Part shown: positions 1 through 64,000 of the stretch, piece by piece
Layout: each line of letters starts with the position of its first letter
Position numbering within the stretch: the first letter of the stretch is position 1
Source: Deltaproteobacteria bacterium UBA4427
GTDB taxonomy: Bacteria > Myxococcota_A > UBA9160 > UBA4427
Assembly (NCBI GenBank): GCA_002390675.1
Contig: DGPZ01000106.1
Location: 48,737-112,736 of the forward strand
Reading direction: 5' to 3'
Length of the DNA stretch: 64,000 nucleotides
Notes under the pieces: generated by a model
Seen by the model: only the letters and a program-made list of their open reading frames with translations
Database searches by the model: none
What the model was told of the DNA's origin: nothing
Made by a program: the position numbers and the translations under genes

Positions 1-1
1 T

Positions 2-196
2 AATCATCATGTTGTCTTCGGGATCGGCGAGCATTTCTGTCTCGGCGCGAATTTGGCGCGGGTCGAGATTCGGGTCGCGTTGGAGAAGCTTATTCCTCGA
101 ATCGAGCATTTGGAGCTCGCGGGGCCGATGGATCGTGTCCAGTCGAGTTTTCTGGGCGGTGTGAAACGAATGCCGATTCGATTCGAGGCTCGTTAG
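2..196 (+). CDS. cytochrome P450, C-terminal fragment (5' end lies outside the window)
   Basis: Frame 2 reads NHHVVFGIGEHFCLGANLARVEIRVALEKLIPRI...VKRMPIRFEAR then TAG at 194-196. FGxGxHxCxG is the P450 heme-thiolate signature. It is absent from the ORF track because no start codon lies in the window. Confidence 0.8.
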   Translation, partial: NHHVVFGIGEHFCLGANLARVEIRVALEKLIPRIEHLELAGPMDRVQSSFLGGVKRMPIRFEAR

Positions 197-1272
197 GCGG
201 GGAAAGGCTCGAGGCGATCCGCGAGCCCGTCGCTCTCGATCAGTTCCTCTAATTCGTGGCCTAGCACGCGGCAAGCCTCGACCACGCCATGCCAGCGTTC
301 GACCCGCTCTTCCGTACTGAAGTCCATGAAGTCATCACGATCTGGAATCTTGCCTCCGGGCAGGGCAGCCACAAACGCATCGCTCGGCGCGATCATTACG
401 ACATCGTTCATCGCCGCTGCCGACGGCCGCCGCGACTTCCAGGGCTTGTCGAACCATCCCGGCGTGATCTTGTCGAAGAAGTGCTGGAAAAGCACCAGGC
501 CCTCGCGGCGCTTCCACTCAAAGTCGAAGTGGTAGTCAATAATTCCGCCGTCGAAGAGCGTGCCGGGGACGCCGGGAGTAGAACGCACGCCTTGCATAAG
601 AAGGGGAATCGAGCCGCTCGCCAGAAGTGCGTGTTGAACGCGTTCGGGGGTGAGATCGATGTTCTCGGTGGGAAGGTCGCTGTACGCGAGTGGGCTCGCG
701 CCCGATCTGAAGACAAGCCGTTCGAAGCTGCGCCCTAGGGCTCGCCGAGAGAACGCGTTCGCGAGCGCGGCGTAACCCACTTGGAGTTGGAAGGGCAGCC
801 CGCGGTCGTAGCCGCGATCGTTCTGAAGTCGCGCAGCCACGATGTGGGTATTGATGAGCGGATGGTTGCAGATCTCCCCCGCACCTTTTTTGCCGAGCGA
901 AAGGCCGAGGATGCGGTCGCTCTCGAGCGTGATTGCTTCCATGCTAGGCAGACCACGGCGATCCAGCGCCGAGGGGTCGTACGACTGTTCGACATAGCCG
1001 GTTTCGAAACGGGCGAGGGCGGCGCGCGGGTCTCCTTGGGCGAAACATGCGTGTCGGAAGCTACCGATCGAAGAGCCGAGCGTGTCGAGGGGCGTCGATC
1101 TCGGTGCGATTAGGCGGTCGATGAGGACGGCATCTAGATGCCGCAGGACCAACCATTTGGGTCCGCCAGAGGCGCCAACGAGCGTGCCGAAGAGTTCGGG
1201 GTGGAACCCTTCGGCACGCAGTCGTTCGGCAGCATGCTTACCTGCGCGGATCGTGAGGTGGCGTGTGGCCAA
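193..1272 (-). CDS. patatin-like phospholipase family protein
   Basis: 359-aa ORF with a glycine-rich loop GASGGPKW, the GxSxG nucleophile elbow GSSIG, and the DGG Asp motif (LFDGGIIDYH). Its stop overlaps the convergent P450 stop by 4 nt. Confidence 0.8.
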   Translation of the reverse strand: MATRHLTIRAGKHAAERLRAEGFHPELFGTLVGASGGPKWLVLRHLDAVLIDRLIAPRSTPLDTLGSSIGSFRHACFAQGDPRAALARFETGYVEQSYDPSALDRRGLPSMEAITLESDRILGLSLGKKGAGEICNHPLINTHIVAARLQNDRGYDRGLPFQLQVGYAALANAFSRRALGRSFERLVFRSGASPLAYSDLPTENIDLTPERVQHALLASGSIPLLMQGVRSTPGVPGTLFDGGIIDYHFDFEWKRREGLVLFQHFFDKITPGWFDKPWKSRRPSAAAMNDVVMIAPSDAFVAALPGGKIPDRDDFMDFSTEERVERWHGVVEACRVLGHELEELIESDGLADRLEPFPA

Positions 1273-1324
1273 GAGCTGTTAGGCCTCCGCCGGGTCCCTG
1301 TTCGAGGGGAACCAGTGATTGAGA

Positions 1325-3025
1325 CTACATCTTGGTGTAGTCGGGTCCCTCTCCGCCCTGCGGCGTCGTCCAGGTGATGATTTGGTACGGGTCTGCGATG
1401 TCGCAGGTCTTGCAGTGCACGCAGTTTTCGTGGTGAATGAAGAGTTCCTTGTCGCCGTTCGAACCCGCCACGTCGACCATTTCGTAGACTGCTGCCGGGC
1501 AGAACTTCTCGCAGGGGTTGCCGTAATCGCGAAGACAATCCGTGGCGCAGACGTTCGTGTCAGCGACCTTTAGATGGGGCTGCTGGTCCGATTCGTGGGC
1601 GGTGCCCGAAAAACCGACAAGATGCTCCTTCGAAAATGTCAGTACGCCATCGGGTTCGAAGGGGGCGGGGTGTCGATTCTCTCTCGGAATCTCCCAGATC
1701 TTCTTCATGACCGAGTGAGGAGCGTGGGTCGCGAGGTTGTCGATCAAGCCGCGTCCCTTGGTCGGGATCATGAGCGGGATATTAAGCATGCCGAAGAGCG
1801 GCGAGATCTCGTTGCTGCCCGAGAAGTTGCGCGCTTCGTAATGCTCCTGGTACGCCCAGCTGTTGCGGAACCGCTCGGTGTATTTGCCGAGGGTCTTGGC
1901 GGAGAAGTCGGCGGCCTTGATGCCGTCGATGATCGTCTCTGCGGCCATCATGCCTGACTTCATGGCCGTGTGAATGCCCGCGAGCTTCATGATGTTAAGC
2001 ATACCTGCCGAGTCGCCGACTAGCATGGCGCCGTCGCAGTAAAGCTTTGGTATCGCATTGATGCCACCCGCCGGGACGCACTTGGCGCCATAGCGAATTA
2101 ACTCAGCACCCTCGAGAAGGTCCCGCATGAACGGGGAATCTCGCTTGAATTCCTGCGAGGCGCGATGCGGATCGTTATTTGGATCTTCGGACGCGAGGGG
2201 TGTCACGAAGCCATAGGAAACCATGTTGTCGCCCATGTCGTAGAGCCACATACCGTTGAGTTGTCCTAGGAAGTCGGGGAACATCGATCCATGGATGACG
2301 CGGCCGGGAACGTGCTTCTCCGGCTTGACCTTCCAGATCTCTTTAATGCCCGTCTCAAACGTCTGCGGGAATTTGCCGTGCATGTCGAGGCGATCGAGGA
2401 TCTGCTTCGTGCACGAGCCGCGGACGCCTTCACCAAAGACGGTCACGCCGGCCAGGATGTCCATGCCGGGCTGGTAGGTGCCCTTCTCCTTGCCGTCCTT
2501 GTCGACGCCCATGTCACCGGTACGGATGCCTACGACGCGGTCGCCTTCGAAGAGCACTTCAGAAGCGGCGAAGCCGGGGTAGATCTCGACACCGAGTTCT
2601 TCGCACTTCTCGGCGAGGAACTTTGCGACGTCGGAGAGGGAGACGACGTGGTAGCCCTTCTTCTGAAAGAAGGGCGGCGTGAAGAGCGCCGGGAGCTTGA
2701 CCGTCATGTTGCGGAAGAACTGCCAGAAGTAGGCCTTGTCGCAAGTCTGTTCGATCGGAAAGCCCTGCTCCTTATAGTCGGGCATGAGCTCTTCGATGGC
2801 CTTGGGGTTCATCACGCCACCAGAAAGCTGATGGTCGCCGATGCCCGCGGCCTTCTCGATCACGAGAATGACCGGCGGCTCGATCTGTGGTGTGCCCTTC
2901 TTCTCCGCCTGCGCGTTCTGCTCTTCGACCTGCTTCATCAGATGGTAGGCAGAGGCGAGCGTGGCCGGACCTGCTCCGACGAAGAGGACATCGACCTCCA
3001 TACTTTCGCGTTCGGGTTCAGACAT
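1325..3025 (-). CDS. electron-transfer flavoprotein:ubiquinone oxidoreductase (ETF-QO)
   Basis: 566-aa ORF. N-terminal FAD fold VDVLFVGAGPATLASA. C-terminal ferredoxin-like Cys cluster CEKFCPAAVY...CVHCKTCDI and the tail TWTTPQGGEGPDYTKM, typical of ETF-QO. Confidence 0.9.
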   Translation of the reverse strand: MSEPERESMEVDVLFVGAGPATLASAYHLMKQVEEQNAQAEKKGTPQIEPPVILVIEKAAGIGDHQLSGGVMNPKAIEELMPDYKEQGFPIEQTCDKAYFWQFFRNMTVKLPALFTPPFFQKKGYHVVSLSDVAKFLAEKCEELGVEIYPGFAASEVLFEGDRVVGIRTGDMGVDKDGKEKGTYQPGMDILAGVTVFGEGVRGSCTKQILDRLDMHGKFPQTFETGIKEIWKVKPEKHVPGRVIHGSMFPDFLGQLNGMWLYDMGDNMVSYGFVTPLASEDPNNDPHRASQEFKRDSPFMRDLLEGAELIRYGAKCVPAGGINAIPKLYCDGAMLVGDSAGMLNIMKLAGIHTAMKSGMMAAETIIDGIKAADFSAKTLGKYTERFRNSWAYQEHYEARNFSGSNEISPLFGMLNIPLMIPTKGRGLIDNLATHAPHSVMKKIWEIPRENRHPAPFEPDGVLTFSKEHLVGFSGTAHESDQQPHLKVADTNVCATDCLRDYGNPCEKFCPAAVYEMVDVAGSNGDKELFIHHENCVHCKTCDIADPYQIITWTTPQGGEGPDYTKM

Positions 3026-3381
3026 CGATGAATTTCCTTTCTAGGGATTGGACTTGCTCGAAAGCGGGTCCATTAAATACGGGCGGTGAGCTCTTTAATC
3101 ACGAACGTCAGCAGATCGCGGCGCATGTGCGAAGGCCGGCTTCGGCGGTGCGTTTCAGCCGCCCCGGACAATAGAAGACGGTCCGTCTCGGAACAACAGA
3201 TCCCGGGTCATCCGAGAGCGTCAAAGGCGCTTGAGGCTGGTTTCGAGGGAGCTGCCACGCTGAATTCTCATTGATTTGGTCTTCTTATCTTTGCGCGGAC
3301 ATGTCGACCCAATGGACAGTCGGGCTGATTCGCTTCCATTGGCGGGCCCGATTCGCTCTCCTATGATGCCGCCGCTCGAAT

Positions 3382-4431
3382 ATGACCGACGAATGGTCGA
3401 TTTCCCGCCCATGCCAACTGTCTGCGGCCATCCGCGCAGAACCCAGAAACATTTCGAAGGCCCCCCCAATGTCGTCCCTCAAAAATACGGCCCGCCACAC
3501 TTCCGACTTCGTTCAGCTTCTGCAGGAGTTCCTCGCGGCATCCTCAGCGATGCGCGATTTGCTTGAGAATTCGGCGGGGAGCGAGCTTCAACTCGAAAGG
3601 GTTGCGGCGGTCGTTGGTGACGACGAGGGCTCGGTCCTCTACAGGTTGAAGCAGCAGAGTCATTCACTGTTCCGCTCCGAGGTCCTGGCCAGCGCCGCGG
3701 TCCGAAGGGAGGCCCTTTTTGACCTCACGATCGGCTCACTTTTCCACGAAGCCATGAAGCTTCGAGAAAGTCTCTATCAGCGCGAGGTCTACGGCCCGAG
3801 ACTAGCCTCGCTTCGGGCAGCGACCCAAGATGATTCCGACCCGAGCCTCGGTGAGTTTGAGCGCCTCCTGGGACGAAGCAGCGGCCGGATCGACGAGGTG
3901 ATCGCCGAAGTTCGAATCCTCTTGTCGCAGACCCGCGATCAATTCCGGCGAGTGCTCATCGAACGTGCCGGCGAACGCGGCGTCACGCGAGCGCTACTCG
4001 GCCGTCGTGTCCAGGTCGACGCGGTCTTTCAAGAAGGCTTCGAAGGCTTGTTGTCGGACATGCATGGCGAAGTGGCGACCGGTTTGGTCGAGGTAGCGCA
4101 CGCCCTACTCGATAGCGCGTATTTCGTGGAAGCGTCGAAGGCGCTGCGCGAGGCGGGGCGATCCGCGGGTGCTCCACGCGCGGAGATCACCCAGCTCGAG
4201 CACTACGCCGAAGGCATGCAGGCATTCCTCGAAGGCGACTATGCGAGCAGCCTCGTTGCACTCGAGGCTTGGGTTGACCTTGGGGGGCCGATCGGAGAGC
4301 AAGGCCTGGCACGCCGCGCAGCGGCTGCGATTGGGCGCGTGGGTCGACTTCTAGGAAGCGATGCCGACGGCAATGCGATCATGGATAGTGCGAAACAACT
4401 TCAGCTGCGGCTAGATGTAGGCTCCGTCTGA
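3382..4431 (+). CDS. hypothetical protein (Ala/Leu/Arg/Glu-rich, helical-looking)
   Basis: 349-aa ORF with no recognisable motif. An alternative ATG at 3469 (MSSLKNTARH) is possible. The 3' end overlaps convergent lgt by 31 nt. Confidence 0.55.
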   Translation: MTDEWSISRPCQLSAAIRAEPRNISKAPPMSSLKNTARHTSDFVQLLQEFLAASSAMRDLLENSAGSELQLERVAAVVGDDEGSVLYRLKQQSHSLFRSEVLASAAVRREALFDLTIGSLFHEAMKLRESLYQREVYGPRLASLRAATQDDSDPSLGEFERLLGRSSGRIDEVIAEVRILLSQTRDQFRRVLIERAGERGVTRALLGRRVQVDAVFQEGFEGLLSDMHGEVATGLVEVAHALLDSAYFVEASKALREAGRSAGAPRAEITQLEHYAEGMQAFLEGDYASSLVALEAWVDLGGPIGEQGLARRAAAAIGRVGRLLGSDADGNAIMDSAKQLQLRLDVGSV

Positions 4432-5180
4432 ACGCCGCCTTCTCCTCTGGCCGCTCGCGCCCGGACGATCAATATGACCCCGAATACGACGAGACCCATG
4501 CCAATGAACTGGGCTTCCGAGAGGCCCAACGCCACCCGTTCGTTGAGCCGCCAGTGTTCAATGACGGTTCGACCGATGCCGTTTAAAATTAGAAACTCGC
4601 CCATAAGCGACGCGCTCTGCTTGCGCCGGAACCAGAGATAGCTGGCAGCCAGCGTGAGCCAAAGCGTTTCATAGAGCATCGTCGGATGAACCGGATAGTG
4701 CACCGGCGGCAATCCGTTCGGGAAGGCTACGGCCCAAGGTAGATCGGATGCGATGCCGTAGTCGTCCCCTACGAGAAAGCAGCCTACGCGACCGATTGCT
4801 TGGCCGACCGCGAGCGAAATTGCGGCCGCGTTCGCCAGTTGAATCGGCGGCACTTTCCAGTACTTACAACCCAGGTAGCCTGCGAGGCCGCCGCCGATAA
4901 AGCCGCCGTAGAAGACGAGCCCGCCGCGCGAGAACATCGACTGCCAGAAGGGGTCGCCGTAGATCAGATAGAAACTGGTGGCGTAGTAGAGCTTCGCGCC
5001 AAAGACGCCGCCCAACATGATCACCATTAGAAGATTGGCCGCGTCCTCGGGGTCGAGGCCTTCTTCTTTCATGCGCAGAATCGAGATCCAATATCCGATC
5101 AAAAACCCCAGCGCCATCATTGCGCCAAAGCTACTGATCGGCCATCCGATCCCTGGAATCGTGAACAGCACCGGATACAT
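4401..5180 (-). CDS. lgt: prolipoprotein diacylglyceryl transferase
   Basis: MYPVLFTIPGIGWPISSFGAMMALGFLIGYW... is a typical Lgt N-terminus in a polytopic membrane protein. I prefer ATG 5180, preceded by AAGGGGGA, over the track's TTG at 5228. Confidence 0.9.
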   Translation of the reverse strand: MYPVLFTIPGIGWPISSFGAMMALGFLIGYWISILRMKEEGLDPEDAANLLMVIMLGGVFGAKLYYATSFYLIYGDPFWQSMFSRGGLVFYGGFIGGGLAGYLGCKYWKVPPIQLANAAAISLAVGQAIGRVGCFLVGDDYGIASDLPWAVAFPNGLPPVHYPVHPTMLYETLWLTLAASYLWFRRKQSASLMGEFLILNGIGRTVIEHWRLNERVALGLSEAQFIGMGLVVFGVILIVRARAARGEGGVQTEPTSSRS

Positions 5181-5323
5181 AGGTCCCCCTTGCGAGCGCA
5201 CATTACGTGAAGGGCCGGCCTCCGGCAATCTTTGTGCGGTGGGAGTCGGATATCTTCGCGTCGAACTTTGGGGGCGAGCCGATGTTTAGGTCGTTGACGA
5301 CTACGCGCTAGCGCCATTTCGGT

Positions 5324-5700
5324 TTCGCGTCGTAGCCAGACAACGAAGCGTGCGCCCTCGCCGACTTCGCTCTCGACATGGATTCGACCGTGATTCGATT
5401 CGACGATTGTGCGCAGGATGGCGAATCCTAAACCGCTCGCCTTCTTCGGTGATGCCACCCTTCGTTTCCACGCCCTCAAGAGAGATTGCGCGGAACTCGA
5501 CGTGCATTTCTCTGAGTGTTGCGGCCAGCTGCGGGCAAGGTCGATTTCCCGAGTCGGGGCGTGGGGTTGACTATACTGAGGCCGATTCGGCGTGAGCGTC
5601 TGGGCATTTTTGACCAGTGTTTTGCGAGCCTGCTCAAAAATTGGAACCCGATGAGAAGCATCGATGCGTCCGATAGCCTGAGCCCCGCGACCCCGGTATC
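5324..5700 (-). pseudogene. relic of a sensor histidine kinase catalytic (HATPase_c) domain, frameshifted
   Basis: One minus frame reads ASGLGFAILRTIVESNHGRIHVESEVGEGARFVVWLRRE (G2 box and C-terminal strand). An N-box-like KTLVKNAQTLTPN lies in the same frame about 60 codons upstream. The G1/F-box-like segment PDSGNRP...HVEFRAISLEGVETKGG sits in a different frame. No H-box, intact ORF or start codon is present. Confidence 0.4.
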
Positions 5701-5798
5701 CTACGCTTCCCCTGAGATTGACCTCGCAGCGGCGTAGCGAGTGATTCGTTGCTGATCTGGGGCGCAATGGTCGCGCGAAGAGGGCGAAGGAGCTCGAG

Positions 5799-6437
5799 TT
5801 GGTCGATCTGGATGAGGCACCGCACGCGCCCCGCACGAGCAGTGGGCCCGCAGACTCCGACCTGGATTCGCTCTCCCCTCGAGCGCGACGGGTTTGGACC
5901 TGGTTGCTTTTCGCTTTGGGAGCACTGTTGGTGCTGGATGCACCGCCAATTCGTTTTGAGCAAGCCATGGACGTCGCTTCCGCCCCGGACGAAACCGAGG
6001 CCTCTCGCGATGCGGTTTCCGCCGCCTTGCAAGGCCATCTTCAGGACCGAAGGTCGGCGCTTTCGACAGAAGAGACGGATCGTGTGATCGAGGCGGTGCT
6101 GCGCAGTAGCCGTCGCTACGGACTCGACCCCTATCTGGTGACCGCCGTATTGATCGTCGAGAGCGATGCGCGGCCCTGGGCTGAGAGCGGAAAGGGCGCG
6201 ATTGGGTTGATGCAGGTCATGCCTTATATGGCAGAGAAGTTGCCTATTGCGGGTAACCTCTCGACGATTGAGAGCAACGTCGAGGCCGGGTGTTTCATTC
6301 TCTCCGACAATATTAGGCGCCTGGGAGAGGCGAAGGGCATCTCTAGCTATTTTTGGGGCCGTCGGATTCGTGGCGTTGCCTATCTCCAAAAGGTGCAAAA
6401 GGCACGGCAGCGTGTTCGCGAGGCCAGCGCCTCCTAA
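5799..6437 (+). CDS. lytic transglycosylase (SLT domain), membrane-anchored
   Basis: 212-aa ORF. TTG start is preceded by AAGGAG at 5787-5792. TM helix WTWLLFALGALLVL. SLT core LVTAVLIVESDARPWAESGKGAIGLMQVMP contains the catalytic ES motif. Confidence 0.85.
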   Translation: MVDLDEAPHAPRTSSGPADSDLDSLSPRARRVWTWLLFALGALLVLDAPPIRFEQAMDVASAPDETEASRDAVSAALQGHLQDRRSALSTEETDRVIEAVLRSSRRYGLDPYLVTAVLIVESDARPWAESGKGAIGLMQVMPYMAEKLPIAGNLSTIESNVEAGCFILSDNIRRLGEAKGISSYFWGRRIRGVAYLQKVQKARQRVREASAS

Positions 6438-7309
6438 TGTCGAACAAAGGGAGCGACCGATTGACGGAGCGGATTACGCGGCGAGAGACCCAGTGTGTGC
6501 TTTCTGACCGGGGCGAGCGGTATCGCCGGATCTGGCTACCGGAGCAGCCGACCCGGGCGATGATTCTGGTACATGGATATGGCGAACATTCTGGTCGCTA
6601 CGACGAAATGGCGATGTATTTCGCAGGTCGCGGCTTCGCGGTGCATGCCTTTGATCAAGCGGGACACGGTCGGACGCATGGTCCTCGCGGTCATGTCGAT
6701 CGATTTGATCGTCTGCCCGAGGAAGTTGCCGAGTTCGTGGTGCAGGTCGGTCACGATCATCCAAATCTTCCCATAACGTTAGTCGGACATAGCATGGGCG
6801 GGTTGGTCGTCGCAGCAAGCGCTGCACTTCATCACCCCTCTGTTGATCGGATAGTGCTCTCTGGGGCGCTGCTGCAGATAGGCGGCAGCACAGCGCAGAA
6901 GATACAGCTGATGGCGGCGAATCTGTTGTCCTTCGTCGTGCCTAAGTTGGGCTTGTCTGTAGGGCTCGACTCCGAGCTGATCTCTCGGGACCCCGAAGTG
7001 GTGCGGCGCTATCGCGAAGATCCATATGTGAAAGATAGGATCACGGCGCGCTTCGCGTCGGGAATGAATAAGATGGTCGCGCGAATGGCTTCCGCGGCGG
7101 GGCGAGTTGAACGTCCGGTTTTGATCATGCACGGCGCGCAAGATCAACTATCGCAGCCGCAGGGAAGCGTAGGGTTCCATGCTGGACTGGCGCCGCCGGT
7201 AGCAAGTACGAGCCTTTTGAAGCTCTATCCCGGTTTGCGGCACGAAATTTTCAACGAACCAGAACGAGAGCAAGTCTGGCAAGACATGCTGGCGTGGCTC
7301 GACACTTGA
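6437..7309 (+). CDS. alpha/beta hydrolase (lysophospholipase / monoacylglycerol lipase-like)
   Basis: ILVHGYGEHSGRYDEM..., the nucleophile elbow VGHSMGG, and a late LRHEIFNE His motif. ATG 6437 overlaps the upstream stop (TAATG), so I prefer it to the track start 6353. Confidence 0.85.
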   Translation: MSNKGSDRLTERITRRETQCVLSDRGERYRRIWLPEQPTRAMILVHGYGEHSGRYDEMAMYFAGRGFAVHAFDQAGHGRTHGPRGHVDRFDRLPEEVAEFVVQVGHDHPNLPITLVGHSMGGLVVAASAALHHPSVDRIVLSGALLQIGGSTAQKIQLMAANLLSFVVPKLGLSVGLDSELISRDPEVVRRYREDPYVKDRITARFASGMNKMVARMASAAGRVERPVLIMHGAQDQLSQPQGSVGFHAGLAPPVASTSLLKLYPGLRHEIFNEPEREQVWQDMLAWLDT

Positions 7310-7358
7310 TCCGGATGCCTACTTTTCTAGGCGCCTAACATGAAGAGAATACGAGACG

Positions 7359-7865
7359 ATGTCTGACGAACTGACGCACCTGGACAAAAAAGGCCGCGCA
7401 CGCATGGTGAATGTGGGCGAAAAGGCGGTGACCCACCGCGTATGTATCGCGCGAAGTGAAGTCCGAATGGCACCCGAAACCTTGGCGCGCATCGTTGAGG
7501 GCCGGGTTGCTAAGGGCGACGTGCTCGCGACGGCACGTATCGCGGGAATCCAAGCAGCGAAGCGGACGGGCGAGTGGATTCCTCTCGCGCATCCGATGCC
7601 GATCGATTCGGTCGAGGTGATCTTGGAACCTGCGCCCGACGGGCAGGCCCTTTTGATCGAGACGCGCGTCGAGGCGCACTGGAAGACCGGCGTTGAAATG
7701 GAGGCGTTGGTTGCGGCGTCTGCGGCGGGTCTCACGGTTTATGACATGTGCAAGGCGGTAGACCGAGAGATGGTTGTGGATCGCTGCCGGCTTGTGGCCA
7801 AGCGGGGCGGCAAGAGCGGCGTATTTCGACGCGAAGGTGAATCGGACGTCGATCTGGCCGAGTAG
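7359..7865 (+). CDS. moaC: cyclic pyranopterin monophosphate synthase MoaC
   Basis: 168-aa ORF reading LTHLDKKGRARMVNVGEKAVTHRVCIARSEV...KGDVLATARIAGIQAAKRT...IPLAHP, collinear with MoaC. Confidence 0.92.
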   Translation: MSDELTHLDKKGRARMVNVGEKAVTHRVCIARSEVRMAPETLARIVEGRVAKGDVLATARIAGIQAAKRTGEWIPLAHPMPIDSVEVILEPAPDGQALLIETRVEAHWKTGVEMEALVAASAAGLTVYDMCKAVDREMVVDRCRLVAKRGGKSGVFRREGESDVDLAE

Positions 7866-7933
7866 CAGTCTTGCTATAACCGAGGGGCGTTTTTTAGACC
7901 GAGAGCCCTGATGGGACTCCTAGAGAGCATGAA

Positions 7934-8716
7934 ATGGGCTTAGAGCCGGAAGAAGTACGGGCCATGCGCGAGAAAGGCAAAAAAATAGAGAGATCGGGGG
8001 AACTCGATTTTGAGGAGGGGGGTCTTTCAGCGGAGAGGCAGGATATGACAGCAGAGATCGTTGAGAGAGGACCGATGGTGAGTGGCACGAACCCGCTGGC
8101 GCGCGATCGAAACGCGCCGCGCGTGGTGATTGAGGATCCCGATAGGGAGCTGATCGTGCGATGGCAGGCGGGCGATGAAGCCGCCTTCGAAGAGCTCATC
8201 CGGAAACATGAATCACGCGTCTACCGCTTGCTTTATCGCATGATGGGGAGCAAGGAAGACGCGGAGGACCTCACCCAAGAGACCTTCTTGAGTCTGCATA
8301 GACATGGACATCGCTTCCGTGCCGAGGCGCGCTTTTCGACCTTTGTCTATCGGGTCGCGGCGAACGCCGCGCTCAATCGCCGCCGTTCCTATGGCCGCGG
8401 TCGTGCAAGAGTCGACAAGCTCAAGACGCGTCAGGCAGCCGGTGATGATCTGCCAAGCTCGCCGCGCAACCCAGAAGAGGCTGCACTTGGGATCGAAATC
8501 ACGGGCCACGTCCGTGAAGCACTTGACACGCTCTCGCCTTCGCTCCGTATGCCGGTCATCCTCTATGACATCGAAGGTCTCGCCTACGGCGAGATCGCCA
8601 AGGTGCTCGGCATTGCCGAAGGCACTGTCAAATCCAGGATTCATCGCGCGCGCCAAGCGCTGCGGGAACAGCTCAAAGAAATGCTGGGATCCAAGACTTC
8701 GACCGAGGGTTCTTAA
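7934..8716 (+). CDS. ECF-type RNA polymerase sigma factor (sigma-70 family, group 4)
   Basis: Region 2 reads LIVRWQAGDEAAFEELIRKHESRVYRLLYRMMGSKEDAEDLTQETFLSLHR. Region 4 HTH reads GLAYGEIAKVLGIAEGTVKSRIHRARQAL. The start is uncertain: in-frame ATGs at 7934, 8045 and 8075. Confidence 0.85.
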   Translation: MGLEPEEVRAMREKGKKIERSGELDFEEGGLSAERQDMTAEIVERGPMVSGTNPLARDRNAPRVVIEDPDRELIVRWQAGDEAAFEELIRKHESRVYRLLYRMMGSKEDAEDLTQETFLSLHRHGHRFRAEARFSTFVYRVAANAALNRRRSYGRGRARVDKLKTRQAAGDDLPSSPRNPEEAALGIEITGHVREALDTLSPSLRMPVILYDIEGLAYGEIAKVLGIAEGTVKSRIHRARQALREQLKEMLGSKTSTEGS

Positions 8717-8718
8717 GC

Positions 8719-9834
8719 GTGAGCAATTTTGGCGTTAGAGGCTCGAACATGAATGAAGATTCGCAGACGCCACAGCCTGTGGAGCTTCGATGTAAGCAGG
8801 TGAAGAATCACTTGCCCGATTACCTCGAAGGTGATCTTTCGCTGGATGACCGAGCTTCGGTCGACGAGCATATTGGCCAGTGCGCCGACTGTGCCATCGA
8901 AGTCCACGAGATGGAAGAGACGGTTCTCTTACTTCGAGGCCTCCCCGAGCCCGAAACACCGCCGATGATCGCGGCGAATGTGATGCGTCGAATTCGCTCG
9001 GGTGAGACTGAGCGGGGTTTCTGGGCGCGCGTTGGACGGGGCTTTGCCTCGGTCTTCGAACCGAGTTTTGTGCTGCCCGCTTCGGCGATGGCGGTGGCGG
9101 CCTTGGCAGTGGTAACGATTCAATCTCCGAGCCAACTCGGAGTTCCCGCTTTTCAGAACGCCGAGACGAGCGGCGCAGGGATCGCTGGGGCTGTCGTTGC
9201 GCCTTTGCGGAGTGACTCCGCTGGTGGAAGGCTGCCGTTGTCAGCAGATGCCGAGACGGGTGGTGCTCGGAACTTCGTGCAGACACCTCTGACGCAAATA
9301 TCCGCGGAGACACGTCGTGACGTTGTTGTCGCTTCTCCATTTACTCGGGGCTTCGTCGTTCAGGGCGAAGGAGACGCGCCGAGCAATTTCCGAACTCCCG
9401 TGATGGCAGGCGGCGCTCCACCGGCATTCTTTGCGGAGCGTCCGGCTCCCCTCATTGAGCGACCTTCTTCGGGAACCCGCGTGCCGCGTTCTGGATTCGC
9501 CGGTGCAGTGCCTGTTGCTGGGCCTGTGCCCGTAGGCGCACTCGAAGCGGTCCGGTCAAAACGTGGGGGTTCAGTTTTATCGGAAGCGGTCAGCTCCGGC
9601 GGCGAAGATGCCCGGGACGGATGGATCGCAATCGGTCTTCAGCGCCCCACCGAGTTTGCACGTTTTCTGAATGCCAAGACCTTGGCCGAACAAGAACTTT
9701 GGGTCGAACGACTCGCGCAGCGAGCCGAGGCTCGCGGGCTGCTCGTTGAATTGGTTGGTGCACTCGATTCGAGTGGTGATGCCGCGGCTGGCGTTCTTGC
9801 CGGAGATTTTCGCGCAGCTCGAAAATCTCGCTGA
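8719..9834 (+). CDS. anti-sigma factor, zf-HC2 type, single-pass membrane protein
   Basis: It lies immediately downstream of the ECF sigma gene. N-terminus CKQVKNHLPDYLEGDLSLDDRASVDEHIGQCADCAIEVHEME carries the H-x3-C-x2-C motif. One TM segment (SAMAVAALAVVTI). Alternative ATG at 8749 with AGAGG upstream. Confidence 0.7.
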   Translation: MSNFGVRGSNMNEDSQTPQPVELRCKQVKNHLPDYLEGDLSLDDRASVDEHIGQCADCAIEVHEMEETVLLLRGLPEPETPPMIAANVMRRIRSGETERGFWARVGRGFASVFEPSFVLPASAMAVAALAVVTIQSPSQLGVPAFQNAETSGAGIAGAVVAPLRSDSAGGRLPLSADAETGGARNFVQTPLTQISAETRRDVVVASPFTRGFVVQGEGDAPSNFRTPVMAGGAPPAFFAERPAPLIERPSSGTRVPRSGFAGAVPVAGPVPVGALEAVRSKRGGSVLSEAVSSGGEDARDGWIAIGLQRPTEFARFLNAKTLAEQELWVERLAQRAEARGLLVELVGALDSSGDAAAGVLAGDFRAARKSR

Positions 9835-10117
9835 TTCAGCCTTCCTTTCGTCTATTCTCACCCGCGCCGACCGATCGCGCACCATCCATCCCTCGGATTT
9901 TGAATGTTAGTTCCGGTTTAGCTGCATAACCTACGTCTTTCTTCGGGACGCGTGAGGAACAGCACTGGCCACTAGGCTGCGGCATCGTTGCCTTGTGGCG
10001 CCGCATTCACGGCTCCAACGTGCCCATGAGGACGCAGTCGGTCTAGGCTCGAGCCTACGCCTAAGATGAGCCCCCTCCGCATCCGATAGGTCATTTTGAT
10101 CAAACGGATTAGGGTGA

Positions 10118-10888
10118 ATGCGAGGGCAGTTGGCTGGCTCAGGTGGCGTGAGGACAGAGTTAGGGATCAGGGTTGTCGCGGGAGCCTCTCGCGTTTTTGA
10201 CGGCCCGAGGGAGCGGCTTGCTCGGCACGGGCCCTCGGTTCTCTCCGAGGCCGAATTGATCGCTCTTCTGCTTCGGACCGGGGTTCCTGGTAGCGATGCT
10301 ATGAGCGTCGCCCGGCTAGTGCTCTATCGTGTCGGAGGACTAACGTCTCTTGCACGGACTCCGGTGTGCGTGCTTGAAACGATACCAGGGGTCGGGCCCG
10401 CGAAGGCAGCGAGCCTGGTCGCAGCCTTCGAGGTCGCACGACGACTCGAGAGTGAGCCCCTAGAACTCTCCCGGCCGATCCGAAGTCCTTGTGACGTCGA
10501 ACGCCACTTCGCGCCGCGCGTTCGGAGTGCGAAGAGGGAATCGTTTTTCGTTCTCTTGCTGGACGGACGTCATCGATTTATCGCAGAAGAAGAAGTGTCT
10601 AGAGGAACACTCACGTCGAGCCTTGTGCATCCACGGGAGGTTTTTAGAGAAGCGATCCGAAGCGCGGCGTCCGCCCTCGTTTTGGTTCACAACCATCCGA
10701 GCGGCGATCCTACGCCGAGCGCGGAGGACAGATCCGTGACGACTCGACTCGCCGAGGCTGGGCGGCTTCTCGGAATTGAGGTGATTGATCACGTCGTTGT
10801 CTCCTGCCGAGGCCACTACTCGTTTAGAGAGTCTGGGGAAGCGCCTTGGGACCGTATTGTGGAGCCAGTCGACGCGCGGACTGAGTAG
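10118..10888 (+). CDS. radC: RadC-family JAB/MPN domain protein
   Basis: SEAELIALLLRTGVPGSDAMSVARLVL (HhH region) and LVHNHPSGDPTPSAEDRSVTTRL (JAMM-like HxHPSG...S..D motif). Confidence 0.85.
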   Translation: MRGQLAGSGGVRTELGIRVVAGASRVFDGPRERLARHGPSVLSEAELIALLLRTGVPGSDAMSVARLVLYRVGGLTSLARTPVCVLETIPGVGPAKAASLVAAFEVARRLESEPLELSRPIRSPCDVERHFAPRVRSAKRESFFVLLLDGRHRFIAEEEVSRGTLTSSLVHPREVFREAIRSAASALVLVHNHPSGDPTPSAEDRSVTTRLAEAGRLLGIEVIDHVVVSCRGHYSFRESGEAPWDRIVEPVDARTE

Positions 10889-10956
10889 GAACTAGGTGTT
10901 TCAATCGAGCGAGTTCCGTCCGGATGCGCCGGTGAGTCAGCGTTGACTTGCTCTTA

Positions 10957-10977
10957 AAGCCGCCATGCAGGCGGCTT
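10957..10977 (+). terminator. GC-rich hairpin downstream of radC (possible terminator, no U-tract)
   Basis: AAGCCGCC-atgca-GGCGGCTT: perfect 8-bp stem with a 5-nt loop, 69 nt after the radC stop. It is not followed by a T run. Confidence 0.3.
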
Positions 10978-11162
10978 GGAGCGTCCCTGAGGGGAACTTG
11001 ATGTACCAGCTAAAGGTTTTGAGGGCATTCGGACGATGAAGCAAGTTTAGAGGAACTCACGTATCGAATTGTGCGTTGAGAGGTCGTGGTGCGTACGAGA
11101 GGGTTGGCCCTCCGCTAGGTGATTTCCGAGCGAAGTTGGGTACGCGATCTGGAGTCGAATCG

Positions 11163-11564
11163 ATGGCAAAAATCAGTCTGGACGCGAAGAGCGGAAGTGA
11201 GGACAACTCTCTGGAGGGCGCAGACCGACGTCGAACGGGGCGATCCTCCATCATCGTCCGAATCGATTACTCGACCGTCGACGAAATGTTCTCGGAGTTC
11301 ACCCGTGACATCAACGAAGGTGGCCTCTTTATCGAAACCGCGAAGCTCGTCCCGGCCGGAACCGAAGTATCCATGCAGTTCTATCTCCCTGGTAGCGACG
11401 AAGTCCTACAAACTATTGGTCGCGTCGTTCGAGTCTCGAGTGGGCCCTCCGTAAGTGCCGGAGCATCCTCGGGTATGGGTGTCGAATTCGATGAACTGAC
11501 CTCAGAAGATCGCTTGAAAATTGATCGCATCGTGCGCGGGCTTCGCTCCGCTGCCGACGAATAG
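11163..11564 (+). CDS. PilZ domain protein (putative c-di-GMP receptor)
   Basis: RRRTGR (RxxxR) followed by DINEGGLFI (D/NxSxxG-like) and GMGVEFDELTSEDRLKIDRIV. I prefer ATG 11163 (MAKISLD) to the track start 11076. Confidence 0.75.
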   Translation: MAKISLDAKSGSEDNSLEGADRRRTGRSSIIVRIDYSTVDEMFSEFTRDINEGGLFIETAKLVPAGTEVSMQFYLPGSDEVLQTIGRVVRVSSGPSVSAGASSGMGVEFDELTSEDRLKIDRIVRGLRSAADE

Positions 11565-11781
11565 CCCAAGCCGACTAACACATACTTGTGCCGCTAGTCG
11601 ACGCTAGATTCCGCAGTTGATCCGCGTACGGGATTCGCTTACGCGCCTCGCAGCGCAAATGCGGAAACCGAACGTAACTTAGCCCTAGGGCCGGTAAGTT
11701 GAGGGAATAGGCACGGCCGATCCCATCGGTCAGCTCGAGATGGGTGATTGCTCGGAGGGCCTGTCAGAGTAACGAAATGCC

Positions 11782-12258
11782 CTAAAACGGGATGTCGTCA
11801 TCCAGAGGCGGGGAAGAATCCATTCCTCCTCCACCACCACCGATTGGTGCGCCTCCGCCACCGCTCGGTGCACCACCGCCGCCGTAGTTGCCGCCACCTG
11901 CGCCACCACCACCACCACCGCCATCTTGGCGCGGCCCGATGAAGTTGACAGTGCTGGCGTTAATCTCGGTCGTGTACCGCTTGGCGCCTTCTTTATCTTC
12001 CCACTCGCGGGTCTGAATGCGGCCTTCGATATAAACGGTGCGGCCCTTCGAGAGGTACTGGTTACACATCTCGGCGGTCTTGCCCCAGACGACGATGCGG
12101 TGCCATTCGGTTCGCTCTTGGCGCTCGCCGCTCTTGTCGTTCCAGGTCTCGCTGGTCGCCAAGGTGAAGTTTACGACGGACTGGCCGTTCGGAGTCGTAC
12201 GGAGCTCCGGGTCGCGACCGAGGTTACCGACGAGAATTGCTTTATTGACACCTGCCAT
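11782..12258 (-). CDS. ssb: single-stranded DNA-binding protein
   Basis: [39 protein letters not shown]...[10 protein letters not shown] is the OB fold, followed by a Gly-rich linker and the acidic tip DDDIPF. ATG 12258 has GGAG 10 nt upstream. Confidence 0.95.
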
Positions 12259-12669
12259 TGTGGGGGCTCCAGCGGGACGTTTTTGAGTGAAATAGGGGGC
12301 GAATCCTTGGACTCGTAGATAGCGGAGTGTTCCGCCGTGGTCGAAATGCGTCAAGGGAAGTCTGGCTGTTCACTTGGACTCGCCCTTTCCGCGAACTGAG
12401 GGCCACGGTATCCTGAGGCGGTTCTCCTCTCCGGGGGGTGAGGGAATTCGAGTGCGCGTGGTCGCGCCCGCTCGGCATCACCGATTCGTCGGGGCCGAGG
12501 AGCGAAGCCACCTTCGTCGAAGACCTACCGCCAGGATGGGCCCGAATCTTGCTTTGTTCCAGGACGACGTCGCCGTCTCCGGAATACAGATCCGGAAGAG
12601 TTCGTTTTCTGGAAGTCCCGAATTCGTGCTCATGTAGGCATTTAGCGGCGTTCGTTCGGGGGGGCGAGC

Positions 12670-15177
12670 ATGGCAAGGGCGGCAGCAAAGTCGCGGGCAA
12701 AGAAAGGCGGACGCACAGCGTCGGCCGGACGAGATCAGGACGAGGCCGACGGCCCGATTCTGATTGCCGCGGGTTCTGAGATTGCAGGACTTATCCTGAT
12801 AGGGCTTTCCTTGCTCGCAACGCTCGCGCTAGCGACGTATGCGCCTGAGGACCCGATCGCGAAGCTCGTCGAAGTCCGAAACAGCGCAGGCCCCGTTGGT
12901 GCGACCCTTGCGGGTTGGCTTCTGGGCGCTTTCGGCTCGGGGGCGATCGTCCTCGTAGCTTCCTGCGCTTTTCTTGGCGGTCGCCTCGTGATGAGCCTCG
13001 GTTTCCCGGGACTCTTCTCTCGCTTCTGGATTGGCGCTGCATTGCTTATCCCAACGGTCGCGCTGCTTCCGCCGCTGCTTTTTGATCTCGCGCCGGCAGC
13101 GATACCTTGGATCGAGCCAGGCTGGCTAGGAGGAAAGGGCGCTTCGACTCTGACGCTGCTTTTCGGGAATGCTGGTGCCCTGGTACTGACGAGCCTTTTT
13201 CTGGTCGTCAGCGTGTTGTCGCTGACCGGAATTTCGACGGGTACAACCCTGACCGCGATTGGCCAGGGCGCCACCTGGACCTTGGGTTATTTGATGGCCT
13301 TCGGTGAGTGGGTTTATGCTGGGCTAGGAACGGCGCTCGATGCACTCGTCCGTGGTATTCAATCGACAGTCGCAGCACTTAGGCGCTCGATCACACAGGC
13401 TCGTGAGGCGATTACCTCGATTTCGGTTCGCCGAGAACAGCGTGCGCGTCGCGAGCGTGTGCAAGAACGCCGCGAGCCGGAGGTGAGCTTCGAGGAAGAG
13501 CTGCGCGACCAGGAAGAAGCGGCAGTGCCGGTCAAGGTGCTGGCCCCGCCGGAAGAGGTTCCAGAGCCGCCCGTGCGTCGTCTCCGTGCCGGGGAAGAAC
13601 CGGACATCGTCGACCACGGCGAAGAGCGCAAGCGCTTGAAGAAGCCCGAACAAGAAGCTTTCCGCTTTCACGAGGGCGGCCCAGCCGGCCCCTTTAAGCT
13701 GCCCGATTCATCGATCTTTATGTCGCCGCCCGAAGGCGGTCGCAAGTACGATCGAGATTCGCTGCTCATGAATTCGAAGATCCTCGAGAAGAAGCTCGCG
13801 GATTTCGGGGTGACCGGTCGTGTGGTGCGTGTGCATCCCGGACCCGTGATCACTATGTACGAATACGAGCCGGCTGCGGGTATCAAGGTCAACAAGATCG
13901 TGGGCCTGACCGACGATCTGACAATGGCGCTGCGTGCAATGTCGATTCGTATTATCGCACCGCTGCCGGGGAAGTCCGTCGTCGGGATCGAAGTTCCTAA
14001 TCCCGAGCGAGAGATCGTCTACCTGCGCGAAATGTTCGAGTCCGAGAGCTTTCGTAAGAGCACGGGCGTGCTGTCTGTCGCGATGGGCAAGGACATCTTT
14101 GGTAATTCCGTAACTTCAGATCTGGCTAAGATGCCGCATTTGCTAGTCGCCGGTTCTACCGGTACGGGTAAGTCCGTCTTCTTGAACTCGTTCCTTTGCT
14201 CGCTGTTATGTCGTGCGACGCCGGATGAGCTCAAGCTCTTGCTGGTTGACCCGAAGATGCTGGAGCTGTCGATTTATGACGGGATTCCACATCTGATCGC
14301 CGATGTGGTGACGAGCCCTAAGCGCGCTGCAGCGGCGCTGCAAGGCGTCGTACGTAAGATGGAAGAGCGGTATCAGATGATGTCCGCGACGGGCGTTCGC
14401 AATATCGATCAGTTCAATGAGAAGGCTCGTAAGAAGCTCTACGAGGGGGAAGAGTCCTTCCGCCTCAAACAGAAGCCTGGCCAGACGGAAGGCGAAGAGA
14501 TCGAGTGGCAGGTGCTGCCTTACATCGTCGTCGTGATCGACGAGCTCGCCGACCTCATGATGTCCTCGGCGAAGGAGGTAGAAGAGTCGCTTCAGCGCTT
14601 GGCGCAGATGGCGCGTGCCTCGGGCATCCATCTCGTGCTCGCTACCCAGCGGCCGAGTGTCGACGTCTTGACGGGGGTCATCAAGGCGAACTTCCCCGCA
14701 CGCGTGTCCTTCCAAGTGTCGAGCGGCATCGACTCGCGAACGATTCTGGACCAAAAGGGTGCGGACGATCTGCTCGGGATGGGCGACATGCTCTTCCTCC
14801 CGCCGGGAACCGCGCTGTTGCAGAGAATTCACGGTCCTTTCGTGAACGAAGACGAAGTCCACGACCTCGTAGCATTCCTAAAGGAACAGGGACGACCCGT
14901 TTTCGACGAAGATCTGGTGCGAGCGGCCGTGGAGGCAGAGAAGAGCGAGAATCGCGGCGAAGACGAAGACGAGATGTTCGACCAAGCGGTCGAAATCGTC
15001 GCGACGACCCGCAATGCTTCAATCTCCTATGTCCAGCGCCGTCTCAAAATCGGTTACAACCGAGCGGCTCGGATCATTGAGCAGATGGAGCTAGACGGAA
15101 TGATTGGGCCCCAGGTTGGTTCCAAGGGGCGTGAAGTCCTGATGCCTGTACCTACGGTCGAGGACGAGCTCCTCTAG
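12670..15177 (+). CDS. ftsK: DNA translocase FtsK
   Basis: 835 aa. N-terminal TM helices and a charged linker, then a motor with Walker A VAGSTGTGKS and Walker B VVVIDELADLM. The C-terminal gamma domain reads ISYVQRRLKIGYNRAARIIEQME. Confidence 0.95.
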   Translation: MARAAAKSRAKKGGRTASAGRDQDEADGPILIAAGSEIAGLILIGLSLLATLALATYAPEDPIAKLVEVRNSAGPVGATLAGWLLGAFGSGAIVLVASCAFLGGRLVMSLGFPGLFSRFWIGAALLIPTVALLPPLLFDLAPAAIPWIEPGWLGGKGASTLTLLFGNAGALVLTSLFLVVSVLSLTGISTGTTLTAIGQGATWTLGYLMAFGEWVYAGLGTALDALVRGIQSTVAALRRSITQAREAITSISVRREQRARRERVQERREPEVSFEEELRDQEEAAVPVKVLAPPEEVPEPPVRRLRAGEEPDIVDHGEERKRLKKPEQEAFRFHEGGPAGPFKLPDSSIFMSPPEGGRKYDRDSLLMNSKILEKKLADFGVTGRVVRVHPGPVITMYEYEPAAGIKVNKIVGLTDDLTMALRAMSIRIIAPLPGKSVVGIEVPNPEREIVYLREMFESESFRKSTGVLSVAMGKDIFGNSVTSDLAKMPHLLVAGSTGTGKSVFLNSFLCSLLCRATPDELKLLLVDPKMLELSIYDGIPHLIADVVTSPKRAAAALQGVVRKMEERYQMMSATGVRNIDQFNEKARKKLYEGEESFRLKQKPGQTEGEEIEWQVLPYIVVVIDELADLMMSSAKEVEESLQRLAQMARASGIHLVLATQRPSVDVLTGVIKANFPARVSFQVSSGIDSRTILDQKGADDLLGMGDMLFLPPGTALLQRIHGPFVNEDEVHDLVAFLKEQGRPVFDEDLVRAAVEAEKSENRGEDEDEMFDQAVEIVATTRNASISYVQRRLKIGYNRAARIIEQMELDGMIGPQVGSKGREVLMPVPTVEDELL

Positions 15178-15212
15178 GGGCTCTGCTGACGAAAATTCCT
15201 GCGAGGTGTCGA

Positions 15213-15947
15213 GTGGCTAGGCGGACGGGTATACGCGCAATCACGGTCGCGATTCTAATGAGCTGCATCTCGTCTGCGGCGATCGCGGGGGAGGTGGCTC
15301 CGGCCGCGCCTGTGGTGAAGGATTCAGCTTGTCAGAAAGGACAGGCCGAAACGACGGCGCGCACCGTACAGGCTCGCTATGACGGAATTCGAGATCTCGC
15401 AGCGGTCTTTGAGCAGGAGAGCCAGTCTACGACTTTCGGCGGTTCCGCATTGATGGACGACACGGTGAAGCGTGGCAACGTGGTTTTCTCGAAGCCCGGG
15501 AAGATGCGTTGGACGTACGGTGATCCCGAGCCGAGTGTGGTTGTGAGTGATGGCTCAACGCTTTGGATTTATGATGTTGCCGGGGCCACGGCGACAAGGC
15601 TTGACGTGACGGCTGGCTATCTAACGGGCGCGGCACTGCAGTTCTTGCTCGGGGATGGGAATATCCTGGAGGAGTACGATGTCTCCGCTTTGGAATGCTC
15701 AGCTGCACAGGTTGTTCTGGATCTTCTGCCGCTTGAAGACGCGACCTATGAACGGCTTGGCCTTGTGGCTGATCCGAAGACAGGCGACATCCTCGCGACC
15801 TCCCTCGTCGATCTCTTTGGCAATGTCACGGTCATCCGCTTTGAGGATGTAGCCGTCAACCAATCGCCGGATGCGAAGATCTTCGTGTTTGAGGCGCCCG
15901 AGGGCGTCGAGGTCATCAACTACGCCGCGATACCGGGAGCGAACTGA
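15213..15947 (+). CDS. lolA: outer-membrane lipoprotein carrier protein LolA
   Basis: Signal peptide (AITVAILMSCISSAAIAGE), then VQARYDGIRDLAAVFEQES...VVFSKPGKMRWTYGDPEPSVVVSDGSTLWIYD, a LolA-like pattern. Confidence 0.8.
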   Translation: MARRTGIRAITVAILMSCISSAAIAGEVAPAAPVVKDSACQKGQAETTARTVQARYDGIRDLAAVFEQESQSTTFGGSALMDDTVKRGNVVFSKPGKMRWTYGDPEPSVVVSDGSTLWIYDVAGATATRLDVTAGYLTGAALQFLLGDGNILEEYDVSALECSAAQVVLDLLPLEDATYERLGLVADPKTGDILATSLVDLFGNVTVIRFEDVAVNQSPDAKIFVFEAPEGVEVINYAAIPGAN

Positions 15948-17230
15948 GTGCACTGCGCTGGCGTGCCCAAAGGGGCGCGGCCTGCCTGAGCGCCTCCCGT
16001 TCGGCGCCGAGCGGCATAGTGAGTATTTGCGTTCCGTCTGAGCCGTCCACCGCAATCCAGTGCGAAGCGGGGGAGGCGCAGTCTACACGTGTTCGGAATG
16101 CGTTTTCGCGCGCTGGGATACCGGCACAATTTCGACGATATCGTCTGATTCTCGGCGGGTGGGTCGCGTGGCTGCCATATGAAGCGGCACCCAAGTGGCG
16201 AAACCTTCTCATTCGGGCAGGTGACTCACTCGTTACCGGCCCACCTCCCGCCGAGCTCTGTCCAGCGCCGGCCCGACGCTGGCGATCGTACAAACTGCAC
16301 CGATCGGAGCCGCGATGTTCGGATATGAACGGTTAAACCATTCTAAAACAGGAGTTTATGGAATTTTCTGCCGAACTAATCCGGTTGACACCTATCCATC
16401 GGTCGTTAGACTCGAAACAGCAAAAAGAGCAGCTATTTCGATGGGTTTCAGCTTTATCCGCCTTCTCGACACCTAACACCGAACCAATTATTAGGTAGAA
16501 GCTACGCGGTTCGATCACAGTTTGTTGAGAGGCGGAGCCGGGGTCGAGTTCTTTGGACGCTGGGTTAACGCAAGGCGGCCGGCTGGGATCTATCTGGGCC
16601 GGTTAGAGCGATAAGAGGTCGTTGAGACACCTTAAAATGCGTCTGAAGGCCAGAAATGCAATCGAAGTCGATCCGTCGTTTAATAGACGCGAGGCGGAGA
16701 GAGAAGGAAGAGCGTACTTGGAGAGGGGCGCCGAGAGCGGTACCGCCCTGGAGGAAGGGAACCCGGAAGGAATGTTTCGCCTTTCCGGCACGATGACGCG
16801 ACAGCGAATTCCCACTCACAACGTGGTCGGATCCCGGCCGCGAGCACTTCGTTATCGCGACCAACTCCACTTGCTTCCGTGGCATTATCTGACTTCGAGT
16901 GCCGAACCCAGCTCCGCAGGCGAATTCTCGGGCCACTCGCTTAGCGCACTGAATTCGATGACGGAGATAGCTGTTTTTAAACATCTTTATCGTTCGGCCG
17001 CTATGTTTCCTCCAAGCGCGAAACGTGCTTGTTCGCCAGCTCTCGGTCTGCGAAGCAGGCTGATGATTGCGGCTCAAGAGCGGCGGAACTCTTCATTCGA
17101 GAAGGTCCAATCCCCCGGGTTCCTTCGAGCGGCAACTTACCTGCAAGCGGCTCTGTCAAAGAGTTTGGATTCCGTCGGAATGTCATTGCGCGGGATCTGG
17201 GTAAAAAATGTGTGGTGGACTGGCAAAAAG

Positions 17231-17246
17231 CGGCACAGCCTTTGCA
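17231..17246 (+). promoter_or_regulatory. candidate sigma-54 (RpoN) -24/-12 promoter upstream of mpa
   Basis: cGGCACagcctTTGCa matches TGGCACG-N4-TTGCW. GG is at 17232-33 and GC at 17244-45, with exactly 10 nt between them. It is oriented toward mpa (ATG 17388). A perfect palindrome ATTCCGTCGGAAT lies at 17169-17181. Confidence 0.35.
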
Positions 17247-17387
17247 GTACAGGATGGCTGAGGGATGGGACGACCCCGACTCCGCAAGAAGTTGCGGAGC
17301 TGAGGGAGGTCCGGACGGAGTCAAAGCGAAATCGGATCGAATTTCGTGGAGCCCCGGCCAAGCAATGAGCAAGGAGGAGACAGCGCA

Positions 17388-19298
17388 ATGAGCGAACATG
17401 ATTCGGATTCTGGATCGCAGGGCCGGAAGGGCTTCGTGCGAGACGTCATGCGGCGCATCAATCCAACTCAGACTGGCGCCCCAGGCGCACGCACCGAGGA
17501 CGACGAGCTGGACACAGGTTTCCCCGGCGGTGCCGCCGGTGGGCATGGGCTCGATCCCGGACGACCTGGTACGGGCCGTTCGGAGAGTGAAGCTGAGCGA
17601 CTCCAAGACGCCATGAACTTCTTTGGCAGTGACTCTAATGAGTTCCGACACCGTCTCGACCGGATGCTCGCGGACTTTGAAACGCTGCGACGGCGATACG
17701 ACCAGTCGCGCACGCAGCATCGTGATGCCGAACGGCAGAACGAAAAGCTCGTGGGAATGCTGCAGGAGGCGAAGCAGCAGATCGAACTCTTGAAAGAAGA
17801 GGTCGACAAGCTCTGCGCCCCGCCGAACACCTACGGCGTGTTCCTCCGTGCGAATAAGGACGGAACGAGCGAGATCCTGATGGACGGTCGGCCCATGCGG
17901 GTCAACGTGCATCCGAACCTGGATCCGTTCCAGCTCGATGAAGGCCAGTTCGTGGTCCTCAACGAGGCGTTCAATATTATTGAAGGTGCCGAATACACCC
18001 AGCGCGGCGAAGTATGCACGGTGGTCGATTCGATTTCGGATTCGCGTGTGATCGTCAGCGGTCATACCGACGACGAACGTGTCGTGACGCTTTCGGAGCC
18101 GCTGCGGCGCGAATCGATCAAGGTCGGTGACTCGCTGCTCGTGGACATGCGAACGCAGTACGCGTTTGAGAGGCTGCCTAAGTCTTCGGTCGAAGAAGTG
18201 ATGCTGGAAGAAATTCCGGACGTGACCTACGAAGATATTGGTGGGCTGGGCGACCAGATCGAGATCCTGCGGGATTCGGTCGAACTGCCTTACCTCCACC
18301 CGGAAGTCTTCGCCGAACATCAGCTCAGCCCGCCTAAGGGCATCCTTCTCTACGGACCGCCCGGTTGTGGCAAGACGTTGATCGCTAAGGCGGTCGCGAA
18401 TAGCCTGGCCAAGCGGATCGAATCACAGACGGGGAAGTCGACCACGGCCTACTTCCTGAACGTGAAGGGACCAGAGCTGCTTAACAAGTACGTCGGTGAG
18501 ACGGAGAGCAAGCTCCGCGACGTCTTTAAGAAGGCGCGTGAGAAGGCGAGCCAGGACGTGCCGGTCGTTGTCTTCTTCGACGAGATGGACTCGCTTTTCC
18601 GCATGCGCGGTTCGGGTGTCTCCTCGGACATGGAAGCGACCGTCGTGGCCCAGTTCTTGTCGGAGATCGATGGTGTTGAGTCACTGCAGAACGTGATCGT
18701 GATTGGCGCGAGTAACCGACAGGATCTCATCGATCCCGCGGTGCTTCGCCCGGGACGGCTCGACCTCAAGGTTAAGGTGTCTCGCCCGGATCGCGAATCC
18801 GCGCAGCAGATCCTCGAGAAGTACCTCACGCCGGATCTGCCACTTCACAAAGACTTCATGGCTAAGTACGGCGAGGACCGCAACGTCGCATGTCGGAAGA
18901 TGATCGCTGAGGTCGTCGACAACATGTACTCCGAGGGAGAGGAGAACAAATTCCTCGAAGTGACCTACGCCAAGGGCGAACGTGAGATCTTCTACTTCAA
19001 GGACTTCTCTTCGGGAGCGATGCTCGAGAATATTGTGGCACGTGCCAAGCGGAAGGCTGTAAAGCGCTTCCTTGGGGACGGCGAGCACGGTATTACGGCA
19101 GCTGACATGATCGAATCGGTGCGAGAGGAGTTTAAGGAGAACGAAGATCTCCCGAACACCACGAACCCGGACGATTGGGCGCGCATCTCAGGACGAAAGG
19201 GCGAACGAATCATCAACGTGCGAACGCTCATCACCGGAATGGAGCGTAAAGAAGAGAGCATCGAGAACGTCTCGAGCGGCCAGGGACAGTACCTCTAG
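17388..19298 (+). CDS. mpa: proteasome-associated AAA+ ATPase (Mpa/ARC)
   Basis: N-terminal coiled coil (EKLVGMLQEAKQQIELLKEEVDKL), Walker A YGPPGCGKTL, Walker B VVVFFDEMD, and a C-terminal ...GQGQYL (the Mpa-type GQYL docking tail). ATG 17388 has AAGGAGGAG 8-16 nt upstream, so I prefer it to the track's GTG 17346. Confidence 0.93.
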   Translation: MSEHDSDSGSQGRKGFVRDVMRRINPTQTGAPGARTEDDELDTGFPGGAAGGHGLDPGRPGTGRSESEAERLQDAMNFFGSDSNEFRHRLDRMLADFETLRRRYDQSRTQHRDAERQNEKLVGMLQEAKQQIELLKEEVDKLCAPPNTYGVFLRANKDGTSEILMDGRPMRVNVHPNLDPFQLDEGQFVVLNEAFNIIEGAEYTQRGEVCTVVDSISDSRVIVSGHTDDERVVTLSEPLRRESIKVGDSLLVDMRTQYAFERLPKSSVEEVMLEEIPDVTYEDIGGLGDQIEILRDSVELPYLHPEVFAEHQLSPPKGILLYGPPGCGKTLIAKAVANSLAKRIESQTGKSTTAYFLNVKGPELLNKYVGETESKLRDVFKKAREKASQDVPVVVFFDEMDSLFRMRGSGVSSDMEATVVAQFLSEIDGVESLQNVIVIGASNRQDLIDPAVLRPGRLDLKVKVSRPDRESAQQILEKYLTPDLPLHKDFMAKYGEDRNVACRKMIAEVVDNMYSEGEENKFLEVTYAKGEREIFYFKDFSSGAMLENIVARAKRKAVKRFLGDGEHGITAADMIESVREEFKENEDLPNTTNPDDWARISGRKGERIINVRTLITGMERKEESIENVSSGQGQYL

Positions 19299-19503
19299 CG
19301 GCTAGAGAGCGGTTTCGAGAGCGGAATAGCAACACTCAGTCTGTTAGTGCGAGTCGGCGGTTGAACGCCGAGCGTGAAATAGAGCGCGGCGCAGCCGCCG
19401 ACTCGACGACAGGCGGAAACACATTTTGGATCAACTCTTCCCGATTTAGGGGAGACCCTCAAATTTCCTTGAAGGGCGAGAGCCCAGGAGCTTCGAAACC
19501 GAG

Positions 19504-20985
19504 ATGGCTATCCCTACTGTCATGGGCACAGAGATTGAGTTCGGGATCATGGTCAAGAATGACCCTGACTTCGATCCGATTTCGTCCTGCGTCCTGATAG
19601 TGAACGCCTATCGCGAAGATCCAGATGGCGAAATTCTCTGGGACTACGATCAGGAAAACCCGCTTGCAGATGCGCGTGGCTTCCAAGTTGAGGGCGAGAA
19701 GTATACGCCTAACCAGCAAGAAAATATTGCACGAAACAAGACGCTGATTAACGGCGCACGCTACTACGTCGATCACGCGCATCCCGAATACGCGAGCCCG
19801 GAAGTCACGAATGCACGTGATCTCGTGATTCACGAAAAGGCCGGCGAGCGAGTCATCGAAATCAGCCGTCGTGAGGCGAACCAGCTTCTCCCGCCCGGTG
19901 CGCAGATGCTGATTTACAAGAACAACAGCGACCGCAAGGGCAACAGCTATGGCTGCCACGAGAACTATCTCATGGATCGCCGCACGTCCTTCAAGCGAAT
20001 CGTCGAGCCCCTCCTTCCGTTCTTTGCAACGCGCCAGATCTGGTGCGGCGCCGGTAAGGTAGGCAGCGAAAACCGCAATCATCCCTGCAACTATCAGCTA
20101 TCCCAGCGCGCGGACTTCTTCGAGACGGAAGTGGCGCTGGATACGATGGTCAAGCGACCCATCGTGAATACCCGTGACGAACCGCACGCAGACCGGGAAA
20201 AGTATCGCCGACTCCATGTGATCGTGGGTGATTCAAATATGTCGGAATACACGATTTATCTGCGAAACGGCGTAACTGCTTTGATTCTGTCGATGATCGA
20301 AGACGGCGCGATTACGAAGGACCTTTCACTTCGCGATCCGGTGAAAGCGATTCGCGAAGTTTCCCATGACCTAACGCTTGCTCACGAGCTGACGATGGAT
20401 GACGGTACGTCTCGGACGGCTCTGCAGATCCAACAAGATTTCTACGAGATGATGCTGGCGTATGCGTCGTCGCGATCTCTCGATCCGATTCAAAAGGATG
20501 TCATTCAGAAATGGGGCGAGGTGCTCGAAGCCCTCGCTCGCGATCCCATGGAGCTCGACACCCGAATCGACTGGGTGATGAAGAAGCGCCTGATCGAAAG
20601 CTATATGGATCGCAAGGATCTCCTCTGGGATGCTTCACAGGTGCAGATGCTCGATCTCCAGTACCACGATTCGCGGCCGGACAAAGGTCTCTATTACTTG
20701 CTCGAACGACAGGGCAAGGCAGAGCGCATCGTGACCGACGAAGAGATTGCGCGCGCGGTCTATAATCCACCTAGGGACACCCGGGCATATTTCCGTGGTG
20801 AATGCTTGCGACGCTATCCGAGGGAAGTGTTCGGCGTGAACTGGGATTCGATCTCGTTTGGACTCGGGGATGATTCCGTGAAGCGAATCATGATGGCGGA
20901 GCCTTTGAAGGGCACGAGTGAAGTTGTCGAGGAGCTGCTCGATCGGTCGGGTACGGCTGCGGAGCTTCTCGAGAATATGACTTAG
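19504..20985 (+). CDS. dop: Pup deamidase/depupylase Dop
   Basis: PafA/Dop-family N-terminus MGTEIEFG and the conserved NTRDEPHADREKYRRLHVIVGDSNMSEYT. Compared with the paralogue at 23048 it carries an extra ~40-aa insertion (EDPDGEILWDYDQENPLADARGFQVEGEKYTPNQQENIARNKT) at the position of the Dop loop. It occupies the dop position, between mpa and pup. Confidence 0.85.
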   Translation: MAIPTVMGTEIEFGIMVKNDPDFDPISSCVLIVNAYREDPDGEILWDYDQENPLADARGFQVEGEKYTPNQQENIARNKTLINGARYYVDHAHPEYASPEVTNARDLVIHEKAGERVIEISRREANQLLPPGAQMLIYKNNSDRKGNSYGCHENYLMDRRTSFKRIVEPLLPFFATRQIWCGAGKVGSENRNHPCNYQLSQRADFFETEVALDTMVKRPIVNTRDEPHADREKYRRLHVIVGDSNMSEYTIYLRNGVTALILSMIEDGAITKDLSLRDPVKAIREVSHDLTLAHELTMDDGTSRTALQIQQDFYEMMLAYASSRSLDPIQKDVIQKWGEVLEALARDPMELDTRIDWVMKKRLIESYMDRKDLLWDASQVQMLDLQYHDSRPDKGLYYLLERQGKAERIVTDEEIARAVYNPPRDTRAYFRGECLRRYPREVFGVNWDSISFGLGDDSVKRIMMAEPLKGTSEVVEELLDRSGTAAELLENMT

Positions 20986-21078
20986 CAAAGACTTTTTCCC
21001 GTACGCCTTTGGTGTACGGACAGGAAGGCACTGGAAGCTGATTATTTTCGATCAGTCAAAGAGCCGGAGGTAGACGAG

Positions 21079-21369
21079 ATGGCGAACTTCATCACGATCG
21101 ATCGAATACGACGCAGCCGCGACGGTTCATCCGGAGATGCAGCTAATGATCTTCCGCTCTATATGGCGGCGGGGGAGCAGAAGCAGAAGCAAAAGGGTGG
21201 CGGCGAAGGCGGAGGTGAGGGCGGCGACTCCGAAGGTGGCCAGAAGATGGCTGAGAAGGGCGAGGACCTTAAAGAGGAGATGGACAATCTGCTCGATGAG
21301 ATCGATACGGTTCTTGAAGAGAATGCGGAAGAGTTCGTCAAGAATTACGTCCAGCGCGGCGGCGAATAG
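21079..21369 (+). CDS. pup: prokaryotic ubiquitin-like protein Pup
   Basis: C-terminal half EEMDNLLDEIDTVLEENAEEFVKNYVQRGGE matches the Pup Mpa-binding helix and ends in GGE. ATG 21079 has GGAGGT 8 nt upstream. The internal ATG 21163 (MAAGEQKQKQKGGG...) gives a canonical 68-aa Pup. Confidence 0.9.
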   Translation: MANFITIDRIRRSRDGSSGDAANDLPLYMAAGEQKQKQKGGGEGGGEGGDSEGGQKMAEKGEDLKEEMDNLLDEIDTVLEENAEEFVKNYVQRGGE

Positions 21370-21477
21370 CATCGCTTTCCTTTGCGCCGTTCGGTGTGGA
21401 CAGGAAGAGTCGCCGTGAATATCGCCGGTTAGCGATATGTAATTTCGAGGACGTAGTTCTTCGAGTAGAACATTTTA

Positions 21478-22290
21478 ATGTTTTCTGAGGGGGGAACAGT
21501 GCCGCTTCAAGGCAGCTACCAGGGTTCGAGTTTTTTCGAGCTCCTACAAGTCGAACACGATCATCTCTTGCCGGACCTTTCGGCTTGGGGAGAAAGTGCG
21601 GCTGCGATGATTCCGCACGGGACCACCGTTCTTACTATGAAATTCGGAAGCGGCGTACTCGTCGCGGGCGACCGGCTTGCGACGGCAGGGCATTCAGTTG
21701 CTTCGCGTGACGTCGTGAAGGTCTTCGAGACGGATCCATATTCGGTGATGGCAATTTCGGGCGCGGCTGGGCCGTGTATCGAGATGGCTCGCATTCTCTC
21801 CGTCGAGCTCGAGCACTATGAAAAGCTGGAAGGCGAAGCGCTCGAACTCGAGGGCAAGGCGAACAAGCTGTCTCAGATGATCCGGGCGAATCTGCCGGCG
21901 GCGATGCAGGGCCTCGCGGTCGTGCCGCTCTTTGCAGGCTTCGACACACGTCGAAAGACGGGACGCCTTTGGAAATTCGACATTACGGGCGGTCGCTATG
22001 AAGAGGGTGAGTTTGATGCGACGGGGTCCGGTGGACTCTATGCGCGGGAATCGCTGAAGCATGGCTGGCGTGCCGACCTCGGCCGTGACGAAGCGGTGAA
22101 GGTTGCTGTTGCAGGGCTCACGGCTGCGGCTGATGAAGACCGTGCGACAGGCGGCGTTGATCTCGAACGCGGCATTTATCCGATCATTAAGATCTGCACG
22201 AGTGACGGACACGAGGACGCGACCGAAGAAGAAATCGCCGCGTGCTACCGATCTATTCTCGAAGCGCGCGCTGCGGGAGGGAACCTCTAA
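21478..22290 (+). CDS. prcB: 20S proteasome beta subunit PrcB (with propeptide)
   Basis: A propeptide of about 49 aa is followed by HG/TTVLTMKFGSGVLVAGDRLATAG, containing the Thr1 nucleophile. An alternative GTG at 21499 is preceded by GAGGGGGG. Confidence 0.9.
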   Translation: MFSEGGTVPLQGSYQGSSFFELLQVEHDHLLPDLSAWGESAAAMIPHGTTVLTMKFGSGVLVAGDRLATAGHSVASRDVVKVFETDPYSVMAISGAAGPCIEMARILSVELEHYEKLEGEALELEGKANKLSQMIRANLPAAMQGLAVVPLFAGFDTRRKTGRLWKFDITGGRYEEGEFDATGSGGLYARESLKHGWRADLGRDEAVKVAVAGLTAAADEDRATGGVDLERGIYPIIKICTSDGHEDATEEEIAACYRSILEARAAGGNL

Positions 22291-22991
22291 TGTCGATGCC
22301 GTTCTACGTTTCACCGGAACAGGTAATGGCCGATAAGGCCGAATTTGCTCGCAAGGGCATCTCGCGCGGCAAGTCGATCGTTGGGCTCGAACACCAGGGG
22401 GGTGTCCTCCTGATGGCTGAGAACGCGACGGCGCTTTATAAGGTTGGCGAGATCTATGATCGCCTAGCCTTCGCAGGCGTTGGCAAGTTCAGCGAGTTCG
22501 ATCAGCTTCGAAAGGTCGGCGTCCGGTTCGCGGATACCAAGGGCTATGCCTACAGCCGCGAAGATGTTCGCGGTCGTGGTCTGGCTAATGCCTTTTCCCA
22601 GGTAATCGGCGACGTTTTCACGCGGGAGAATAAGCCGCTAGAGCTCGAGATCATCGTGGCCGAAGTTGGCGATGACCGATATGAGGACCATCGCAATAAT
22701 TCGCTCTACGTGATCAAGTACGACGGCTTCATCAGCGATCATCCGGGGTTCTGCGCAATTGGTGGAAACGTCGAAGACGTCGAGTCAGTACTCCAAACTG
22801 ACTATCGTGATGGAATGCCGGTTGGGGACGCCGCTAAGCTGGGGCTTCGCGCATTGAGCGCCGGCGCAGAACGAAGCTCTGAGCTGGACGCGGGTAGTCT
22901 CGAAGTTTGTCTTCTGGATCGGGAACGGACGGGTCGCAAGTTCTGCCGCCTTTCTGCCGATGAAGTTCAAGGTATGCTGGACGGTAGCTAG
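22290..22991 (+). CDS. prcA: 20S proteasome alpha subunit PrcA
   Basis: MSMPFYVSPEQVMADKAEFARKGISRGKSIVGL is collinear with the actinobacterial PrcA N-terminus. ATG 22290 overlaps the prcB stop (TAATG). Confidence 0.9.
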   Translation: MSMPFYVSPEQVMADKAEFARKGISRGKSIVGLEHQGGVLLMAENATALYKVGEIYDRLAFAGVGKFSEFDQLRKVGVRFADTKGYAYSREDVRGRGLANAFSQVIGDVFTRENKPLELEIIVAEVGDDRYEDHRNNSLYVIKYDGFISDHPGFCAIGGNVEDVESVLQTDYRDGMPVGDAAKLGLRALSAGAERSSELDAGSLEVCLLDRERTGRKFCRLSADEVQGMLDGS

Positions 22992-23047
22992 CGGCGAACT
23001 CTCGCCCGAAGCTCGTCGGTGGCCCGCGGAAGGCGGTCAGGCTCAAC

Positions 23048-24454
23048 GTGCAGAAGCGCATCTACGGTATCGAGACCGAGTTCGGAATCATCTTCACGCC
23101 CGAGGGCAGGAAGACGCTCCCCGTTGAGAAGGCAATTCGCTTTCTCTTCGAGAAGCTCATCACGACCGAACATTTCCTGAATGTATTCCTTGAGAATGGC
23201 GCCCGGTTCTATCAGGACACGGGTTGTCATCCCGAGTATGCAACTCCCGAATGCATCTCGCCGAGCCAGCTGACGATCTACGACAGAGCCGGTGAGCGGA
23301 TCCTCGAGGATCTTCAGATCTATGCTGAAGAGAAAATCCGCGAAGAGCGCATTCCTGGCAAGCTATCGATCTTCAAGAACAACACGGACTTCGTGGGGAA
23401 CAGCTACGGCTGTCACGAGAACTACCTCGTCGATCGCGACGTAGATTTCTACTACCTCGCCGAACAGCTGATTCCGTTCCTCGTGACGCGCCAGATCTAC
23501 ACCGGCGCAGGGAAGGTCTTCCAGACCCAGGACGGCATTCACTACTGTGTTAGTCAGCGCGCCCAGCATATCTATCAGAAGATTTCGGGCACGACGACGA
23601 ACGATCGATCGATCATTAATACCCGAGATGAACCGCATGCCGACCGAGAGAAGTATCGTCGGCTGCATGTGATCGTCGGTGACTCGAATATGAGCGAGTA
23701 CACCAACTTCATCAAGGTGGGGACGGCTTCGGTCGTGCTCCAGATGATTGAAGACAACTACATCAACAAGGACTTCACGCTTCGCAACCCGGTCAAGGCG
23801 ATCAAGGACATCACCTACGATGCGACTTGTAAGCGAAAGCTCCGCCTTGATAATGGTCGCGAATATTCGCCGATAGAGATCCAGCGCGAATACTGCGAGA
23901 TGGCCCAAAAGTACATTGAGCAGTATCCCGTCACGGAGGACCACAAGAAAGCGGTCCATATGTGGCAGCACGTGCTCGACTGCCTCGATACCGACCCGAA
24001 TAAGCTCGATCGCCAGATCGACTGGGTCATCAAGCGAAAGCTGATCCAGAGTTGGGTAGACAAGCATGAGACCACTTGGGACGATCCGCGGGTTTTGATG
24101 CTCGATCTTCAGTACCACGACATTCGCCGCGAACGCAGCCTCTTCTACTTGATGGAACGCAAGGGTGCGGTTGAGCGCTTGTTCACGGACGAGCAGGTCG
24201 ATGCAGCGAAGGCCACGCCTCCGCCGGATACCCGTGCGAAGATGCGCGGCGAATTCATCAAGCTCGCTCGTGAGAACTCGATCCAGTACGACCTCGACTG
24301 GTCGAATATTCGACTGGGCAATCTGCTCAACGTGCGGGTGATCTGTAATAACCCGTTTGAGACGGACACCGAAAAGGTCGCCGAACTCGTTCGCACGATT
24401 CAGAAAACGAATCTGCGAAAGACCTCGCTCTCGAAGCTTGTTATTCAGAGCTAG
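23048..24454 (+). CDS. pafA: Pup-protein ligase PafA
   Basis: MQKRIYGIETEFGI..., GNSYGCHENYL, and NTRDEPHADREKYRRLHVIVGDSNMSEYT. It lacks the Dop-loop insertion present in the paralogue at 19504. GTG start. Confidence 0.85.
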   Translation: MQKRIYGIETEFGIIFTPEGRKTLPVEKAIRFLFEKLITTEHFLNVFLENGARFYQDTGCHPEYATPECISPSQLTIYDRAGERILEDLQIYAEEKIREERIPGKLSIFKNNTDFVGNSYGCHENYLVDRDVDFYYLAEQLIPFLVTRQIYTGAGKVFQTQDGIHYCVSQRAQHIYQKISGTTTNDRSIINTRDEPHADREKYRRLHVIVGDSNMSEYTNFIKVGTASVVLQMIEDNYINKDFTLRNPVKAIKDITYDATCKRKLRLDNGREYSPIEIQREYCEMAQKYIEQYPVTEDHKKAVHMWQHVLDCLDTDPNKLDRQIDWVIKRKLIQSWVDKHETTWDDPRVLMLDLQYHDIRRERSLFYLMERKGAVERLFTDEQVDAAKATPPPDTRAKMRGEFIKLARENSIQYDLDWSNIRLGNLLNVRVICNNPFETDTEKVAELVRTIQKTNLRKTSLSKLVIQS

Positions 24455-24490
24455 GCGCTGCGATTCGCCATTGGCCGGACACGCTCATCC

Positions 24491-24511
24491 CCGTCGGCCC
24501 CGTACCGACGG
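24491..24511 (+). terminator. hairpin after pafA (possible operon terminator, no U-tract)
   Basis: CCGTCGG-ccccgta-CCGACGG: perfect 7-bp stem, 37 nt after the pafA stop. Confidence 0.3.
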
Positions 24512-25033
24512 TGGCGGGAGAGGTTGTTCAAATCTCCGGCGAATCCCTCGAGATATGGGTAGAACTTGATGCTGAGGCCGGTGAAACCGCTTAACCGTTT
24601 ATGCGGTCGACGAGAAAAGTCCCTATTGCGGGGATGATTGCCGGCGAGTTCCTGTACTAGCTGAGTTGCAACGATAGGGATGGCGCCTGAAAAGATTTCG
24701 GCTTCACCTAGGACGCGCGCTGCGAGTTGAAAATCGATGCTCAGATGAGGCCGAGTTAGGCGCTACCATCGAATTTCGAGGACGTGGACGATGGTGAGGG
24801 CATTTCAGTAGGCCCGCCTTTGGCATCTGGTCAGAAGGCTTTTGCGCCAGGCGGAGGTGCCTGCTGGTTCTCCCTGAGACCATTTTCTTGATGGTGTGAC
24901 GCCGCTCAGCCGCGTCCGGGGAAAAATCCCTTATTCAGGCCGCATTCGTACTCAATCTCTGCGCGCCTTTGCCGATTTAACAGGACGGGACTGCTTTGCA
25001 CTCTTCCTGCGGATCCCCGAATCGGAGCGCTCC

Positions 25034-26071
25034 ATGATAGTCGATGCCATCGCCGGCCTATTCTCACACGACCTCGCGATCGACCTCGGTACGGCCAATA
25101 CACTTGTTTACCTCAAGGGGAAGGGCGTTGTTTGCTCGGAACCCTCTGTCGTTGCTGTCACGAATGAAGGTGGCGGTAAAGCCGCCCGTGTTCGCGCAGT
25201 AGGTCACGATGCGAAAGCGATGCTCGGACGCACTCCCGGCAATATCGCCGCTGTGCGACCGATCAAGGACGGTGTTATCGCCGACTTTGAAATCACTGAA
25301 GCTATGCTTCGCTACTTTATTCAGAAGGCCCATAACCGCCGCACGCTCGCAAGACCGCGCATCGTTATCTGCGTGCCTCCTTGCATCACGAGCGTCGAGA
25401 AGCGGGCGGTTCGCGAGTCGGCACTCTCCGCCGGCGCGCGCGAAGTTTTCTTGATCGAAGAGCCCATGGCCGCCGCGATCGGTGCTGGACTGGACGTCAC
25501 TGCGCCGACCGGCAATATGGTCGTCGATATCGGTGGTGGCACGACCGACGTCGCCGTGATCTCGCTTTCGGGCATCGTCACCTCCCGCTCGATCCGCACC
25601 GGTGGTGATAAAATGGACGAAGCGATCATCAACTTTGTTAAGCGTAAGTACAACATGCTAATCGGCGAACAAACCGCGGAATCCGTCAAGATGAAGGTCG
25701 GCACAGCATCCACAGAGAGCGCTGTGCAAGAGATGGAAATCAAGGGCCGCGACTTGGTCGCTGGCATTCCGAAGGTCGTCACGACGACGAGCGACGAAAT
25801 GCGTGAAGCGCTGCTCGAGCCGATTCACTCAATCGTCGAGACGGTGCATCTCACCCTTGAGAAGACGCCGCCGGAACTTGCTGCAGACATCGTCGACCGC
25901 GGCATCATGCTCGTCGGTGGTGGATCTCTTCTTACGGACCTCGATCATCTCCTGCGAAAGGAGACGCAACTACCGATCCTGCGCTCCGAGGATTCCTTTA
26001 CGGCGGTCGTTCACGGCGCGGGCAAGGCCCTCGACAATATTTCGCTACTCCGCGAAGTGTCGCTGACCTAA
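25034..26071 (+). CDS. mreB: rod shape-determining actin homologue MreB
   Basis: MIVDAIAGLFSHDLAIDLGTANTLVYLKGKGVV...DIGGGTTDVAVISL...LVGGGSLL. I prefer ATG 25034 to the track start 24896. Confidence 0.95.
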   Translation: MIVDAIAGLFSHDLAIDLGTANTLVYLKGKGVVCSEPSVVAVTNEGGGKAARVRAVGHDAKAMLGRTPGNIAAVRPIKDGVIADFEITEAMLRYFIQKAHNRRTLARPRIVICVPPCITSVEKRAVRESALSAGAREVFLIEEPMAAAIGAGLDVTAPTGNMVVDIGGGTTDVAVISLSGIVTSRSIRTGGDKMDEAIINFVKRKYNMLIGEQTAESVKMKVGTASTESAVQEMEIKGRDLVAGIPKVVTTTSDEMREALLEPIHSIVETVHLTLEKTPPELAADIVDRGIMLVGGGSLLTDLDHLLRKETQLPILRSEDSFTAVVHGAGKALDNISLLREVSLT

Positions 26072-26186
26072 TCTTCGCTCGCGATCAGCCAATGCGTCTT
26101 TGGCGGAGCCCGCGTCTGGCTTCGTTAGTCGTGTGCCGGTTTATTTCCGGCCCTACGGACTTGGTTTCGTTCGGGGCTGACTTCGC

Positions 26187-26831
26187 TCAGTCGGGAGAGA
26201 GCGCCGTCAGGGCAAGCTCGATCGCCATGCCTTCGTCGCCTTCGAGCTCGACTTGACCCGCAAGGAAAGCGTCCTGAGGGTCGAGCTCGCCCGCCCGCAA
26301 TTGGGAATAGGTCTCAGCGTTAATTCTGATTGTCGCGCGAGGTTCGTTCGTGTGCGTGTCGACCCCGAAATGCGCGAAGAGAACGAAGCCGCCTACGCCA
26401 ACGCGCTCGAATGTGAGGCTTCCTGCAAGTGCACGTAGACTCCGGACCCGGCTTGACGTCAGCCGCATGTCGTCGCCTAACCCAGCAAGCCCACCAAGGA
26501 AACCGAGCAGCGAATCTCCGCATTCACGCCTTAGGTTTTCGAAGTCCGAGAGCGCGTGTGCCAGAATCATAAAGGGCGGATAGGAGGGTGCTTCGGCTGA
26601 GCTCATTACGCCGCGCTCGATGTCATAGGCGAAGCGTTCGAAAGAACCGCCCGCGTCAACCTGCACGACGATCGAGCTTCGCACGGCCTCCATCTCTTCG
26701 AGGAGTCGAGTTGCTTCCGGATCGTCTGCAGCCACGCTGCGTTGTCGAGCGAGTGTCGCATTGAACTGATCTGGCACGCGTGACGCATAGAACGCCCGCG
26801 CTGCACTGATTAATTCCGCCGCATCACTCAC
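26187..26831 (-). CDS. SCP2 sterol-binding-domain protein
   Basis: The C-terminus LRAGELDPQDAFLAGQVELEGDEGMAIELALTAL matches the SCP2 motif (xLxPxxAFxxGxxxxxGDxxxAxxL). Its start overlaps the mltG stop. Confidence 0.6.
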   Translation of the reverse strand: MSDAAELISAARAFYASRVPDQFNATLARQRSVAADDPEATRLLEEMEAVRSSIVVQVDAGGSFERFAYDIERGVMSSAEAPSYPPFMILAHALSDFENLRRECGDSLLGFLGGLAGLGDDMRLTSSRVRSLRALAGSLTFERVGVGGFVLFAHFGVDTHTNEPRATIRINAETYSQLRAGELDPQDAFLAGQVELEGDEGMAIELALTALSPD

Positions 26832-27853
26832 CGCCGTCGCCGCCGCTTGCGCTGGAACTCGTCGACATTTGCTGCGTGTTCGCGATAGGTCTCGGCGAAA
26901 ATATGCGTCCCGTCGTTTCGCGAAACGAAGAAAATATAAGGCGTGTCGGCGGGCTCTAGGATTGCGCGAAGCGCATCTCGCCCGGCGCTCGCAATCGGTC
27001 CAGGCGGCAGCCCTTTGATCTTGTAAGTGTTGTACGGGTTGCTTCCGTCTAGAAGATGGATCCGTTTGATATTACCGTCAAAGTTCTTGATGCCGTAGAT
27101 CACGGTTGGATCCGTTTCGAGTCGCATACCTCGTTTTATTCGGTTGAGGAAGACTGCGGCTATCAAGGGCCGCTCGTGCGCCGCGCCAGTTTCCTTCTCG
27201 ACGATCGAGGCAAGAGTCGTGTGCTCGCGCATTGTTAGGTTGGATGAACTGGGGTCGGGGACGAGGTCGTGGTAGACGCGCAGGAACTCGGACACCATCG
27301 CTTGTGCGATGCGACCTTCGGGCACGCCGCGCGCGAAGCGGTACGTGTCGGGGAAGAGGTAGCCTTCGAGGGTCGGGCCTTCGACGCCGTAGCGAGCGGG
27401 GGAGGCGGGATCGAAGACGACTTCGAGGAAGCGGTCACGATCGGCTAGTCCTGCCGCCGCGAGGCGATCCGCGATTTCAGTCGCACGAAGCCCTTCCGGG
27501 ATGACCACCGGATGCGTCTGGACCCGGCCACGCGTCAGCGCTTCAAAAATCTCCGGCGTGGACTGATCGGAAGAAAGTTCGTATTCGCCAATCTTTAGCT
27601 TCGAGGCGAGGTCTTCGGACTGCGCGAACCAGCGCGCTACTCGAGCATTGCGAATGATGCCTGCGGATTCGAGGGTGGCCGAGACGTGCCAGAACGAATC
27701 CCCTGGATCGACTTGAAAGGCCATTATGTGCGGTTCGCTTCCGTTCTCTGCAACAGGCGAGAGCGCGCGGTCGAGCCAGAGCCATGCGCCGGCTGCGCCA
27801 GCTATCGCAACGGCACCTAATACGAGTAGGCCTATGAGGGCTCGCTTGATCAA
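26828..27853 (-). CDS. mltG: endolytic murein transglycosylase MltG (YceG family)
   Basis: N-terminal TM helix, then VIPEGLRATEIADRL, ASIVEKET, and YNTYKIKGLPPGPIASAGRDALRAILEP. Confidence 0.9.
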   Translation of the reverse strand: MIKRALIGLLVLGAVAIAGAAGAWLWLDRALSPVAENGSEPHIMAFQVDPGDSFWHVSATLESAGIIRNARVARWFAQSEDLASKLKIGEYELSSDQSTPEIFEALTRGRVQTHPVVIPEGLRATEIADRLAAAGLADRDRFLEVVFDPASPARYGVEGPTLEGYLFPDTYRFARGVPEGRIAQAMVSEFLRVYHDLVPDPSSSNLTMREHTTLASIVEKETGAAHERPLIAAVFLNRIKRGMRLETDPTVIYGIKNFDGNIKRIHLLDGSNPYNTYKIKGLPPGPIASAGRDALRAILEPADTPYIFFVSRNDGTHIFAETYREHAANVDEFQRKRRRRR

Positions 27854-28329
27854 GCGGGGTCGGTCTCCGGTGACGCACTGTCAAGGCGAGCGCGTTCCTG
27901 TTGGGCGAATTGTTCTAAGTAGGTCTTGAGGATGATCGACGCCGCCATCTCGTCAACAGTGCCTTTGACGCGGCGCTTATCCTTTTTCTTTTTGGTCTGT
28001 TGGGGGCCACCCGCGAGCAGCCGCTCGGCTTCCATAGAGGTCCAGCGCTCGTCGAGCATCTCAACCGGAATCCGGGCCAGCTTCGACAGGTCTTTGGCAA
28101 AGCGAATCGCTTTCTCCGCCTCGGGACCCTTCCGACCGTCGAGATGGAGCGGTAGACCAACCACAGCCCGTTCGATGTCCTTTTCCTTTATCATCGCCCG
28201 AAGGGCGGCGAGGTCTTTCTTACGTCCGCGGCTCTCTAAGATGCCAGCGGGAAACGCGATCGACGCCTGCTCGTCTGAGACGGCCAAACCGATTCTTTTG
28301 CTGCCGAGATCGAGGCCTATGATTCTCAT
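27850..28329 (-). CDS. ruvX: putative pre-16S rRNA nuclease / Holliday junction resolvase-like RuvX (YqgF)
   Basis: MRIIGLDLGSKRIGLAVSD...VVGLPLHLDGRKGP...DERWTS. It overlaps the mltG start by 4 nt; ruvX-mltG is a conserved pairing. Confidence 0.9.
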   Translation of the reverse strand: MRIIGLDLGSKRIGLAVSDEQASIAFPAGILESRGRKKDLAALRAMIKEKDIERAVVGLPLHLDGRKGPEAEKAIRFAKDLSKLARIPVEMLDERWTSMEAERLLAGGPQQTKKKKDKRRVKGTVDEMAASIILKTYLEQFAQQERARLDSASPETDPA

Positions 28330-28407
28330 CCGCGCGATTGTAGCGGCCTTGCTTGGGACGTCCTCACTTGCGCTGTCGGGAGCCCATTACATCTTTATAC
28401 TGTCGAG

Positions 28408-29424
28408 ATGAACATCTATACGACAGCCCCTCTGGAAGATCCGCGCGAAGCGCGAACGAGCTACCGCGAACTCGAGGAAATCGGGTACGACGGGGCCTTC
28501 AGCTTCGAGGCGAAGCACGATCCCTTCCTGCCTCTCGTGCTTGCGTCGGAGAACACGACTTCTCTACAGCTCGGGACGGCGATTGCAATCGCATTTGCGC
28601 GGACACCCATGACCTTGGCGAATGCGGCCTACGGGCTGCAATCGATCAGCGGTGGGCGCTTCATTATGGGGCTGGGCTCTCAGGTCAGGCCACATATCCA
28701 GAACCGCTTCAGTATGACGTGGTCGAAGCCTGCGAAGCGGATGCGGGAAATCGTGATGGCCATGAAGGCTATTTTCGCGCGCTGGGAGGGGCAGGCGGAG
28801 CTCGATTTCGACGGTGAGTTTTACCGGCACAACTTAATGATTCCCGCTTTCGATCCGGGGCCCAATCCTTTCGGTCCCCCCCCTATCTACACCGCGGGTG
28901 TTGGTCCTTTGATGACGGAAGTGGCGGGAGAGGTGGCGGACGGTTTTTTTGGTCACCCCTTTAACTCTCGAGCTTCCTTGCTCGCGAATGTGATGCCCGC
29001 GATCGAGCGCGGGCTCGCCAAGTCAGGGCGAAAGCGGAGTGATCTCGACATGATTTTTGCGACGCTGATAGTTACTGCGGATACAGAAGAAGATTTCGCG
29101 CGGGTGAAACTAGCTGCGCGTAAGCAGCTCGCGTTCTACGGATCGACCCCGGCCTATCGACTGACTCTGGACCAGCACGGTTGGGGCGAATTGCATCTCG
29201 AGTTGAATCGCATGTCGAAGCAGAACCGATGGGATGAGATGACGGATCTCATTGATGACGAAGTGCTTGAGACGATCGCGGTGGTTGGGGAAAGGCAGGA
29301 GATCGCCGGCAAACTTCGAGCGCGCCTCGATGGGATTGCAGACGGCGTAAGCCTTACGCATAACAGGGCACCGGATCCCGAACATTGGGCGGATATAGTC
29401 GCCGAGCTGAAGCGCGGGAAATAG
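28408..29424 (+). CDS. luciferase-like monooxygenase (LLM) family oxidoreductase, probably F420-dependent class
   Basis: 338 aa reading YRELEEIGYDGAFSFEAKHDPFLPL...LQLGTAIAIAFARTPMTLANAAYGLQSISGGRFIMGLGSQVRPHIQNRFSMTW. This TIM-barrel LLM pattern resembles, from memory, the actinobacterial F420-dependent subfamily. Confidence 0.7.
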   Translation: MNIYTTAPLEDPREARTSYRELEEIGYDGAFSFEAKHDPFLPLVLASENTTSLQLGTAIAIAFARTPMTLANAAYGLQSISGGRFIMGLGSQVRPHIQNRFSMTWSKPAKRMREIVMAMKAIFARWEGQAELDFDGEFYRHNLMIPAFDPGPNPFGPPPIYTAGVGPLMTEVAGEVADGFFGHPFNSRASLLANVMPAIERGLAKSGRKRSDLDMIFATLIVTADTEEDFARVKLAARKQLAFYGSTPAYRLTLDQHGWGELHLELNRMSKQNRWDEMTDLIDDEVLETIAVVGERQEIAGKLRARLDGIADGVSLTHNRAPDPEHWADIVAELKRGK

Positions 29425-30043
29425 AGCTTCGCAGGGATTGCGCTTGTGTGAATCGATTTGTGAAGCGCCGCCCCCGTGTTGGCGGTTTCCGTGAGTGGCG
29501 GATCGAGCCGCAGTTGTTCCAAGCCATGCCTTCGCAACGCTTCGTCGAAGTCGAGTAGTGGTTCATTCGCCTCGATCGCGGGACCTCATTGGGGAGCACG
29601 AATCGGGGACCGGCTGCATCTAGAACGAGTGCGATCGTGTCGGCGCGGCCGAGTTCGCTGCAGATGGCCCGCTCGGCGAGAGGTCGTCGAAGGGCGTCGA
29701 TTTCTCAATAGAAAAGGGAGCCTCGCTGTGAGCTAGCGATCTCGAGCAGCACTCCGGTGTGGTCCGCAGCGGTGCGGAAGTCCCGTTTGCGCCCGCGATG
29801 GCTGTCCGGGACTCGCGGCATCTCTCTGAGCTCGCAAGGGAAATTGTGCACAGGCTGCCGGTTAGATCAGTAGATGTGGGTCGGCTCTGAATGATTCTGG
29901 GCCCGATTTGAGAATCCTCCTGTTTTCGTCGAATTTTCGCCTTTTGGATTGACGGTCATGGGATTCTCCGGCTATTTTCGAGTCACTCGAAGCCCCCCCC
30001 GCGACGATCTCACCGCATATTTCCCATAGGCGGTCCCTAAAAG

Positions 30044-30763
30044 GTGGGATTTCCCATCGAAAAAAAACAACGATCCGCCGCGACTCTCGTGGAGGCAAAG
30101 CCGGCAGCGACCATGACGACCGACGGCAGTGATGTCGTTCCGGTAGATCTCGCCGCGACGTTTCCCGTTTGGATCGCCGTCGCTGGTGGATGTGGATATG
30201 TCCCACTTGCTCCTGGAACCGCCGGATCTCTTGCCGCGGCGATTCTCTTCGGTGTGGCGTGTTACGGGGGAACTCGGAGTGGCGGGGGCGAGGCAGGAGA
30301 GTTGCCGCTCGTTCTCTCCGTCGCAGGGGCGATCATTCTCGCGGTTTGTGTGATCGGGACGTGGGCTTCGGAGCGTGCTGAAATGTTTTTCGGACGCCAC
30401 GACGACGGTCGAATCGTGATCGATGAAGTCGCGGGACAGTGGATCACCTTGGTGCCGATCCTCCTCTTTCTTCCGGCATTGTCGCCGGATTTATTTTCAC
30501 TCTTTTTCGCGGTCGTGACCGGATTCGTCCTATTCCGCGTGTTTGATATATGGAAACCGGGAGCGATCCGCTGGACGGAGCGAAGGTTCGAAGGGGGATG
30601 GGGCGTAATGGCAGACGACATCATGGCAGGCGTTCACGGCGCATGTCTGCTCGGCTTCGGCCTCTGGCTTTGGTCCGACACGACTCAGACGCTGGCGTTG
30701 ACCGGGGATCTGGCTGTAACGGGGGATCTGGCGATGAATTTTTTTGAAGGGGGTTGGGCGTGA
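30044..30763 (+). CDS. pgpA: phosphatidylglycerophosphatase A
   Basis: GGCGYVPLAPGTAGSLAAA, VIDEVAGQWITL, FRVFDIWKPGAIRW, and GWGVMADDIMAGV. The start is uncertain (GTG 30044 or ATG 30113). Confidence 0.85.
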   Translation: MGFPIEKKQRSAATLVEAKPAATMTTDGSDVVPVDLAATFPVWIAVAGGCGYVPLAPGTAGSLAAAILFGVACYGGTRSGGGEAGELPLVLSVAGAIILAVCVIGTWASERAEMFFGRHDDGRIVIDEVAGQWITLVPILLFLPALSPDLFSLFFAVVTGFVLFRVFDIWKPGAIRWTERRFEGGWGVMADDIMAGVHGACLLGFGLWLWSDTTQTLALTGDLAVTGDLAMNFFEGGWA

Positions 30764-32109
30764 ACGCCGAGATCATCACGATTGGCGATGAATTGATGCG
30801 CGGCGAAATCGTCGATTCCAACAAGGCGCGGATCGCTGAACGGCTCTTGTTGCACGATCTGGATTGTCGCCATCAGGTTTCCGTTCTCGACGATCCGGCA
30901 GATATGCGTGATGCCTTCTTACGAGCGTCTCGGCGAAGTGATTTCGTATTGGTTTCGGGTGGGCTTGGGCCAACGCGAGATGACATGACAACGGAAGTGC
31001 TGTCGGAGACTTTCGGGCGGAAGCTTGAGCTGCACCCTCCGTCCCTCGCCGCGATCGAAGCCTTCTTTGCTCGAATCGGCAGAGAGATGGCGGACACGAA
31101 TCGGAAGCAGGCGTTCTTTCCCGAAGACGCGGATGTTCTTGAAAACCCGATCGGTACTGCACCCGGGTTCTCTATCGAAGTAGCGCGAAGCGGTGGCCGG
31201 GAAGGCGAAGAGACTCGCCCCGGGCATGCCGTCTTCTTTGCGATGCCGGGCGTGCCACGGGAACTCGACCGGATGATGGACGAGCAGGTGATACCGCGAA
31301 TAGGAGCACGTCTCGCTGAGGTTTCAGGGGGCCGCGAAAAGCAGGTCGTGCGGGCTGCTTTGCTCGCCACGTTTGGAATGGGCGAGTCGACGCTTGAAGC
31401 GGAGCTCGGAGATCTGATGCGCGACGGAAATGTCGAGTTGGGTTTCCGTACGAGTTTCCCCGATAATTTTCTTCGTCCCGTAGCTCGGGCCGCGACGATC
31501 GAAGAGGCGGATGCAAAGATCGCTGAGGCCGTGACCGCTATCAGGGAGCGGATCGGTGATGTTGTGTACGGCGAAGGTACGGAGACGATGGAAAGTGTCG
31601 TCGGGCAAGAATTGGCTAATCGCGGCCTGACGATCGCGACTGCGGAATCCTGTACAGGCGGGCTGATTGCCGAGCGATTGACGGACGTGCCTGGCTCTTC
31701 CGCATACTTCCTAGGCGGTGTGGTCTCGTACTCGAATGAGGCAAAGACCGCGATGCTTGGGGTGCCGGCGGCGGTGATCGAGAGCGAAGGCGCTGTGTCT
31801 GAGGCATCCGTGCGAGCGATGGCAGAAGGAGTTCGCGAGCGATTTGGAAGCGATTTTGGAATCGCGACTTCGGGTATCTCGGGCCCAGGTGGTGGAACTC
31901 CGGAAAAACCCGTCGGGCTGGTCTGGATCGCTCTGGCGACCGCCGACTCGGCGACCCACGCGCAGTCCTTCGTTTTTGAAGTCGACCGCTCGCGACATCG
32001 AAGATTGACCGCCCAGGTCGCGCTCGATTGGATCCGACGAAGCATGATTGGTGCGGAGTTAATTGGCCCCTCGCTCATGCGACGGGGCGGGAGCGGATCG
32101 GCTCCGTAG
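30760..32109 (+). CDS. cinA: competence/damage-inducible protein CinA (MoCF-like domain plus PncC NMN deamidase domain)
   Basis: VNAEIITIGDELMRGEIVDSNKARIAERL (N-terminal domain) and ATAESCTGGLIAERLTDVPGSSAYFLGGVVSYSNEAK (PncC domain). GTG 30760 overlaps the pgpA stop (GTGA). It lies directly upstream of recA. Confidence 0.9.
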   Translation: MNAEIITIGDELMRGEIVDSNKARIAERLLLHDLDCRHQVSVLDDPADMRDAFLRASRRSDFVLVSGGLGPTRDDMTTEVLSETFGRKLELHPPSLAAIEAFFARIGREMADTNRKQAFFPEDADVLENPIGTAPGFSIEVARSGGREGEETRPGHAVFFAMPGVPRELDRMMDEQVIPRIGARLAEVSGGREKQVVRAALLATFGMGESTLEAELGDLMRDGNVELGFRTSFPDNFLRPVARAATIEEADAKIAEAVTAIRERIGDVVYGEGTETMESVVGQELANRGLTIATAESCTGGLIAERLTDVPGSSAYFLGGVVSYSNEAKTAMLGVPAAVIESEGAVSEASVRAMAEGVRERFGSDFGIATSGISGPGGGTPEKPVGLVWIALATADSATHAQSFVFEVDRSRHRRLTAQVALDWIRRSMIGAELIGPSLMRRGGSGSAP

Positions 32110-32221
32110 ATGAGGGCATCATTGGCGGTGTAGTTGAAGAACAGCAACAGAGAAACGCGTCTTACGTTAGATGAGGCGCGAGTGAACGAATTAAACCAGG
32201 ACCCATCGGGAGGACGAGAAT

Positions 32222-33346
32222 ATGGCACGAGGCAAGCAGGTAGCACCTAAGGCAAAGGTTGAACGAGGCGGCGTTGCGGGCGACGCGAAGTCCAAGGCGA
32301 TCGAACTCGCGGTTTCTAGTATCGAGAAGCAGTTCGGTAAGGGCTCGATCACTAAGATGACCGATGACGCGGTCAATCACGAAACTCCCTACTTCTCGAG
32401 TGGAGCGCCGAGCCTCGATATTGCGCTTGGGATCGGTGGGTTCCCGCGCGGTCGCGTGGTGGAGATCTATGGGCCGGAGTCGAGTGGTAAGACAACACTC
32501 ACGCTCCATGCGATCGCCGAGGTCCAGAAAACCGGCGGCGTCGCTGCCTTTATCGACGCCGAGCATGCGCTCGATGTGAACTATGCGCGACGGCTCGGAG
32601 TGGCTGTTGATGAGCTTCTCGTTTCGCAGCCCGATACGGGCGAAGAAGCGCTCGAGATCGCAGACGTCTTGCTGCGGTCGGGCGCGATCGATCTTGTAGT
32701 GGTCGATTCTGTGGCTGCGCTGGTGCCGCGTGCGGAAATTGAAGGCGAAATGGGAGATACCCATGTTGGTCTGCAGGCTCGGCTCATGAGTCAGGCGCTG
32801 CGAAAGCTTACGGGTACGGTTTCTAAATCCGGCGCGACGATCATCTTCATCAACCAGATTCGAATGAAGATCGGCGTGATGTTCGGCAGCCCCGAAACCA
32901 CTTCGGGCGGTAACGCGCTCAAGTTCTACTCCTCGGTGCGGATCGATGTACGACGGATTGCGGCGATCAAGGAAGGCGACGAGGTTACGGGTAACCGGAC
33001 TCGCGTGAAGGTCGTGAAGAACAAGGTCGCCCCGCCGTTCAGGCAGGCGGAGTTTGACATCATCTATAACGAGGGAATCTCTCGTGAAGGTGATTTGATC
33101 GATCTCGGTGTTGACGAGGGAATCGTCGAGAAGAGTGGCTCTTGGTATTCCTACGCCGGTGAGCGAATCGGTCAGGGTCGCGAAAAGGCACGAACCTTCA
33201 TCAAGGAGAATCCCGACATGGGGGCTCGCCTCGCCGAAGAGGTCTATTTAGCTAAGGGGCTGAAGATTCCGGCGCGAGCGAATGTTCCGGATGCGCCCGG
33301 CTCGGCGGGTGATGAGATCGAAGTCGAGGAGACCCCGGAGGCCTAG
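32222..33346 (+). CDS. recA: recombinase RecA
   Basis: [19 protein letters not shown], Walker [20 protein letters not shown], and [26 protein letters not shown]. Confidence 0.97.
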
Positions 33347-33469
33347 TTTGAAGATTTAGTTCGATGGTCTAATCGAAGGCGTGCTTGAAGGCGTAGCTCA
33401 AACGTTTAGTTAAACCGGTCAGAGCGGGGCAAATCCAGTTCCGGCTTGAGACCCGCATGATTTGATGAT

Positions 33470-33520
33470 GACGCCCGTGTGGCCCCCTGAGTAGGGGCTC
33501 GCGGGCGTCTTTCTTTTTTT
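33470..33520 (+). terminator. rho-independent terminator downstream of recA
   Basis: Two-tier stem: GACGCCCG (33470-77) pairs with CGGGCGTC (33502-09), and an inner GCCCC pairs with GGGGC. It is followed by TTTCTTTTTTT (33510-33520). Confidence 0.8.
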
Positions 33521-33804
33521 GGGCATGCGGCTGACGGCCAGAGCTGAAGCCCCGCTATTGGGCGCCGATCGAGCGGATGGCGAGATGCGTGTCGTGGTCC
33601 CAAGTTATTGGAGATGTTCAGGTTTTCGATGTCGCGACAATTGTTGATCACTTAGGTGCGCTGGAGTTGGAAACATGTCCCGACGAGCGCCGATTCCTCA
33701 AGGAAGTTGCGCAATCGGTCGAAATAGGGGCGGGCGCTGCCGTCAGACTACCGGTCAAGCAGGCTGGAAAACATGAGCAGGCTCAGGGGCTTCTGAGGGG
33801 CAGC

Positions 33805-34998
33805 ATGGATCTGAACGAGATTTTGAAGGTCGCCACCAAGGGTGGCGCTTCCGACATTCATCTGAAGTCGGGCTTACCCCCGATGTTCCGAGTGGACGGC
33901 GCATTGGTGCCTCTGAAGAACGGCGAGCGTGTGCTGCCCGACGAGCTTCAGAAGATTGCCTTCTCGATCATGAACCCTATCCAGCGCGCGCGCTTCGATG
34001 AAAACCGCGAATGCGATCTAGCCTACGGGATCCCTGGACTCGGCCGTTTTCGCGTCAATGTCTTTCAGCAGCGCGGCACGGTGGGCATGGTCTTCCGAGT
34101 CATTCCCTTCGGCGTGAAGACGATCGACCAGCTTTACCTGCCTAAGGTGATCGAGAAGATCTCCCGGGAACAACGCGGACTCGTCCTGGTGACGGGAACT
34201 ACGGGCTCGGGTAAGTCAACGACTCTTGCCGCAATGATCGAACATATCAACGCCGAACGAACCAGCCACATCATGACGATCGAGGACCCGATTGAATTCC
34301 TCATACGTGACCGGCGCTCGATCGTGAATCAGCGAGAGATTGGCGTCGATACGCACACCTTCTCCGCCGCGCTCCGCGCCGCTTTGCGACAGGATCCCGA
34401 TGTGATTCTGGTAGGCGAAATGCGTGATTTCGAGACGATTGAAACTGCTTTGACGGCGGCTGAGACGGGCCATCTCGTGATGAGTACGCTGCATACTCTT
34501 GATGCGACGGAAACGATTAACCGCATCATCTCAGTCTTCCCGCCCTACCAGCAGAAGCAGGTGCGGTTGCAGCTTTCGACGATCATCAAGGCTGTGATTA
34601 GTCAAAGACTCGTTCCGCGAGCCGACGGCAAGGGCCGCGTTCCGGCGCTCGAGATATTGACCTCGACGGCGCTGACACGCGAGCTGATCGCCGACAAGGA
34701 TCGCACCAAGGAACTGCCCGCACATATAGCCAAGGGACATTCGACCTACGGTATGCAGACCTTCGATCAGTCATTGATGAGCCACGTGAGGTCGGGCCTT
34801 GTGTCCTACGACGAGGCGCTCAAGCACGTGTCGAATCCCGACGACTTTGCGCTGCGCTTTCGCGGTATCGCTTCGACCTCGGACTCCGAATGGAACGAGT
34901 TCTCGGACGACGGCGGTAATGCGGAAGATCAGAAGCCGGAGAACGATGGCGTCGACGGCCTGATGGACGACGACGATTTCAATATCGACCGTTTCTAG
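33805..34998 (+). CDS. pilT: type IV pilus retraction ATPase PilT
   Basis: MDLNEILKVATKGGASDIHLKSGLPPMFRVDG, Walker A GTTGSGKSTT, MTIEDPIEF, ILVGEMRD, and LVMSTLHT. I prefer ATG 33805 (GAGGGG upstream) to the track start 33577. It has an acidic C-terminal tail of about 45 aa. Confidence 0.9.
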   Translation: MDLNEILKVATKGGASDIHLKSGLPPMFRVDGALVPLKNGERVLPDELQKIAFSIMNPIQRARFDENRECDLAYGIPGLGRFRVNVFQQRGTVGMVFRVIPFGVKTIDQLYLPKVIEKISREQRGLVLVTGTTGSGKSTTLAAMIEHINAERTSHIMTIEDPIEFLIRDRRSIVNQREIGVDTHTFSAALRAALRQDPDVILVGEMRDFETIETALTAAETGHLVMSTLHTLDATETINRIISVFPPYQQKQVRLQLSTIIKAVISQRLVPRADGKGRVPALEILTSTALTRELIADKDRTKELPAHIAKGHSTYGMQTFDQSLMSHVRSGLVSYDEALKHVSNPDDFALRFRGIASTSDSEWNEFSDDGGNAEDQKPENDGVDGLMDDDDFNIDRF

Positions 34999-35093
34999 CG
35001 CCTGCCTCTAAGCTGACCGAGCCAGCACAGGATTGGCCCCGTTTTTTCCGAGGGCCAGCCTTGCCACTTCGCTTGAAGGGGTGAAGCTCGGCG

Positions 35094-35400
35094 ATGCCCG
35101 AGGACAAGCCCCAAGACGCCAGATGCGCCGAAGACGCGGGGCAAGCGGATCAAGTGGGAAGAAGGTGACCTTTGGAAGCTTGGGCTTCCGATTACGGCGC
35201 TTGGCTTCTTGGGCTTTGCGCTCGCTTACCCCTTTGTGAACCCCGCGCCTCCTGCACGAATCGTGATGGCGACGGGTGAAGCAGGCGGAGCGTATGCGCG
35301 CTTCCGTGAGGCCCCAGCGTCTTGTGGAGAGGAGCTTTACCAGCCCCGGTTGCACGTCGAATTCGTCCAAGGGCAACCTGCGGAGCGGCGATTGAGGTAA
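35094..35400 (+). pseudogene. relic of the N-terminus of a TAXI-family TRAP transporter solute receptor
   Basis: The frame at 35095 reads ...KRIKWEEGDLWKLGLPITALGFLGFALAYPFVNPAPPARIVMATGEAGGAYARF...LHVEFVQGQPAERRLR then a stop. A TM helix followed by PAPPxxI(V)xATGxxGGxY is the TAXI N-terminal pattern. This frame has no start before TTG 35209, and the only nearby ATG (35094) is out of frame. About 100 codons remain of what is normally a protein of over 300 aa. Confidence 0.45.
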
Positions 35401-35584
35401 TTCGCGGAGATGCCGTAGGAGCCGGACGAAGTGCCCGAATCCGTCGGAGCGGGGAACGATTAGAGCCGGGATTCCGGGAACCCGCTAGGAATCGAGTTTC
35501 CAGCGCGGCACCCGCTATATTCCGCGCGAAATCAGGTGCTTGCCTGTGGCCGACTAATTCACACAGCTGTTCGAGGTGTCCCCC

Positions 35585-38224
35585 ATGTCCCTCCCATCCC
35601 GGGAGATTAGAGAGACTTTTCTTAGCTACTTCGAGGAGCGTGGCCACCGCCGCGTTGCGAGCTCACCGCTCGTGCCGGAGTCCGATCCGACCTTGATGTT
35701 CGTGAATGCGGGCATGGTCCCCTTCAAGCGAGCCTTCCTCGGCGAAGAAACGCGCGACTATGTCCGCGCGACGAGCAGCCAAAAGTGCATGCGCGTCTCG
35801 GGTAAGCACAACGACCTCGAGAACGTGGGTCGCACTGCACGCCACCACACCTTCTTCGAGATGCTCGGCAACTTTTCATTTGGCGATTACTTCAAGGAAG
35901 AGGCGATCGAGCAGGCTTGGGGATTGCTGATCGAAGGCGTTGGTTTCAATCCAGACGACCTTTGTATCTCGGTATTCCAAGAGGACGACGAGGCCTACGA
36001 CATCTGGAAGAACAAGATCGGGATTCCCGAGTCGAAGCTCTACCGCCTAGACGAGAAGGAAAATTTCTGGTCTATGGGCGATACCGGCCCCTGCGGTCCG
36101 TGTTCTGAGATTCACTTCGATTGGGGCGAACTCGCAGAGCACCCGAATGATGATCCGTCGAGTGAGACGGGTCGCTTCATGGAAATTTGGAACCTCGTCT
36201 TCATGCAGTTCAATCGGGATGCAAGTGGAGAAATGACGCCGCTCCCGAAGCCGTCGATTGATACCGGTGGCGGACTCGAACGTTGGGCGGGAGTACTGCA
36301 AGGCAAGCGCTCGACCTGGGAGTCGGATTCGTTTACGCCGCTGATTACGCGTGCTGGCGAACTTACGAATATCATCCCTGGTGCGTCCGACGAGTCTGAT
36401 GTCTCGCTTCGCGTTGTGGCAGATCATGCGCGTGCGCTTTCGTTTTTGATCGGTGATGGCATTCTGCCTAGCAACGCTGGGCGCGGCTACGTGCTTCGTC
36501 GCATCCTCAGGCGGGCCGCTCGGCACGGCAAGCTGCTCGGACAAGACACGCCCTTTATCCATTCGGTTGCAGACAAAGTCATCGATGAGATGGGAGAGGC
36601 ATTTCCGGAGCTTCTCGACCGCCGTACTTACATCACGGACCGGATTCGCCGCGAAGAAGAGCGCTTCCTTGAAACGCTGACGAAGGGGATCGATCTCCTC
36701 GACGGCGAGATCGACACGCTGAAGGCGAAAGGCCAGACGACGCTCCCTGGCGATACGATCTTTAAGCTCTACGACACTTTCGGATTTCCGGTTGATCTCA
36801 CGGCGGACATTCTTGTCGGTCACGGCATGGAGCTTGATCAGTCGGGCTTTGATGATGCGATGTCGGCCCAGAAGACTCGTGCCCGCGCCTCCTGGAAGGG
36901 AAGTGGCGATACGGCAGTTCAAGAGGTCTTCAGCCGGATTGGGAATGATGTCCAGACGACCTTTCGTGGCTATGAGGCGCTCGAATTCGAATCTCCCGTG
37001 ACAGTCCTGTTGAAGGGCGGCGAGGCGATTGATTCCGCGCGCGAAGGGGACGAGATTGAATTGATCTTTACGGAGACGCCTTTCTACGCGGAGAGCGGCG
37101 GCCAGATGGGCGATCGCGGCACGATTTCGACGGAGACCGGTAAGGTAGAAGTGCGCGATGTGCAGAAGCCCGTTGCGGGACTCTTTGTGCACCAGGGTAT
37201 TGTTGTTGAGGGCGAGGTTGCTGTCGATCAAGAGGCGCGCCTAGTCGTTGATGCGAATACGCGACAAGCGACAATTCGGAATCACACAGGTACGCATCTT
37301 TTGCATGCCTCTCTACGCGCGACGTTAGGTGATCAGGCCATGCAGAAGGGCTCCCTCGTGGGGCCGGCGCGCTTGCGTTTCGACTTCACTCACGATTCGC
37401 CCCTCACGCAGGATGAGCTGGAGGAGATCGAAGACCGCGTGAACGAGATGATCGAATCGAATCAAGGCGGCGAGACTCGGGAAATGGATTATCCGTCGGC
37501 CATTAAGGCCGGAGCGATCGCGATTTTCGATGAGAAATATGGCGATCAGGTTCGAGTCGTTTCCTTCGGAGACTGCAGTACCGAGCTTTGCGGCGGCACA
37601 CACGCCAGCGCAACAGGCGATATCGGCTTGCTCAAAATCGTGTCCGAGACAGGTATTGCTGCAGGCATTAGGCGCATCGAAGCGCTCACCGGAATGGGCG
37701 CACTTCGCCATATCCGCGAACAGGAACGCCTTGCCACGGATGCCGCGGAACGGCTCAAGGTGCCTCTGGCTGAACTGCCGATCCGGGTGGGAAAGCTTCT
37801 TGAGGAACGGAAAGATGCGCAGAAGCAGATAGATGATCTTCGCGCCCGCAAGTCGGGTGGTGGAGGAAACGATCTATTCGCGACCGCTCGGCCGATTGCG
37901 GCCTTTGAAGGCGCGCAGGCGATCGCGGGCATCGTGGAAGATGCGGACGCGAAGGCGATGCGCACCATGGTCGATGATTTCAGGAACCGCATCGGAAGCG
38001 GCGTCGTCTGTCTCGCGGCGGCCAACGGAGACAAGGCGCTTTTGGCAATCGGTGTGACAAAGGATTTGACAGATCGGCTGAAGGCTGGAGATTTGATCCG
38101 TGAAGTCGCGGGCGTCGTCGGCGGTGGCGGTGGAGGGCGACCCGACTTCGCTCAGGCCGGCGGCAAGGATCCGAGCAAGCTTGCAGAGGCGATCGCAAAG
38201 TTCAACGAATTGCTGGGCGACTGA
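35585..38224 (+). CDS. alaS: alanine--tRNA ligase
   Basis: MSLPSREIRETFLSYFEERGHRRVASSPLVP...FVNAGM...KCMRVSGKHNDLENVG...HHTFFEMLGN, the editing-domain HTGTHLL, and the C-terminal GGGGGRPDFAQAGG. Confidence 0.97.
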   Translation: MSLPSREIRETFLSYFEERGHRRVASSPLVPESDPTLMFVNAGMVPFKRAFLGEETRDYVRATSSQKCMRVSGKHNDLENVGRTARHHTFFEMLGNFSFGDYFKEEAIEQAWGLLIEGVGFNPDDLCISVFQEDDEAYDIWKNKIGIPESKLYRLDEKENFWSMGDTGPCGPCSEIHFDWGELAEHPNDDPSSETGRFMEIWNLVFMQFNRDASGEMTPLPKPSIDTGGGLERWAGVLQGKRSTWESDSFTPLITRAGELTNIIPGASDESDVSLRVVADHARALSFLIGDGILPSNAGRGYVLRRILRRAARHGKLLGQDTPFIHSVADKVIDEMGEAFPELLDRRTYITDRIRREEERFLETLTKGIDLLDGEIDTLKAKGQTTLPGDTIFKLYDTFGFPVDLTADILVGHGMELDQSGFDDAMSAQKTRARASWKGSGDTAVQEVFSRIGNDVQTTFRGYEALEFESPVTVLLKGGEAIDSAREGDEIELIFTETPFYAESGGQMGDRGTISTETGKVEVRDVQKPVAGLFVHQGIVVEGEVAVDQEARLVVDANTRQATIRNHTGTHLLHASLRATLGDQAMQKGSLVGPARLRFDFTHDSPLTQDELEEIEDRVNEMIESNQGGETREMDYPSAIKAGAIAIFDEKYGDQVRVVSFGDCSTELCGGTHASATGDIGLLKIVSETGIAAGIRRIEALTGMGALRHIREQERLATDAAERLKVPLAELPIRVGKLLEERKDAQKQIDDLRARKSGGGGNDLFATARPIAAFEGAQAIAGIVEDADAKAMRTMVDDFRNRIGSGVVCLAAANGDKALLAIGVTKDLTDRLKAGDLIREVAGVVGGGGGGRPDFAQAGGKDPSKLAEAIAKFNELLGD

Positions 38225-40314
38225 TGAGTCAGCTCGGGCCCGTCCCTGGAATCGGCGACTACTTTCGGCCCGTTCGTCGCCGGACGCGTGTGGTTCATGT
38301 GGGCGACGTAGCGATTGGAGGGGACCATCCCGTTCGCATCCAGTCGATGACCAACACGGATACTATGGATACCGCGGCGACGGTTGAGCAGGCCATTCGT
38401 CTCGCGGACGTTGGCTGCGAAATCGTACGCGTGACAGCGCCGTCGATTCGTGACGCGGAGAACCTACGCATGATTCGTGCGGGGCTGCGTGCCCGTGGCT
38501 GCGAAGTTCCTTTGGTTGCGGATATTCACTTCACGCCTAACGCAGCGATGATCGCTGCTAATGTGGTCGAGAAGGTTCGGATCAATCCGGGGAACTACGC
38601 GGATAAGAAGAAATTCGAAGTTCGCGACTATGACGATTCTCAGTATGAGGCGGAGATCGATCGGGTTCATGAGCGGTTTCGCCCCCTTGTGAAACGCTGC
38701 CGTGAGAACGGCGTCGCAATGCGAATCGGCACGAATCATGGTTCGTTGTCCGATCGCATCATGAACCGCTTCGGGGATACCGCCGAGGGAATGGTCGAGA
38801 GCGCTCTCGAATTTCTCGATGTCTGCGAGGAAGAGAGCTATTTCGACGTCATCTTTTCGATGAAGGCGTCGAATACGCAGGTCGCTATTCAGGCCTATCG
38901 GCTTTTGGCAGCGCGGCTGGAAGCGCGCGCCCCCGGCGAGCCTTCCTACCCGTTTCACGTTGGAGTGACTGAAGCAGGCGACTCCGAAGATGGCCGGATC
39001 AAGAGCGCAATTGGCATTGGCTCGTTGCTGGAAGATGGGCTCGGGGACACTATCCGCGTCTCCCTTACTGAGGATCCGGTTCGCGAGGTTCCTGTCGCTC
39101 GAGGGATCGCTGCTCGGGCCGCAAGCGCAAGCCTCGTTCGAGCTGCACACAACGAAACGATCGACGTCGCATCGCCGCCGTTCGCTAATTTTTTCGCCCA
39201 CGCGCGACGCGCGACCGATCCGTTGAACTGGCAGGGCCTTCAGGCGGGTGGAGAGGAGCCGGTTCGGGTTGAAGTCGAGGTGGCGGATGCTCTGGTGGAT
39301 CCACCGGGCGCCGCGGCTCGGCTCGCAATGGATCTCTCGGGTCTCCGCGATATCGAATGCGAGTCTCTGTTAGTGGACGGAGGATCGGGGGATCCGAACG
39401 CGCTAGGCATTTTTCGAGAAGAGCTCACCTCTCTCGGCGTTGTGTTGCCGATTTCGCTTCGCGTCTCGCTCAGCACTTCCGAATGGGCTTCGGCCGTCTT
39501 GAGCGGGGTCGGTCGAGTAGTGTGCACCCTGAACGGAGCTTCTTCTGCATCGGATGATGCCTTGAGGGTCTTTGCGATAGAGGCTCTCGGACGAGGGATT
39601 CCAGTCGAATGGGAACTGGATTGCAAAGACGCCGAGATCCCAGGATGGGTGGCCAAGCTAGCCGTGCTCCCGGTCGGATCCTCCCCCGCCGCCCTGAGCC
39701 TTTTTGAGACGGCCTCGTTACACGACTACAGAGTGCTCGTCTCGGCCCTCGGAGATCATGGTTTCGAACGCACGCCGATCGTCCTGCGTCAGGCAGTGCC
39801 CAAGTCCCCGGCCATTGCGAGTGGGATTGATGTTTCTGGCGTGCCTGAATCGGCTTTGCTCGATGCTTCCGTGCGACTAGGGGGCCTGTTATGTGATGGT
39901 ATCGGAGACATCGTCTCGCTTCGCTCGGAAGTCGGCGCCGCGTCCGTTGTCGATCTGGCGTACCGCGTGCTGCAAGGCGCCCGCCAGCGCGCAACCCGCA
40001 CCGAGTACATCTCGTGTCCCTCATGCGGCCGAACACTTTTCGACCTCGAAGAGATCACTGCACGGATCAAGGCGAAAACGGATCATCTGCGAGGTGTCAA
40101 AATCGCGGTGATGGGCTGCATTGTGAACGGTCCCGGCGAGATGGCGGACGCAGATTTCGGCTACGTCGGTTCCGGTGTGGGGCAGGTCACGCTCTACGTT
40201 GGGCAAGAAGTTGTCGCACGAGCCGTTCCCGAGGCATACGCGACAGATCGTCTCGTGGATCTCATTCGCGAGCATGGCGCCTGGGTCGAACCCGGCGAGA
40301 CCGACGTCGCTTAG
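38224..40314 (+). CDS. ispG: 4-hydroxy-3-methylbut-2-enyl diphosphate synthase IspG (GcpE), long form with inserted domain
   Basis: RRRTRVVHVGDVAIGGDHPVRIQSMTNTDT (TIM barrel) and ISCPSCGRTLFDLE...VMGCIVNGPGE (4Fe-4S domain) are separated by about 300 extra residues. At 696 aa it is far longer than the short form. ATG 38224 overlaps the alaS stop. Confidence 0.93.
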   Translation: MSQLGPVPGIGDYFRPVRRRTRVVHVGDVAIGGDHPVRIQSMTNTDTMDTAATVEQAIRLADVGCEIVRVTAPSIRDAENLRMIRAGLRARGCEVPLVADIHFTPNAAMIAANVVEKVRINPGNYADKKKFEVRDYDDSQYEAEIDRVHERFRPLVKRCRENGVAMRIGTNHGSLSDRIMNRFGDTAEGMVESALEFLDVCEEESYFDVIFSMKASNTQVAIQAYRLLAARLEARAPGEPSYPFHVGVTEAGDSEDGRIKSAIGIGSLLEDGLGDTIRVSLTEDPVREVPVARGIAARAASASLVRAAHNETIDVASPPFANFFAHARRATDPLNWQGLQAGGEEPVRVEVEVADALVDPPGAAARLAMDLSGLRDIECESLLVDGGSGDPNALGIFREELTSLGVVLPISLRVSLSTSEWASAVLSGVGRVVCTLNGASSASDDALRVFAIEALGRGIPVEWELDCKDAEIPGWVAKLAVLPVGSSPAALSLFETASLHDYRVLVSALGDHGFERTPIVLRQAVPKSPAIASGIDVSGVPESALLDASVRLGGLLCDGIGDIVSLRSEVGAASVVDLAYRVLQGARQRATRTEYISCPSCGRTLFDLEEITARIKAKTDHLRGVKIAVMGCIVNGPGEMADADFGYVGSGVGQVTLYVGQEVVARAVPEAYATDRLVDLIREHGAWVEPGETDVA

Positions 40315-40356
40315 TAGGCGGCGCGTCTGCTTTGGCGGCGGCCGGGTTGCCCGGTA

Positions 40357-40890
40357 TTAGTCCCTGAACCACTTGCTGGGCGAGGTGACGGAGGGAACGC
40401 GGCCTTCTAGGTCTTCGAGGCTGCTGCCCTGGGCGCTGCTCCACTCTTCAACGATTTCGACGCTGAGCGCGCCTTCGGTGGCGGGGTGATCCGGTCCGAC
40501 GAGCCAAAGTGCGATTAACACGAGCACCGCGGCAATGATCGATCCCTCCGCGAGGCCAAGTGCGCCGCCTCCCGCGCGGTCTGCCCATCCGAGGCCCGCG
40601 AACTGGACGCCGAGCTTCATCAGCTTCGCGGCGACTCCGCAGGCGAGGATCGTGGCCATCACGAGCAGAACACCTGCGATCCAGACAGCCGTCCTTCCGG
40701 TGATTTCACCGTTGGTCAACTCGGTGAGCTGAATCGTCAACGGGTCGACGAAGAGCCTCGTCACGATCGTGCAAATTCCGATCGCGGCAAGTGAGAGGCC
40801 CTCTCGCACCAGCCCAATAAAGAGCCCGCGGATGAGGGCTGCGAAGATCACAGTGCCCGTAATTATATCCATCAGAGGAAGGTCGCTCAT
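40357..40890 (-). CDS. cvpA: CvpA-family membrane protein
   Basis: A protein with four TM helices and GLGWADRAGGGALGLAEG, the CvpA signature loop. Confidence 0.75.
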   Translation of the reverse strand: MSDLPLMDIITGTVIFAALIRGLFIGLVREGLSLAAIGICTIVTRLFVDPLTIQLTELTNGEITGRTAVWIAGVLLVMATILACGVAAKLMKLGVQFAGLGWADRAGGGALGLAEGSIIAAVLVLIALWLVGPDHPATEGALSVEIVEEWSSAQGSSLEDLEGRVPSVTSPSKWFRD

Positions 40891-41945
40891 TTGTCGCGGC
40901 CGCTCGCGAGGTCGGTGGTCTTCCAGCCGCCAGAGGAATCGGAGCTGTCCTTGCGCGGCTGCTGCGGGGACTCCGGGGCGGAAACGTTGCTAGGCAATGA
41001 AGCGGCTACGTCGGAGAATGAGAGATCCGCTTCGGCGTCTTTGTTTGGGGCGCCGAAGCCGGAATTCGAGGGGGCTACCGGGGCGCGCCGAGTCCCACGC
41101 ACGAGGCGCATATACATCCGGGCTTCATCGCGATTCGGATCTTTCTCGAGAACCGAGTCCCATTCCCTGACGGCTTCCGGCGTTCGGCCCATCGTGTAGT
41201 ACGTTAGGCCGAGTTGAACCTGGCTATTGAGTAGCGAGGGCTGTAGCCTGAGGATGCGCTGAAGTTCCTGAATGGCTTGAGCGGGCAGTCCGGCCTCGCG
41301 AAGCGTGATCGCGAGGCGATGCCGGATATCGTGAAAGGTCGGACAGCGTTCGAGTGCGCCGCGGTACTGCGCAATCGCATCTCGTCTTTCTCCGGCTTCG
41401 ACCAACGCATCGGCAAGCAGAGCTTGTTGGTTTGCTAGTTTGCCACGCGTTGTCGGATCGAGGCCCGCCGCCGAAGGGCGGGAGAGCTGGCTTGCGCGCT
41501 CGGCGTAGCCCTGAGACCGATCGAATTCACCGCGGCGTTCGTGCAAACTGGCCAAGGCGAGGAGTGCCTCCACGTAGGAGGGATTGATTCGAATCGATTC
41601 GCGTAGCTCTGTGAGTGCGCCCTCGAGCTCGCCGAGTCGTTCCTGAATCATGCCGATCATGTAGTGGACGTCCGCATAACGAACGCCATGAGCGACAAGC
41701 CGGCGCAGGCTAGTAAGCGCTTGCTCATCATCGCCGCAGGCAAACGCGCGTCGGCCGTGCAACAGGATTTCACGATTACTCGCGACGTCGCCGAGCTGAA
41801 TTTGCTGCCCGACTTGGACTTCTAGCCCTATGTCCGTTTTTGAATCAGCAGCCTTTGAGTCCGTAACCTTGTCCGTTGACACGGCCTTGTGAGACGACGC
41901 GTGGGCGTCGCTTCGAATGATTGATTGGCTCGGTCCCTGATCCAT
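40887..41945 (-). CDS. tetratricopeptide (TPR) repeat protein
   Basis: Repeated 34-aa Ala/Tyr/Leu patterns (e.g. ADVHYMIGMIQERLGELEGALTELRESIRINPSYVEALLALASLHERRGEFDRS). It overlaps the cvpA start by 4 nt. Confidence 0.7.
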   Translation of the reverse strand: MDQGPSQSIIRSDAHASSHKAVSTDKVTDSKAADSKTDIGLEVQVGQQIQLGDVASNREILLHGRRAFACGDDEQALTSLRRLVAHGVRYADVHYMIGMIQERLGELEGALTELRESIRINPSYVEALLALASLHERRGEFDRSQGYAERASQLSRPSAAGLDPTTRGKLANQQALLADALVEAGERRDAIAQYRGALERCPTFHDIRHRLAITLREAGLPAQAIQELQRILRLQPSLLNSQVQLGLTYYTMGRTPEAVREWDSVLEKDPNRDEARMYMRLVRGTRRAPVAPSNSGFGAPNKDAEADLSFSDVAASLPSNVSAPESPQQPRKDSSDSSGGWKTTDLASGRDK

Positions 41946-42096
41946 CGTATCCCCCCGGAAACGCTGCGATCTTCACGTTGAACGCGCCTCAGGATGACAT
42001 TTCGTCCAGCATGCGTCGAGGGCAAGGCAGTCCGGGATGCCAATGAAATCGCGTTGCTCCCCCAATCTGGAGCGAGAAGCCAGGCTATTCGGCTCG

Positions 42097-42912
42097 CTAT
42101 TCGGCTTGGGCGATCCTGGCACGGGCGCGCTCGGCGGACGAAGAATCTGCGTAGTTTTCGACTACCACGTGGTAGAGCCGGAGAGCCTCGTCTTTCAGGC
42201 GCATATTTTCGAGGCAGACACCGAGTCGGTAGAGCGCTCGGGAGTCGAGGCCGAGCCCGGGATATTCGTCGAGTACCCGGCGGTAGCGAGCGGCGGCAGA
42301 TTGCCAGTGGGTGCGGTCGAGATAGAAGTCAGCGATGTGCAGCATGTTGCGCGCGAGACGAGTTCGGAGCCTTACCAAGATCTCTTCGCCTTCTCGGGTT
42401 TCTTCGGCGTAGGGATGTTCTCGGATCAGTTTCTCAAGGGAGGCGCTGGCCTCAAACGTCGAGCTTTGATCGCGGTCCACAGACTCGATCTGGTTGTAGT
42501 GGCATTTGGCCGCGCGGAGCAGCGTATAGGCAACCTTGGGATGCTGTGGATGGAGGTCTGCGAAGTCCTGGTAGTAGGCGAGGGCTTCCTCGTATCGCTC
42601 ATCATCGAAGTAGGCGTCGGCAATTTTTAGCTGCGCCTTCTGCTCGTATTCGGAATAGGGGTAGTTATCGACGATGGCCTGGAAGCTCTCGATCGCCGCG
42701 TCGTAATTGATAAAAGCGAAGAGCCAAAGGATCTTGCGGCCCTTCAGCGTCTCCATCCCGTCGGCGTAGAGCTCCTCCGCGGGCTTAGCGTCCTCGAATA
42801 CAGCGGTATTCGACGCGCATCCGGCCGCAAAGAGCAGCGCGAGGGCAAGCAGAACAAGCCGAGTCGGTTGTTGGCGGGGCGAGGGCATCGACGTCGAAAA
42901 ATTGAGTGGCAA
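42097..42912 (-). CDS. bamD: outer membrane protein assembly factor BamD (YfiO/ComL lipoprotein)
   Basis: Lipobox LLFAAGC, then AEELYADGMETLKG...AIESFQAIVDNYPYSEYEQKAQLKIADAYF...HPQHPKVAYTLLRAAKCHY...ADFYLDRTHWQSAAARYRRVLDEYP. Confidence 0.8.
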   Translation of the reverse strand: MPLNFSTSMPSPRQQPTRLVLLALALLFAAGCASNTAVFEDAKPAEELYADGMETLKGRKILWLFAFINYDAAIESFQAIVDNYPYSEYEQKAQLKIADAYFDDERYEEALAYYQDFADLHPQHPKVAYTLLRAAKCHYNQIESVDRDQSSTFEASASLEKLIREHPYAEETREGEEILVRLRTRLARNMLHIADFYLDRTHWQSAAARYRRVLDEYPGLGLDSRALYRLGVCLENMRLKDEALRLYHVVVENYADSSSAERARARIAQAE

Positions 42913-43175
42913 TGAATTCTCCGAGGCGCACGCTATCGGCGAGGGCGGGTTCAGTCAATTTGAAGCCGGAGGCATGCGGCAGGTTCCGTGAGAGCCTGCT
43001 AGCCTCCGCCGCCGCAGCGGCACCGACGACTCTCGGATCACTCCAGGAATCGGGTTGCCGTGCCGGTGTCTCGATCGGCGATTTGTCGACTCGGTCGAGG
43101 CCGACCCCACTTGGTTTATGGTTTAGTGCGGGACCCCAACCCGCCCCATCACGCAAAGTATCGGAGAATATAGTC

Positions 43176-43592
43176 ATGGATCGAGAATCGGTAGAACGTT
43201 TGCGATTCGATCGGCGCCTCGCACGTCGACGTGACTGGGTCGATGAGAATGATGTCCAGGCAAACATCGATGCGCTTCCCGACCTCACGGACAAGATGAC
43301 GACCGTGGCCGAACTCGAAGCCGAGGAGGCTGCGACGGCAGAAGCTGCTGCGTTAGAAACGCCGGCGCCCGCAGTCATTGAAGCCGAAGCGCCCGTACCG
43401 ATAGCAGGCGAATTCGGTGGCCCGACGAATTCGGGCGAATCTTCCTTTGGCGGCGGCTTCGGGGGCAGTACCCTCGACCGAACTTTTGACCGAACTGCGG
43501 AGAGCAATCCTGGCGAATCGGACGGCGCCGCGAACAACAACACGGACAACGACGACCGCAACACCAACGAAGGCGGATCGTCCTTCTCCTGA
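43176..43592 (+). CDS. hypothetical protein (conserved-looking basic N-terminus, acidic low-complexity tail)
   Basis: MDRESVERLRFDRRLARRRDWVDENDVQANIDALPDLTDK... ATG 43176 has GGAGA upstream. The track's 42906 start would extend it through the bamD promoter region. Confidence 0.55.
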   Translation: MDRESVERLRFDRRLARRRDWVDENDVQANIDALPDLTDKMTTVAELEAEEAATAEAAALETPAPAVIEAEAPVPIAGEFGGPTNSGESSFGGGFGGSTLDRTFDRTAESNPGESDGAANNNTDNDDRNTNEGGSSFS

Positions 43593-43657
43593 TCCTGCCC
43601 GGAGCGAGTTGCCGAGGGGCGGCGCGTTCCTGATTCCGCAGCGGTGAACCCGATCGC

Positions 43658-44287
43658 ATGATCAAAGAGAATCTTGGCCACCGGATCGACGGGTGGATCC
43701 ATACGCTCTTCCCGTTCCTGTTTTGGCGGGCGCTGAATCCCGATTTGCTGACGGTCCTTGGGACCGTTATCGCGGGTGCGTCAGGGCTCGCTTTTGCGTC
43801 TGGAGAGCTGCGACTCGGCGGCATATTGCTGCTATTCGGCGGATTCTTCGACCTTGTCGATGGCGTTGTGGCTCGCCATTTCGGTATATCCACGCGATTT
43901 GGAGCGTTCTTAGACTCGAGCCTCGACCGCGTTGTCGACATTTTGGCGATGGTCGGGCTTCTTGCCTGGTTCGTGGATCTTGGGCAGCCTGAATGGGCCG
44001 CGATATGCGCTTGGATCCTCGTCGCGACGGTCCTCACCTCATACGCGAAGGCCCGTGCTGAGCTGATCATCGAGAGGATACCCGGCGGGCTTCTTGAAAG
44101 AGGCGAGCGGGTAGGGCTGCTGATTATTGGTTCTCTGACGGGCTGGCTGTCGCCGGTGCTGGTCATATTGGCGTTGGGATCGAGTGTGACGGTGGGGCAG
44201 CGCTTCCTCTACGCTTACCGAGAGATGCACCGACTGGATCGCGAAGAACGAGCCGCAGCATGCGAGGAAGCGAAGGACACACCATGA
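43658..44287 (+). CDS. CDP-alcohol phosphatidyltransferase family protein
   Basis: DLVDGVVARHFGISTRFGAFLDSSLDRVVD matches D-x2-DG-x2-AR-x8-G-x3-D-x3-D exactly. Multi-pass membrane protein. Confidence 0.85.
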   Translation: MIKENLGHRIDGWIHTLFPFLFWRALNPDLLTVLGTVIAGASGLAFASGELRLGGILLLFGGFFDLVDGVVARHFGISTRFGAFLDSSLDRVVDILAMVGLLAWFVDLGQPEWAAICAWILVATVLTSYAKARAELIIERIPGGLLERGERVGLLIIGSLTGWLSPVLVILALGSSVTVGQRFLYAYREMHRLDREERAAACEEAKDTP

Positions 44288-44610
44288 CTTCTCAGGACGA
44301 GACGACAGGCCCAAAGGCAAAAGAAGAGACAGGCGAATCGGCGGTGACAGGTTCCGGAGATCTTCCGAAGGTCGATTTTTCGACCTTCGTGCTTTCTCTA
44401 GGAACGACAGCGCTCTACCAGCTGGGTGCGATGCCGGACCCGGCGAGCGGGGAGTCCGTAGAAGCCGATCCGCTCGTCGCGCAGCAGGCCATCGACACCC
44501 TCGAGATGTTGCGAGATAAGACGATTGGGAATCTTGACGACTCGGAGCGACAGCTGGTCGATTCGCTGCTCTATGAGCTGCGCATGCGTTTTGTCGAGAA
44601 CACGCGGTGA
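44284..44610 (+). CDS. DUF1844-like small protein
   Basis: DFSTFVLSLGTTALYQLG...AQQAIDTLEMLRDKTIGNLDDSERQLVDSLLYELRMRFVE. ATG 44284 overlaps the upstream stop (ATGA). Confidence 0.65.
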   Translation: MTSQDETTGPKAKEETGESAVTGSGDLPKVDFSTFVLSLGTTALYQLGAMPDPASGESVEADPLVAQQAIDTLEMLRDKTIGNLDDSERQLVDSLLYELRMRFVENTR

Positions 44611-45605
44611 TCGAATGGGGCCAGGGTGAGAGTCCGGGCCGGCTCACGCTTCGGACTCCCGCAAAGGTCAACCTTGGCCTTCGACTCGTCGGGCAGCGGG
44701 CGGACGGATATCACCTGATCGAAAGCCTCTTTGTCCCAATCGATCTCTATGACGAGATCGAACTCGCCTGGCATGCTGGGCCCGACGCAATCCAGTTCTC
44801 CCTCGAATTCGCCGCCGATTGCGAATTGCCTCTAGGACTTTCGGATGTGACTGCGGGCCCGGACAATTTGGTCGTAAGGGCTGCCGAAGCATTTCGCGAG
44901 ACTTCGGGCCAGGCCGGAACACTGGAAATCCGGCTGAGGAAGAGAATTCCCGCAGGTGCCGGCCTCGGAGGCGGATCGAGCGATGCGGGTGCGGTTTTGG
45001 CAGGCCTCGCACGTCTGGCCGGGACGGATTCTCCTGATTCGGACGCTCTTGCGGCCATGGCGCTCCAGCTTGGCGCGGATGTGCCGTATTTCCTCGCTCC
45101 GGAGCCCGCATTCGTGTCGGGTATCGGAGAACAGATCGAACCAATCGATTCGCTGCCGAGCTTCGCCCTCGTGATCGCGAATCCGGGGATTTCCGTCGCA
45201 ACGGCGGAGGTCTACAGAGTTGCCGACCTGCTGCGCGATTCGTTGACGGAGCCCGAGGCAGGCTCTACGATGCGGGCGATTTCGAGGCTGCGAGGTGGCG
45301 TCGCGGACCAGGCGCCCGTCCTTGCGGATCTCCTCGTCAACGATCTCGAACCTGCTGCAACCCGACTCTGTCCCCCAATTGGCCGTCTACTCGGCCGACT
45401 GAAAGAGGCAGGAGCCCTTAGCGTGGTCATGTCGGGGAGTGGTGGGACGGTCTTTGGCGTGTTTCCCGACAGGGAGGCAGCGGAGATGGCTGCCAAGGTA
45501 CTGCGGGTCAATGTGAATACAAAAGAAGTGCAAGTGTCGGGCGGGATCATGCCCCACGAAGCCTTCATTCGTGTGACCCGGACCCTCTCTGATTTTCAGG
45601 TCTGA
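44607..45605 (+). CDS. ispE: 4-(cytidine 5'-diphospho)-2-C-methyl-D-erythritol kinase
   Basis: PAKVNLGLRLVGQRADGYHLIESLFVPIDLYDEIEL and the GHMP motif IPAGAGLGGGSSDAGAVL. GTG 44607 overlaps the upstream stop. Confidence 0.9.
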   Translation: MIEWGQGESPGRLTLRTPAKVNLGLRLVGQRADGYHLIESLFVPIDLYDEIELAWHAGPDAIQFSLEFAADCELPLGLSDVTAGPDNLVVRAAEAFRETSGQAGTLEIRLRKRIPAGAGLGGGSSDAGAVLAGLARLAGTDSPDSDALAAMALQLGADVPYFLAPEPAFVSGIGEQIEPIDSLPSFALVIANPGISVATAEVYRVADLLRDSLTEPEAGSTMRAISRLRGGVADQAPVLADLLVNDLEPAATRLCPPIGRLLGRLKEAGALSVVMSGSGGTVFGVFPDREAAEMAAKVLRVNVNTKEVQVSGGIMPHEAFIRVTRTLSDFQV

Positions 45606-45645
45606 TTCACAGAAGAGGAACAGCTAAAAGTTTGAAGAAAATTCT

Positions 45646-45720
<75 letters not shown>

Positions 45721-45919
45721 CTCACCCTTGCTTGGCCACGGCGGTGAAGCGAATGACCGATTCGTAAACGGCCGAACAGGCAGGCGACCAAACAGGCAAA
45801 CTAGACAAGTCGGCCTCAGTAGAGGCGATCGGGCGTTCGAAGACGGAAGTTCTTCGAGATGCCAGGGCTTCGGTCCTTAAGAAGCGTTCGTAGAGCTTAT
45901 AGGGCAGGGGCTGCACATC

Positions 45920-46885
45920 ATGAGCAACACGACGAGAAAGGCGAGACGGATGCAGGATCTAAAGCTGTTCAGTGGCAACGCCAATATCGCGTTGGCGGGC
46001 TCCGTTGTTGGCTACCTCGATATTGACCTCGGTCGCGCCGAAGTCGGTACGTTTAGCGATGGCGAATGTGCGATCGAAATTTCTGAGAATGTCCGCGGTC
46101 TAGATTGCTTCGTTCTGCAATCCACCTGCGCGCCTCAGAATACTCACATGATGGAAATGCTGATCATGATCGATGCGCTCAAGCGCGCGTCGGCACGGCG
46201 CATCACGGCGGTGATCCCGTATTACGGCTACGCCCGTCAGGACCGCAAGGTTCGGCCACGCGTGCCGATTACGGCGAAGCTCTGCGCGGATCTGATACAG
46301 ACGGCTGGCGCGGATCGCCTGCTTTGTATGGATCTCCACTCCGGCCAGATCCAAGGTTTCTTCAATATCCCCGTCGACAACCTCTACTCGACGCCGCTCA
46401 TGCTCGGCGCAATCGAGCGTCGCATCGGCTCCGACGTCACGGTCGTTTCGCCGGATGCCGGTGGTACTGAGCGGGCCCGTGCCTATGCGAAGAAGCTCGG
46501 GGCAAATCTGGCGATCATCGATAAGCGACGCGAAGTCGCGAATGTCGCCGAAGTGATGAACATCATCGGCGATGTGAAAGGTCAGACATGCATCATCGTC
46601 GACGACATGGTCGATACGGCCGGGACGCTCTGTGAAGCGGCACGCAGCCTAATGGAAGAAGGGGCCGTCGCGGTACATGCCGCGATTACGCATCCCGTCC
46701 TTTCGGGCCCCGCCCTCAAGCGTATTTCCGAGTCGCCCCTTAACGAGGTCATTGTGACCGACACGATTCCCCTCCGCCCCGATGCGGTGGATATGGGCAA
46801 GCTTCACGTCGTTTCCGTCGCCGCTCCGATAGGCGAGGCGATTCGACGCATCAATAACGAGGAGAGCGTCAGCTCGCTCTTCTAG
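45920..46885 (+). CDS. prs: ribose-phosphate pyrophosphokinase
   Basis: [17 protein letters not shown]..., [24 protein letters not shown], and the PRPP loop [12 protein letters not shown]. An alternative ATG lies at 45950. Confidence 0.95.
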
Positions 46886-47018
46886 AACAACAAACATTCC
46901 TGACTAGGGAGTGGTGCCGACGGAGGCGCCAGCCCGATTGGGACGATCGTTTAGTCGCCTTTGCGAGTCTTGCTGACACTCTTGTGTGTGAGCGCGCGCG
47001 GGCGATGAGGAGAATAAA

Positions 47019-47678
47019 ATGGGTGATGTTAGTTTTTCAGTTGAATTGCGTGATTCCCGTGGCAAGGGTGCTGCTCGAGAGCTCCGGCGACGGGGCATGG
47101 TTCCCGGAATTGTCTACGGCGGTGGCAAGGAAGCGACGGCGATCTCGCTCGATGCATTGAAGTTCGACCAAATGATCAAGGCGAGTCATGCCGGTCTGAA
47201 TACGCTGATCGACCTCGAGGGTGCTGCGGGCGCCGCGGGCAAGACAGTGATCGCGAAGGAGCTGCAGCGTGAAGCAGTGCGCGGGGGCCTGACCCACGTC
47301 GATCTCTACGAAGTCGATCTTACGGCGAAGATGGAAGTCATGGTCCCGATTCATCTTACGGGTACCCCCGCCGGCGTTGTTTTGGGCGGCGTGCTCGATC
47401 AGCAGCAGCGCGAATTGATGCTGCTCTGTCTGCCGAACGCGATCCCGGACGAAATCGCCGTGGATGTCTCAGGCCTAGAGCTCGGCGACTCGCTGCACGT
47501 CTCTGACCTCCCGGTGCCTGCTGGTTCAGAGGTTCATACCGATGCTTCTTTGACCATCGCGACGGTGCTTGTGCCCCGCGGTCTTACGGATGCCGAAGAG
47601 AGTGGCGAAGCTGCTGCCGACGAAGGCGAGGCCGTTGCAGTCGAAGGCGAGGCAGCCGCGGAAGATTCCGACAGCTGA
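47019..47678 (+). CDS. rplY: 50S ribosomal protein L25 / general stress protein Ctc
   Basis: RDSRGKGAARELRRRGMVPGIVYGGGKEA...HVDLYEVDL, plus a Ctc-type C-terminal domain and an acidic tail. GAGGAG lies upstream of the ATG. Confidence 0.9.
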   Translation: MGDVSFSVELRDSRGKGAARELRRRGMVPGIVYGGGKEATAISLDALKFDQMIKASHAGLNTLIDLEGAAGAAGKTVIAKELQREAVRGGLTHVDLYEVDLTAKMEVMVPIHLTGTPAGVVLGGVLDQQQRELMLLCLPNAIPDEIAVDVSGLELGDSLHVSDLPVPAGSEVHTDASLTIATVLVPRGLTDAEESGEAAADEGEAVAVEGEAAAEDSDS

Positions 47679-47774
47679 GATTCTGTTCAGCGTGTACTCA
47701 GCCGGCACTCAGTCGGCAAAGGGGGCGGACCAGCAGGACTGGTCCGCGCCCGGGCCGGCGGATACGGCTGCCAG

Positions 47775-48491
47775 GTGGGCTATTTGAGCCAATTATGTTC
47801 GTGGTTGTCGCGCTGGTTTCGGGGACTCAAGAATCCTCGGAATGCCGCCGCGGACTTGGCGAGCAACGGAGCGTCTCCTGCTGCGCCTTTCTCGGCGCCT
47901 CTTCCCACCCCTGAAATATTGATCGTCGGGCTTGGAAATCCGGGCCAGCAATACGCGGCCACCCGTCACAATGTTGGTTTCTGGATTGTTGATCGCCTCG
48001 CGGAGCGTGCCGGGGCGATTTGGCGCGAAGAGCCGACCTTCGAGGCGCTCGTTGCCTGCGTCGAACTCCACGGTCGAACGTGCCTATTGGCGAAGCCTTT
48101 GACGTTCATGAACCGCTCTGGGGTAACTGCGCTCGCGGCCTGCGAGCGATGGTCCAGCCTAGATCCGACGACGGATTTGCTCGTCCTGTACGACGACATG
48201 GATCTGCCCACCGGGCGAATCCGATTGCGCCCAAAGGGCGGAAACGGGGGGCACAACGGGATCGGCGACATCATTGAGGCCCTCGCTACGAAGGCTATTT
48301 CCCGCCTTCGGTTCGGGGTCGGGCATCCCGGGGCGGATGGGCCCCCTGTGATCGATTGGGTGCTCTCACCGTTTGCGGAGGAAGAAGCCGAAGTGCTTCG
48401 TGCCGCAGTCGATCGAGCAGCGGACGCAGTCGGTGGGGTCGTCGAAGGCGGAATCGTATCTGCGATGGGACAATTTAACGCTCAAAATTAA
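47775..48491 (+). CDS. pth: peptidyl-tRNA hydrolase
   Basis: ILIVGLGNPGQQYAATRHNVGFWIVD...FMNRSG...DDMDLPTGRIRLRPKGGNGGHNG. The GTG 47775 start implies an N-terminal extension of about 55 aa, so the true start is uncertain. Confidence 0.9.
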   Translation: MGYLSQLCSWLSRWFRGLKNPRNAAADLASNGASPAAPFSAPLPTPEILIVGLGNPGQQYAATRHNVGFWIVDRLAERAGAIWREEPTFEALVACVELHGRTCLLAKPLTFMNRSGVTALAACERWSSLDPTTDLLVLYDDMDLPTGRIRLRPKGGNGGHNGIGDIIEALATKAISRLRFGVGHPGADGPPVIDWVLSPFAEEEAEVLRAAVDRAADAVGGVVEGGIVSAMGQFNAQN

Positions 48492-48552
48492 TTGTCAGGT
48501 TAATGTTTTCTTTATATAACCGGACAATTTAGCTTGTCGGCCATTTGTCCGG
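48491..48552. promoter_or_regulatory. AT-rich leader with a candidate sigma-70 promoter and TTGTCNGG repeats upstream of the MocR-type regulator
   Basis: TTGTCAGG (48492-99), CCGGACAA (48520-27, inverted copy), TTGTCGG (48534-40) and TTGTCCGG (48545-52). TTGTCA-N16/17-TATATA (48513-18) resembles -35/-10 elements. The ATG of the regulator is at 48569. Confidence 0.3.
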
Positions 48553-48568
48553 CTGATACTTTCGTTCT

Positions 48569-50137
48569 ATGGCCACTTCGCCCGCAGAAAAAGATGCCGC
48601 CCGGTCCGTCGGTCTATCGATCGATGCCGCGTTGGATCGGCCTGCCTACCAGCAGATCGCCAAGCAGATCCAGCACGCAATTGAGGCGGGCTCACGACGC
48701 CCAGGGGAGCGCTTGCCGGCGATCCGAACCCTGGCGAAGGTTTTGGGCGTTCATCGCGACACAGTGGCTCTGGCGTATGAAACACTTTCCGAAGCCGGTT
48801 TGGTTGAGGCTCGAGTGGGTGCCGGGACCTTTGTGAGATCGACCGTCGCGGGTTGGGCTGACGTGTCAGGTCGCGCCGACGAGCTCACAGGCGAAATGCG
48901 CACGAACGGTTCGGCTGAGCAGGAACTGGCTTTGGCGCCGCAGGTCGAGCGACTCATTGCGCTGGATAATATGCGCCCACGTTATTCGCCGCGTGAGGAT
49001 ACGGTCGCGCTGCATAGGCTGATCCCAGATCCTCGCTTTTACCCGATCGATGCATTCCGCAAATGTGTCGACGCGGCTCTTCGGGAAGAGGGTGCGTCGC
49101 TTTTCTCGTACGCGTCTCCAGAGGGTGATCTCGATCTTCGCCGCGCTATGTCCGACCGCTTTAGGCTTTTCGGAATTCATTATGCGCCGGAAGAGCACGT
49201 GTTATGCCACGGTGCGAGTCAGGGGATCTCGCTTGCGCTGCGCTTATTTACGCAGGCGGGGGATCAAGTTGCGGTCGAAGTCCCGACCTACGCGAACGTA
49301 TTGTCGGCCTTTACGGGCTTGGGTCTGACGCCGGCTCCAATTCCAATGGACGACGAGGGCGCGGATCCCGATGCTCTAGATCGCATCTTGGCGAAGCCTG
49401 AGGTGAAGGCGTTCTACACGATCCCAAGCTTTCACAACCCGCTCGGAACCTCGACCTCGCTTGCGCGGCGCAAAGAAATTTTGCGGGTTGCGGAGCGGCA
49501 CGGCGTCCCGATTATCGAAGATGGCTTCGAACTCGACCTTCGCTTCCAGGGGCCAGAGCTCCCTCCGCTAGCGGCACTGGACGAATCAGGAATCGTTGTG
49601 CTGCTTTTCTCCTTCTCGAAGTCGCTCTTTCCGGGCGTGCGGGTTGGGTCGCTTTCAGCGCGGGGTAGGGCGCTCGAAGGACTTGTTTCTTTGAAGCACG
49701 CGACGGATCTGTCCGACGCTTTGCTGTTGCAGTCCGCGCTAGCGCGTTTCGTGAAATCAGGGGAGTACGATCGCCATCTCGTGAAAATTAGAAAAGTGCT
49801 GCGCTCGCGGCATCGCGCCATGGACGAGGCCCTCGCCGCTTCGATGCCGGCGGGCACGACATGGACGGAACCAGATGGCGGCTATCAGCTCTGGCTCGAG
49901 CTGCCCGATGCAGTGGATACGCGCGATCTACTCGCTGAAGCTGCGCGCGCTGGGGTGCTCTATTCGCCAGGGGCGATGTTTATGCCCGATGCTCGGCCCT
50001 CGAGCGCGATGCGGCTAACGGTCGCATGTGCGGACGAAAAAGAAATTGCACGTGGCGTAGCAGCGTTAGGCGAAGTGGTTGAGTCCGCCCGCGGCCCACG
50101 TACGCATTCGGGATGGACGCCTGGAGATCACCTTTAG
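48569..50137 (+). CDS. MocR/GabR-type regulator (GntR winged HTH fused to a fold-type I aminotransferase domain); PdxR-like by context
   Basis: The N-terminus YQQIAKQIQHAIEAGSRRPGERLPAIRTLAKVLGVHRDTVALAYETLSEAGLV is a GntR HTH. The C-terminal ~400 aa form an aminotransferase fold with the PLP-Lys motif SFSKSLFPGVRVG. pdxS-pdxT lie immediately downstream. Confidence 0.85.
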   Translation: MATSPAEKDAARSVGLSIDAALDRPAYQQIAKQIQHAIEAGSRRPGERLPAIRTLAKVLGVHRDTVALAYETLSEAGLVEARVGAGTFVRSTVAGWADVSGRADELTGEMRTNGSAEQELALAPQVERLIALDNMRPRYSPREDTVALHRLIPDPRFYPIDAFRKCVDAALREEGASLFSYASPEGDLDLRRAMSDRFRLFGIHYAPEEHVLCHGASQGISLALRLFTQAGDQVAVEVPTYANVLSAFTGLGLTPAPIPMDDEGADPDALDRILAKPEVKAFYTIPSFHNPLGTSTSLARRKEILRVAERHGVPIIEDGFELDLRFQGPELPPLAALDESGIVVLLFSFSKSLFPGVRVGSLSARGRALEGLVSLKHATDLSDALLLQSALARFVKSGEYDRHLVKIRKVLRSRHRAMDEALAASMPAGTTWTEPDGGYQLWLELPDAVDTRDLLAEAARAGVLYSPGAMFMPDARPSSAMRLTVACADEKEIARGVAALGEVVESARGPRTHSGWTPGDHL

Positions 50138-50254
50138 GAAGCGTTCAGTAATTGAAGTAGCGGCTGTTCGCTGTTGAACGGCCGACTTCGGGGTCGCGAG
50201 ATTCCGAAAAAACTAAACACCAGGGTTTGCGCCCAACGTCGAGGAGGTAAATCG

Positions 50255-51175
50255 ATGTCGCAGGAAAACGGGAACGGAAATGGCGCGCTGCGCCGCGGGG
50301 CGGAGGCCTTCCAGTTGAAGGTCGGCCTCGCAGAGATGATGAAGAACGGCGTGATCATGGACGTCGTAGACCCGGATCAGGCCAAGGTCGCAGAGGACGC
50401 CGGCGCGTGTGCCGTGATGGCTCTCGAACGTGTGCCTTCGGATATCCGCCGAGACGGTGGCGTGGCACGTATGAGCAACATTGAAATGATCGAAGGAATT
50501 CAGCGGACGGTTTCGATCCCCGTGATGGCCAAAGTCCGAATCGGTCATATCCAGGAAGCCCGCGTATTGGAGGCGATGGGCGTTGACTTCATCGACGAGA
50601 GCGAAGTGCTTACGCCGGCGGACGATGAACATCACGTTCTGAAGCACGACTACCGTGTTCCTTTCGTTTGCGGTGCTCGCAATCTGGGAGAAGCCCTTCG
50701 CCGCGTCGGAGAAGGCGCCGCCATGATTCGCACTAAGGGCGAAGCGGGCAGCGGCAACATCGTCGAGGCCGTGCGTCACCTGCGCACCGTGATCGGCGAA
50801 ATGCGTGCGATCCAGGCGCTTCCCGAAGAAGAGCTGATGTCGACGGCCCGGGATATGGGCGCGCCGTACGACCTGGTTCGTTACGTCCACGATCACGGCA
50901 AGCTGCCGGTTCCGAACTTTGCTGCGGGCGGCATCGCAACACCGGCTGACGCTGCTTTGTGTCGGAGCCTTGGTGCTGAAGCGGTCTTCGTTGGGTCGGG
51001 CATCTTCAAGAGTGCCGATCCGGCCAAGCGCGCTCGTGCCGTAGTGCACGCGTGCACGCACTGGGACGATCCGGAAGAAGTGTTGAACGCAAGTCGAGGA
51101 CTGGGTGACGCGATGGAGGGCATCGAGATGGAAACCCTCGACGAGAGCGAGCGGCTGGCAAATCGCGGCTGGTAG
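50255..51175 (+). CDS. pdxS: pyridoxal 5'-phosphate synthase lyase subunit PdxS
   Basis: [50 protein letters not shown]...[10 protein letters not shown]...[21 protein letters not shown] 50255 has GAGGAGG 8 nt upstream. Confidence 0.95.
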
Positions 51176-51288
51176 TTCAGCTGTGCTGAGGCCCTCGATC
51201 GGCCCAACGCATGTGCGGGCGGAGGCGGTTAACCGTTTCCGCTCGCCCCGTTTCGGTCTAGAGCAAACGAAAGAAAGGATTTGGTTCA

Positions 51289-51876
51289 GTGGCAGCTTCA
51301 CGACCCCTCGTCGGCGTACTTGGGATTCAAGGCGATATCGAGAAGCATCTCGCAGTCCTCGACCAGATCGGTGCGGATGGACGCCGTGTGCTTGCGCCGA
51401 AGCATCTAGAAGGCCTCGCTGCGCTCATCTTGCCCGGTGGCGAGAGTACGACCATTTCAAAGGGACTTGTTAGGCACGAACTCGTCGAGCCAATCGTGGC
51501 TTTTGCGGAGGCCGGAGGGGCGATTCTCGGGACCTGTGCCGGTGCGATTCTGATCTCTCGTGAGGCGAAAAATCATCCTGTTCCGACTCTTGGCCTCGTG
51601 GATGTGACCGCCGAGCGAAACGCTTATGGCACACAGCTCGACTCCTTTGTGGCAGAGGCGGATATCGATAGCGATCCAGGCTTCATCGGGATGGAGTGCG
51701 TTTTTATCCGAGCGCCCCGATTATCCAAGCTTGGAGGCGAGATAGATGTCCTTATGCGCGTGGAGGGCGAGCCTGTTCTCGTTCGGGAGGGGAAGCGCTT
51801 GGCCTGTACTTTTCATCCAGAGCTAACGCAGGACACGCGGGTGCATCAGGCACTCCTCGAGACTCTCGAGGGTTGA
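51289..51876 (+). CDS. pdxT: pyridoxal 5'-phosphate synthase glutaminase subunit PdxT
   Basis: VGVLGIQGDIEKH...LILPGGESTT...GTCAGAILIS (catalytic Cys)...FHPELT. GTG start. Confidence 0.93.
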   Translation: MAASRPLVGVLGIQGDIEKHLAVLDQIGADGRRVLAPKHLEGLAALILPGGESTTISKGLVRHELVEPIVAFAEAGGAILGTCAGAILISREAKNHPVPTLGLVDVTAERNAYGTQLDSFVAEADIDSDPGFIGMECVFIRAPRLSKLGGEIDVLMRVEGEPVLVREGKRLACTFHPELTQDTRVHQALLETLEG

Positions 51877-51982
51877 AGGCGCGGTGAGGGCGTCTTTTTG
51901 CCTAAGCGCAGTCGTTTCGCCGCATCGGGAAACTGAGATTCAGCTCTAATCGATCCTCTCTGCTGCTCTCCCGGCCCTAGTC

Positions 51983-52855
51983 CTACCTTTCCGAAGAGGA
52001 CGAAGGCGGTGTTGGCAGAACCGCGGCTGTCTCAGCCGCTTGCCTCGAGGCTTCTTCACGTCCGGCAACACGCTTCGAGACGCGTTCCCAGAGGCGCTCG
52101 ATGCCGTCGCCTAACTCGAAGTCTATGAGCGGCTCGAGAGTCTCCTTGTAGTCTTCGAATGACTCGATGATTCGCTCTTCACGCTTACCGCGTTCGATCT
52201 CGATGTAGTTGAATTCCCGGAGCGCGCGGATTCGACCTCGGTCCCGCCGGAAGGTCATGGACAGCGCCACGAAGAGTGCGGATTCGTCAGCCTGCAGGGC
52301 TTTGCACTGCGGGCCGTACCAGTCGAGTTCACGCGGGATTTCGTTGAAGTCGAAGCTCGGCGCGAGGCCATTCGGGTGGTTATCGAATCTCCACCAGCCG
52401 CCCTCTATCCGCTCCAGGCCGAACTCGAAACCGTCTTCGTCCCAGCGCCGCTCTTCGAGAGGGAAGGGGTAGAGGGGGCCATCGCCGAGGCCGACGTCGG
52501 CGACGACCCGGCGCCCATCCAAATGGACGATCAGCACCATGTGGTTCCCAATCGCGGAGTCGCCGACGATGGCTCGCGCGGCGGCGCCCCCAACCCGGTC
52601 GACCTGGAATCCGAGCCGCCGAAGGGCCATCGAAAGCAGTCCGTTCATCTCGTAACACCATCCACCACGAGTCTGGCCGACGATCCGCTCCTCGAACCGG
52701 GCCTCGTCGAGGGTTTTGGGCTCGTAGAGCTGGATATCCAGGTTCTCGTAGGGGATCGCCATAAGATGGGCGGCGTGAATGTCAGAAAGGGTCTGCTCGT
52801 TTTGGCGAGGCGACCCTTCGTATCCGATACGGCTGAAATAGGCGTCTAGGTCCAT
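51983..52855 (-). CDS. arylamine N-acetyltransferase (NAT family)
   Basis: MDLDAYFSRIGYEGSP...LSDIHAAHLMAIPYENLDI...RGGWCYEMNGLL (catalytic Cys)...NHMVLIV (His). Confidence 0.85.
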   Translation of the reverse strand: MDLDAYFSRIGYEGSPRQNEQTLSDIHAAHLMAIPYENLDIQLYEPKTLDEARFEERIVGQTRGGWCYEMNGLLSMALRRLGFQVDRVGGAAARAIVGDSAIGNHMVLIVHLDGRRVVADVGLGDGPLYPFPLEERRWDEDGFEFGLERIEGGWWRFDNHPNGLAPSFDFNEIPRELDWYGPQCKALQADESALFVALSMTFRRDRGRIRALREFNYIEIERGKREERIIESFEDYKETLEPLIDFELGDGIERLWERVSKRVAGREEASRQAAETAAVLPTPPSSSSER

Positions 52856-53143
52856 CTGAGGAAGGTGACAGCGGCGATATCGAGGGGCCAGTGGTAGTGA
52901 AAAGATTAATGATGACGGAAACTTGGCTCCGTTTTTAGAGGCCCTGTTGGACGTAGCTCAACTGTGGTACCCATTGGCCCCTCGAAAACGGGACCAGGAC
53001 CCTGATGCGGCTTCGTCGCGTCCTCTGGTCCCACCCCATAAACCCATCACCTCGGTGCTCTTGATCGGGCCGCGGATACCCGCTGCGGCTCTTCCGTTTT
53101 TGTAAGTCATTGCGACTGCCGGACGGGACCGACTAGAAGCACC

Positions 53144-53163
53144 CAATGGCCACGTGGCCGTTG
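53144..53163 (+). promoter_or_regulatory. stable hairpin in the rpsF leader, abutting the Shine-Dalgarno sequence
   Basis: CAATGGCC-acgt-GGCCGTTG: 8-bp stem including one G-U pair. It is followed 4 nt later by GGGAGGAAAG and the TTG start at 53180. Confidence 0.25.
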
Positions 53164-53179
53164 ACCGGGAGGAAAGCAT

Positions 53180-53752
53180 TTGCGGGAATACGAAACGACG
53201 TTCATCGTCCAGCCCGAAATTTCGGACGAGGGCAGCCAGGCGATCCTGGCCAAGCTGGATGGCATCCTGGAAACCGGCGGTGCCACTCGCCTTATGTGTG
53301 AAGACCATGGGAAGCGAAAGCTTGCCTATGAAGTTCGCAAGTTTCACAAGGGCCACTACTACACCCTTCAGTTCCTTGATGGAGGCCAGGTCGTGCCCGA
53401 AGTCGAGCGCGTTCTGCGACTCGAGGAATCGGTGCTGCGCTTCCTGACGATCCTTGAGAACGAAGAAGTTGAGGACGTGGAGGCCCGCAAGGCATCCGCC
53501 GCTGAAGCCGAAGACGAGCAGACTAAGCGAGCCACGGAACGTGCACAGCGCGAGGCTGAAGAAGCCGCGTCGCGTCGCGAGGCTGAAGAAGCCGAGCGTC
53601 TGGCTGCAGCCACTGCAGCGGCTGAAGCCGCCGAAGCTGCTGCTGCTGCCGAAGCTGCACCAGCCGAAGCCGAAGTTGCCGAGGGCGAAGCCCCGGCCGC
53701 TGAAGCCGCCCCGGAAGCCCCCGTTGCTGAGAAAGAGGAGACGCCGTCGTGA
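53180..53752 (+). CDS. rpsF: 30S ribosomal protein S6 with a long Ala/Glu-rich C-terminal extension
   Basis: [31 protein letters not shown]...[19 protein letters not shown] is the S6 core. About 90 further residues are A/E-rich. TTG start with GGGAGGAAAG upstream. Confidence 0.9.
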
Positions 53753-54249
53753 GCGAAGAAACGCCCAAGCCTCCGAGCGGCCCCGCCGCCGGTTCAGCAT
53801 CTCCGCCGAGCGGCCCCGCCGCTGGCAGCCCTCCTAGTGGTCCGCGTTCTGGCAGCCCGCCGTCGCGTCCCTCTGGCGGTTCGTCCGGTGGTGGCGACCG
53901 CCCGCCGCGTCCGCCTCGAGAAGATCGTGGCGACCGAGGCGATCGACCGCCGCGCGCTCCGCTCACGGTGAAGGGTCGACTTCGTGCTGCTGCTCGAAAG
54001 AAGGCTCGAAAGTCTCAGAAGAAGAAGGGCATGTTCCAGCGCCGCAAGGTGTGCCGCTTCTGTGCTGACAAGAACCTCTCGATCTCATACAAGGACGTGA
54101 AGACGCTGCGCCTCTTCATCACGGAAACCGGAAAGATGACGCCGCGACGCATCTCCGGGACCTGTGCAAAGCACCAGCGTCCGCTCGCCCTCGAGATCAA
54201 GCGCGCGCGACAGTTGGCCATGCTGCCCACTGCGCCCAAGCACTTCTAA
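53749..54249 (+). CDS. rpsR: 30S ribosomal protein S18 with a 94-codon Pro/Ser/Gly/Arg-rich N-terminal extension (or a short form starting at 54031)
   Basis: The S18 core is [66 protein letters not shown] 53749 overlaps the rpsF stop (GTGA). The in-frame ATG 54031 ([11 protein letters not shown]) would give a canonical S18 of about 72 aa. Confidence 0.9.
53767..53885 (+). repeat. imperfect tandem repeat (about 27-33 nt units) encoding PSGPAAGS-type peptide repeats
   Basis: The 17-mer CCGAGCGGCCCCGCCGC occurs at 53773-53789 and 53806-53822 (33-nt period). Degenerate further units encode PPSGPRSGS and PPSRPSGGS. Confidence 0.55.
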
Positions 54250-54262
54250 GGAGCGTCAAAAC

Positions 54263-54835
54263 ATGGGACAGGTACAAGTCATCCTGAGTGAAGACGTCCA
54301 CGCCCTCGGCGATGCCGGAGAGATTGTCTCCGTCAAGCCCGGCTTCGCGCGCAACTACCTCATTCCGCAAGGCAAGGCGATGATCGCCACGGCCGAGCGG
54401 GTCAATGAGGTGGAGCACAAGAAGCGGGTCATTTCCGAGAAAATGGCGAAGGACTGGACCGACCTCACGGCGGTCAAAGCCAAGCTCGACGGGATTGCTC
54501 TCGAAGTCACGGCCCAGGCCGGCGACAGCGGCAAGCTCTTCGGATCGGTCACCGCGGCGAATCTCGTGGAACTACTCAGCGAGAAGGGTCTCCAAATCGA
54601 TCGACGCAAGCTCCAGCTCTCTGAGCCGATCAAGACGACGGGCGAGCATACGGTTGCAATCCGGCTGCGAAGCGACGTCATCGCCGAGTTCAAGGTGAAG
54701 GTGATTGGCGGCGCGGCGACTGCGACTGCTGCTGCTGCTGTTGTTGAACGAGTCGATGACGGCAAGGTCGGCCTAGGTGCGGCGGCAGATAAGCCGGACC
54801 CGGAGCCGCTCGATATTCGCGACGATGAGTATTAA
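54263..54835 (+). CDS. rplI: 50S ribosomal protein L9 (with a C-terminal low-complexity tail)
   Basis: MGQVQVILSEDVHALGDAGEIVSVKPGFARNYLIPQGKA. ATG 54263 has AAGGAG 10 nt upstream, so I prefer it to the track start 54164. Confidence 0.93.
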   Translation: MGQVQVILSEDVHALGDAGEIVSVKPGFARNYLIPQGKAMIATAERVNEVEHKKRVISEKMAKDWTDLTAVKAKLDGIALEVTAQAGDSGKLFGSVTAANLVELLSEKGLQIDRRKLQLSEPIKTTGEHTVAIRLRSDVIAEFKVKVIGGAATATAAAAVVERVDDGKVGLGAAADKPDPEPLDIRDDEY

Positions 54836-54890
54836 AGCCATTCTGAGGTCCAAGGTCTAAGTTTACAGGCCGCACCTCCTCTGGATTGAA

Positions 54891-54924
54891 CGCCCGCCTC
54901 GAGAAAGTCGAGGGGGGCGTTTTC
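54891..54924 (+). terminator. rho-independent terminator after rplI
   Basis: CGCCCGCCTCGA-gaaag-TCGAGGGGGGCG: 12-bp stem with one mismatch, followed by TTTTCCGTTT. It separates the rpsF-rpsR-rplI unit from dnaB. Confidence 0.7.
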
Positions 54925-55065
54925 CGTTTGGGGCCGTGCTTCGGGCTCCACAAAGCTCGGCAGGTGGTATGCTCGGGAACCGCGCCCGCCCGGGCGTTGT
55001 CCTCCATCTAGATGCCCCATTTGCCCCATTCGGGGCCCGATTTTGACCCTTAGGAGGGGTGTGGC

Positions 55066-56607
55066 GTGAGCGAATTCAAGGACCGCGAAGACCCTGGCGG
55101 CGGCAACCGGAAATTCGGAGGCTCCCGCGAGGAGCGTGGCGATGTTTCGTCGCAAGATCTCAGCGGACGGGTCCCCCCCCACGATATCGAGGCGGAGAAG
55201 GCTGTTCTTTCTGCGATCCTGCTCGACAATGATGCGATTCACACGGTCGTGACCGAAGTTCGGGAAGAGGACTTCTACCACCCCGCGCATCAGATGCTTT
55301 ATGGCTCGATGGTCAAGCTGCGAGACGAGAACCAGCCCGTCGACCTGACGACGCTCGCTTCGTATCTCAAAGGCGCGGCTCTTCTCGAGAGCGTCGGTGG
55401 CAACGTCATGCTCGCTGAGATCGCAGACTACGAAGCTACGCCTGCGAATATCATTCACTACGCCAAGATCGTGCGCGACCGCGCCGTGAAACGAAGCCTG
55501 ATCTCGACGGCGAGCGAGATCGTCGCGCTCGGCTACGAACACGGCGAACCGGCAGACTCGCTTCTTGATGAAGCGGAGAGTCGCATCTTCGGCCTCTCGA
55601 CCGAAAAGGCGAGTACGAGCCTTTCGAGCATCTCCGTAGAAATGCACGACGCGGTCAATCATATCGACATGTTGATGACCCGTGGCGGGGAGATCACGGG
55701 CATCTCGAGTGGCTACGAAAATCTGGATGATATGACCGGTGGCTTGCAGCCCGGGGATCTCTTCATCTTGGCCGCACGGCCCTCTATGGGGAAAACTGCC
55801 TTTGCCCTAAACCTCGGTCGGAATGCGGCGGTCGACTTCGGCAAGAACGTTGCGGTCTTCTCTCTCGAAATGACGACGCGCTCACTTGTTATGCGTATGT
55901 TGTCTTCCGAAGCACAGGTCGACGCCGGATCGTTCCGTAGTGGTCTGATCTCGACCGAAGCGCATACGCGTCTGATGGATGCTGCCGGGAAGCTCGCGGA
56001 CGCAAATATTTGGATTGACGATACCGGCGCGGCTTCGATCCTTGAGATCCGTGCGAAGTGTCGCCGACTGCATTCAATGCACGGGCTTGACCTGGTGATC
56101 GTCGACTATCTCCAGCTCGCTCGCGGCGATCGCAATACGTCGAGTCGTGAACAGGAAATTTCCGAGATCTCGCGCGGCTTGAAGGGCCTGGCGAAGGAAC
56201 TCGATATTCCGGTGATTGCTCTGTCGCAGTTGAACCGCGGTCCGGAAACGCGAAAGGACGATAAGCGCCCGATGCTTGCCGACTTGCGCGAGTCCGGCGC
56301 AATCGAGCAGGACGCCGACGTGATCGCCTTTATCTACCGCGACATCGTTTACAACAAAGACACAGAATTCGAGAACTTGGCAGAGCTGATCATCGCCAAG
56401 CAGCGTAATGGCCCGACGGGAACCGTGAAGCTCGAGTTCGAAGGGCGCTTCGCGCAGTTTCGCGATTGGCCTCTCACCGACAACCCCTATGACGGCGCGC
56501 CTGGCGGCGACTTTGCACCGCCGCCGGACGATGCCGGATACGGCGGCCCCGACGTATTCGGCGGGGGAGACGGCTTTGGGCCGGATACGGATCCGGGCGG
56601 ATTCTAG
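55066..56607 (+). CDS. dnaB: replicative DNA helicase DnaB
   Basis: PPHDIEAEKAVLSAILLDN, Walker A ARPSMGKTAFALN, VIVDYLQL, ALSQLNR, and RESGAIEQDADV. GTG start with AGGAGGGG upstream. No intein-sized insertion is present. It ends in a Gly/Asp/Pro-rich tail. Confidence 0.95.
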   Translation: MSEFKDREDPGGGNRKFGGSREERGDVSSQDLSGRVPPHDIEAEKAVLSAILLDNDAIHTVVTEVREEDFYHPAHQMLYGSMVKLRDENQPVDLTTLASYLKGAALLESVGGNVMLAEIADYEATPANIIHYAKIVRDRAVKRSLISTASEIVALGYEHGEPADSLLDEAESRIFGLSTEKASTSLSSISVEMHDAVNHIDMLMTRGGEITGISSGYENLDDMTGGLQPGDLFILAARPSMGKTAFALNLGRNAAVDFGKNVAVFSLEMTTRSLVMRMLSSEAQVDAGSFRSGLISTEAHTRLMDAAGKLADANIWIDDTGAASILEIRAKCRRLHSMHGLDLVIVDYLQLARGDRNTSSREQEISEISRGLKGLAKELDIPVIALSQLNRGPETRKDDKRPMLADLRESGAIEQDADVIAFIYRDIVYNKDTEFENLAELIIAKQRNGPTGTVKLEFEGRFAQFRDWPLTDNPYDGAPGGDFAPPPDDAGYGGPDVFGGGDGFGPDTDPGGF

Positions 56608-57525
56608 ATGCCTAGCTTACGAAGACCGCGCGCCATCCGTCCAGGAGCGCGTATCGCGTTGGCCGCTCCAGCGGGCCCTCTCGACCCAAAAGCCCTCGAC
56701 TCGGGTCGGACTGCGCTTACGCGGCTTGGTTTTGAAGTTGTTATGCGCGAGGACATCCTTGACCGGGATGGCTACCTCGCGGGGTCGGACGCGCGTCGCG
56801 CGGACGAACTGATGCAGTTCATTAGGGATCCCGAAGTTGACGCGATCGTGTGCGCTCGTGGCGGCTATGGTTGCCATAGATTGATCGATCGACTCGACGC
56901 GACGGCCTTTCGAGAGGCGTCGAAGCCGCTTGTTGGATACAGCGATATTACGACGCTCTTGTTGTGGCAGCGTAAGCAAGCGGGCTTGCTTGGGATCCAT
57001 GGGCCCATGTGCGAGAAGCCGGGAACCCTCGACGGCGAGGCAGGGTCGGCACTCGTGCGCGCTTTGCAGGGAACGGGGCCGCACCCACGCTTTACGGGTA
57101 AGACTATCGTGAATGGCTGGGGAGAGGGTCGGCTTGTTGGCGGATCGCTTTCGGTCTGTGTCGCCAGTCTTGGAACTCCGTGGGAACTCGATACCCGTGA
57201 TGCGATCGTTGTGCTCGAAGATGTGACAGAGCTCCCGTACCGGATTGATCGGATGCTTCAGCAACTGCGCGCAGCAGGGAAATTCGATCGTGCCGTTGGG
57301 GTTGCACTTGGACATTTCACAGACTGCGATGACGCGCGGTATCCCGAATGGACATTGGATCGACTCGTAGAAGATGTTTTCGGGGGTTTGGGAATCCCTG
57401 TCGTGGCGGAGCTGCCCTTTGGGCATGGCGCCGAAAATCGACCCTGGCCCTTCGCTGGGCGCGCTGCGCTCGACGGTGCCCGGGGTGAACTTGAGATATT
57501 GGAATCGGCGGTCACTACGCGATAG
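56608..57525 (+). CDS. ldcA: LD-carboxypeptidase (peptidase S66, muramoyl-tetrapeptide carboxypeptidase)
   Basis: IALAAPAGPLD, LAGSDARRADELMQFIRDPEVDAIVCARGGYG, the nucleophile motif VGYSDITTLL, and a C-terminal FGHG. The ATG directly abuts the dnaB stop (TAGATG). Confidence 0.85.
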   Translation: MPSLRRPRAIRPGARIALAAPAGPLDPKALDSGRTALTRLGFEVVMREDILDRDGYLAGSDARRADELMQFIRDPEVDAIVCARGGYGCHRLIDRLDATAFREASKPLVGYSDITTLLLWQRKQAGLLGIHGPMCEKPGTLDGEAGSALVRALQGTGPHPRFTGKTIVNGWGEGRLVGGSLSVCVASLGTPWELDTRDAIVVLEDVTELPYRIDRMLQQLRAAGKFDRAVGVALGHFTDCDDARYPEWTLDRLVEDVFGGLGIPVVAELPFGHGAENRPWPFAGRAALDGARGELEILESAVTTR

Positions 57526-57553
57526 CGTGCCGGCCACCGGGGGGACCAAACGG

Positions 57554-58711
57554 ATGAAGCGGAGTTTGATCGAGCGAAAGCTCGGCCGTGTCGAGACTGC
57601 ACTCGACAAGGCGATTGAGAAACAAGAGATTCCGGGAGCCGTTGTGCTCGCGCGGATGCCTCGTGAAGACGAGCTGCTTGAGTATAGCTGGGTGCGTGGC
57701 CTAGCATCGGCGCGTCCTGAGCGACTGCCTATGCGGCGGGACACGGTTTTTGATCTCGCTTCCCTAACGAAGCCGATGGCGACGACCACGGCGATCATGA
57801 TGCTCTTGGACGAGGGCTCTATTTCTTTGGATGACCCGGTGGCGAAGACGCTGCCGACCTTTGCTGAGCGTGGCAAAGAAGAAGTCACGATCAGGCATCT
57901 GCTCAGCCACTCGGCTGGACTCAAGCCCTGGCGTGAGTTTCATGAGCTGCTGATTCAAAAAGAACGCAAGTCCGGCGAGCGACTGCTCGGTACGAAAGAG
58001 GGACGCGACTGGATCGTAGACCGAATTTTGCGCGGTGCGTTAGTTCATCAACCTGGCGAAGCTGCGGTTTACGGAGATCTGGACTTCATTGTCTTGGCAG
58101 CGATTGTCGAAGAGGTTTCGAACCAACCCTTTGATGAGTTCTGCGAGTCGCGCATTTTTACGCGGCTCGGGCTGGTCGACACGCGTTTTATTCCGATCCC
58201 CGTAGACGGCTCTCAACCGGCTCCAGATTCCGTTCGAACCCGAATCGCCGCGACGGAGAACTGCAGCTGGCGGGAGCGTATCATCTGGGGCGAGGTGCAT
58301 GATCCGAATGCTTCTGCCATGGGGGGCGTGGCGGGTCACGCTGGCTTGTTCTCCACCGCGGATGACGTGATGCGCTTCGGGCAGCTCTTTCTTGACGCCT
58401 ATCACGACCGCAACCCATCGCTCCCGCCTGAGCGTGTGCGTGAGTTCTGCGAGAAGCAACTTCTACCCGAATCCTCGGATTGGGCGCTTGGCTGGGACAC
58501 GCCGACCAAGGGCGCGTCTTCTTCCGGCGTGCATTTCTCGGAAAAGTCCGTGGGCCATCTCGGATTTACGGGGACAAGCCTTTGGATCGATCTCGAGCGC
58601 GAACTCGTAGTTGTGATGCTTACGAACCGGATCCATCAAGTTGCGAAGCGCAGCCGTTTCGATCTGCGTCCCAAGATCCACGATGCCATCGTCGAGGCAT
58701 TTACCGCTTAG
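57554..58711 (+). CDS. serine hydrolase, beta-lactamase/transpeptidase-like (class C / AmpH-like family)
   Basis: IPGAVVLA..., the SxxK motif FDLASLTKPMATT, HLLSHSAGL, and GHLGFTGTSLWID. I prefer ATG 57554 to the track start 57374, which overlaps ldcA. Confidence 0.8.
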   Translation: MKRSLIERKLGRVETALDKAIEKQEIPGAVVLARMPREDELLEYSWVRGLASARPERLPMRRDTVFDLASLTKPMATTTAIMMLLDEGSISLDDPVAKTLPTFAERGKEEVTIRHLLSHSAGLKPWREFHELLIQKERKSGERLLGTKEGRDWIVDRILRGALVHQPGEAAVYGDLDFIVLAAIVEEVSNQPFDEFCESRIFTRLGLVDTRFIPIPVDGSQPAPDSVRTRIAATENCSWRERIIWGEVHDPNASAMGGVAGHAGLFSTADDVMRFGQLFLDAYHDRNPSLPPERVREFCEKQLLPESSDWALGWDTPTKGASSSGVHFSEKSVGHLGFTGTSLWIDLERELVVVMLTNRIHQVAKRSRFDLRPKIHDAIVEAFTA

Positions 58712-58721
58712 TGAGTGATCA

Positions 58722-60260
58722 ATGAGTGATGAAAGAGTTGGAGACGATCTGGATCATCAGCAACCCTTCGATGCAGGAGCACTGCGTCGGGTGCACTTCG
58801 TTGCGGTTGGCGGAACAGGAATGGGGTCTCTGGCAGGGCTAGTGAACGCCCGCGGCATTCTCGTCACAGGTTCGGACAAAAAGCTCTATCCGCCGATGTC
58901 GACGGCCCTTGCGGACTGGGGGATTAACGTGGTCGAGGGATTCGATCCCGCGCACTTGGAGCCCGTGACAGACCAAGCAGGCGTGGCGCTGTCCCCCGAT
59001 CTCATCGTGATAGGCAACGCGGTACGGGCGGACAATCCCGAGGCCGTTGCTGCAATCGCATCCGGCGTGCCCTATCGGTCGTTCTCTGACGCGCTCTACG
59101 AGTTGGCAATCTCGGATAGACATTCGATCACGGTCAGCGGTACGCACGGCAAGACGACCACAACCAATCTTGCTGCCCACTTACTGCTCGCGACCGGGCG
59201 GGACCCTTCGCTTCTTGTAGGTGGGATCTCCCTCGACTTTGACGGTTCGTTCCGCGAAGGCGCAGGCCCGGCATTTGTAGTCGAAGGCGACGAATACGAC
59301 ACAGCCTTCTTCGATAAGACCCCCAAATTCCTTCACTACCACCCGGATACGCTGATCCTAACCTCGGTCGAGTTCGATCACGCTGACATTTATCGGGATC
59401 TCGATCATGTGAAGTCGGCATTTAGGGAGCTGGTGGCCGGGATGGCGCCGACCGCGCGTATTGTCGCTGCCGTCACTCATGACGGCGTTCGTGATGTGTT
59501 AGGCGGTGCGGTTTGCGAAGTGATCGGCTACGGCGCTTCCCGAGGAGCTGCCGAGCCTCGGCCGAAGGCAGCGGATTGGTGGGGGAGCGAACTCACGCCC
59601 GGAGATCAGGGGTTGACCTTTCGGCTCGAGGATCGACGAGGCGGCCGGTCTTGGGATGTGACGAGCCCGCTCTTTGGGGTCCACAATATTGAGAATATTG
59701 TGGGGGTCTTTGCGGCATTGGATGGACTCGACGTTCCTGTCGAAGAACTGGTCGCCGCGCTCGTCGCTCATCAAGGCGTGAAGCGCCGGCAAGAGGTCCG
59801 GGGTGTCGCGGCAGGTGTGACCGTAATCGACGATTTTGCGCATCATCCGACGGCCGTCAAAGGCACGATAGAAGCGATTGCGCAGCGTCACCCGGGCGGG
59901 CGAGTCGTCGCACTCCTCGAGCCCCGAACTAATACGAGTCGTCGGGCTATTTTTCAGGACGACTATGTGCGCGCGCTTTCGGAGGCAGACCGAGTTGCTA
60001 TCGCCGAGGTAGGGGACGATCCGATCTACAGCATCACGGGCGAGGTGACGGAATGCCTATCGGCCTCGGTAGTCGCTGAAAGGCTGCGTGCGCAGGGCCA
60101 GGACGCGGCCGCATTTGCTGAGATCGATGAGATCGTAGACTGGGTTGTCGCGGGCCGACGAGAAGGCGATGTCGTGCTTGTGATGAGCAACGGCGCCTTC
60201 GGTGGGATCTGGGGAAAACTGCTCGCGGCACTCAAGCTTGCGGCAGAGCAAGGGACTTAG
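58722..60260 (+). CDS. mpl: UDP-N-acetylmuramate:L-alanyl-gamma-D-glutamyl-meso-diaminopimelate ligase
   Basis: VHFVAVGGTGMGSLAGLVNARGILVTGSDKKLYPPMS (the Mpl-type N-terminus), the Mur-ligase P-loop VSGTHGKTTT, VVEGDEYD, and DDFAHHPTA. Confidence 0.88.
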   Translation: MSDERVGDDLDHQQPFDAGALRRVHFVAVGGTGMGSLAGLVNARGILVTGSDKKLYPPMSTALADWGINVVEGFDPAHLEPVTDQAGVALSPDLIVIGNAVRADNPEAVAAIASGVPYRSFSDALYELAISDRHSITVSGTHGKTTTTNLAAHLLLATGRDPSLLVGGISLDFDGSFREGAGPAFVVEGDEYDTAFFDKTPKFLHYHPDTLILTSVEFDHADIYRDLDHVKSAFRELVAGMAPTARIVAAVTHDGVRDVLGGAVCEVIGYGASRGAAEPRPKAADWWGSELTPGDQGLTFRLEDRRGGRSWDVTSPLFGVHNIENIVGVFAALDGLDVPVEELVAALVAHQGVKRRQEVRGVAAGVTVIDDFAHHPTAVKGTIEAIAQRHPGGRVVALLEPRTNTSRRAIFQDDYVRALSEADRVAIAEVGDDPIYSITGEVTECLSASVVAERLRAQGQDAAAFAEIDEIVDWVVAGRREGDVVLVMSNGAFGGIWGKLLAALKLAAEQGT

Positions 60261-60403
60261 CCGCGACGCCGATATCGCCGTTTGGGTGGAGAGCGTTCTT
60301 GGCCATTAGGCGGGGCGGCCTCAAAGGTTTATTCGTCAGCGTGTTTGAGCCAAAGCACCTACTTCTCATTCTCTTTAAGTGCCGGGGCTTCGGCGTTCGG
60401 GTG

Positions 60404-60823
60404 CTAGCCCGGGAGCGCGTTGTCGCGCCAGAATTCCTCGACGCGACCGGGGTCGACGGGGACCGAGGTGACGGACTGGATGCGTCGGTCGATGATTCGT
60501 GCGACAAGGAGATGACGAGCCTGCATCGTCTTGTCACCGCGCGCCGCGGTTGCGTTGCATAGAGCGGCGGCGCGGTTGTTACTGACCAGGATATCTTCGA
60601 CTTCGATATGGAAGCCGAGGGAGCCGAACTCCGCGGCGTCACCAAGATGTGCGAGATACTCGAATATGTTATCCGCGCCTTTGATCTCACCTTCGTACGG
60701 GCTATTGCCTTTCACGTACCAGATGATGTCGTCGGACCAGAGCGCACGAAGTGTCTCGCGGTCGCCGGCGGTCATGGCCTGAAGGAAATGGTGGATGAGG
60801 AGCGAGTTTGGGTGCTCGGTCAT
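60404..60823 (-). CDS. SnoaL-like / NTF2-fold protein
   Basis: 139 aa reading IHHFLQAMTAGDRETLRALWSDDIIWYVKGNSPYEGEIKGADNIFEYL. This is the typical SnoaL/ketosteroid-isomerase-like N-terminal pattern. Confidence 0.7.
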   Translation of the reverse strand: MTEHPNSLLIHHFLQAMTAGDRETLRALWSDDIIWYVKGNSPYEGEIKGADNIFEYLAHLGDAAEFGSLGFHIEVEDILVSNNRAAALCNATAARGDKTMQARHLLVARIIDRRIQSVTSVPVDPGRVEEFWRDNALPG

Positions 60824-60985
60824 CTTCCGTCCTTTCTACTCATTCATTTCGTTTACTAGAGGCACGCATAAAGTCGCTAGTAAAAATCTGATTGATCGTT
60901 AGATCTGGCTTGTACTCGGCCTTATCATACCGAGATGAGACCTCTTTCGTTAAACAAATTTGCCTGATTCACGAGGTTCTTCGGG

Positions 60986-61414
60986 GTGTCCCAATTAACA
61001 CATAGGCGAAACGGTTTAGTAGGTGTAGGGAATACACTTGAGATGCTTTTCGAATACGACGTTCTAGGAAGAATTATCGGATGGCATAATCCTTCAAGTG
61101 AAGGGGTATTGCCCCGTTTCGTGTTAGGCCGTGCACACCTGGGTGTAGTTTGGCGCTTCCGTTCAAATATTGCCCCGAATCTCGTACGAGATGTCTCGCG
61201 TCTAGCTAGCAGAGAGAAGGGGTTTCCCTCCGGCTATCGAATGGGCGGTTCTGGACCAGGTTCCGGATTAGTCGAGACGCGCGCTACCCCGCCGGACCGC
61301 CTCGCAATGATCGAACGGATCCTATCCCCCGAAATCAGGAAGGGGTCTGAGGCTCGCCACGAATGGGTAGAGGCCGCTGGCGTTCGTATTGGGGAAATCT
61401 GGACAGTCGCTTAG
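60986..61414 (+). CDS. hypothetical protein
   Basis: 142-aa ORF with a GTG start (alternative ATG 61043). The 5' part is visibly less GC-rich than neighbouring genes. No motif recognised. Confidence 0.45.
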   Translation: MSQLTHRRNGLVGVGNTLEMLFEYDVLGRIIGWHNPSSEGVLPRFVLGRAHLGVVWRFRSNIAPNLVRDVSRLASREKGFPSGYRMGGSGPGSGLVETRATPPDRLAMIERILSPEIRKGSEARHEWVEAAGVRIGEIWTVA

Positions 61415-61443
61415 CAGCAAAGTCGCTGGCTCAACGATCGGTG

Positions 61444-63108
61444 TTATTCGACCGGCTGGCCAGCTTGCGTCCATCCGAATGCTTCGACCATCGCGTGATA
61501 GATATAGTTCTGCTCGCGGGTGCCATGGAAGAGTGCGGCGCGCGGACCGCCCGCATAGATGGGAACATCCTCGCCGGCGTGGGTCTCGGTGCCCATAGGG
61601 ACTGTGGATTCCTGGAGATATGAAGGATCCGTTGTGTCGGTCTCAGAGAGATCAGGCCGTCCGTCCGTGACGCCTTCGTAGCTGCAGTCGCCACCAAGCT
61701 GTTTGCAAGGCGAGTGCGGAAAGGTGTGAGGGCCAGTGGGTTGATCATCAGATCCACCCGTATAGCCAGGGCCATTTGCATAGGAGAGGGTTGTGTAGGG
61801 GCGCTTTAGCGCATCGCGTCCCTCCACGTCCCCTGTTCCGCGGAACCAATCGATGCCGATCACCTTGCCGAGGATCGGGTTCCCACGTTTGGGATAGCCG
61901 GAGATGGTGAGGGTATGACTGTGGTCGGCTGTGACGACGATCAACGTTTCTGTCGGGTCCGTCTTCTCGAGCGCTAGGCGGACGGCATCCGATAGGGCGA
62001 TGGTGTCGGTAAGTGCGCGCTGAGCGTTGCCGGCGTGATGGCCATGGTCGATTCGGCCGGCTTCAACCATCAGGAAGAAGCCTTCGTCTCGCTTCGAAAG
62101 AAGCTCGATCGCGACATCCGTCATTTCGGCTAGGGAGGGCTCTCCGGCTTCATCTGCCGCACGATCGGTTTCCCAATTCATATCGCCGGGCTCGAAGAGG
62201 CCGAGTAGGTGATCGGTTTTCGCAATATCGAGTTGTTTGAGCTGTGAACGATTCCAGACATAGGCGGAGCCTTCTCGTGCATCGAGCCATTCTTTTGTGA
62301 GGTCGCGCCCATCGACGCGACGGCCGACGGCATTGGGCTCTTCCGGGTCGGTTTCGTCGCGGGGAGTGAAGTGCTTGCGACCTCCACCCAAGGCGACCTC
62401 AAGGCCGTCGCTCTGGCCATTCGGACCTTTGAACTCAACGAGTTGGCGTGCGATGTCCGGGAAGCTTGCCTCGCGCGCAGCACTCGACATCCGCGAATCG
62501 TCTTCCCAGAACCGGAACGGCACATGGGAATAACAACCGGCGGGCGTCGCATGAGTCACGGTTGCGGTCGAGACGACTCCGGTTGCTAGTCCACGCGCTT
62601 CGGCCTCTTCGAGAATCGTCAGAACATGAGCGCCTTCGACGCTGCTGTGGTCGCCGCGGCGAACTGTCTCGTCGACGCCCAGAACACCGGTCACTGTCTT
62701 TACGCCAGAGACCATGGCGGTCATCGTTGAGGCCGAGTCCGAGACCTGTGCATCGACATTATAAGTCTTGGAGAAGGCGACATGAGGCAGGGTTTCGAAG
62801 GAGAGCTGATTCTCCTCACCGGTCTCGCCCCGGCTCTGCCCTTCGAGAATGCGAGCCGCCGTAACGGTCGCGATCCCCATTCCGTCTCCGACGAACAGAA
62901 TCACGTTCTTCGCAGGACGGTTCTTCGCGATATAGCGAGCGGAGGAGGCGATCTGCGCGCGGCCCGCTTGGAACCACACGTTCTCTTCACGTGGATCCGC
63001 ACCGGGGGCCTTCCCGGAACCCGAAGAGAGTGGATTGGTGCATCCTGCCAGGACCACGCCGAGGGTGAGGATGGAGGTGATGAGAGAGAGCATCGTAGAT
63101 TTGAACAT
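61444..63108 (-). CDS. alkaline phosphatase (PhoA family), lipoprotein
   Basis: Lipobox LAGC in MFKSTMLSLITSILTLGVVLAGC. Metal and nucleophile motifs ILFVGDGMG and VSDSASTMTAM, then DHGHH and ADHSH. I prefer ATG 63108 (GGAG upstream) to the track start 63297. Confidence 0.88.
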   Translation of the reverse strand: MFKSTMLSLITSILTLGVVLAGCTNPLSSGSGKAPGADPREENVWFQAGRAQIASSARYIAKNRPAKNVILFVGDGMGIATVTAARILEGQSRGETGEENQLSFETLPHVAFSKTYNVDAQVSDSASTMTAMVSGVKTVTGVLGVDETVRRGDHSSVEGAHVLTILEEAEARGLATGVVSTATVTHATPAGCYSHVPFRFWEDDSRMSSAAREASFPDIARQLVEFKGPNGQSDGLEVALGGGRKHFTPRDETDPEEPNAVGRRVDGRDLTKEWLDAREGSAYVWNRSQLKQLDIAKTDHLLGLFEPGDMNWETDRAADEAGEPSLAEMTDVAIELLSKRDEGFFLMVEAGRIDHGHHAGNAQRALTDTIALSDAVRLALEKTDPTETLIVVTADHSHTLTISGYPKRGNPILGKVIGIDWFRGTGDVEGRDALKRPYTTLSYANGPGYTGGSDDQPTGPHTFPHSPCKQLGGDCSYEGVTDGRPDLSETDTTDPSYLQESTVPMGTETHAGEDVPIYAGGPRAALFHGTREQNYIYHAMVEAFGWTQAGQPVE

Positions 63109-63124
63109 GGGATTGGATCTCCGT

Positions 63125-64000
63125 TCAGACGTCGAGCCCGACCGAGCGCATGAGCTCGAGTGCGTTGCTCTTCTCGACGACGCCTTGGCGGAGCGCGTAA
63201 TCGAACTCCATGACGCCATCTTGTAAATGATCTTCGAAATGCACGTTGGCCATTTGGCCTTTGCTCGCGGGAACCATCTGCGTGAGCGCGAGGTCATGGG
63301 TTGTTACGATGCCGAGTGCACCTTGAGCGATGAGTCCCTTGAGGACGGCTTCTGCTCCGATGAGTCGATCATGGGAGTTCGTCCCGTGCAGTATTTCGTC
63401 TAGCAGGAAGAGCGCCTTTGGATCGCCACGTGAAATTTCGACCACTTGGCGCAGGCGAGTGACCTCTGCCATGAAGTGGGATTGACCGTCCTGGAGCGAG
63501 TCCACGATGCGGATCGAAGCGGTTAGGCGAAGCGGTGAAACCCTAAGGCGCGTCGCACGCACTGGCGCACCGGCGAGGGCGAGGATCGTGTTGCAGCCGA
63601 CGGTGCGCAGCATTGTGCTCTTGCCTGACATGTTTGAGCCACTCATGACGAGTGCTTGTGGCAGGGAGCCAAGGCTGAGGTCGTTTCGCTTGCACCGATC
63701 GCTGGGCAGGAGAGGGTGACCTAAGGCTTCTCCTTCGAAGGCCGAACCCTCGTCGAGAATTTCCGGGAACGGATCTTGCGGATGCTCGTACGCATAGCCT
63801 GCGAAGGCCGAGAGCGCCTCGATTTCACCTGCAGCATCGATCCATATTGCAAGCCGTGGCCCACACCGCGCGCGCCAGCACTCAAGCGAGATCGCCGCGT
63901 GCGTGCCCCAAAGAAGTAGCGCCGCGATCGGTGCAAAGAATTGGTTATTCCGGGAGTCGCGTCGGTCGACGAGTTTCTGCAGGGCATCCAGCTCGCCGGA
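63125..64000 (-). CDS. MutS-family ATPase (domain V), partial; N-terminus outside the window
   Basis: Reading upstream of the track's ORF in the same frame gives an open frame to the window edge: ...FFAPIAALLLWGTHAAISLECW...GHPLLPSDRCKRNDLSLGSLPQALVMSGSNMSGKSTMLR (Walker A), then FLLDEILHGTNSHDR and TTHDL. No stop occurs before position 64000. Confidence 0.8.
   Translation of the reverse strand, partial: SGELDALQKLVDRRDSRNNQFFAPIAALLLWGTHAAISLECWRARCGPRLAIWIDAAGEIEALSAFAGYAYEHPQDPFPEILDEGSAFEGEALGHPLLPSDRCKRNDLSLGSLPQALVMSGSNMSGKSTMLRTVGCNTILALAGAPVRATRLRVSPLRLTASIRIVDSLQDGQSHFMAEVTRLRQVVEISRGDPKALFLLDEILHGTNSHDRLIGAEAVLKGLIAQGALGIVTTHDLALTQMVPASKGQMANVHFEDHLQDGVMEFDYALRQGVVEKSNALELMRSVGLDV

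Follow-up and report, generated by a model that had tools for sequence, protein, structure and literature searches.

A canonical Pup-proteasome operon with an apparent sigma-54 promoter in an uncultured diderm lineage of Myxococcota

Six co-directional genes at positions 17388-24454 of the window (the whole 64-kb stretch of DNA that was analysed), mpa, dop, pup, prcB, prcA and pafA, form, as judged from sequence, a complete and canonical Pup-proteasome operon. Systems of this kind are already well known; new are the host lineage and the apparent sigma-54 promoter in front of the operon. Further new features are a distal sigma-70-like regulatory island, the N-terminal extension of Pup, and an unusually conserved PafA that bears a clade-specific tail at its C-terminus. 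We assign a probability of roughly 0.78 to the reading that the genes encode a functional, canonical Pup-proteasome system (PPS), which would be transcribed as one operon from a sigma-54-dependent start and which descended vertically as part of the core chromosome of uncultured diderm Myxococcota.

Organization of the locus

Gene families were called by NCBIfam equivalog models, with Pfam in agreement. Families and coordinates confirm the complete and compact cassette that an initial annotation of this DNA had described:

17388..19298, + strand: mpa (arc), proteasomal AAA+ ATPase, 636 aa; TIGR03689, 744 bits (cut-off 505)
19504..20985, + strand: dop, depupylase/deamidase, 493 aa, with Dop loop; TIGR03688, 572.5 bits (cut-off 492.3)
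21079..21369, + strand: pup, 96 aa; TIGR03687, 59.6 bits (cut-off 41.45); PF05639, E = 1e-17
21478..22290, + strand: prcB, 20S beta subunit; TIGR03690, 286.5 bits (cut-off 191.9)
22290..22991, + strand: prcA, 20S alpha subunit; TIGR03691, 277.3 bits (cut-off 139)
23048..24454, + strand: pafA, Pup ligase family, 468 aa, GTG start, without Dop loop; PF03136, E = 3e-151

The genes are separated by gaps of 205, 93, 108 and 56 nt, the last of which places pafA directly behind prcA, and prcB and prcA overlap in TAATG. The non-coding gaps that flank the cassette are unusually long (1.44 kb and 0.58 kb). The gene following pafA is mreB, whose start most likely lies at 25034, so that the pafA-mreB gap amounts to 580 nt; a clear terminator 3' of pafA was not found. 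Among the 56 window ORFs scanned there is no pafB/pafC-like (WYL) protein, as had been noted initially.

The genes that pointed to an outer membrane-bearing host were confirmed with one exception:

4401-5228: lgt
15213-15947: lolA
26828-27853: YceG/MltG, the sole lytic transglycosylase among the 56 window ORFs scanned
42097-42912: bamD/YfiO

The exception is the SLT transglycosylase reported initially: no SLT-domain protein is encoded by the scanned ORFs, and YceG/MltG was seen instead.

The six proteins

All hallmark motifs named in the initial annotation are present. Mpa carries a Walker A motif (GPPGCGKT, residue 323), a Walker B motif (VVFFDE, residue 394), the pore loop KYVG and the C-terminal GQYL; the domains Prot_ATP_ID_OB_N and Prot_ATP_ID_OB_C were detected, and the alignment with the M. 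tuberculosis Mpa structure 7px9 (E = 4e-195) reaches the last residue including GQYL. The N-terminus of Mpa is variable and of low complexity. The ATG start at 17388 is backed by a GGAGGAGA ribosome-binding site and an N-terminal MSEHDSDS, both of which are conserved.

Dop aligns over its full length with the Acidothermus Dop structure 4b0r (E = 5e-157), including the loop region at residues ~30-75, an insertion that is missing from PafA. The latter scores 549.6 bits with TIGR03686, 1.7 bits under the cut-off of 551.3, and 407 bits, i.e., 142 bits lower, with the Dop model. Residues 2-449 align with the C. glutamicum PafA structure 4b0t (E = 1.5e-106), an alignment in which a transmembrane insertion is absent, and in a rough neighbour-joining tree, in which few taxa are labelled, the protein groups with PafAs. 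PafA also bears an extra, clade-specific and invariant C-terminal tail.

PrcB comprises a 48-residue propeptide followed by Thr1, with Asp17 and Lys33 in place, and in alignments Thr49 of the precursor falls on residue 1 of mature beta chains from Rhodococcus and M. tuberculosis. PrcA matches the M. tuberculosis PrcA structure 3h6f (E = 3e-62).

Pup matches PDB chains of other Pup proteins and terminates in YVQRGGE. Since the terminus is already GGE, the tag would be competent for ligation without deamidation. Its start at 21079 is backed by GGAGG spaced 8 nt from the ATG and by a conserved N-terminal extension of roughly 28 residues (MANFI...). A Pup-like tag called UBact, reportedly described by Lehmann and colleagues in BBRC in 2017, is said to occur with homologues of Mpa, Dop/PafA and the 20S proteasome in Gram-negative phyla and to end in R[T/S]G[E/Q]. 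This identity was rejected for the tag of the window, whose terminal QRGGE resembles the KGGQ of actinobacterial Pup; given this end and the scores above the cut-offs of the Pup models, the tag is filed as Pup.

Conservation in related genomes

Relatives of the locus were recovered with Dop from 80 species-level genomes, all of which are labelled by NCBI as uncultured Myxococcota or “Deltaproteobacteria” metagenome-assembled genomes. The host is neither actinobacterial nor a member of the Nitrospirota, and the view of an outer membrane-bearing organism holds. Judged from the NCBI names, one of which includes ‘UBA4427’, relatives and host probably belong to class UBA9160 of the GTDB phylum Myxococcota_A. 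Complete chromosomes are represented (OZ252299.1, OZ245015.1 and OZ245002.1), and FtsK is only 48-82% identical across the 80 species.

The neighbourhood ftsK-lolA, mpa-dop-pup-prcB-prcA-pafA, mreB...mltG-ruvX occurs in 80/80 loci. The gene order is common to all of them, with strict colinearity in 77 and, as the sole departure, split hits in the other three. All six genes were found in 70 loci, the remainder being cut by contig ends. Directly 5' of the cassette lies lolA (67/67 loci), and mreB is found just 3' (50/53 loci). In each of the 80 relatives, the last four residues of the tag are RGGE or RGGQ. A deeper relative, locus L081, has the same cassette order in a setting of ftsK-lolA...mltG-ruvX-pgpA-cinA-recA.

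Putative promoters and upstream elements

The following elements precede mpa:

16293..16448, + strand: distal conserved non-coding island, which holds a sigma-70-like promoter
17232..17246, + strand: predicted sigma-54 (-24/-12) promoter GGCACAGCCTTTGCA of the mpa operon
17257..17387, + strand: predicted 5' leader with a CCGCAA...TTGCGG hairpin and the GGAGGAGA ribosome-binding site; fold energy z = -2.0

The GGCACAGCCTTTGCA element has the form GGCAC-N5-TTGCA and is the sole match to GGCAC-N5-TTGCW on both strands of the 64-kb window. Of 68 related loci, 65-66 have it 5' of mpa. The pattern occurs 70 times in 2.72 Mb, and 65-66 of these matches lie within 250 nt before mpa, with four elsewhere. 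The relatives share the consensus (G)CGGCAC-R-N3-Y-TTGCA, in which the T at -26 of the sigma-54 consensus is replaced by C.

The distal island is the sole conserved element farther upstream; in 31 loci, nhmmer places it in the lolA-mpa gap. Its sigma-70-like promoter, TTGACA-N16-TAGACT at 16385-16412, matches at 10/12 positions and is kept in at least 27 species; an AAAC-N5-GTTT palindrome lies upstream of it and TTCAA/TTCGA repeats downstream. The island matches no Rfam family, and neither a conserved ORF nor codon periodicity was seen in it. The internal spacers of the cassette are not conserved but both upstream islands are, a pattern that fits a single regulated operon.

Could the GGCAC-N5-TTGCA element be the binding site of another factor, and transcription start solely at the distal sigma-70-like promoter, yielding a long leader? 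The conservation of that promoter agrees with such an arrangement, as do the sigma-70-type promoters that precede mpa in place of the sigma-54 element in the outgroup loci L081 and L082. Moreover, the window and the flanks of the 80 loci contain neither rpoN nor a gene for a cognate enhancer-binding protein, and no obvious activator-binding site was seen within ~200 nt of the element. However, the invariant positions in the alignment are exactly the GG of the -24 and the GC of the -12 region of sigma-54 promoters, at a fixed spacing of 10 bp and with the TTGCA, whereas the flanks drift. The concentration of matches before mpa likewise speaks for a promoter, and sigma-54 and distal sigma-70-like promoters can coexist. 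We therefore consider exclusive transcription from the distal site unlikely.

According to the preferred reading, transcription would start at the predicted sigma-54-dependent promoter ~130 nt 5' of mpa, which would need an enhancer-binding activator; the conserved distal island may contribute basal transcription or act as an enhancer. The initial annotation had called the regulation of the cassette uncharacterised. With a conserved sigma-54 promoter predicted, this is no longer wholly the case.

Proposed function

By homology, PafA would use ATP to ligate the γ-carboxylate of the C-terminal Glu of Pup to substrate lysines. The coiled coils of the Mpa hexamer would then catch Pup, and the KYVG pore would thread it. 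The C-terminal GQYL presumably docks onto the PrcA ring, such that substrates would be fed to the Thr1 sites of PrcB. Dop would remove Pup and, in relatives with a GGQ Pup, probably also carry out the deamidation.

Alternatively, pupylation might be used chiefly as a reversible mark for regulation or in another non-degradative role, with the proteasome being of minor importance. Such a role has been suggested for actinobacteria that lack a proteasome, and likewise for the membrane-anchored Pup ligases of Plesiocystis and Rhodopirellula. Proteasome-independent Pup systems have been noted in a myxobacterium (Iyer 2008, PMC2588565). In the clade studied here, Dop is kept despite the GGE end of Pup, which points to selection for depupylation, and PafA is far more conserved than PrcA/PrcB (median identity among relatives 87% vs 64-65%). 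Yet, prcB and prcA sit between pup and pafA in all 70 untruncated loci, the catalytic residues Thr1/Asp17/Lys33 and the docking motif of Mpa are intact, and PafA lacks the transmembrane insertion. These features render a chiefly non-degradative function rather improbable, and degradation by the proteasome is the preferred reading.

Origin of the cassette

The initial annotation regarded the cassette as minimal, self-contained and plausibly acquired by horizontal transfer; a recent transfer of this kind would make it a genomic island. Pupylation is indeed patchy outside the Actinobacteria (PMC2588565; PMC7947786), and no other 7-kb stretch of the window deviates as strongly in tetranucleotide composition as the cassette (z ~3; G+C 55-57% vs 59-60%), which is bordered by the long non-coding gaps. 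However, its synonymous codon use matches the host (z +0.4 to +1.9), and the tetranucleotide deviation is accounted for by amino-acid composition, the shift arising from codon position 2 and amino-acid content. The same insertion site and order recur in the 80 species, despite the divergence of their FtsK, and in L081. Furthermore, no integrase, tRNA or mobile-element gene was found at the borders of the cassette, and the upstream gap contains conserved regulatory elements. Recent acquisition is accordingly very improbable.

As to the descent of the proteins, the rough neighbour-joining tree, made for PafA and comprising few labelled taxa, groups the PafA of the window with Nitrospinota/Entotheonellia/Moduliflexus-type lineages, apart from the Actinomycetota. 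The nearest PafAs outside the clade, labelled Nitrospinota, Entotheonellia and Ca. Moduliflexus, are 61-65% identical; actinobacterial PafAs share 39-47% identity with that of the window.

The fusion of a PPS-bearing fragment from Actinobacteria, Nitrospirota or another source to a diderm contig, a concern given the probable metagenomic source and the long non-coding stretches at both junctions, has a negligible probability: the two junctions are found again in 80 assemblies made independently in different studies, complete chromosomes included, neither GC3 nor codon use breaks at them, and the identity to actinobacterial PafAs is low.

Taken together, the setting shared by 80 genomes and L081 and the host-like codons rule out a chimera and a recent transfer. 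The data show that the cassette is vertically inherited within a large clade and that the ancestor shared by at least 80 sampled species already possessed the operon. Transfer into the ancestor of this clade at an ancient date is plausible; any horizontal acquisition would date back that far and would have involved a PPS lineage that is also found in other diderm phyla (Nitrospinota, Tectomicrobia/Entotheonellia and Ca. Moduliflexus).

Possible implications

A broader proposal can be put forward tentatively, and we regard it as possible rather than probable: the PPS may be a universally retained core trait of the whole uncultured Myxococcota class and part of a separate diderm PPS lineage that is also represented in Nitrospinota, Tectomicrobia and Ca. 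Moduliflexus, with an extended Pup, a tailed PafA under extreme purifying selection and, in the Myxococcota clade, a rewiring to sigma-54 and enhancer-binding proteins. If so, sigma-54 control in this clade might respond to nutrients or nitrogen. The PPS has a role in nitrogen starvation in M. smegmatis, which nitrogen-responsive control would parallel. Should the diderm lineage turn out to match the actinobacterial one in depth, the idea of an origin in Actinobacteria followed by sporadic transfer would have to be revised.

Comparison with known Pup-proteasome systems

The locus order ATPase, dop, pup, prcB, prcA, pafA has been termed ‘rigidly conserved’ (Barandun 2012, PMC3511204). The same order is found in the Nitrospinota locus L082. 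Vertical descent with an arrangement already described is largely what the initial annotation had named as evidence against its inference.

The M. tuberculosis and other actinobacterial systems (mpa, dop, pup, prcB, prcA, pafA-pafB-pafC) comprise the same six full-length proteins, encoded in a matching relative order. The similarities extend to an Mpa that is alike from end to end and terminates in GQYL, a PrcB propeptide followed by Thr1, a Pup with a C-terminal helix and a GG[EQ] end, and a loop that is present in Dop and not in PafA. In contrast to these systems, the host of the window is a diderm, pafA directly follows prcA without pafBC, Pup has a GGE end rather than GGQ and carries the N-terminal extension, PafA has the extra invariant tail, and the operon has a predicted sigma-54 promoter. 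Actinobacteria are not known to have sigma-54.

Within the Myxococcota in the broad sense, Plesiocystis pacifica encodes Pup and a membrane-anchored Pup ligase with an insertion of four transmembrane helices, to which proteasome genes are not linked (Iyer, Burroughs and Aravind 2008, PMC2588565). As in the window, Pup and a PafA-family ligase are neighbours; unlike Plesiocystis, the window harbours a full proteasome and Mpa, and its PafA is of a soluble type without such an insertion.

Among diderm systems, Pup-proteasome loci have been described in Leptospirillum/Nitrospirota (De Mot 2007, as cited in PMC3511204). The Nitrospinota locus L082 shows the identical compact order mpa-dop-pup-prcB-prcA-pafA and differs by an additional Pup-ligase paralogue. 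Nitrospinota Pup resembles the tag of the window in being long (99 aa) and ending in GGE, and other diderm PafAs also have a C-terminal extension. The flanking genes of the other diderm loci differ, whereas the Myxococcota clade keeps its operon fixed between ftsK-lolA and mreB-mltG-ruvX.

A complete Pup-proteasome operon

The region from 17388 to 24454 is a complete Pup-proteasome operon, ordinary in mechanism and layout. The six co-directional genes proposed in the initial annotation are seen in the map of open reading frames (ORFs), and all of them match NCBIfam family models, in agreement with Pfam for all six proteins.

17388-19298, mpa: TIGR03689, 744 bits (cut-off 505)
19504-20985, dop: TIGR03688, 572.5 bits (cut-off 492)
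21079-21369, pup: TIGR03687, 59.6 bits (cut-off 41)
21478-22290, prcB: TIGR03690, 286.5 bits (cut-off 192)
22290-22991, prcA: TIGR03691, 277 bits (cut-off 139)
23048-24454, pafA: TIGR03686, 549.6 bits (cut-off 551.3)

PafA scores 1.7 bits below the cut-off of its model, yet 142 bits over its score with the Dop model. The spacers measure 205, 93, 108 and 56 nt, as described, prcB and prcA do overlap in TAATG, and the protein hallmarks listed at the outset were all recovered. Mpa harbours GPPGCGKT, VVFFDE, a KYVG pore loop and a C-terminal GQYL, and the alignment with M. tuberculosis Mpa reaches its last residue (E = 4e-195). Dop aligns over its full length with Acidothermus Dop, the loop region included; PafA matches C. 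glutamicum PafA in alignment and has no Dop loop. Pup ends in GGE, and in PrcB a propeptide of 48 residues precedes Thr1, since the mature beta chains of Rhodococcus and M. tuberculosis begin, in the alignment, at Thr49; Asp17 and Lys33 are both present. Conservation of GGAGGAGA and of the N-terminal MSEHDSDS supports ATG 17388 as the mpa start codon. The 205-nt mpa-dop spacer contains a 10-bp inverted repeat (19353-19405, GAGTCGGCGG ... CCGCCGACTC), the sequence of which is not kept in relatives and which could serve as a stabiliser, a processing site or a partial terminator.

Chromosomal context and age of the cassette

The cassette resides among core chromosomal genes (ssb, recA, alaS, ispG, prs, rplY, pth, rpsR, rplI and dnaB). 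The envelope genes lolA, lgt and bamD were each confirmed in the window; an SLT-domain transglycosylase, also claimed, was not found in ORF scans of the window, where the sole lytic transglycosylase seen is MltG/YceG (26828-27853). The start of mreB is most likely at 25034, from which the 580-nt gap after pafA follows. The non-coding flanks of the cassette are unusually long (15948-17387, 1.44 kb; 24455-25033, 0.58 kb). Some 8 kb ahead of the cassette, genes for an ECF sigma factor (7934-8716) and a zf-HC2 anti-sigma factor (8719-9834) stand in succession; no link between this pair and the Pup-proteasome system (PPS) is evident.

A search with Dop, in which each GTDB species was represented by one genome, yielded 551 relatives, the best 80 of which (65-91% identity) were used for comparison; L-numbers denote loci of related genomes. 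These best 80 are uncultured MAGs with the titles Myxococcota, Myxococcales or Deltaproteobacteria, and a few bins are labelled Spirochaetaceae. Loci titled Spirochaetaceae or Spirochaetales (L001, L007, L013, L017, L030 and others, mostly “binchicken” TPA assemblies) are syntenic with Myxococcota- or Deltaproteobacteria-labelled genomes, and their titles are probably a taxonomy-label artefact. One of the records is titled “Deltaproteobacteria bacterium UBA4427”. UBA4427 is a genus in the class UBA9160 (“Vahlivitia”) of the GTDB phylum Myxococcota_A (2026 preprint); going by names, the window would belong to this class.

The cassette is fixed and vertically inherited in this uncultured Myxococcota lineage. 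When 16 window proteins were mapped onto the 80 loci, the order of the cassette genes was identical in all 80 and strictly colinear in 77, the remaining three merely showing split prcA or pafA hits. All six genes are present in 70 loci, and the other ten are truncated by contig ends. The gene immediately before mpa is lolA in 67 of 67 loci, with ftsK ahead of it; on the other side, mreB is found no more than 2 kb behind pafA in 50 of 53 loci, succeeded by mltG and ruvX. Since the flanking proteins have diverged (median identity 47% for LolA to 60% for FtsK), the arrangement must be old. The deeper, low-G+C relative L081 (PafA 64%) shows the order ftsK-lolA-(three genes)-mpa-dop-pup-prcB-prcA-pafA-mltG-ruvX...pgpA-cinA-recA-T2SSE, which agrees downstream with pgpA-cinA-recA-T2SSE-alaS in the window.

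Local variations occur on either side of pafA. In three related species (L058, L060, L061) an insertion of approximately 1 kb separates prcA from pafA, coding in L058 for a 290-aa protein on the opposite strand (13351-14223, minus strand) and comprising in L061 a 216-aa ORF (13394-14044). Thus, pafA is not always appended directly to prcA, and there it may have its own promoter. In L006, L008, L034 and L043, 3-4 kb separates pafA from mreB.

The initial annotation regarded the cassette as plausibly acquired by horizontal transfer, and its composition is indeed deviant: it is the strongest tetranucleotide outlier of all 7-kb windows (z about 3), and its G+C content falls to 55-57%. GC3 equals that of the flanks and GC2 is low. 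Scored against synonymous-codon preferences trained on non-cassette genes, the cassette genes rank slightly above average (z between +0.4 and +1.9), and their products are enriched in K, E, Y, N and D and depleted in A, G, L and P. The tetranucleotide deviation is due to amino-acid content, not to codon choice, and a foreign composition was rejected; the cassette is without a signature of recent transfer. Host-like codon use and common synteny speak against a recent acquisition. Any horizontal origin would be ancient and tied to other diderm phyla. A chimeric assembly, the other alternative raised, is excluded, because both cassette junctions recur in 80 independent assemblies, three complete chromosomes (OZ252299.1, OZ245015.1, OZ245002.1) among them.

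A predicted sigma-54 promoter upstream of mpa

The 1.44-kb gap between lolA and mpa is non-coding and contains two conserved islands.

17232-17246, within the proximal island: predicted sigma-54 -24/-12 element, GGCACAGCCTTTGCA
16293-16448, distal island: conserved non-coding sequence, found in 31 loci

The proximal element is the only match to GGCAC-N5-TTGCW on either strand of the 64-kb window; its GG, GC and TTGCA are invariant, while adjacent bases drift. A looser motif, GG[CT]A[CT]-N5-TTGC[AT], scanned over both strands of the 80 loci (2.72 Mb), gave 70 matches, 65 of which lie no more than 250 nt upstream of mpa, at a median of 80 nt before the start. One of the other five is likewise upstream of mpa (in L067), leaving only four elsewhere. 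This concentration before mpa is far above chance, and the sequence data strongly support the prediction of a sigma-54 promoter for the mpa operon. The two outgroups, L081 and the Nitrospinota locus L082, lack the element and have a sigma-70-type promoter right before mpa. Sigma-54 is not known from Actinobacteria, and therefore such a promoter would be impossible there.

With a sigma-54 element, transcription would require RpoN together with an activator of the enhancer-binding type. The window and the flanks of the 80 loci contain no gene for either, and the GAFTGA motif of activator genes is absent from six-frame translations of the window and the 80 loci. A k-mer enrichment for activator-binding sites in the 320 nt before the element returned the distal island only. 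This island comprises TTGACA-N16-TAGACT (10/12 match), preceded by an AAAC-N5-GTTT palindrome and followed by TTCAA/TTCGA direct repeats, and could act as promoter or enhancer, or as both. Its usual position is 245-320 nt upstream of the sigma-54 element, as against about 850 nt upstream in the subgroup of the window; here, the roughly 780 nt between the islands are unconserved even in close relatives, and this stretch is far shorter in more distant species. Close relatives also possess a near-palindromic TGCACCGATCGGAGCC in the distal island, the TGCACC half-site of which we take to be NtrC-like.

Other contents of the lolA-mpa gap were considered and rejected. In tblastx comparisons with the 80 loci, conservation extends to all frames, stops included, and neither codon periodicity nor a conserved ORF nor any trace of the radical-SAM or DksA genes filling this position in L081 was found in the gap, which also has no Rfam match at E <= 1. 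A small ORF at about 16360 was discarded, as its ATG after AGGAG is not kept as a start, and a small RNA from the distal promoter is not supported, as conservation ends approximately 45 nt past the -10 and a terminator-like hairpin occurs in one locus only.

None of the intergenic spacers inside the operon is conserved, which fits a single transcription unit, and the sequence behind pafA shows neither a significant hairpin nor a terminator (z = +0.3). The operon might thus be served by tandem promoters: an ancestral sigma-70 promoter may persist in the distal island, where it would supply basal transcription or have been recruited as the enhancer, and the sigma-54 promoter would be an addition within the Myxococcota clade.

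Lineage-specific features of Pup and PafA

The pup start codon (ATG 21079) has GGAGG 8 nt upstream, a strong ribosome-binding site, while an internal ATG at 21163 has none. The resulting N-terminal extension of 28 residues (21079-21162, MANFITIDRIRR...LPLY) is conserved in many species as MA[N/R/T]FI...P[I/L]P[F/I/L]Y. Several species with the extension lack the internal Met, and hence translation has to yield the long form; in other species Pup is short. The Nitrospinota Pup is long, like that of the window. GGE and GGQ endings switch between close relatives, and therefore the deamidase function of Dop is presumably retained in the clade.

PafA is the most conserved protein of the neighbourhood, with a median identity of 87% among the 80 species, compared to 81% for MreB, 75% for Dop, 73% for Mpa, 64-65% for PrcA/PrcB and 60% for FtsK. 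Residues 391-468 (24218-24451) are 91-98% identical, reaching 98% over 421-468. Synonymous sites vary freely in this stretch, indicating that the constraint acts on the protein. The tail within these residues (...VRTIQKTNLRKTSLSKLVIQS / ...IQKTNLRKTSLSKLVIQS) is absent from actinobacterial PafAs, and PafAs of other diderm lineages carry different C-terminal extensions with aromatic or hydrophobic ends (KYGYLL, FRFY, KFFF).

Relationship to other Pup-proteasome systems

In a protein collection clustered at 90%, PafA homologues are at least 70% identical within the clade, and the next group, at 61-65%, has cluster mates labelled Nitrospinota and Ca. Entotheonellia; one cluster at 73-74% bears a Gemmatimonadota label. 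An exhaustive search of 50%-identity representatives gave a single full-length match above 50%, namely the cluster with Ca. Moduliflexus flocculans (62%), followed by matches at 45-47%, the best labelled of which is Ilumatobacteraceae (Acidimicrobiia), and Dermatophilus at 39-40%. In a rough neighbour-joining tree with Dop as the root, the Myxococcota PafAs form a clade on very short branches within a diderm group (L081, Moduliflexus, Entotheonellia, Nitrospinota) separate from the Actinomycetota sequences.

In the Nitrospinota locus L082 the six-gene order is exactly that of the window, with different flanks. A third gene of the Pup-ligase family (455 aa, 14639-16006, minus strand, 54% identity to the window PafA) lies 4.6 kb downstream of its PPS operon, beside peroxiredoxin and Fe-S cluster genes. 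PPS gene order has been described as rigidly conserved, and the Leptospirillum system as probably derived from Acidimicrobiales (Barandun et al. 2012, PMC3511204). The myxobacterium Plesiocystis has a ligase anchored in the membrane and no proteasome (Iyer et al. 2008, PMC2588565), a system different from the cassette described here. Outside the usual hosts, the searchable literature holds only sporadic “Proteobacteria” drafts and the proteasome-less Plesiocystis; no work linking pupylation to Myxococcota or RpoN to pupylation was found, and the 2026 preprint on the class UBA9160 does not mention proteasomes.

Pupylation and bacterial proteasomes have been studied nearly exclusively in Actinobacteria. 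With a complete PPS fixed in the core chromosome of an abundant, uncultured diderm lineage, in at least 80 species, the known stable host range becomes wider. The conserved sigma-54 element gives a hypothesis on the regulation of a Gram-negative PPS that is concrete and can be tested, and the PafA tail and the Pup extension provide handles on substrate selection and Mpa engagement. The known mechanism of pupylation is left unchanged. The PPS and its gene arrangement are already known, while their fixed presence in a Myxococcota lineage appears to be undescribed in the searchable literature; what is new compared to known systems is the predicted sigma-54 promoter and the lineage-specific features of Pup and PafA.
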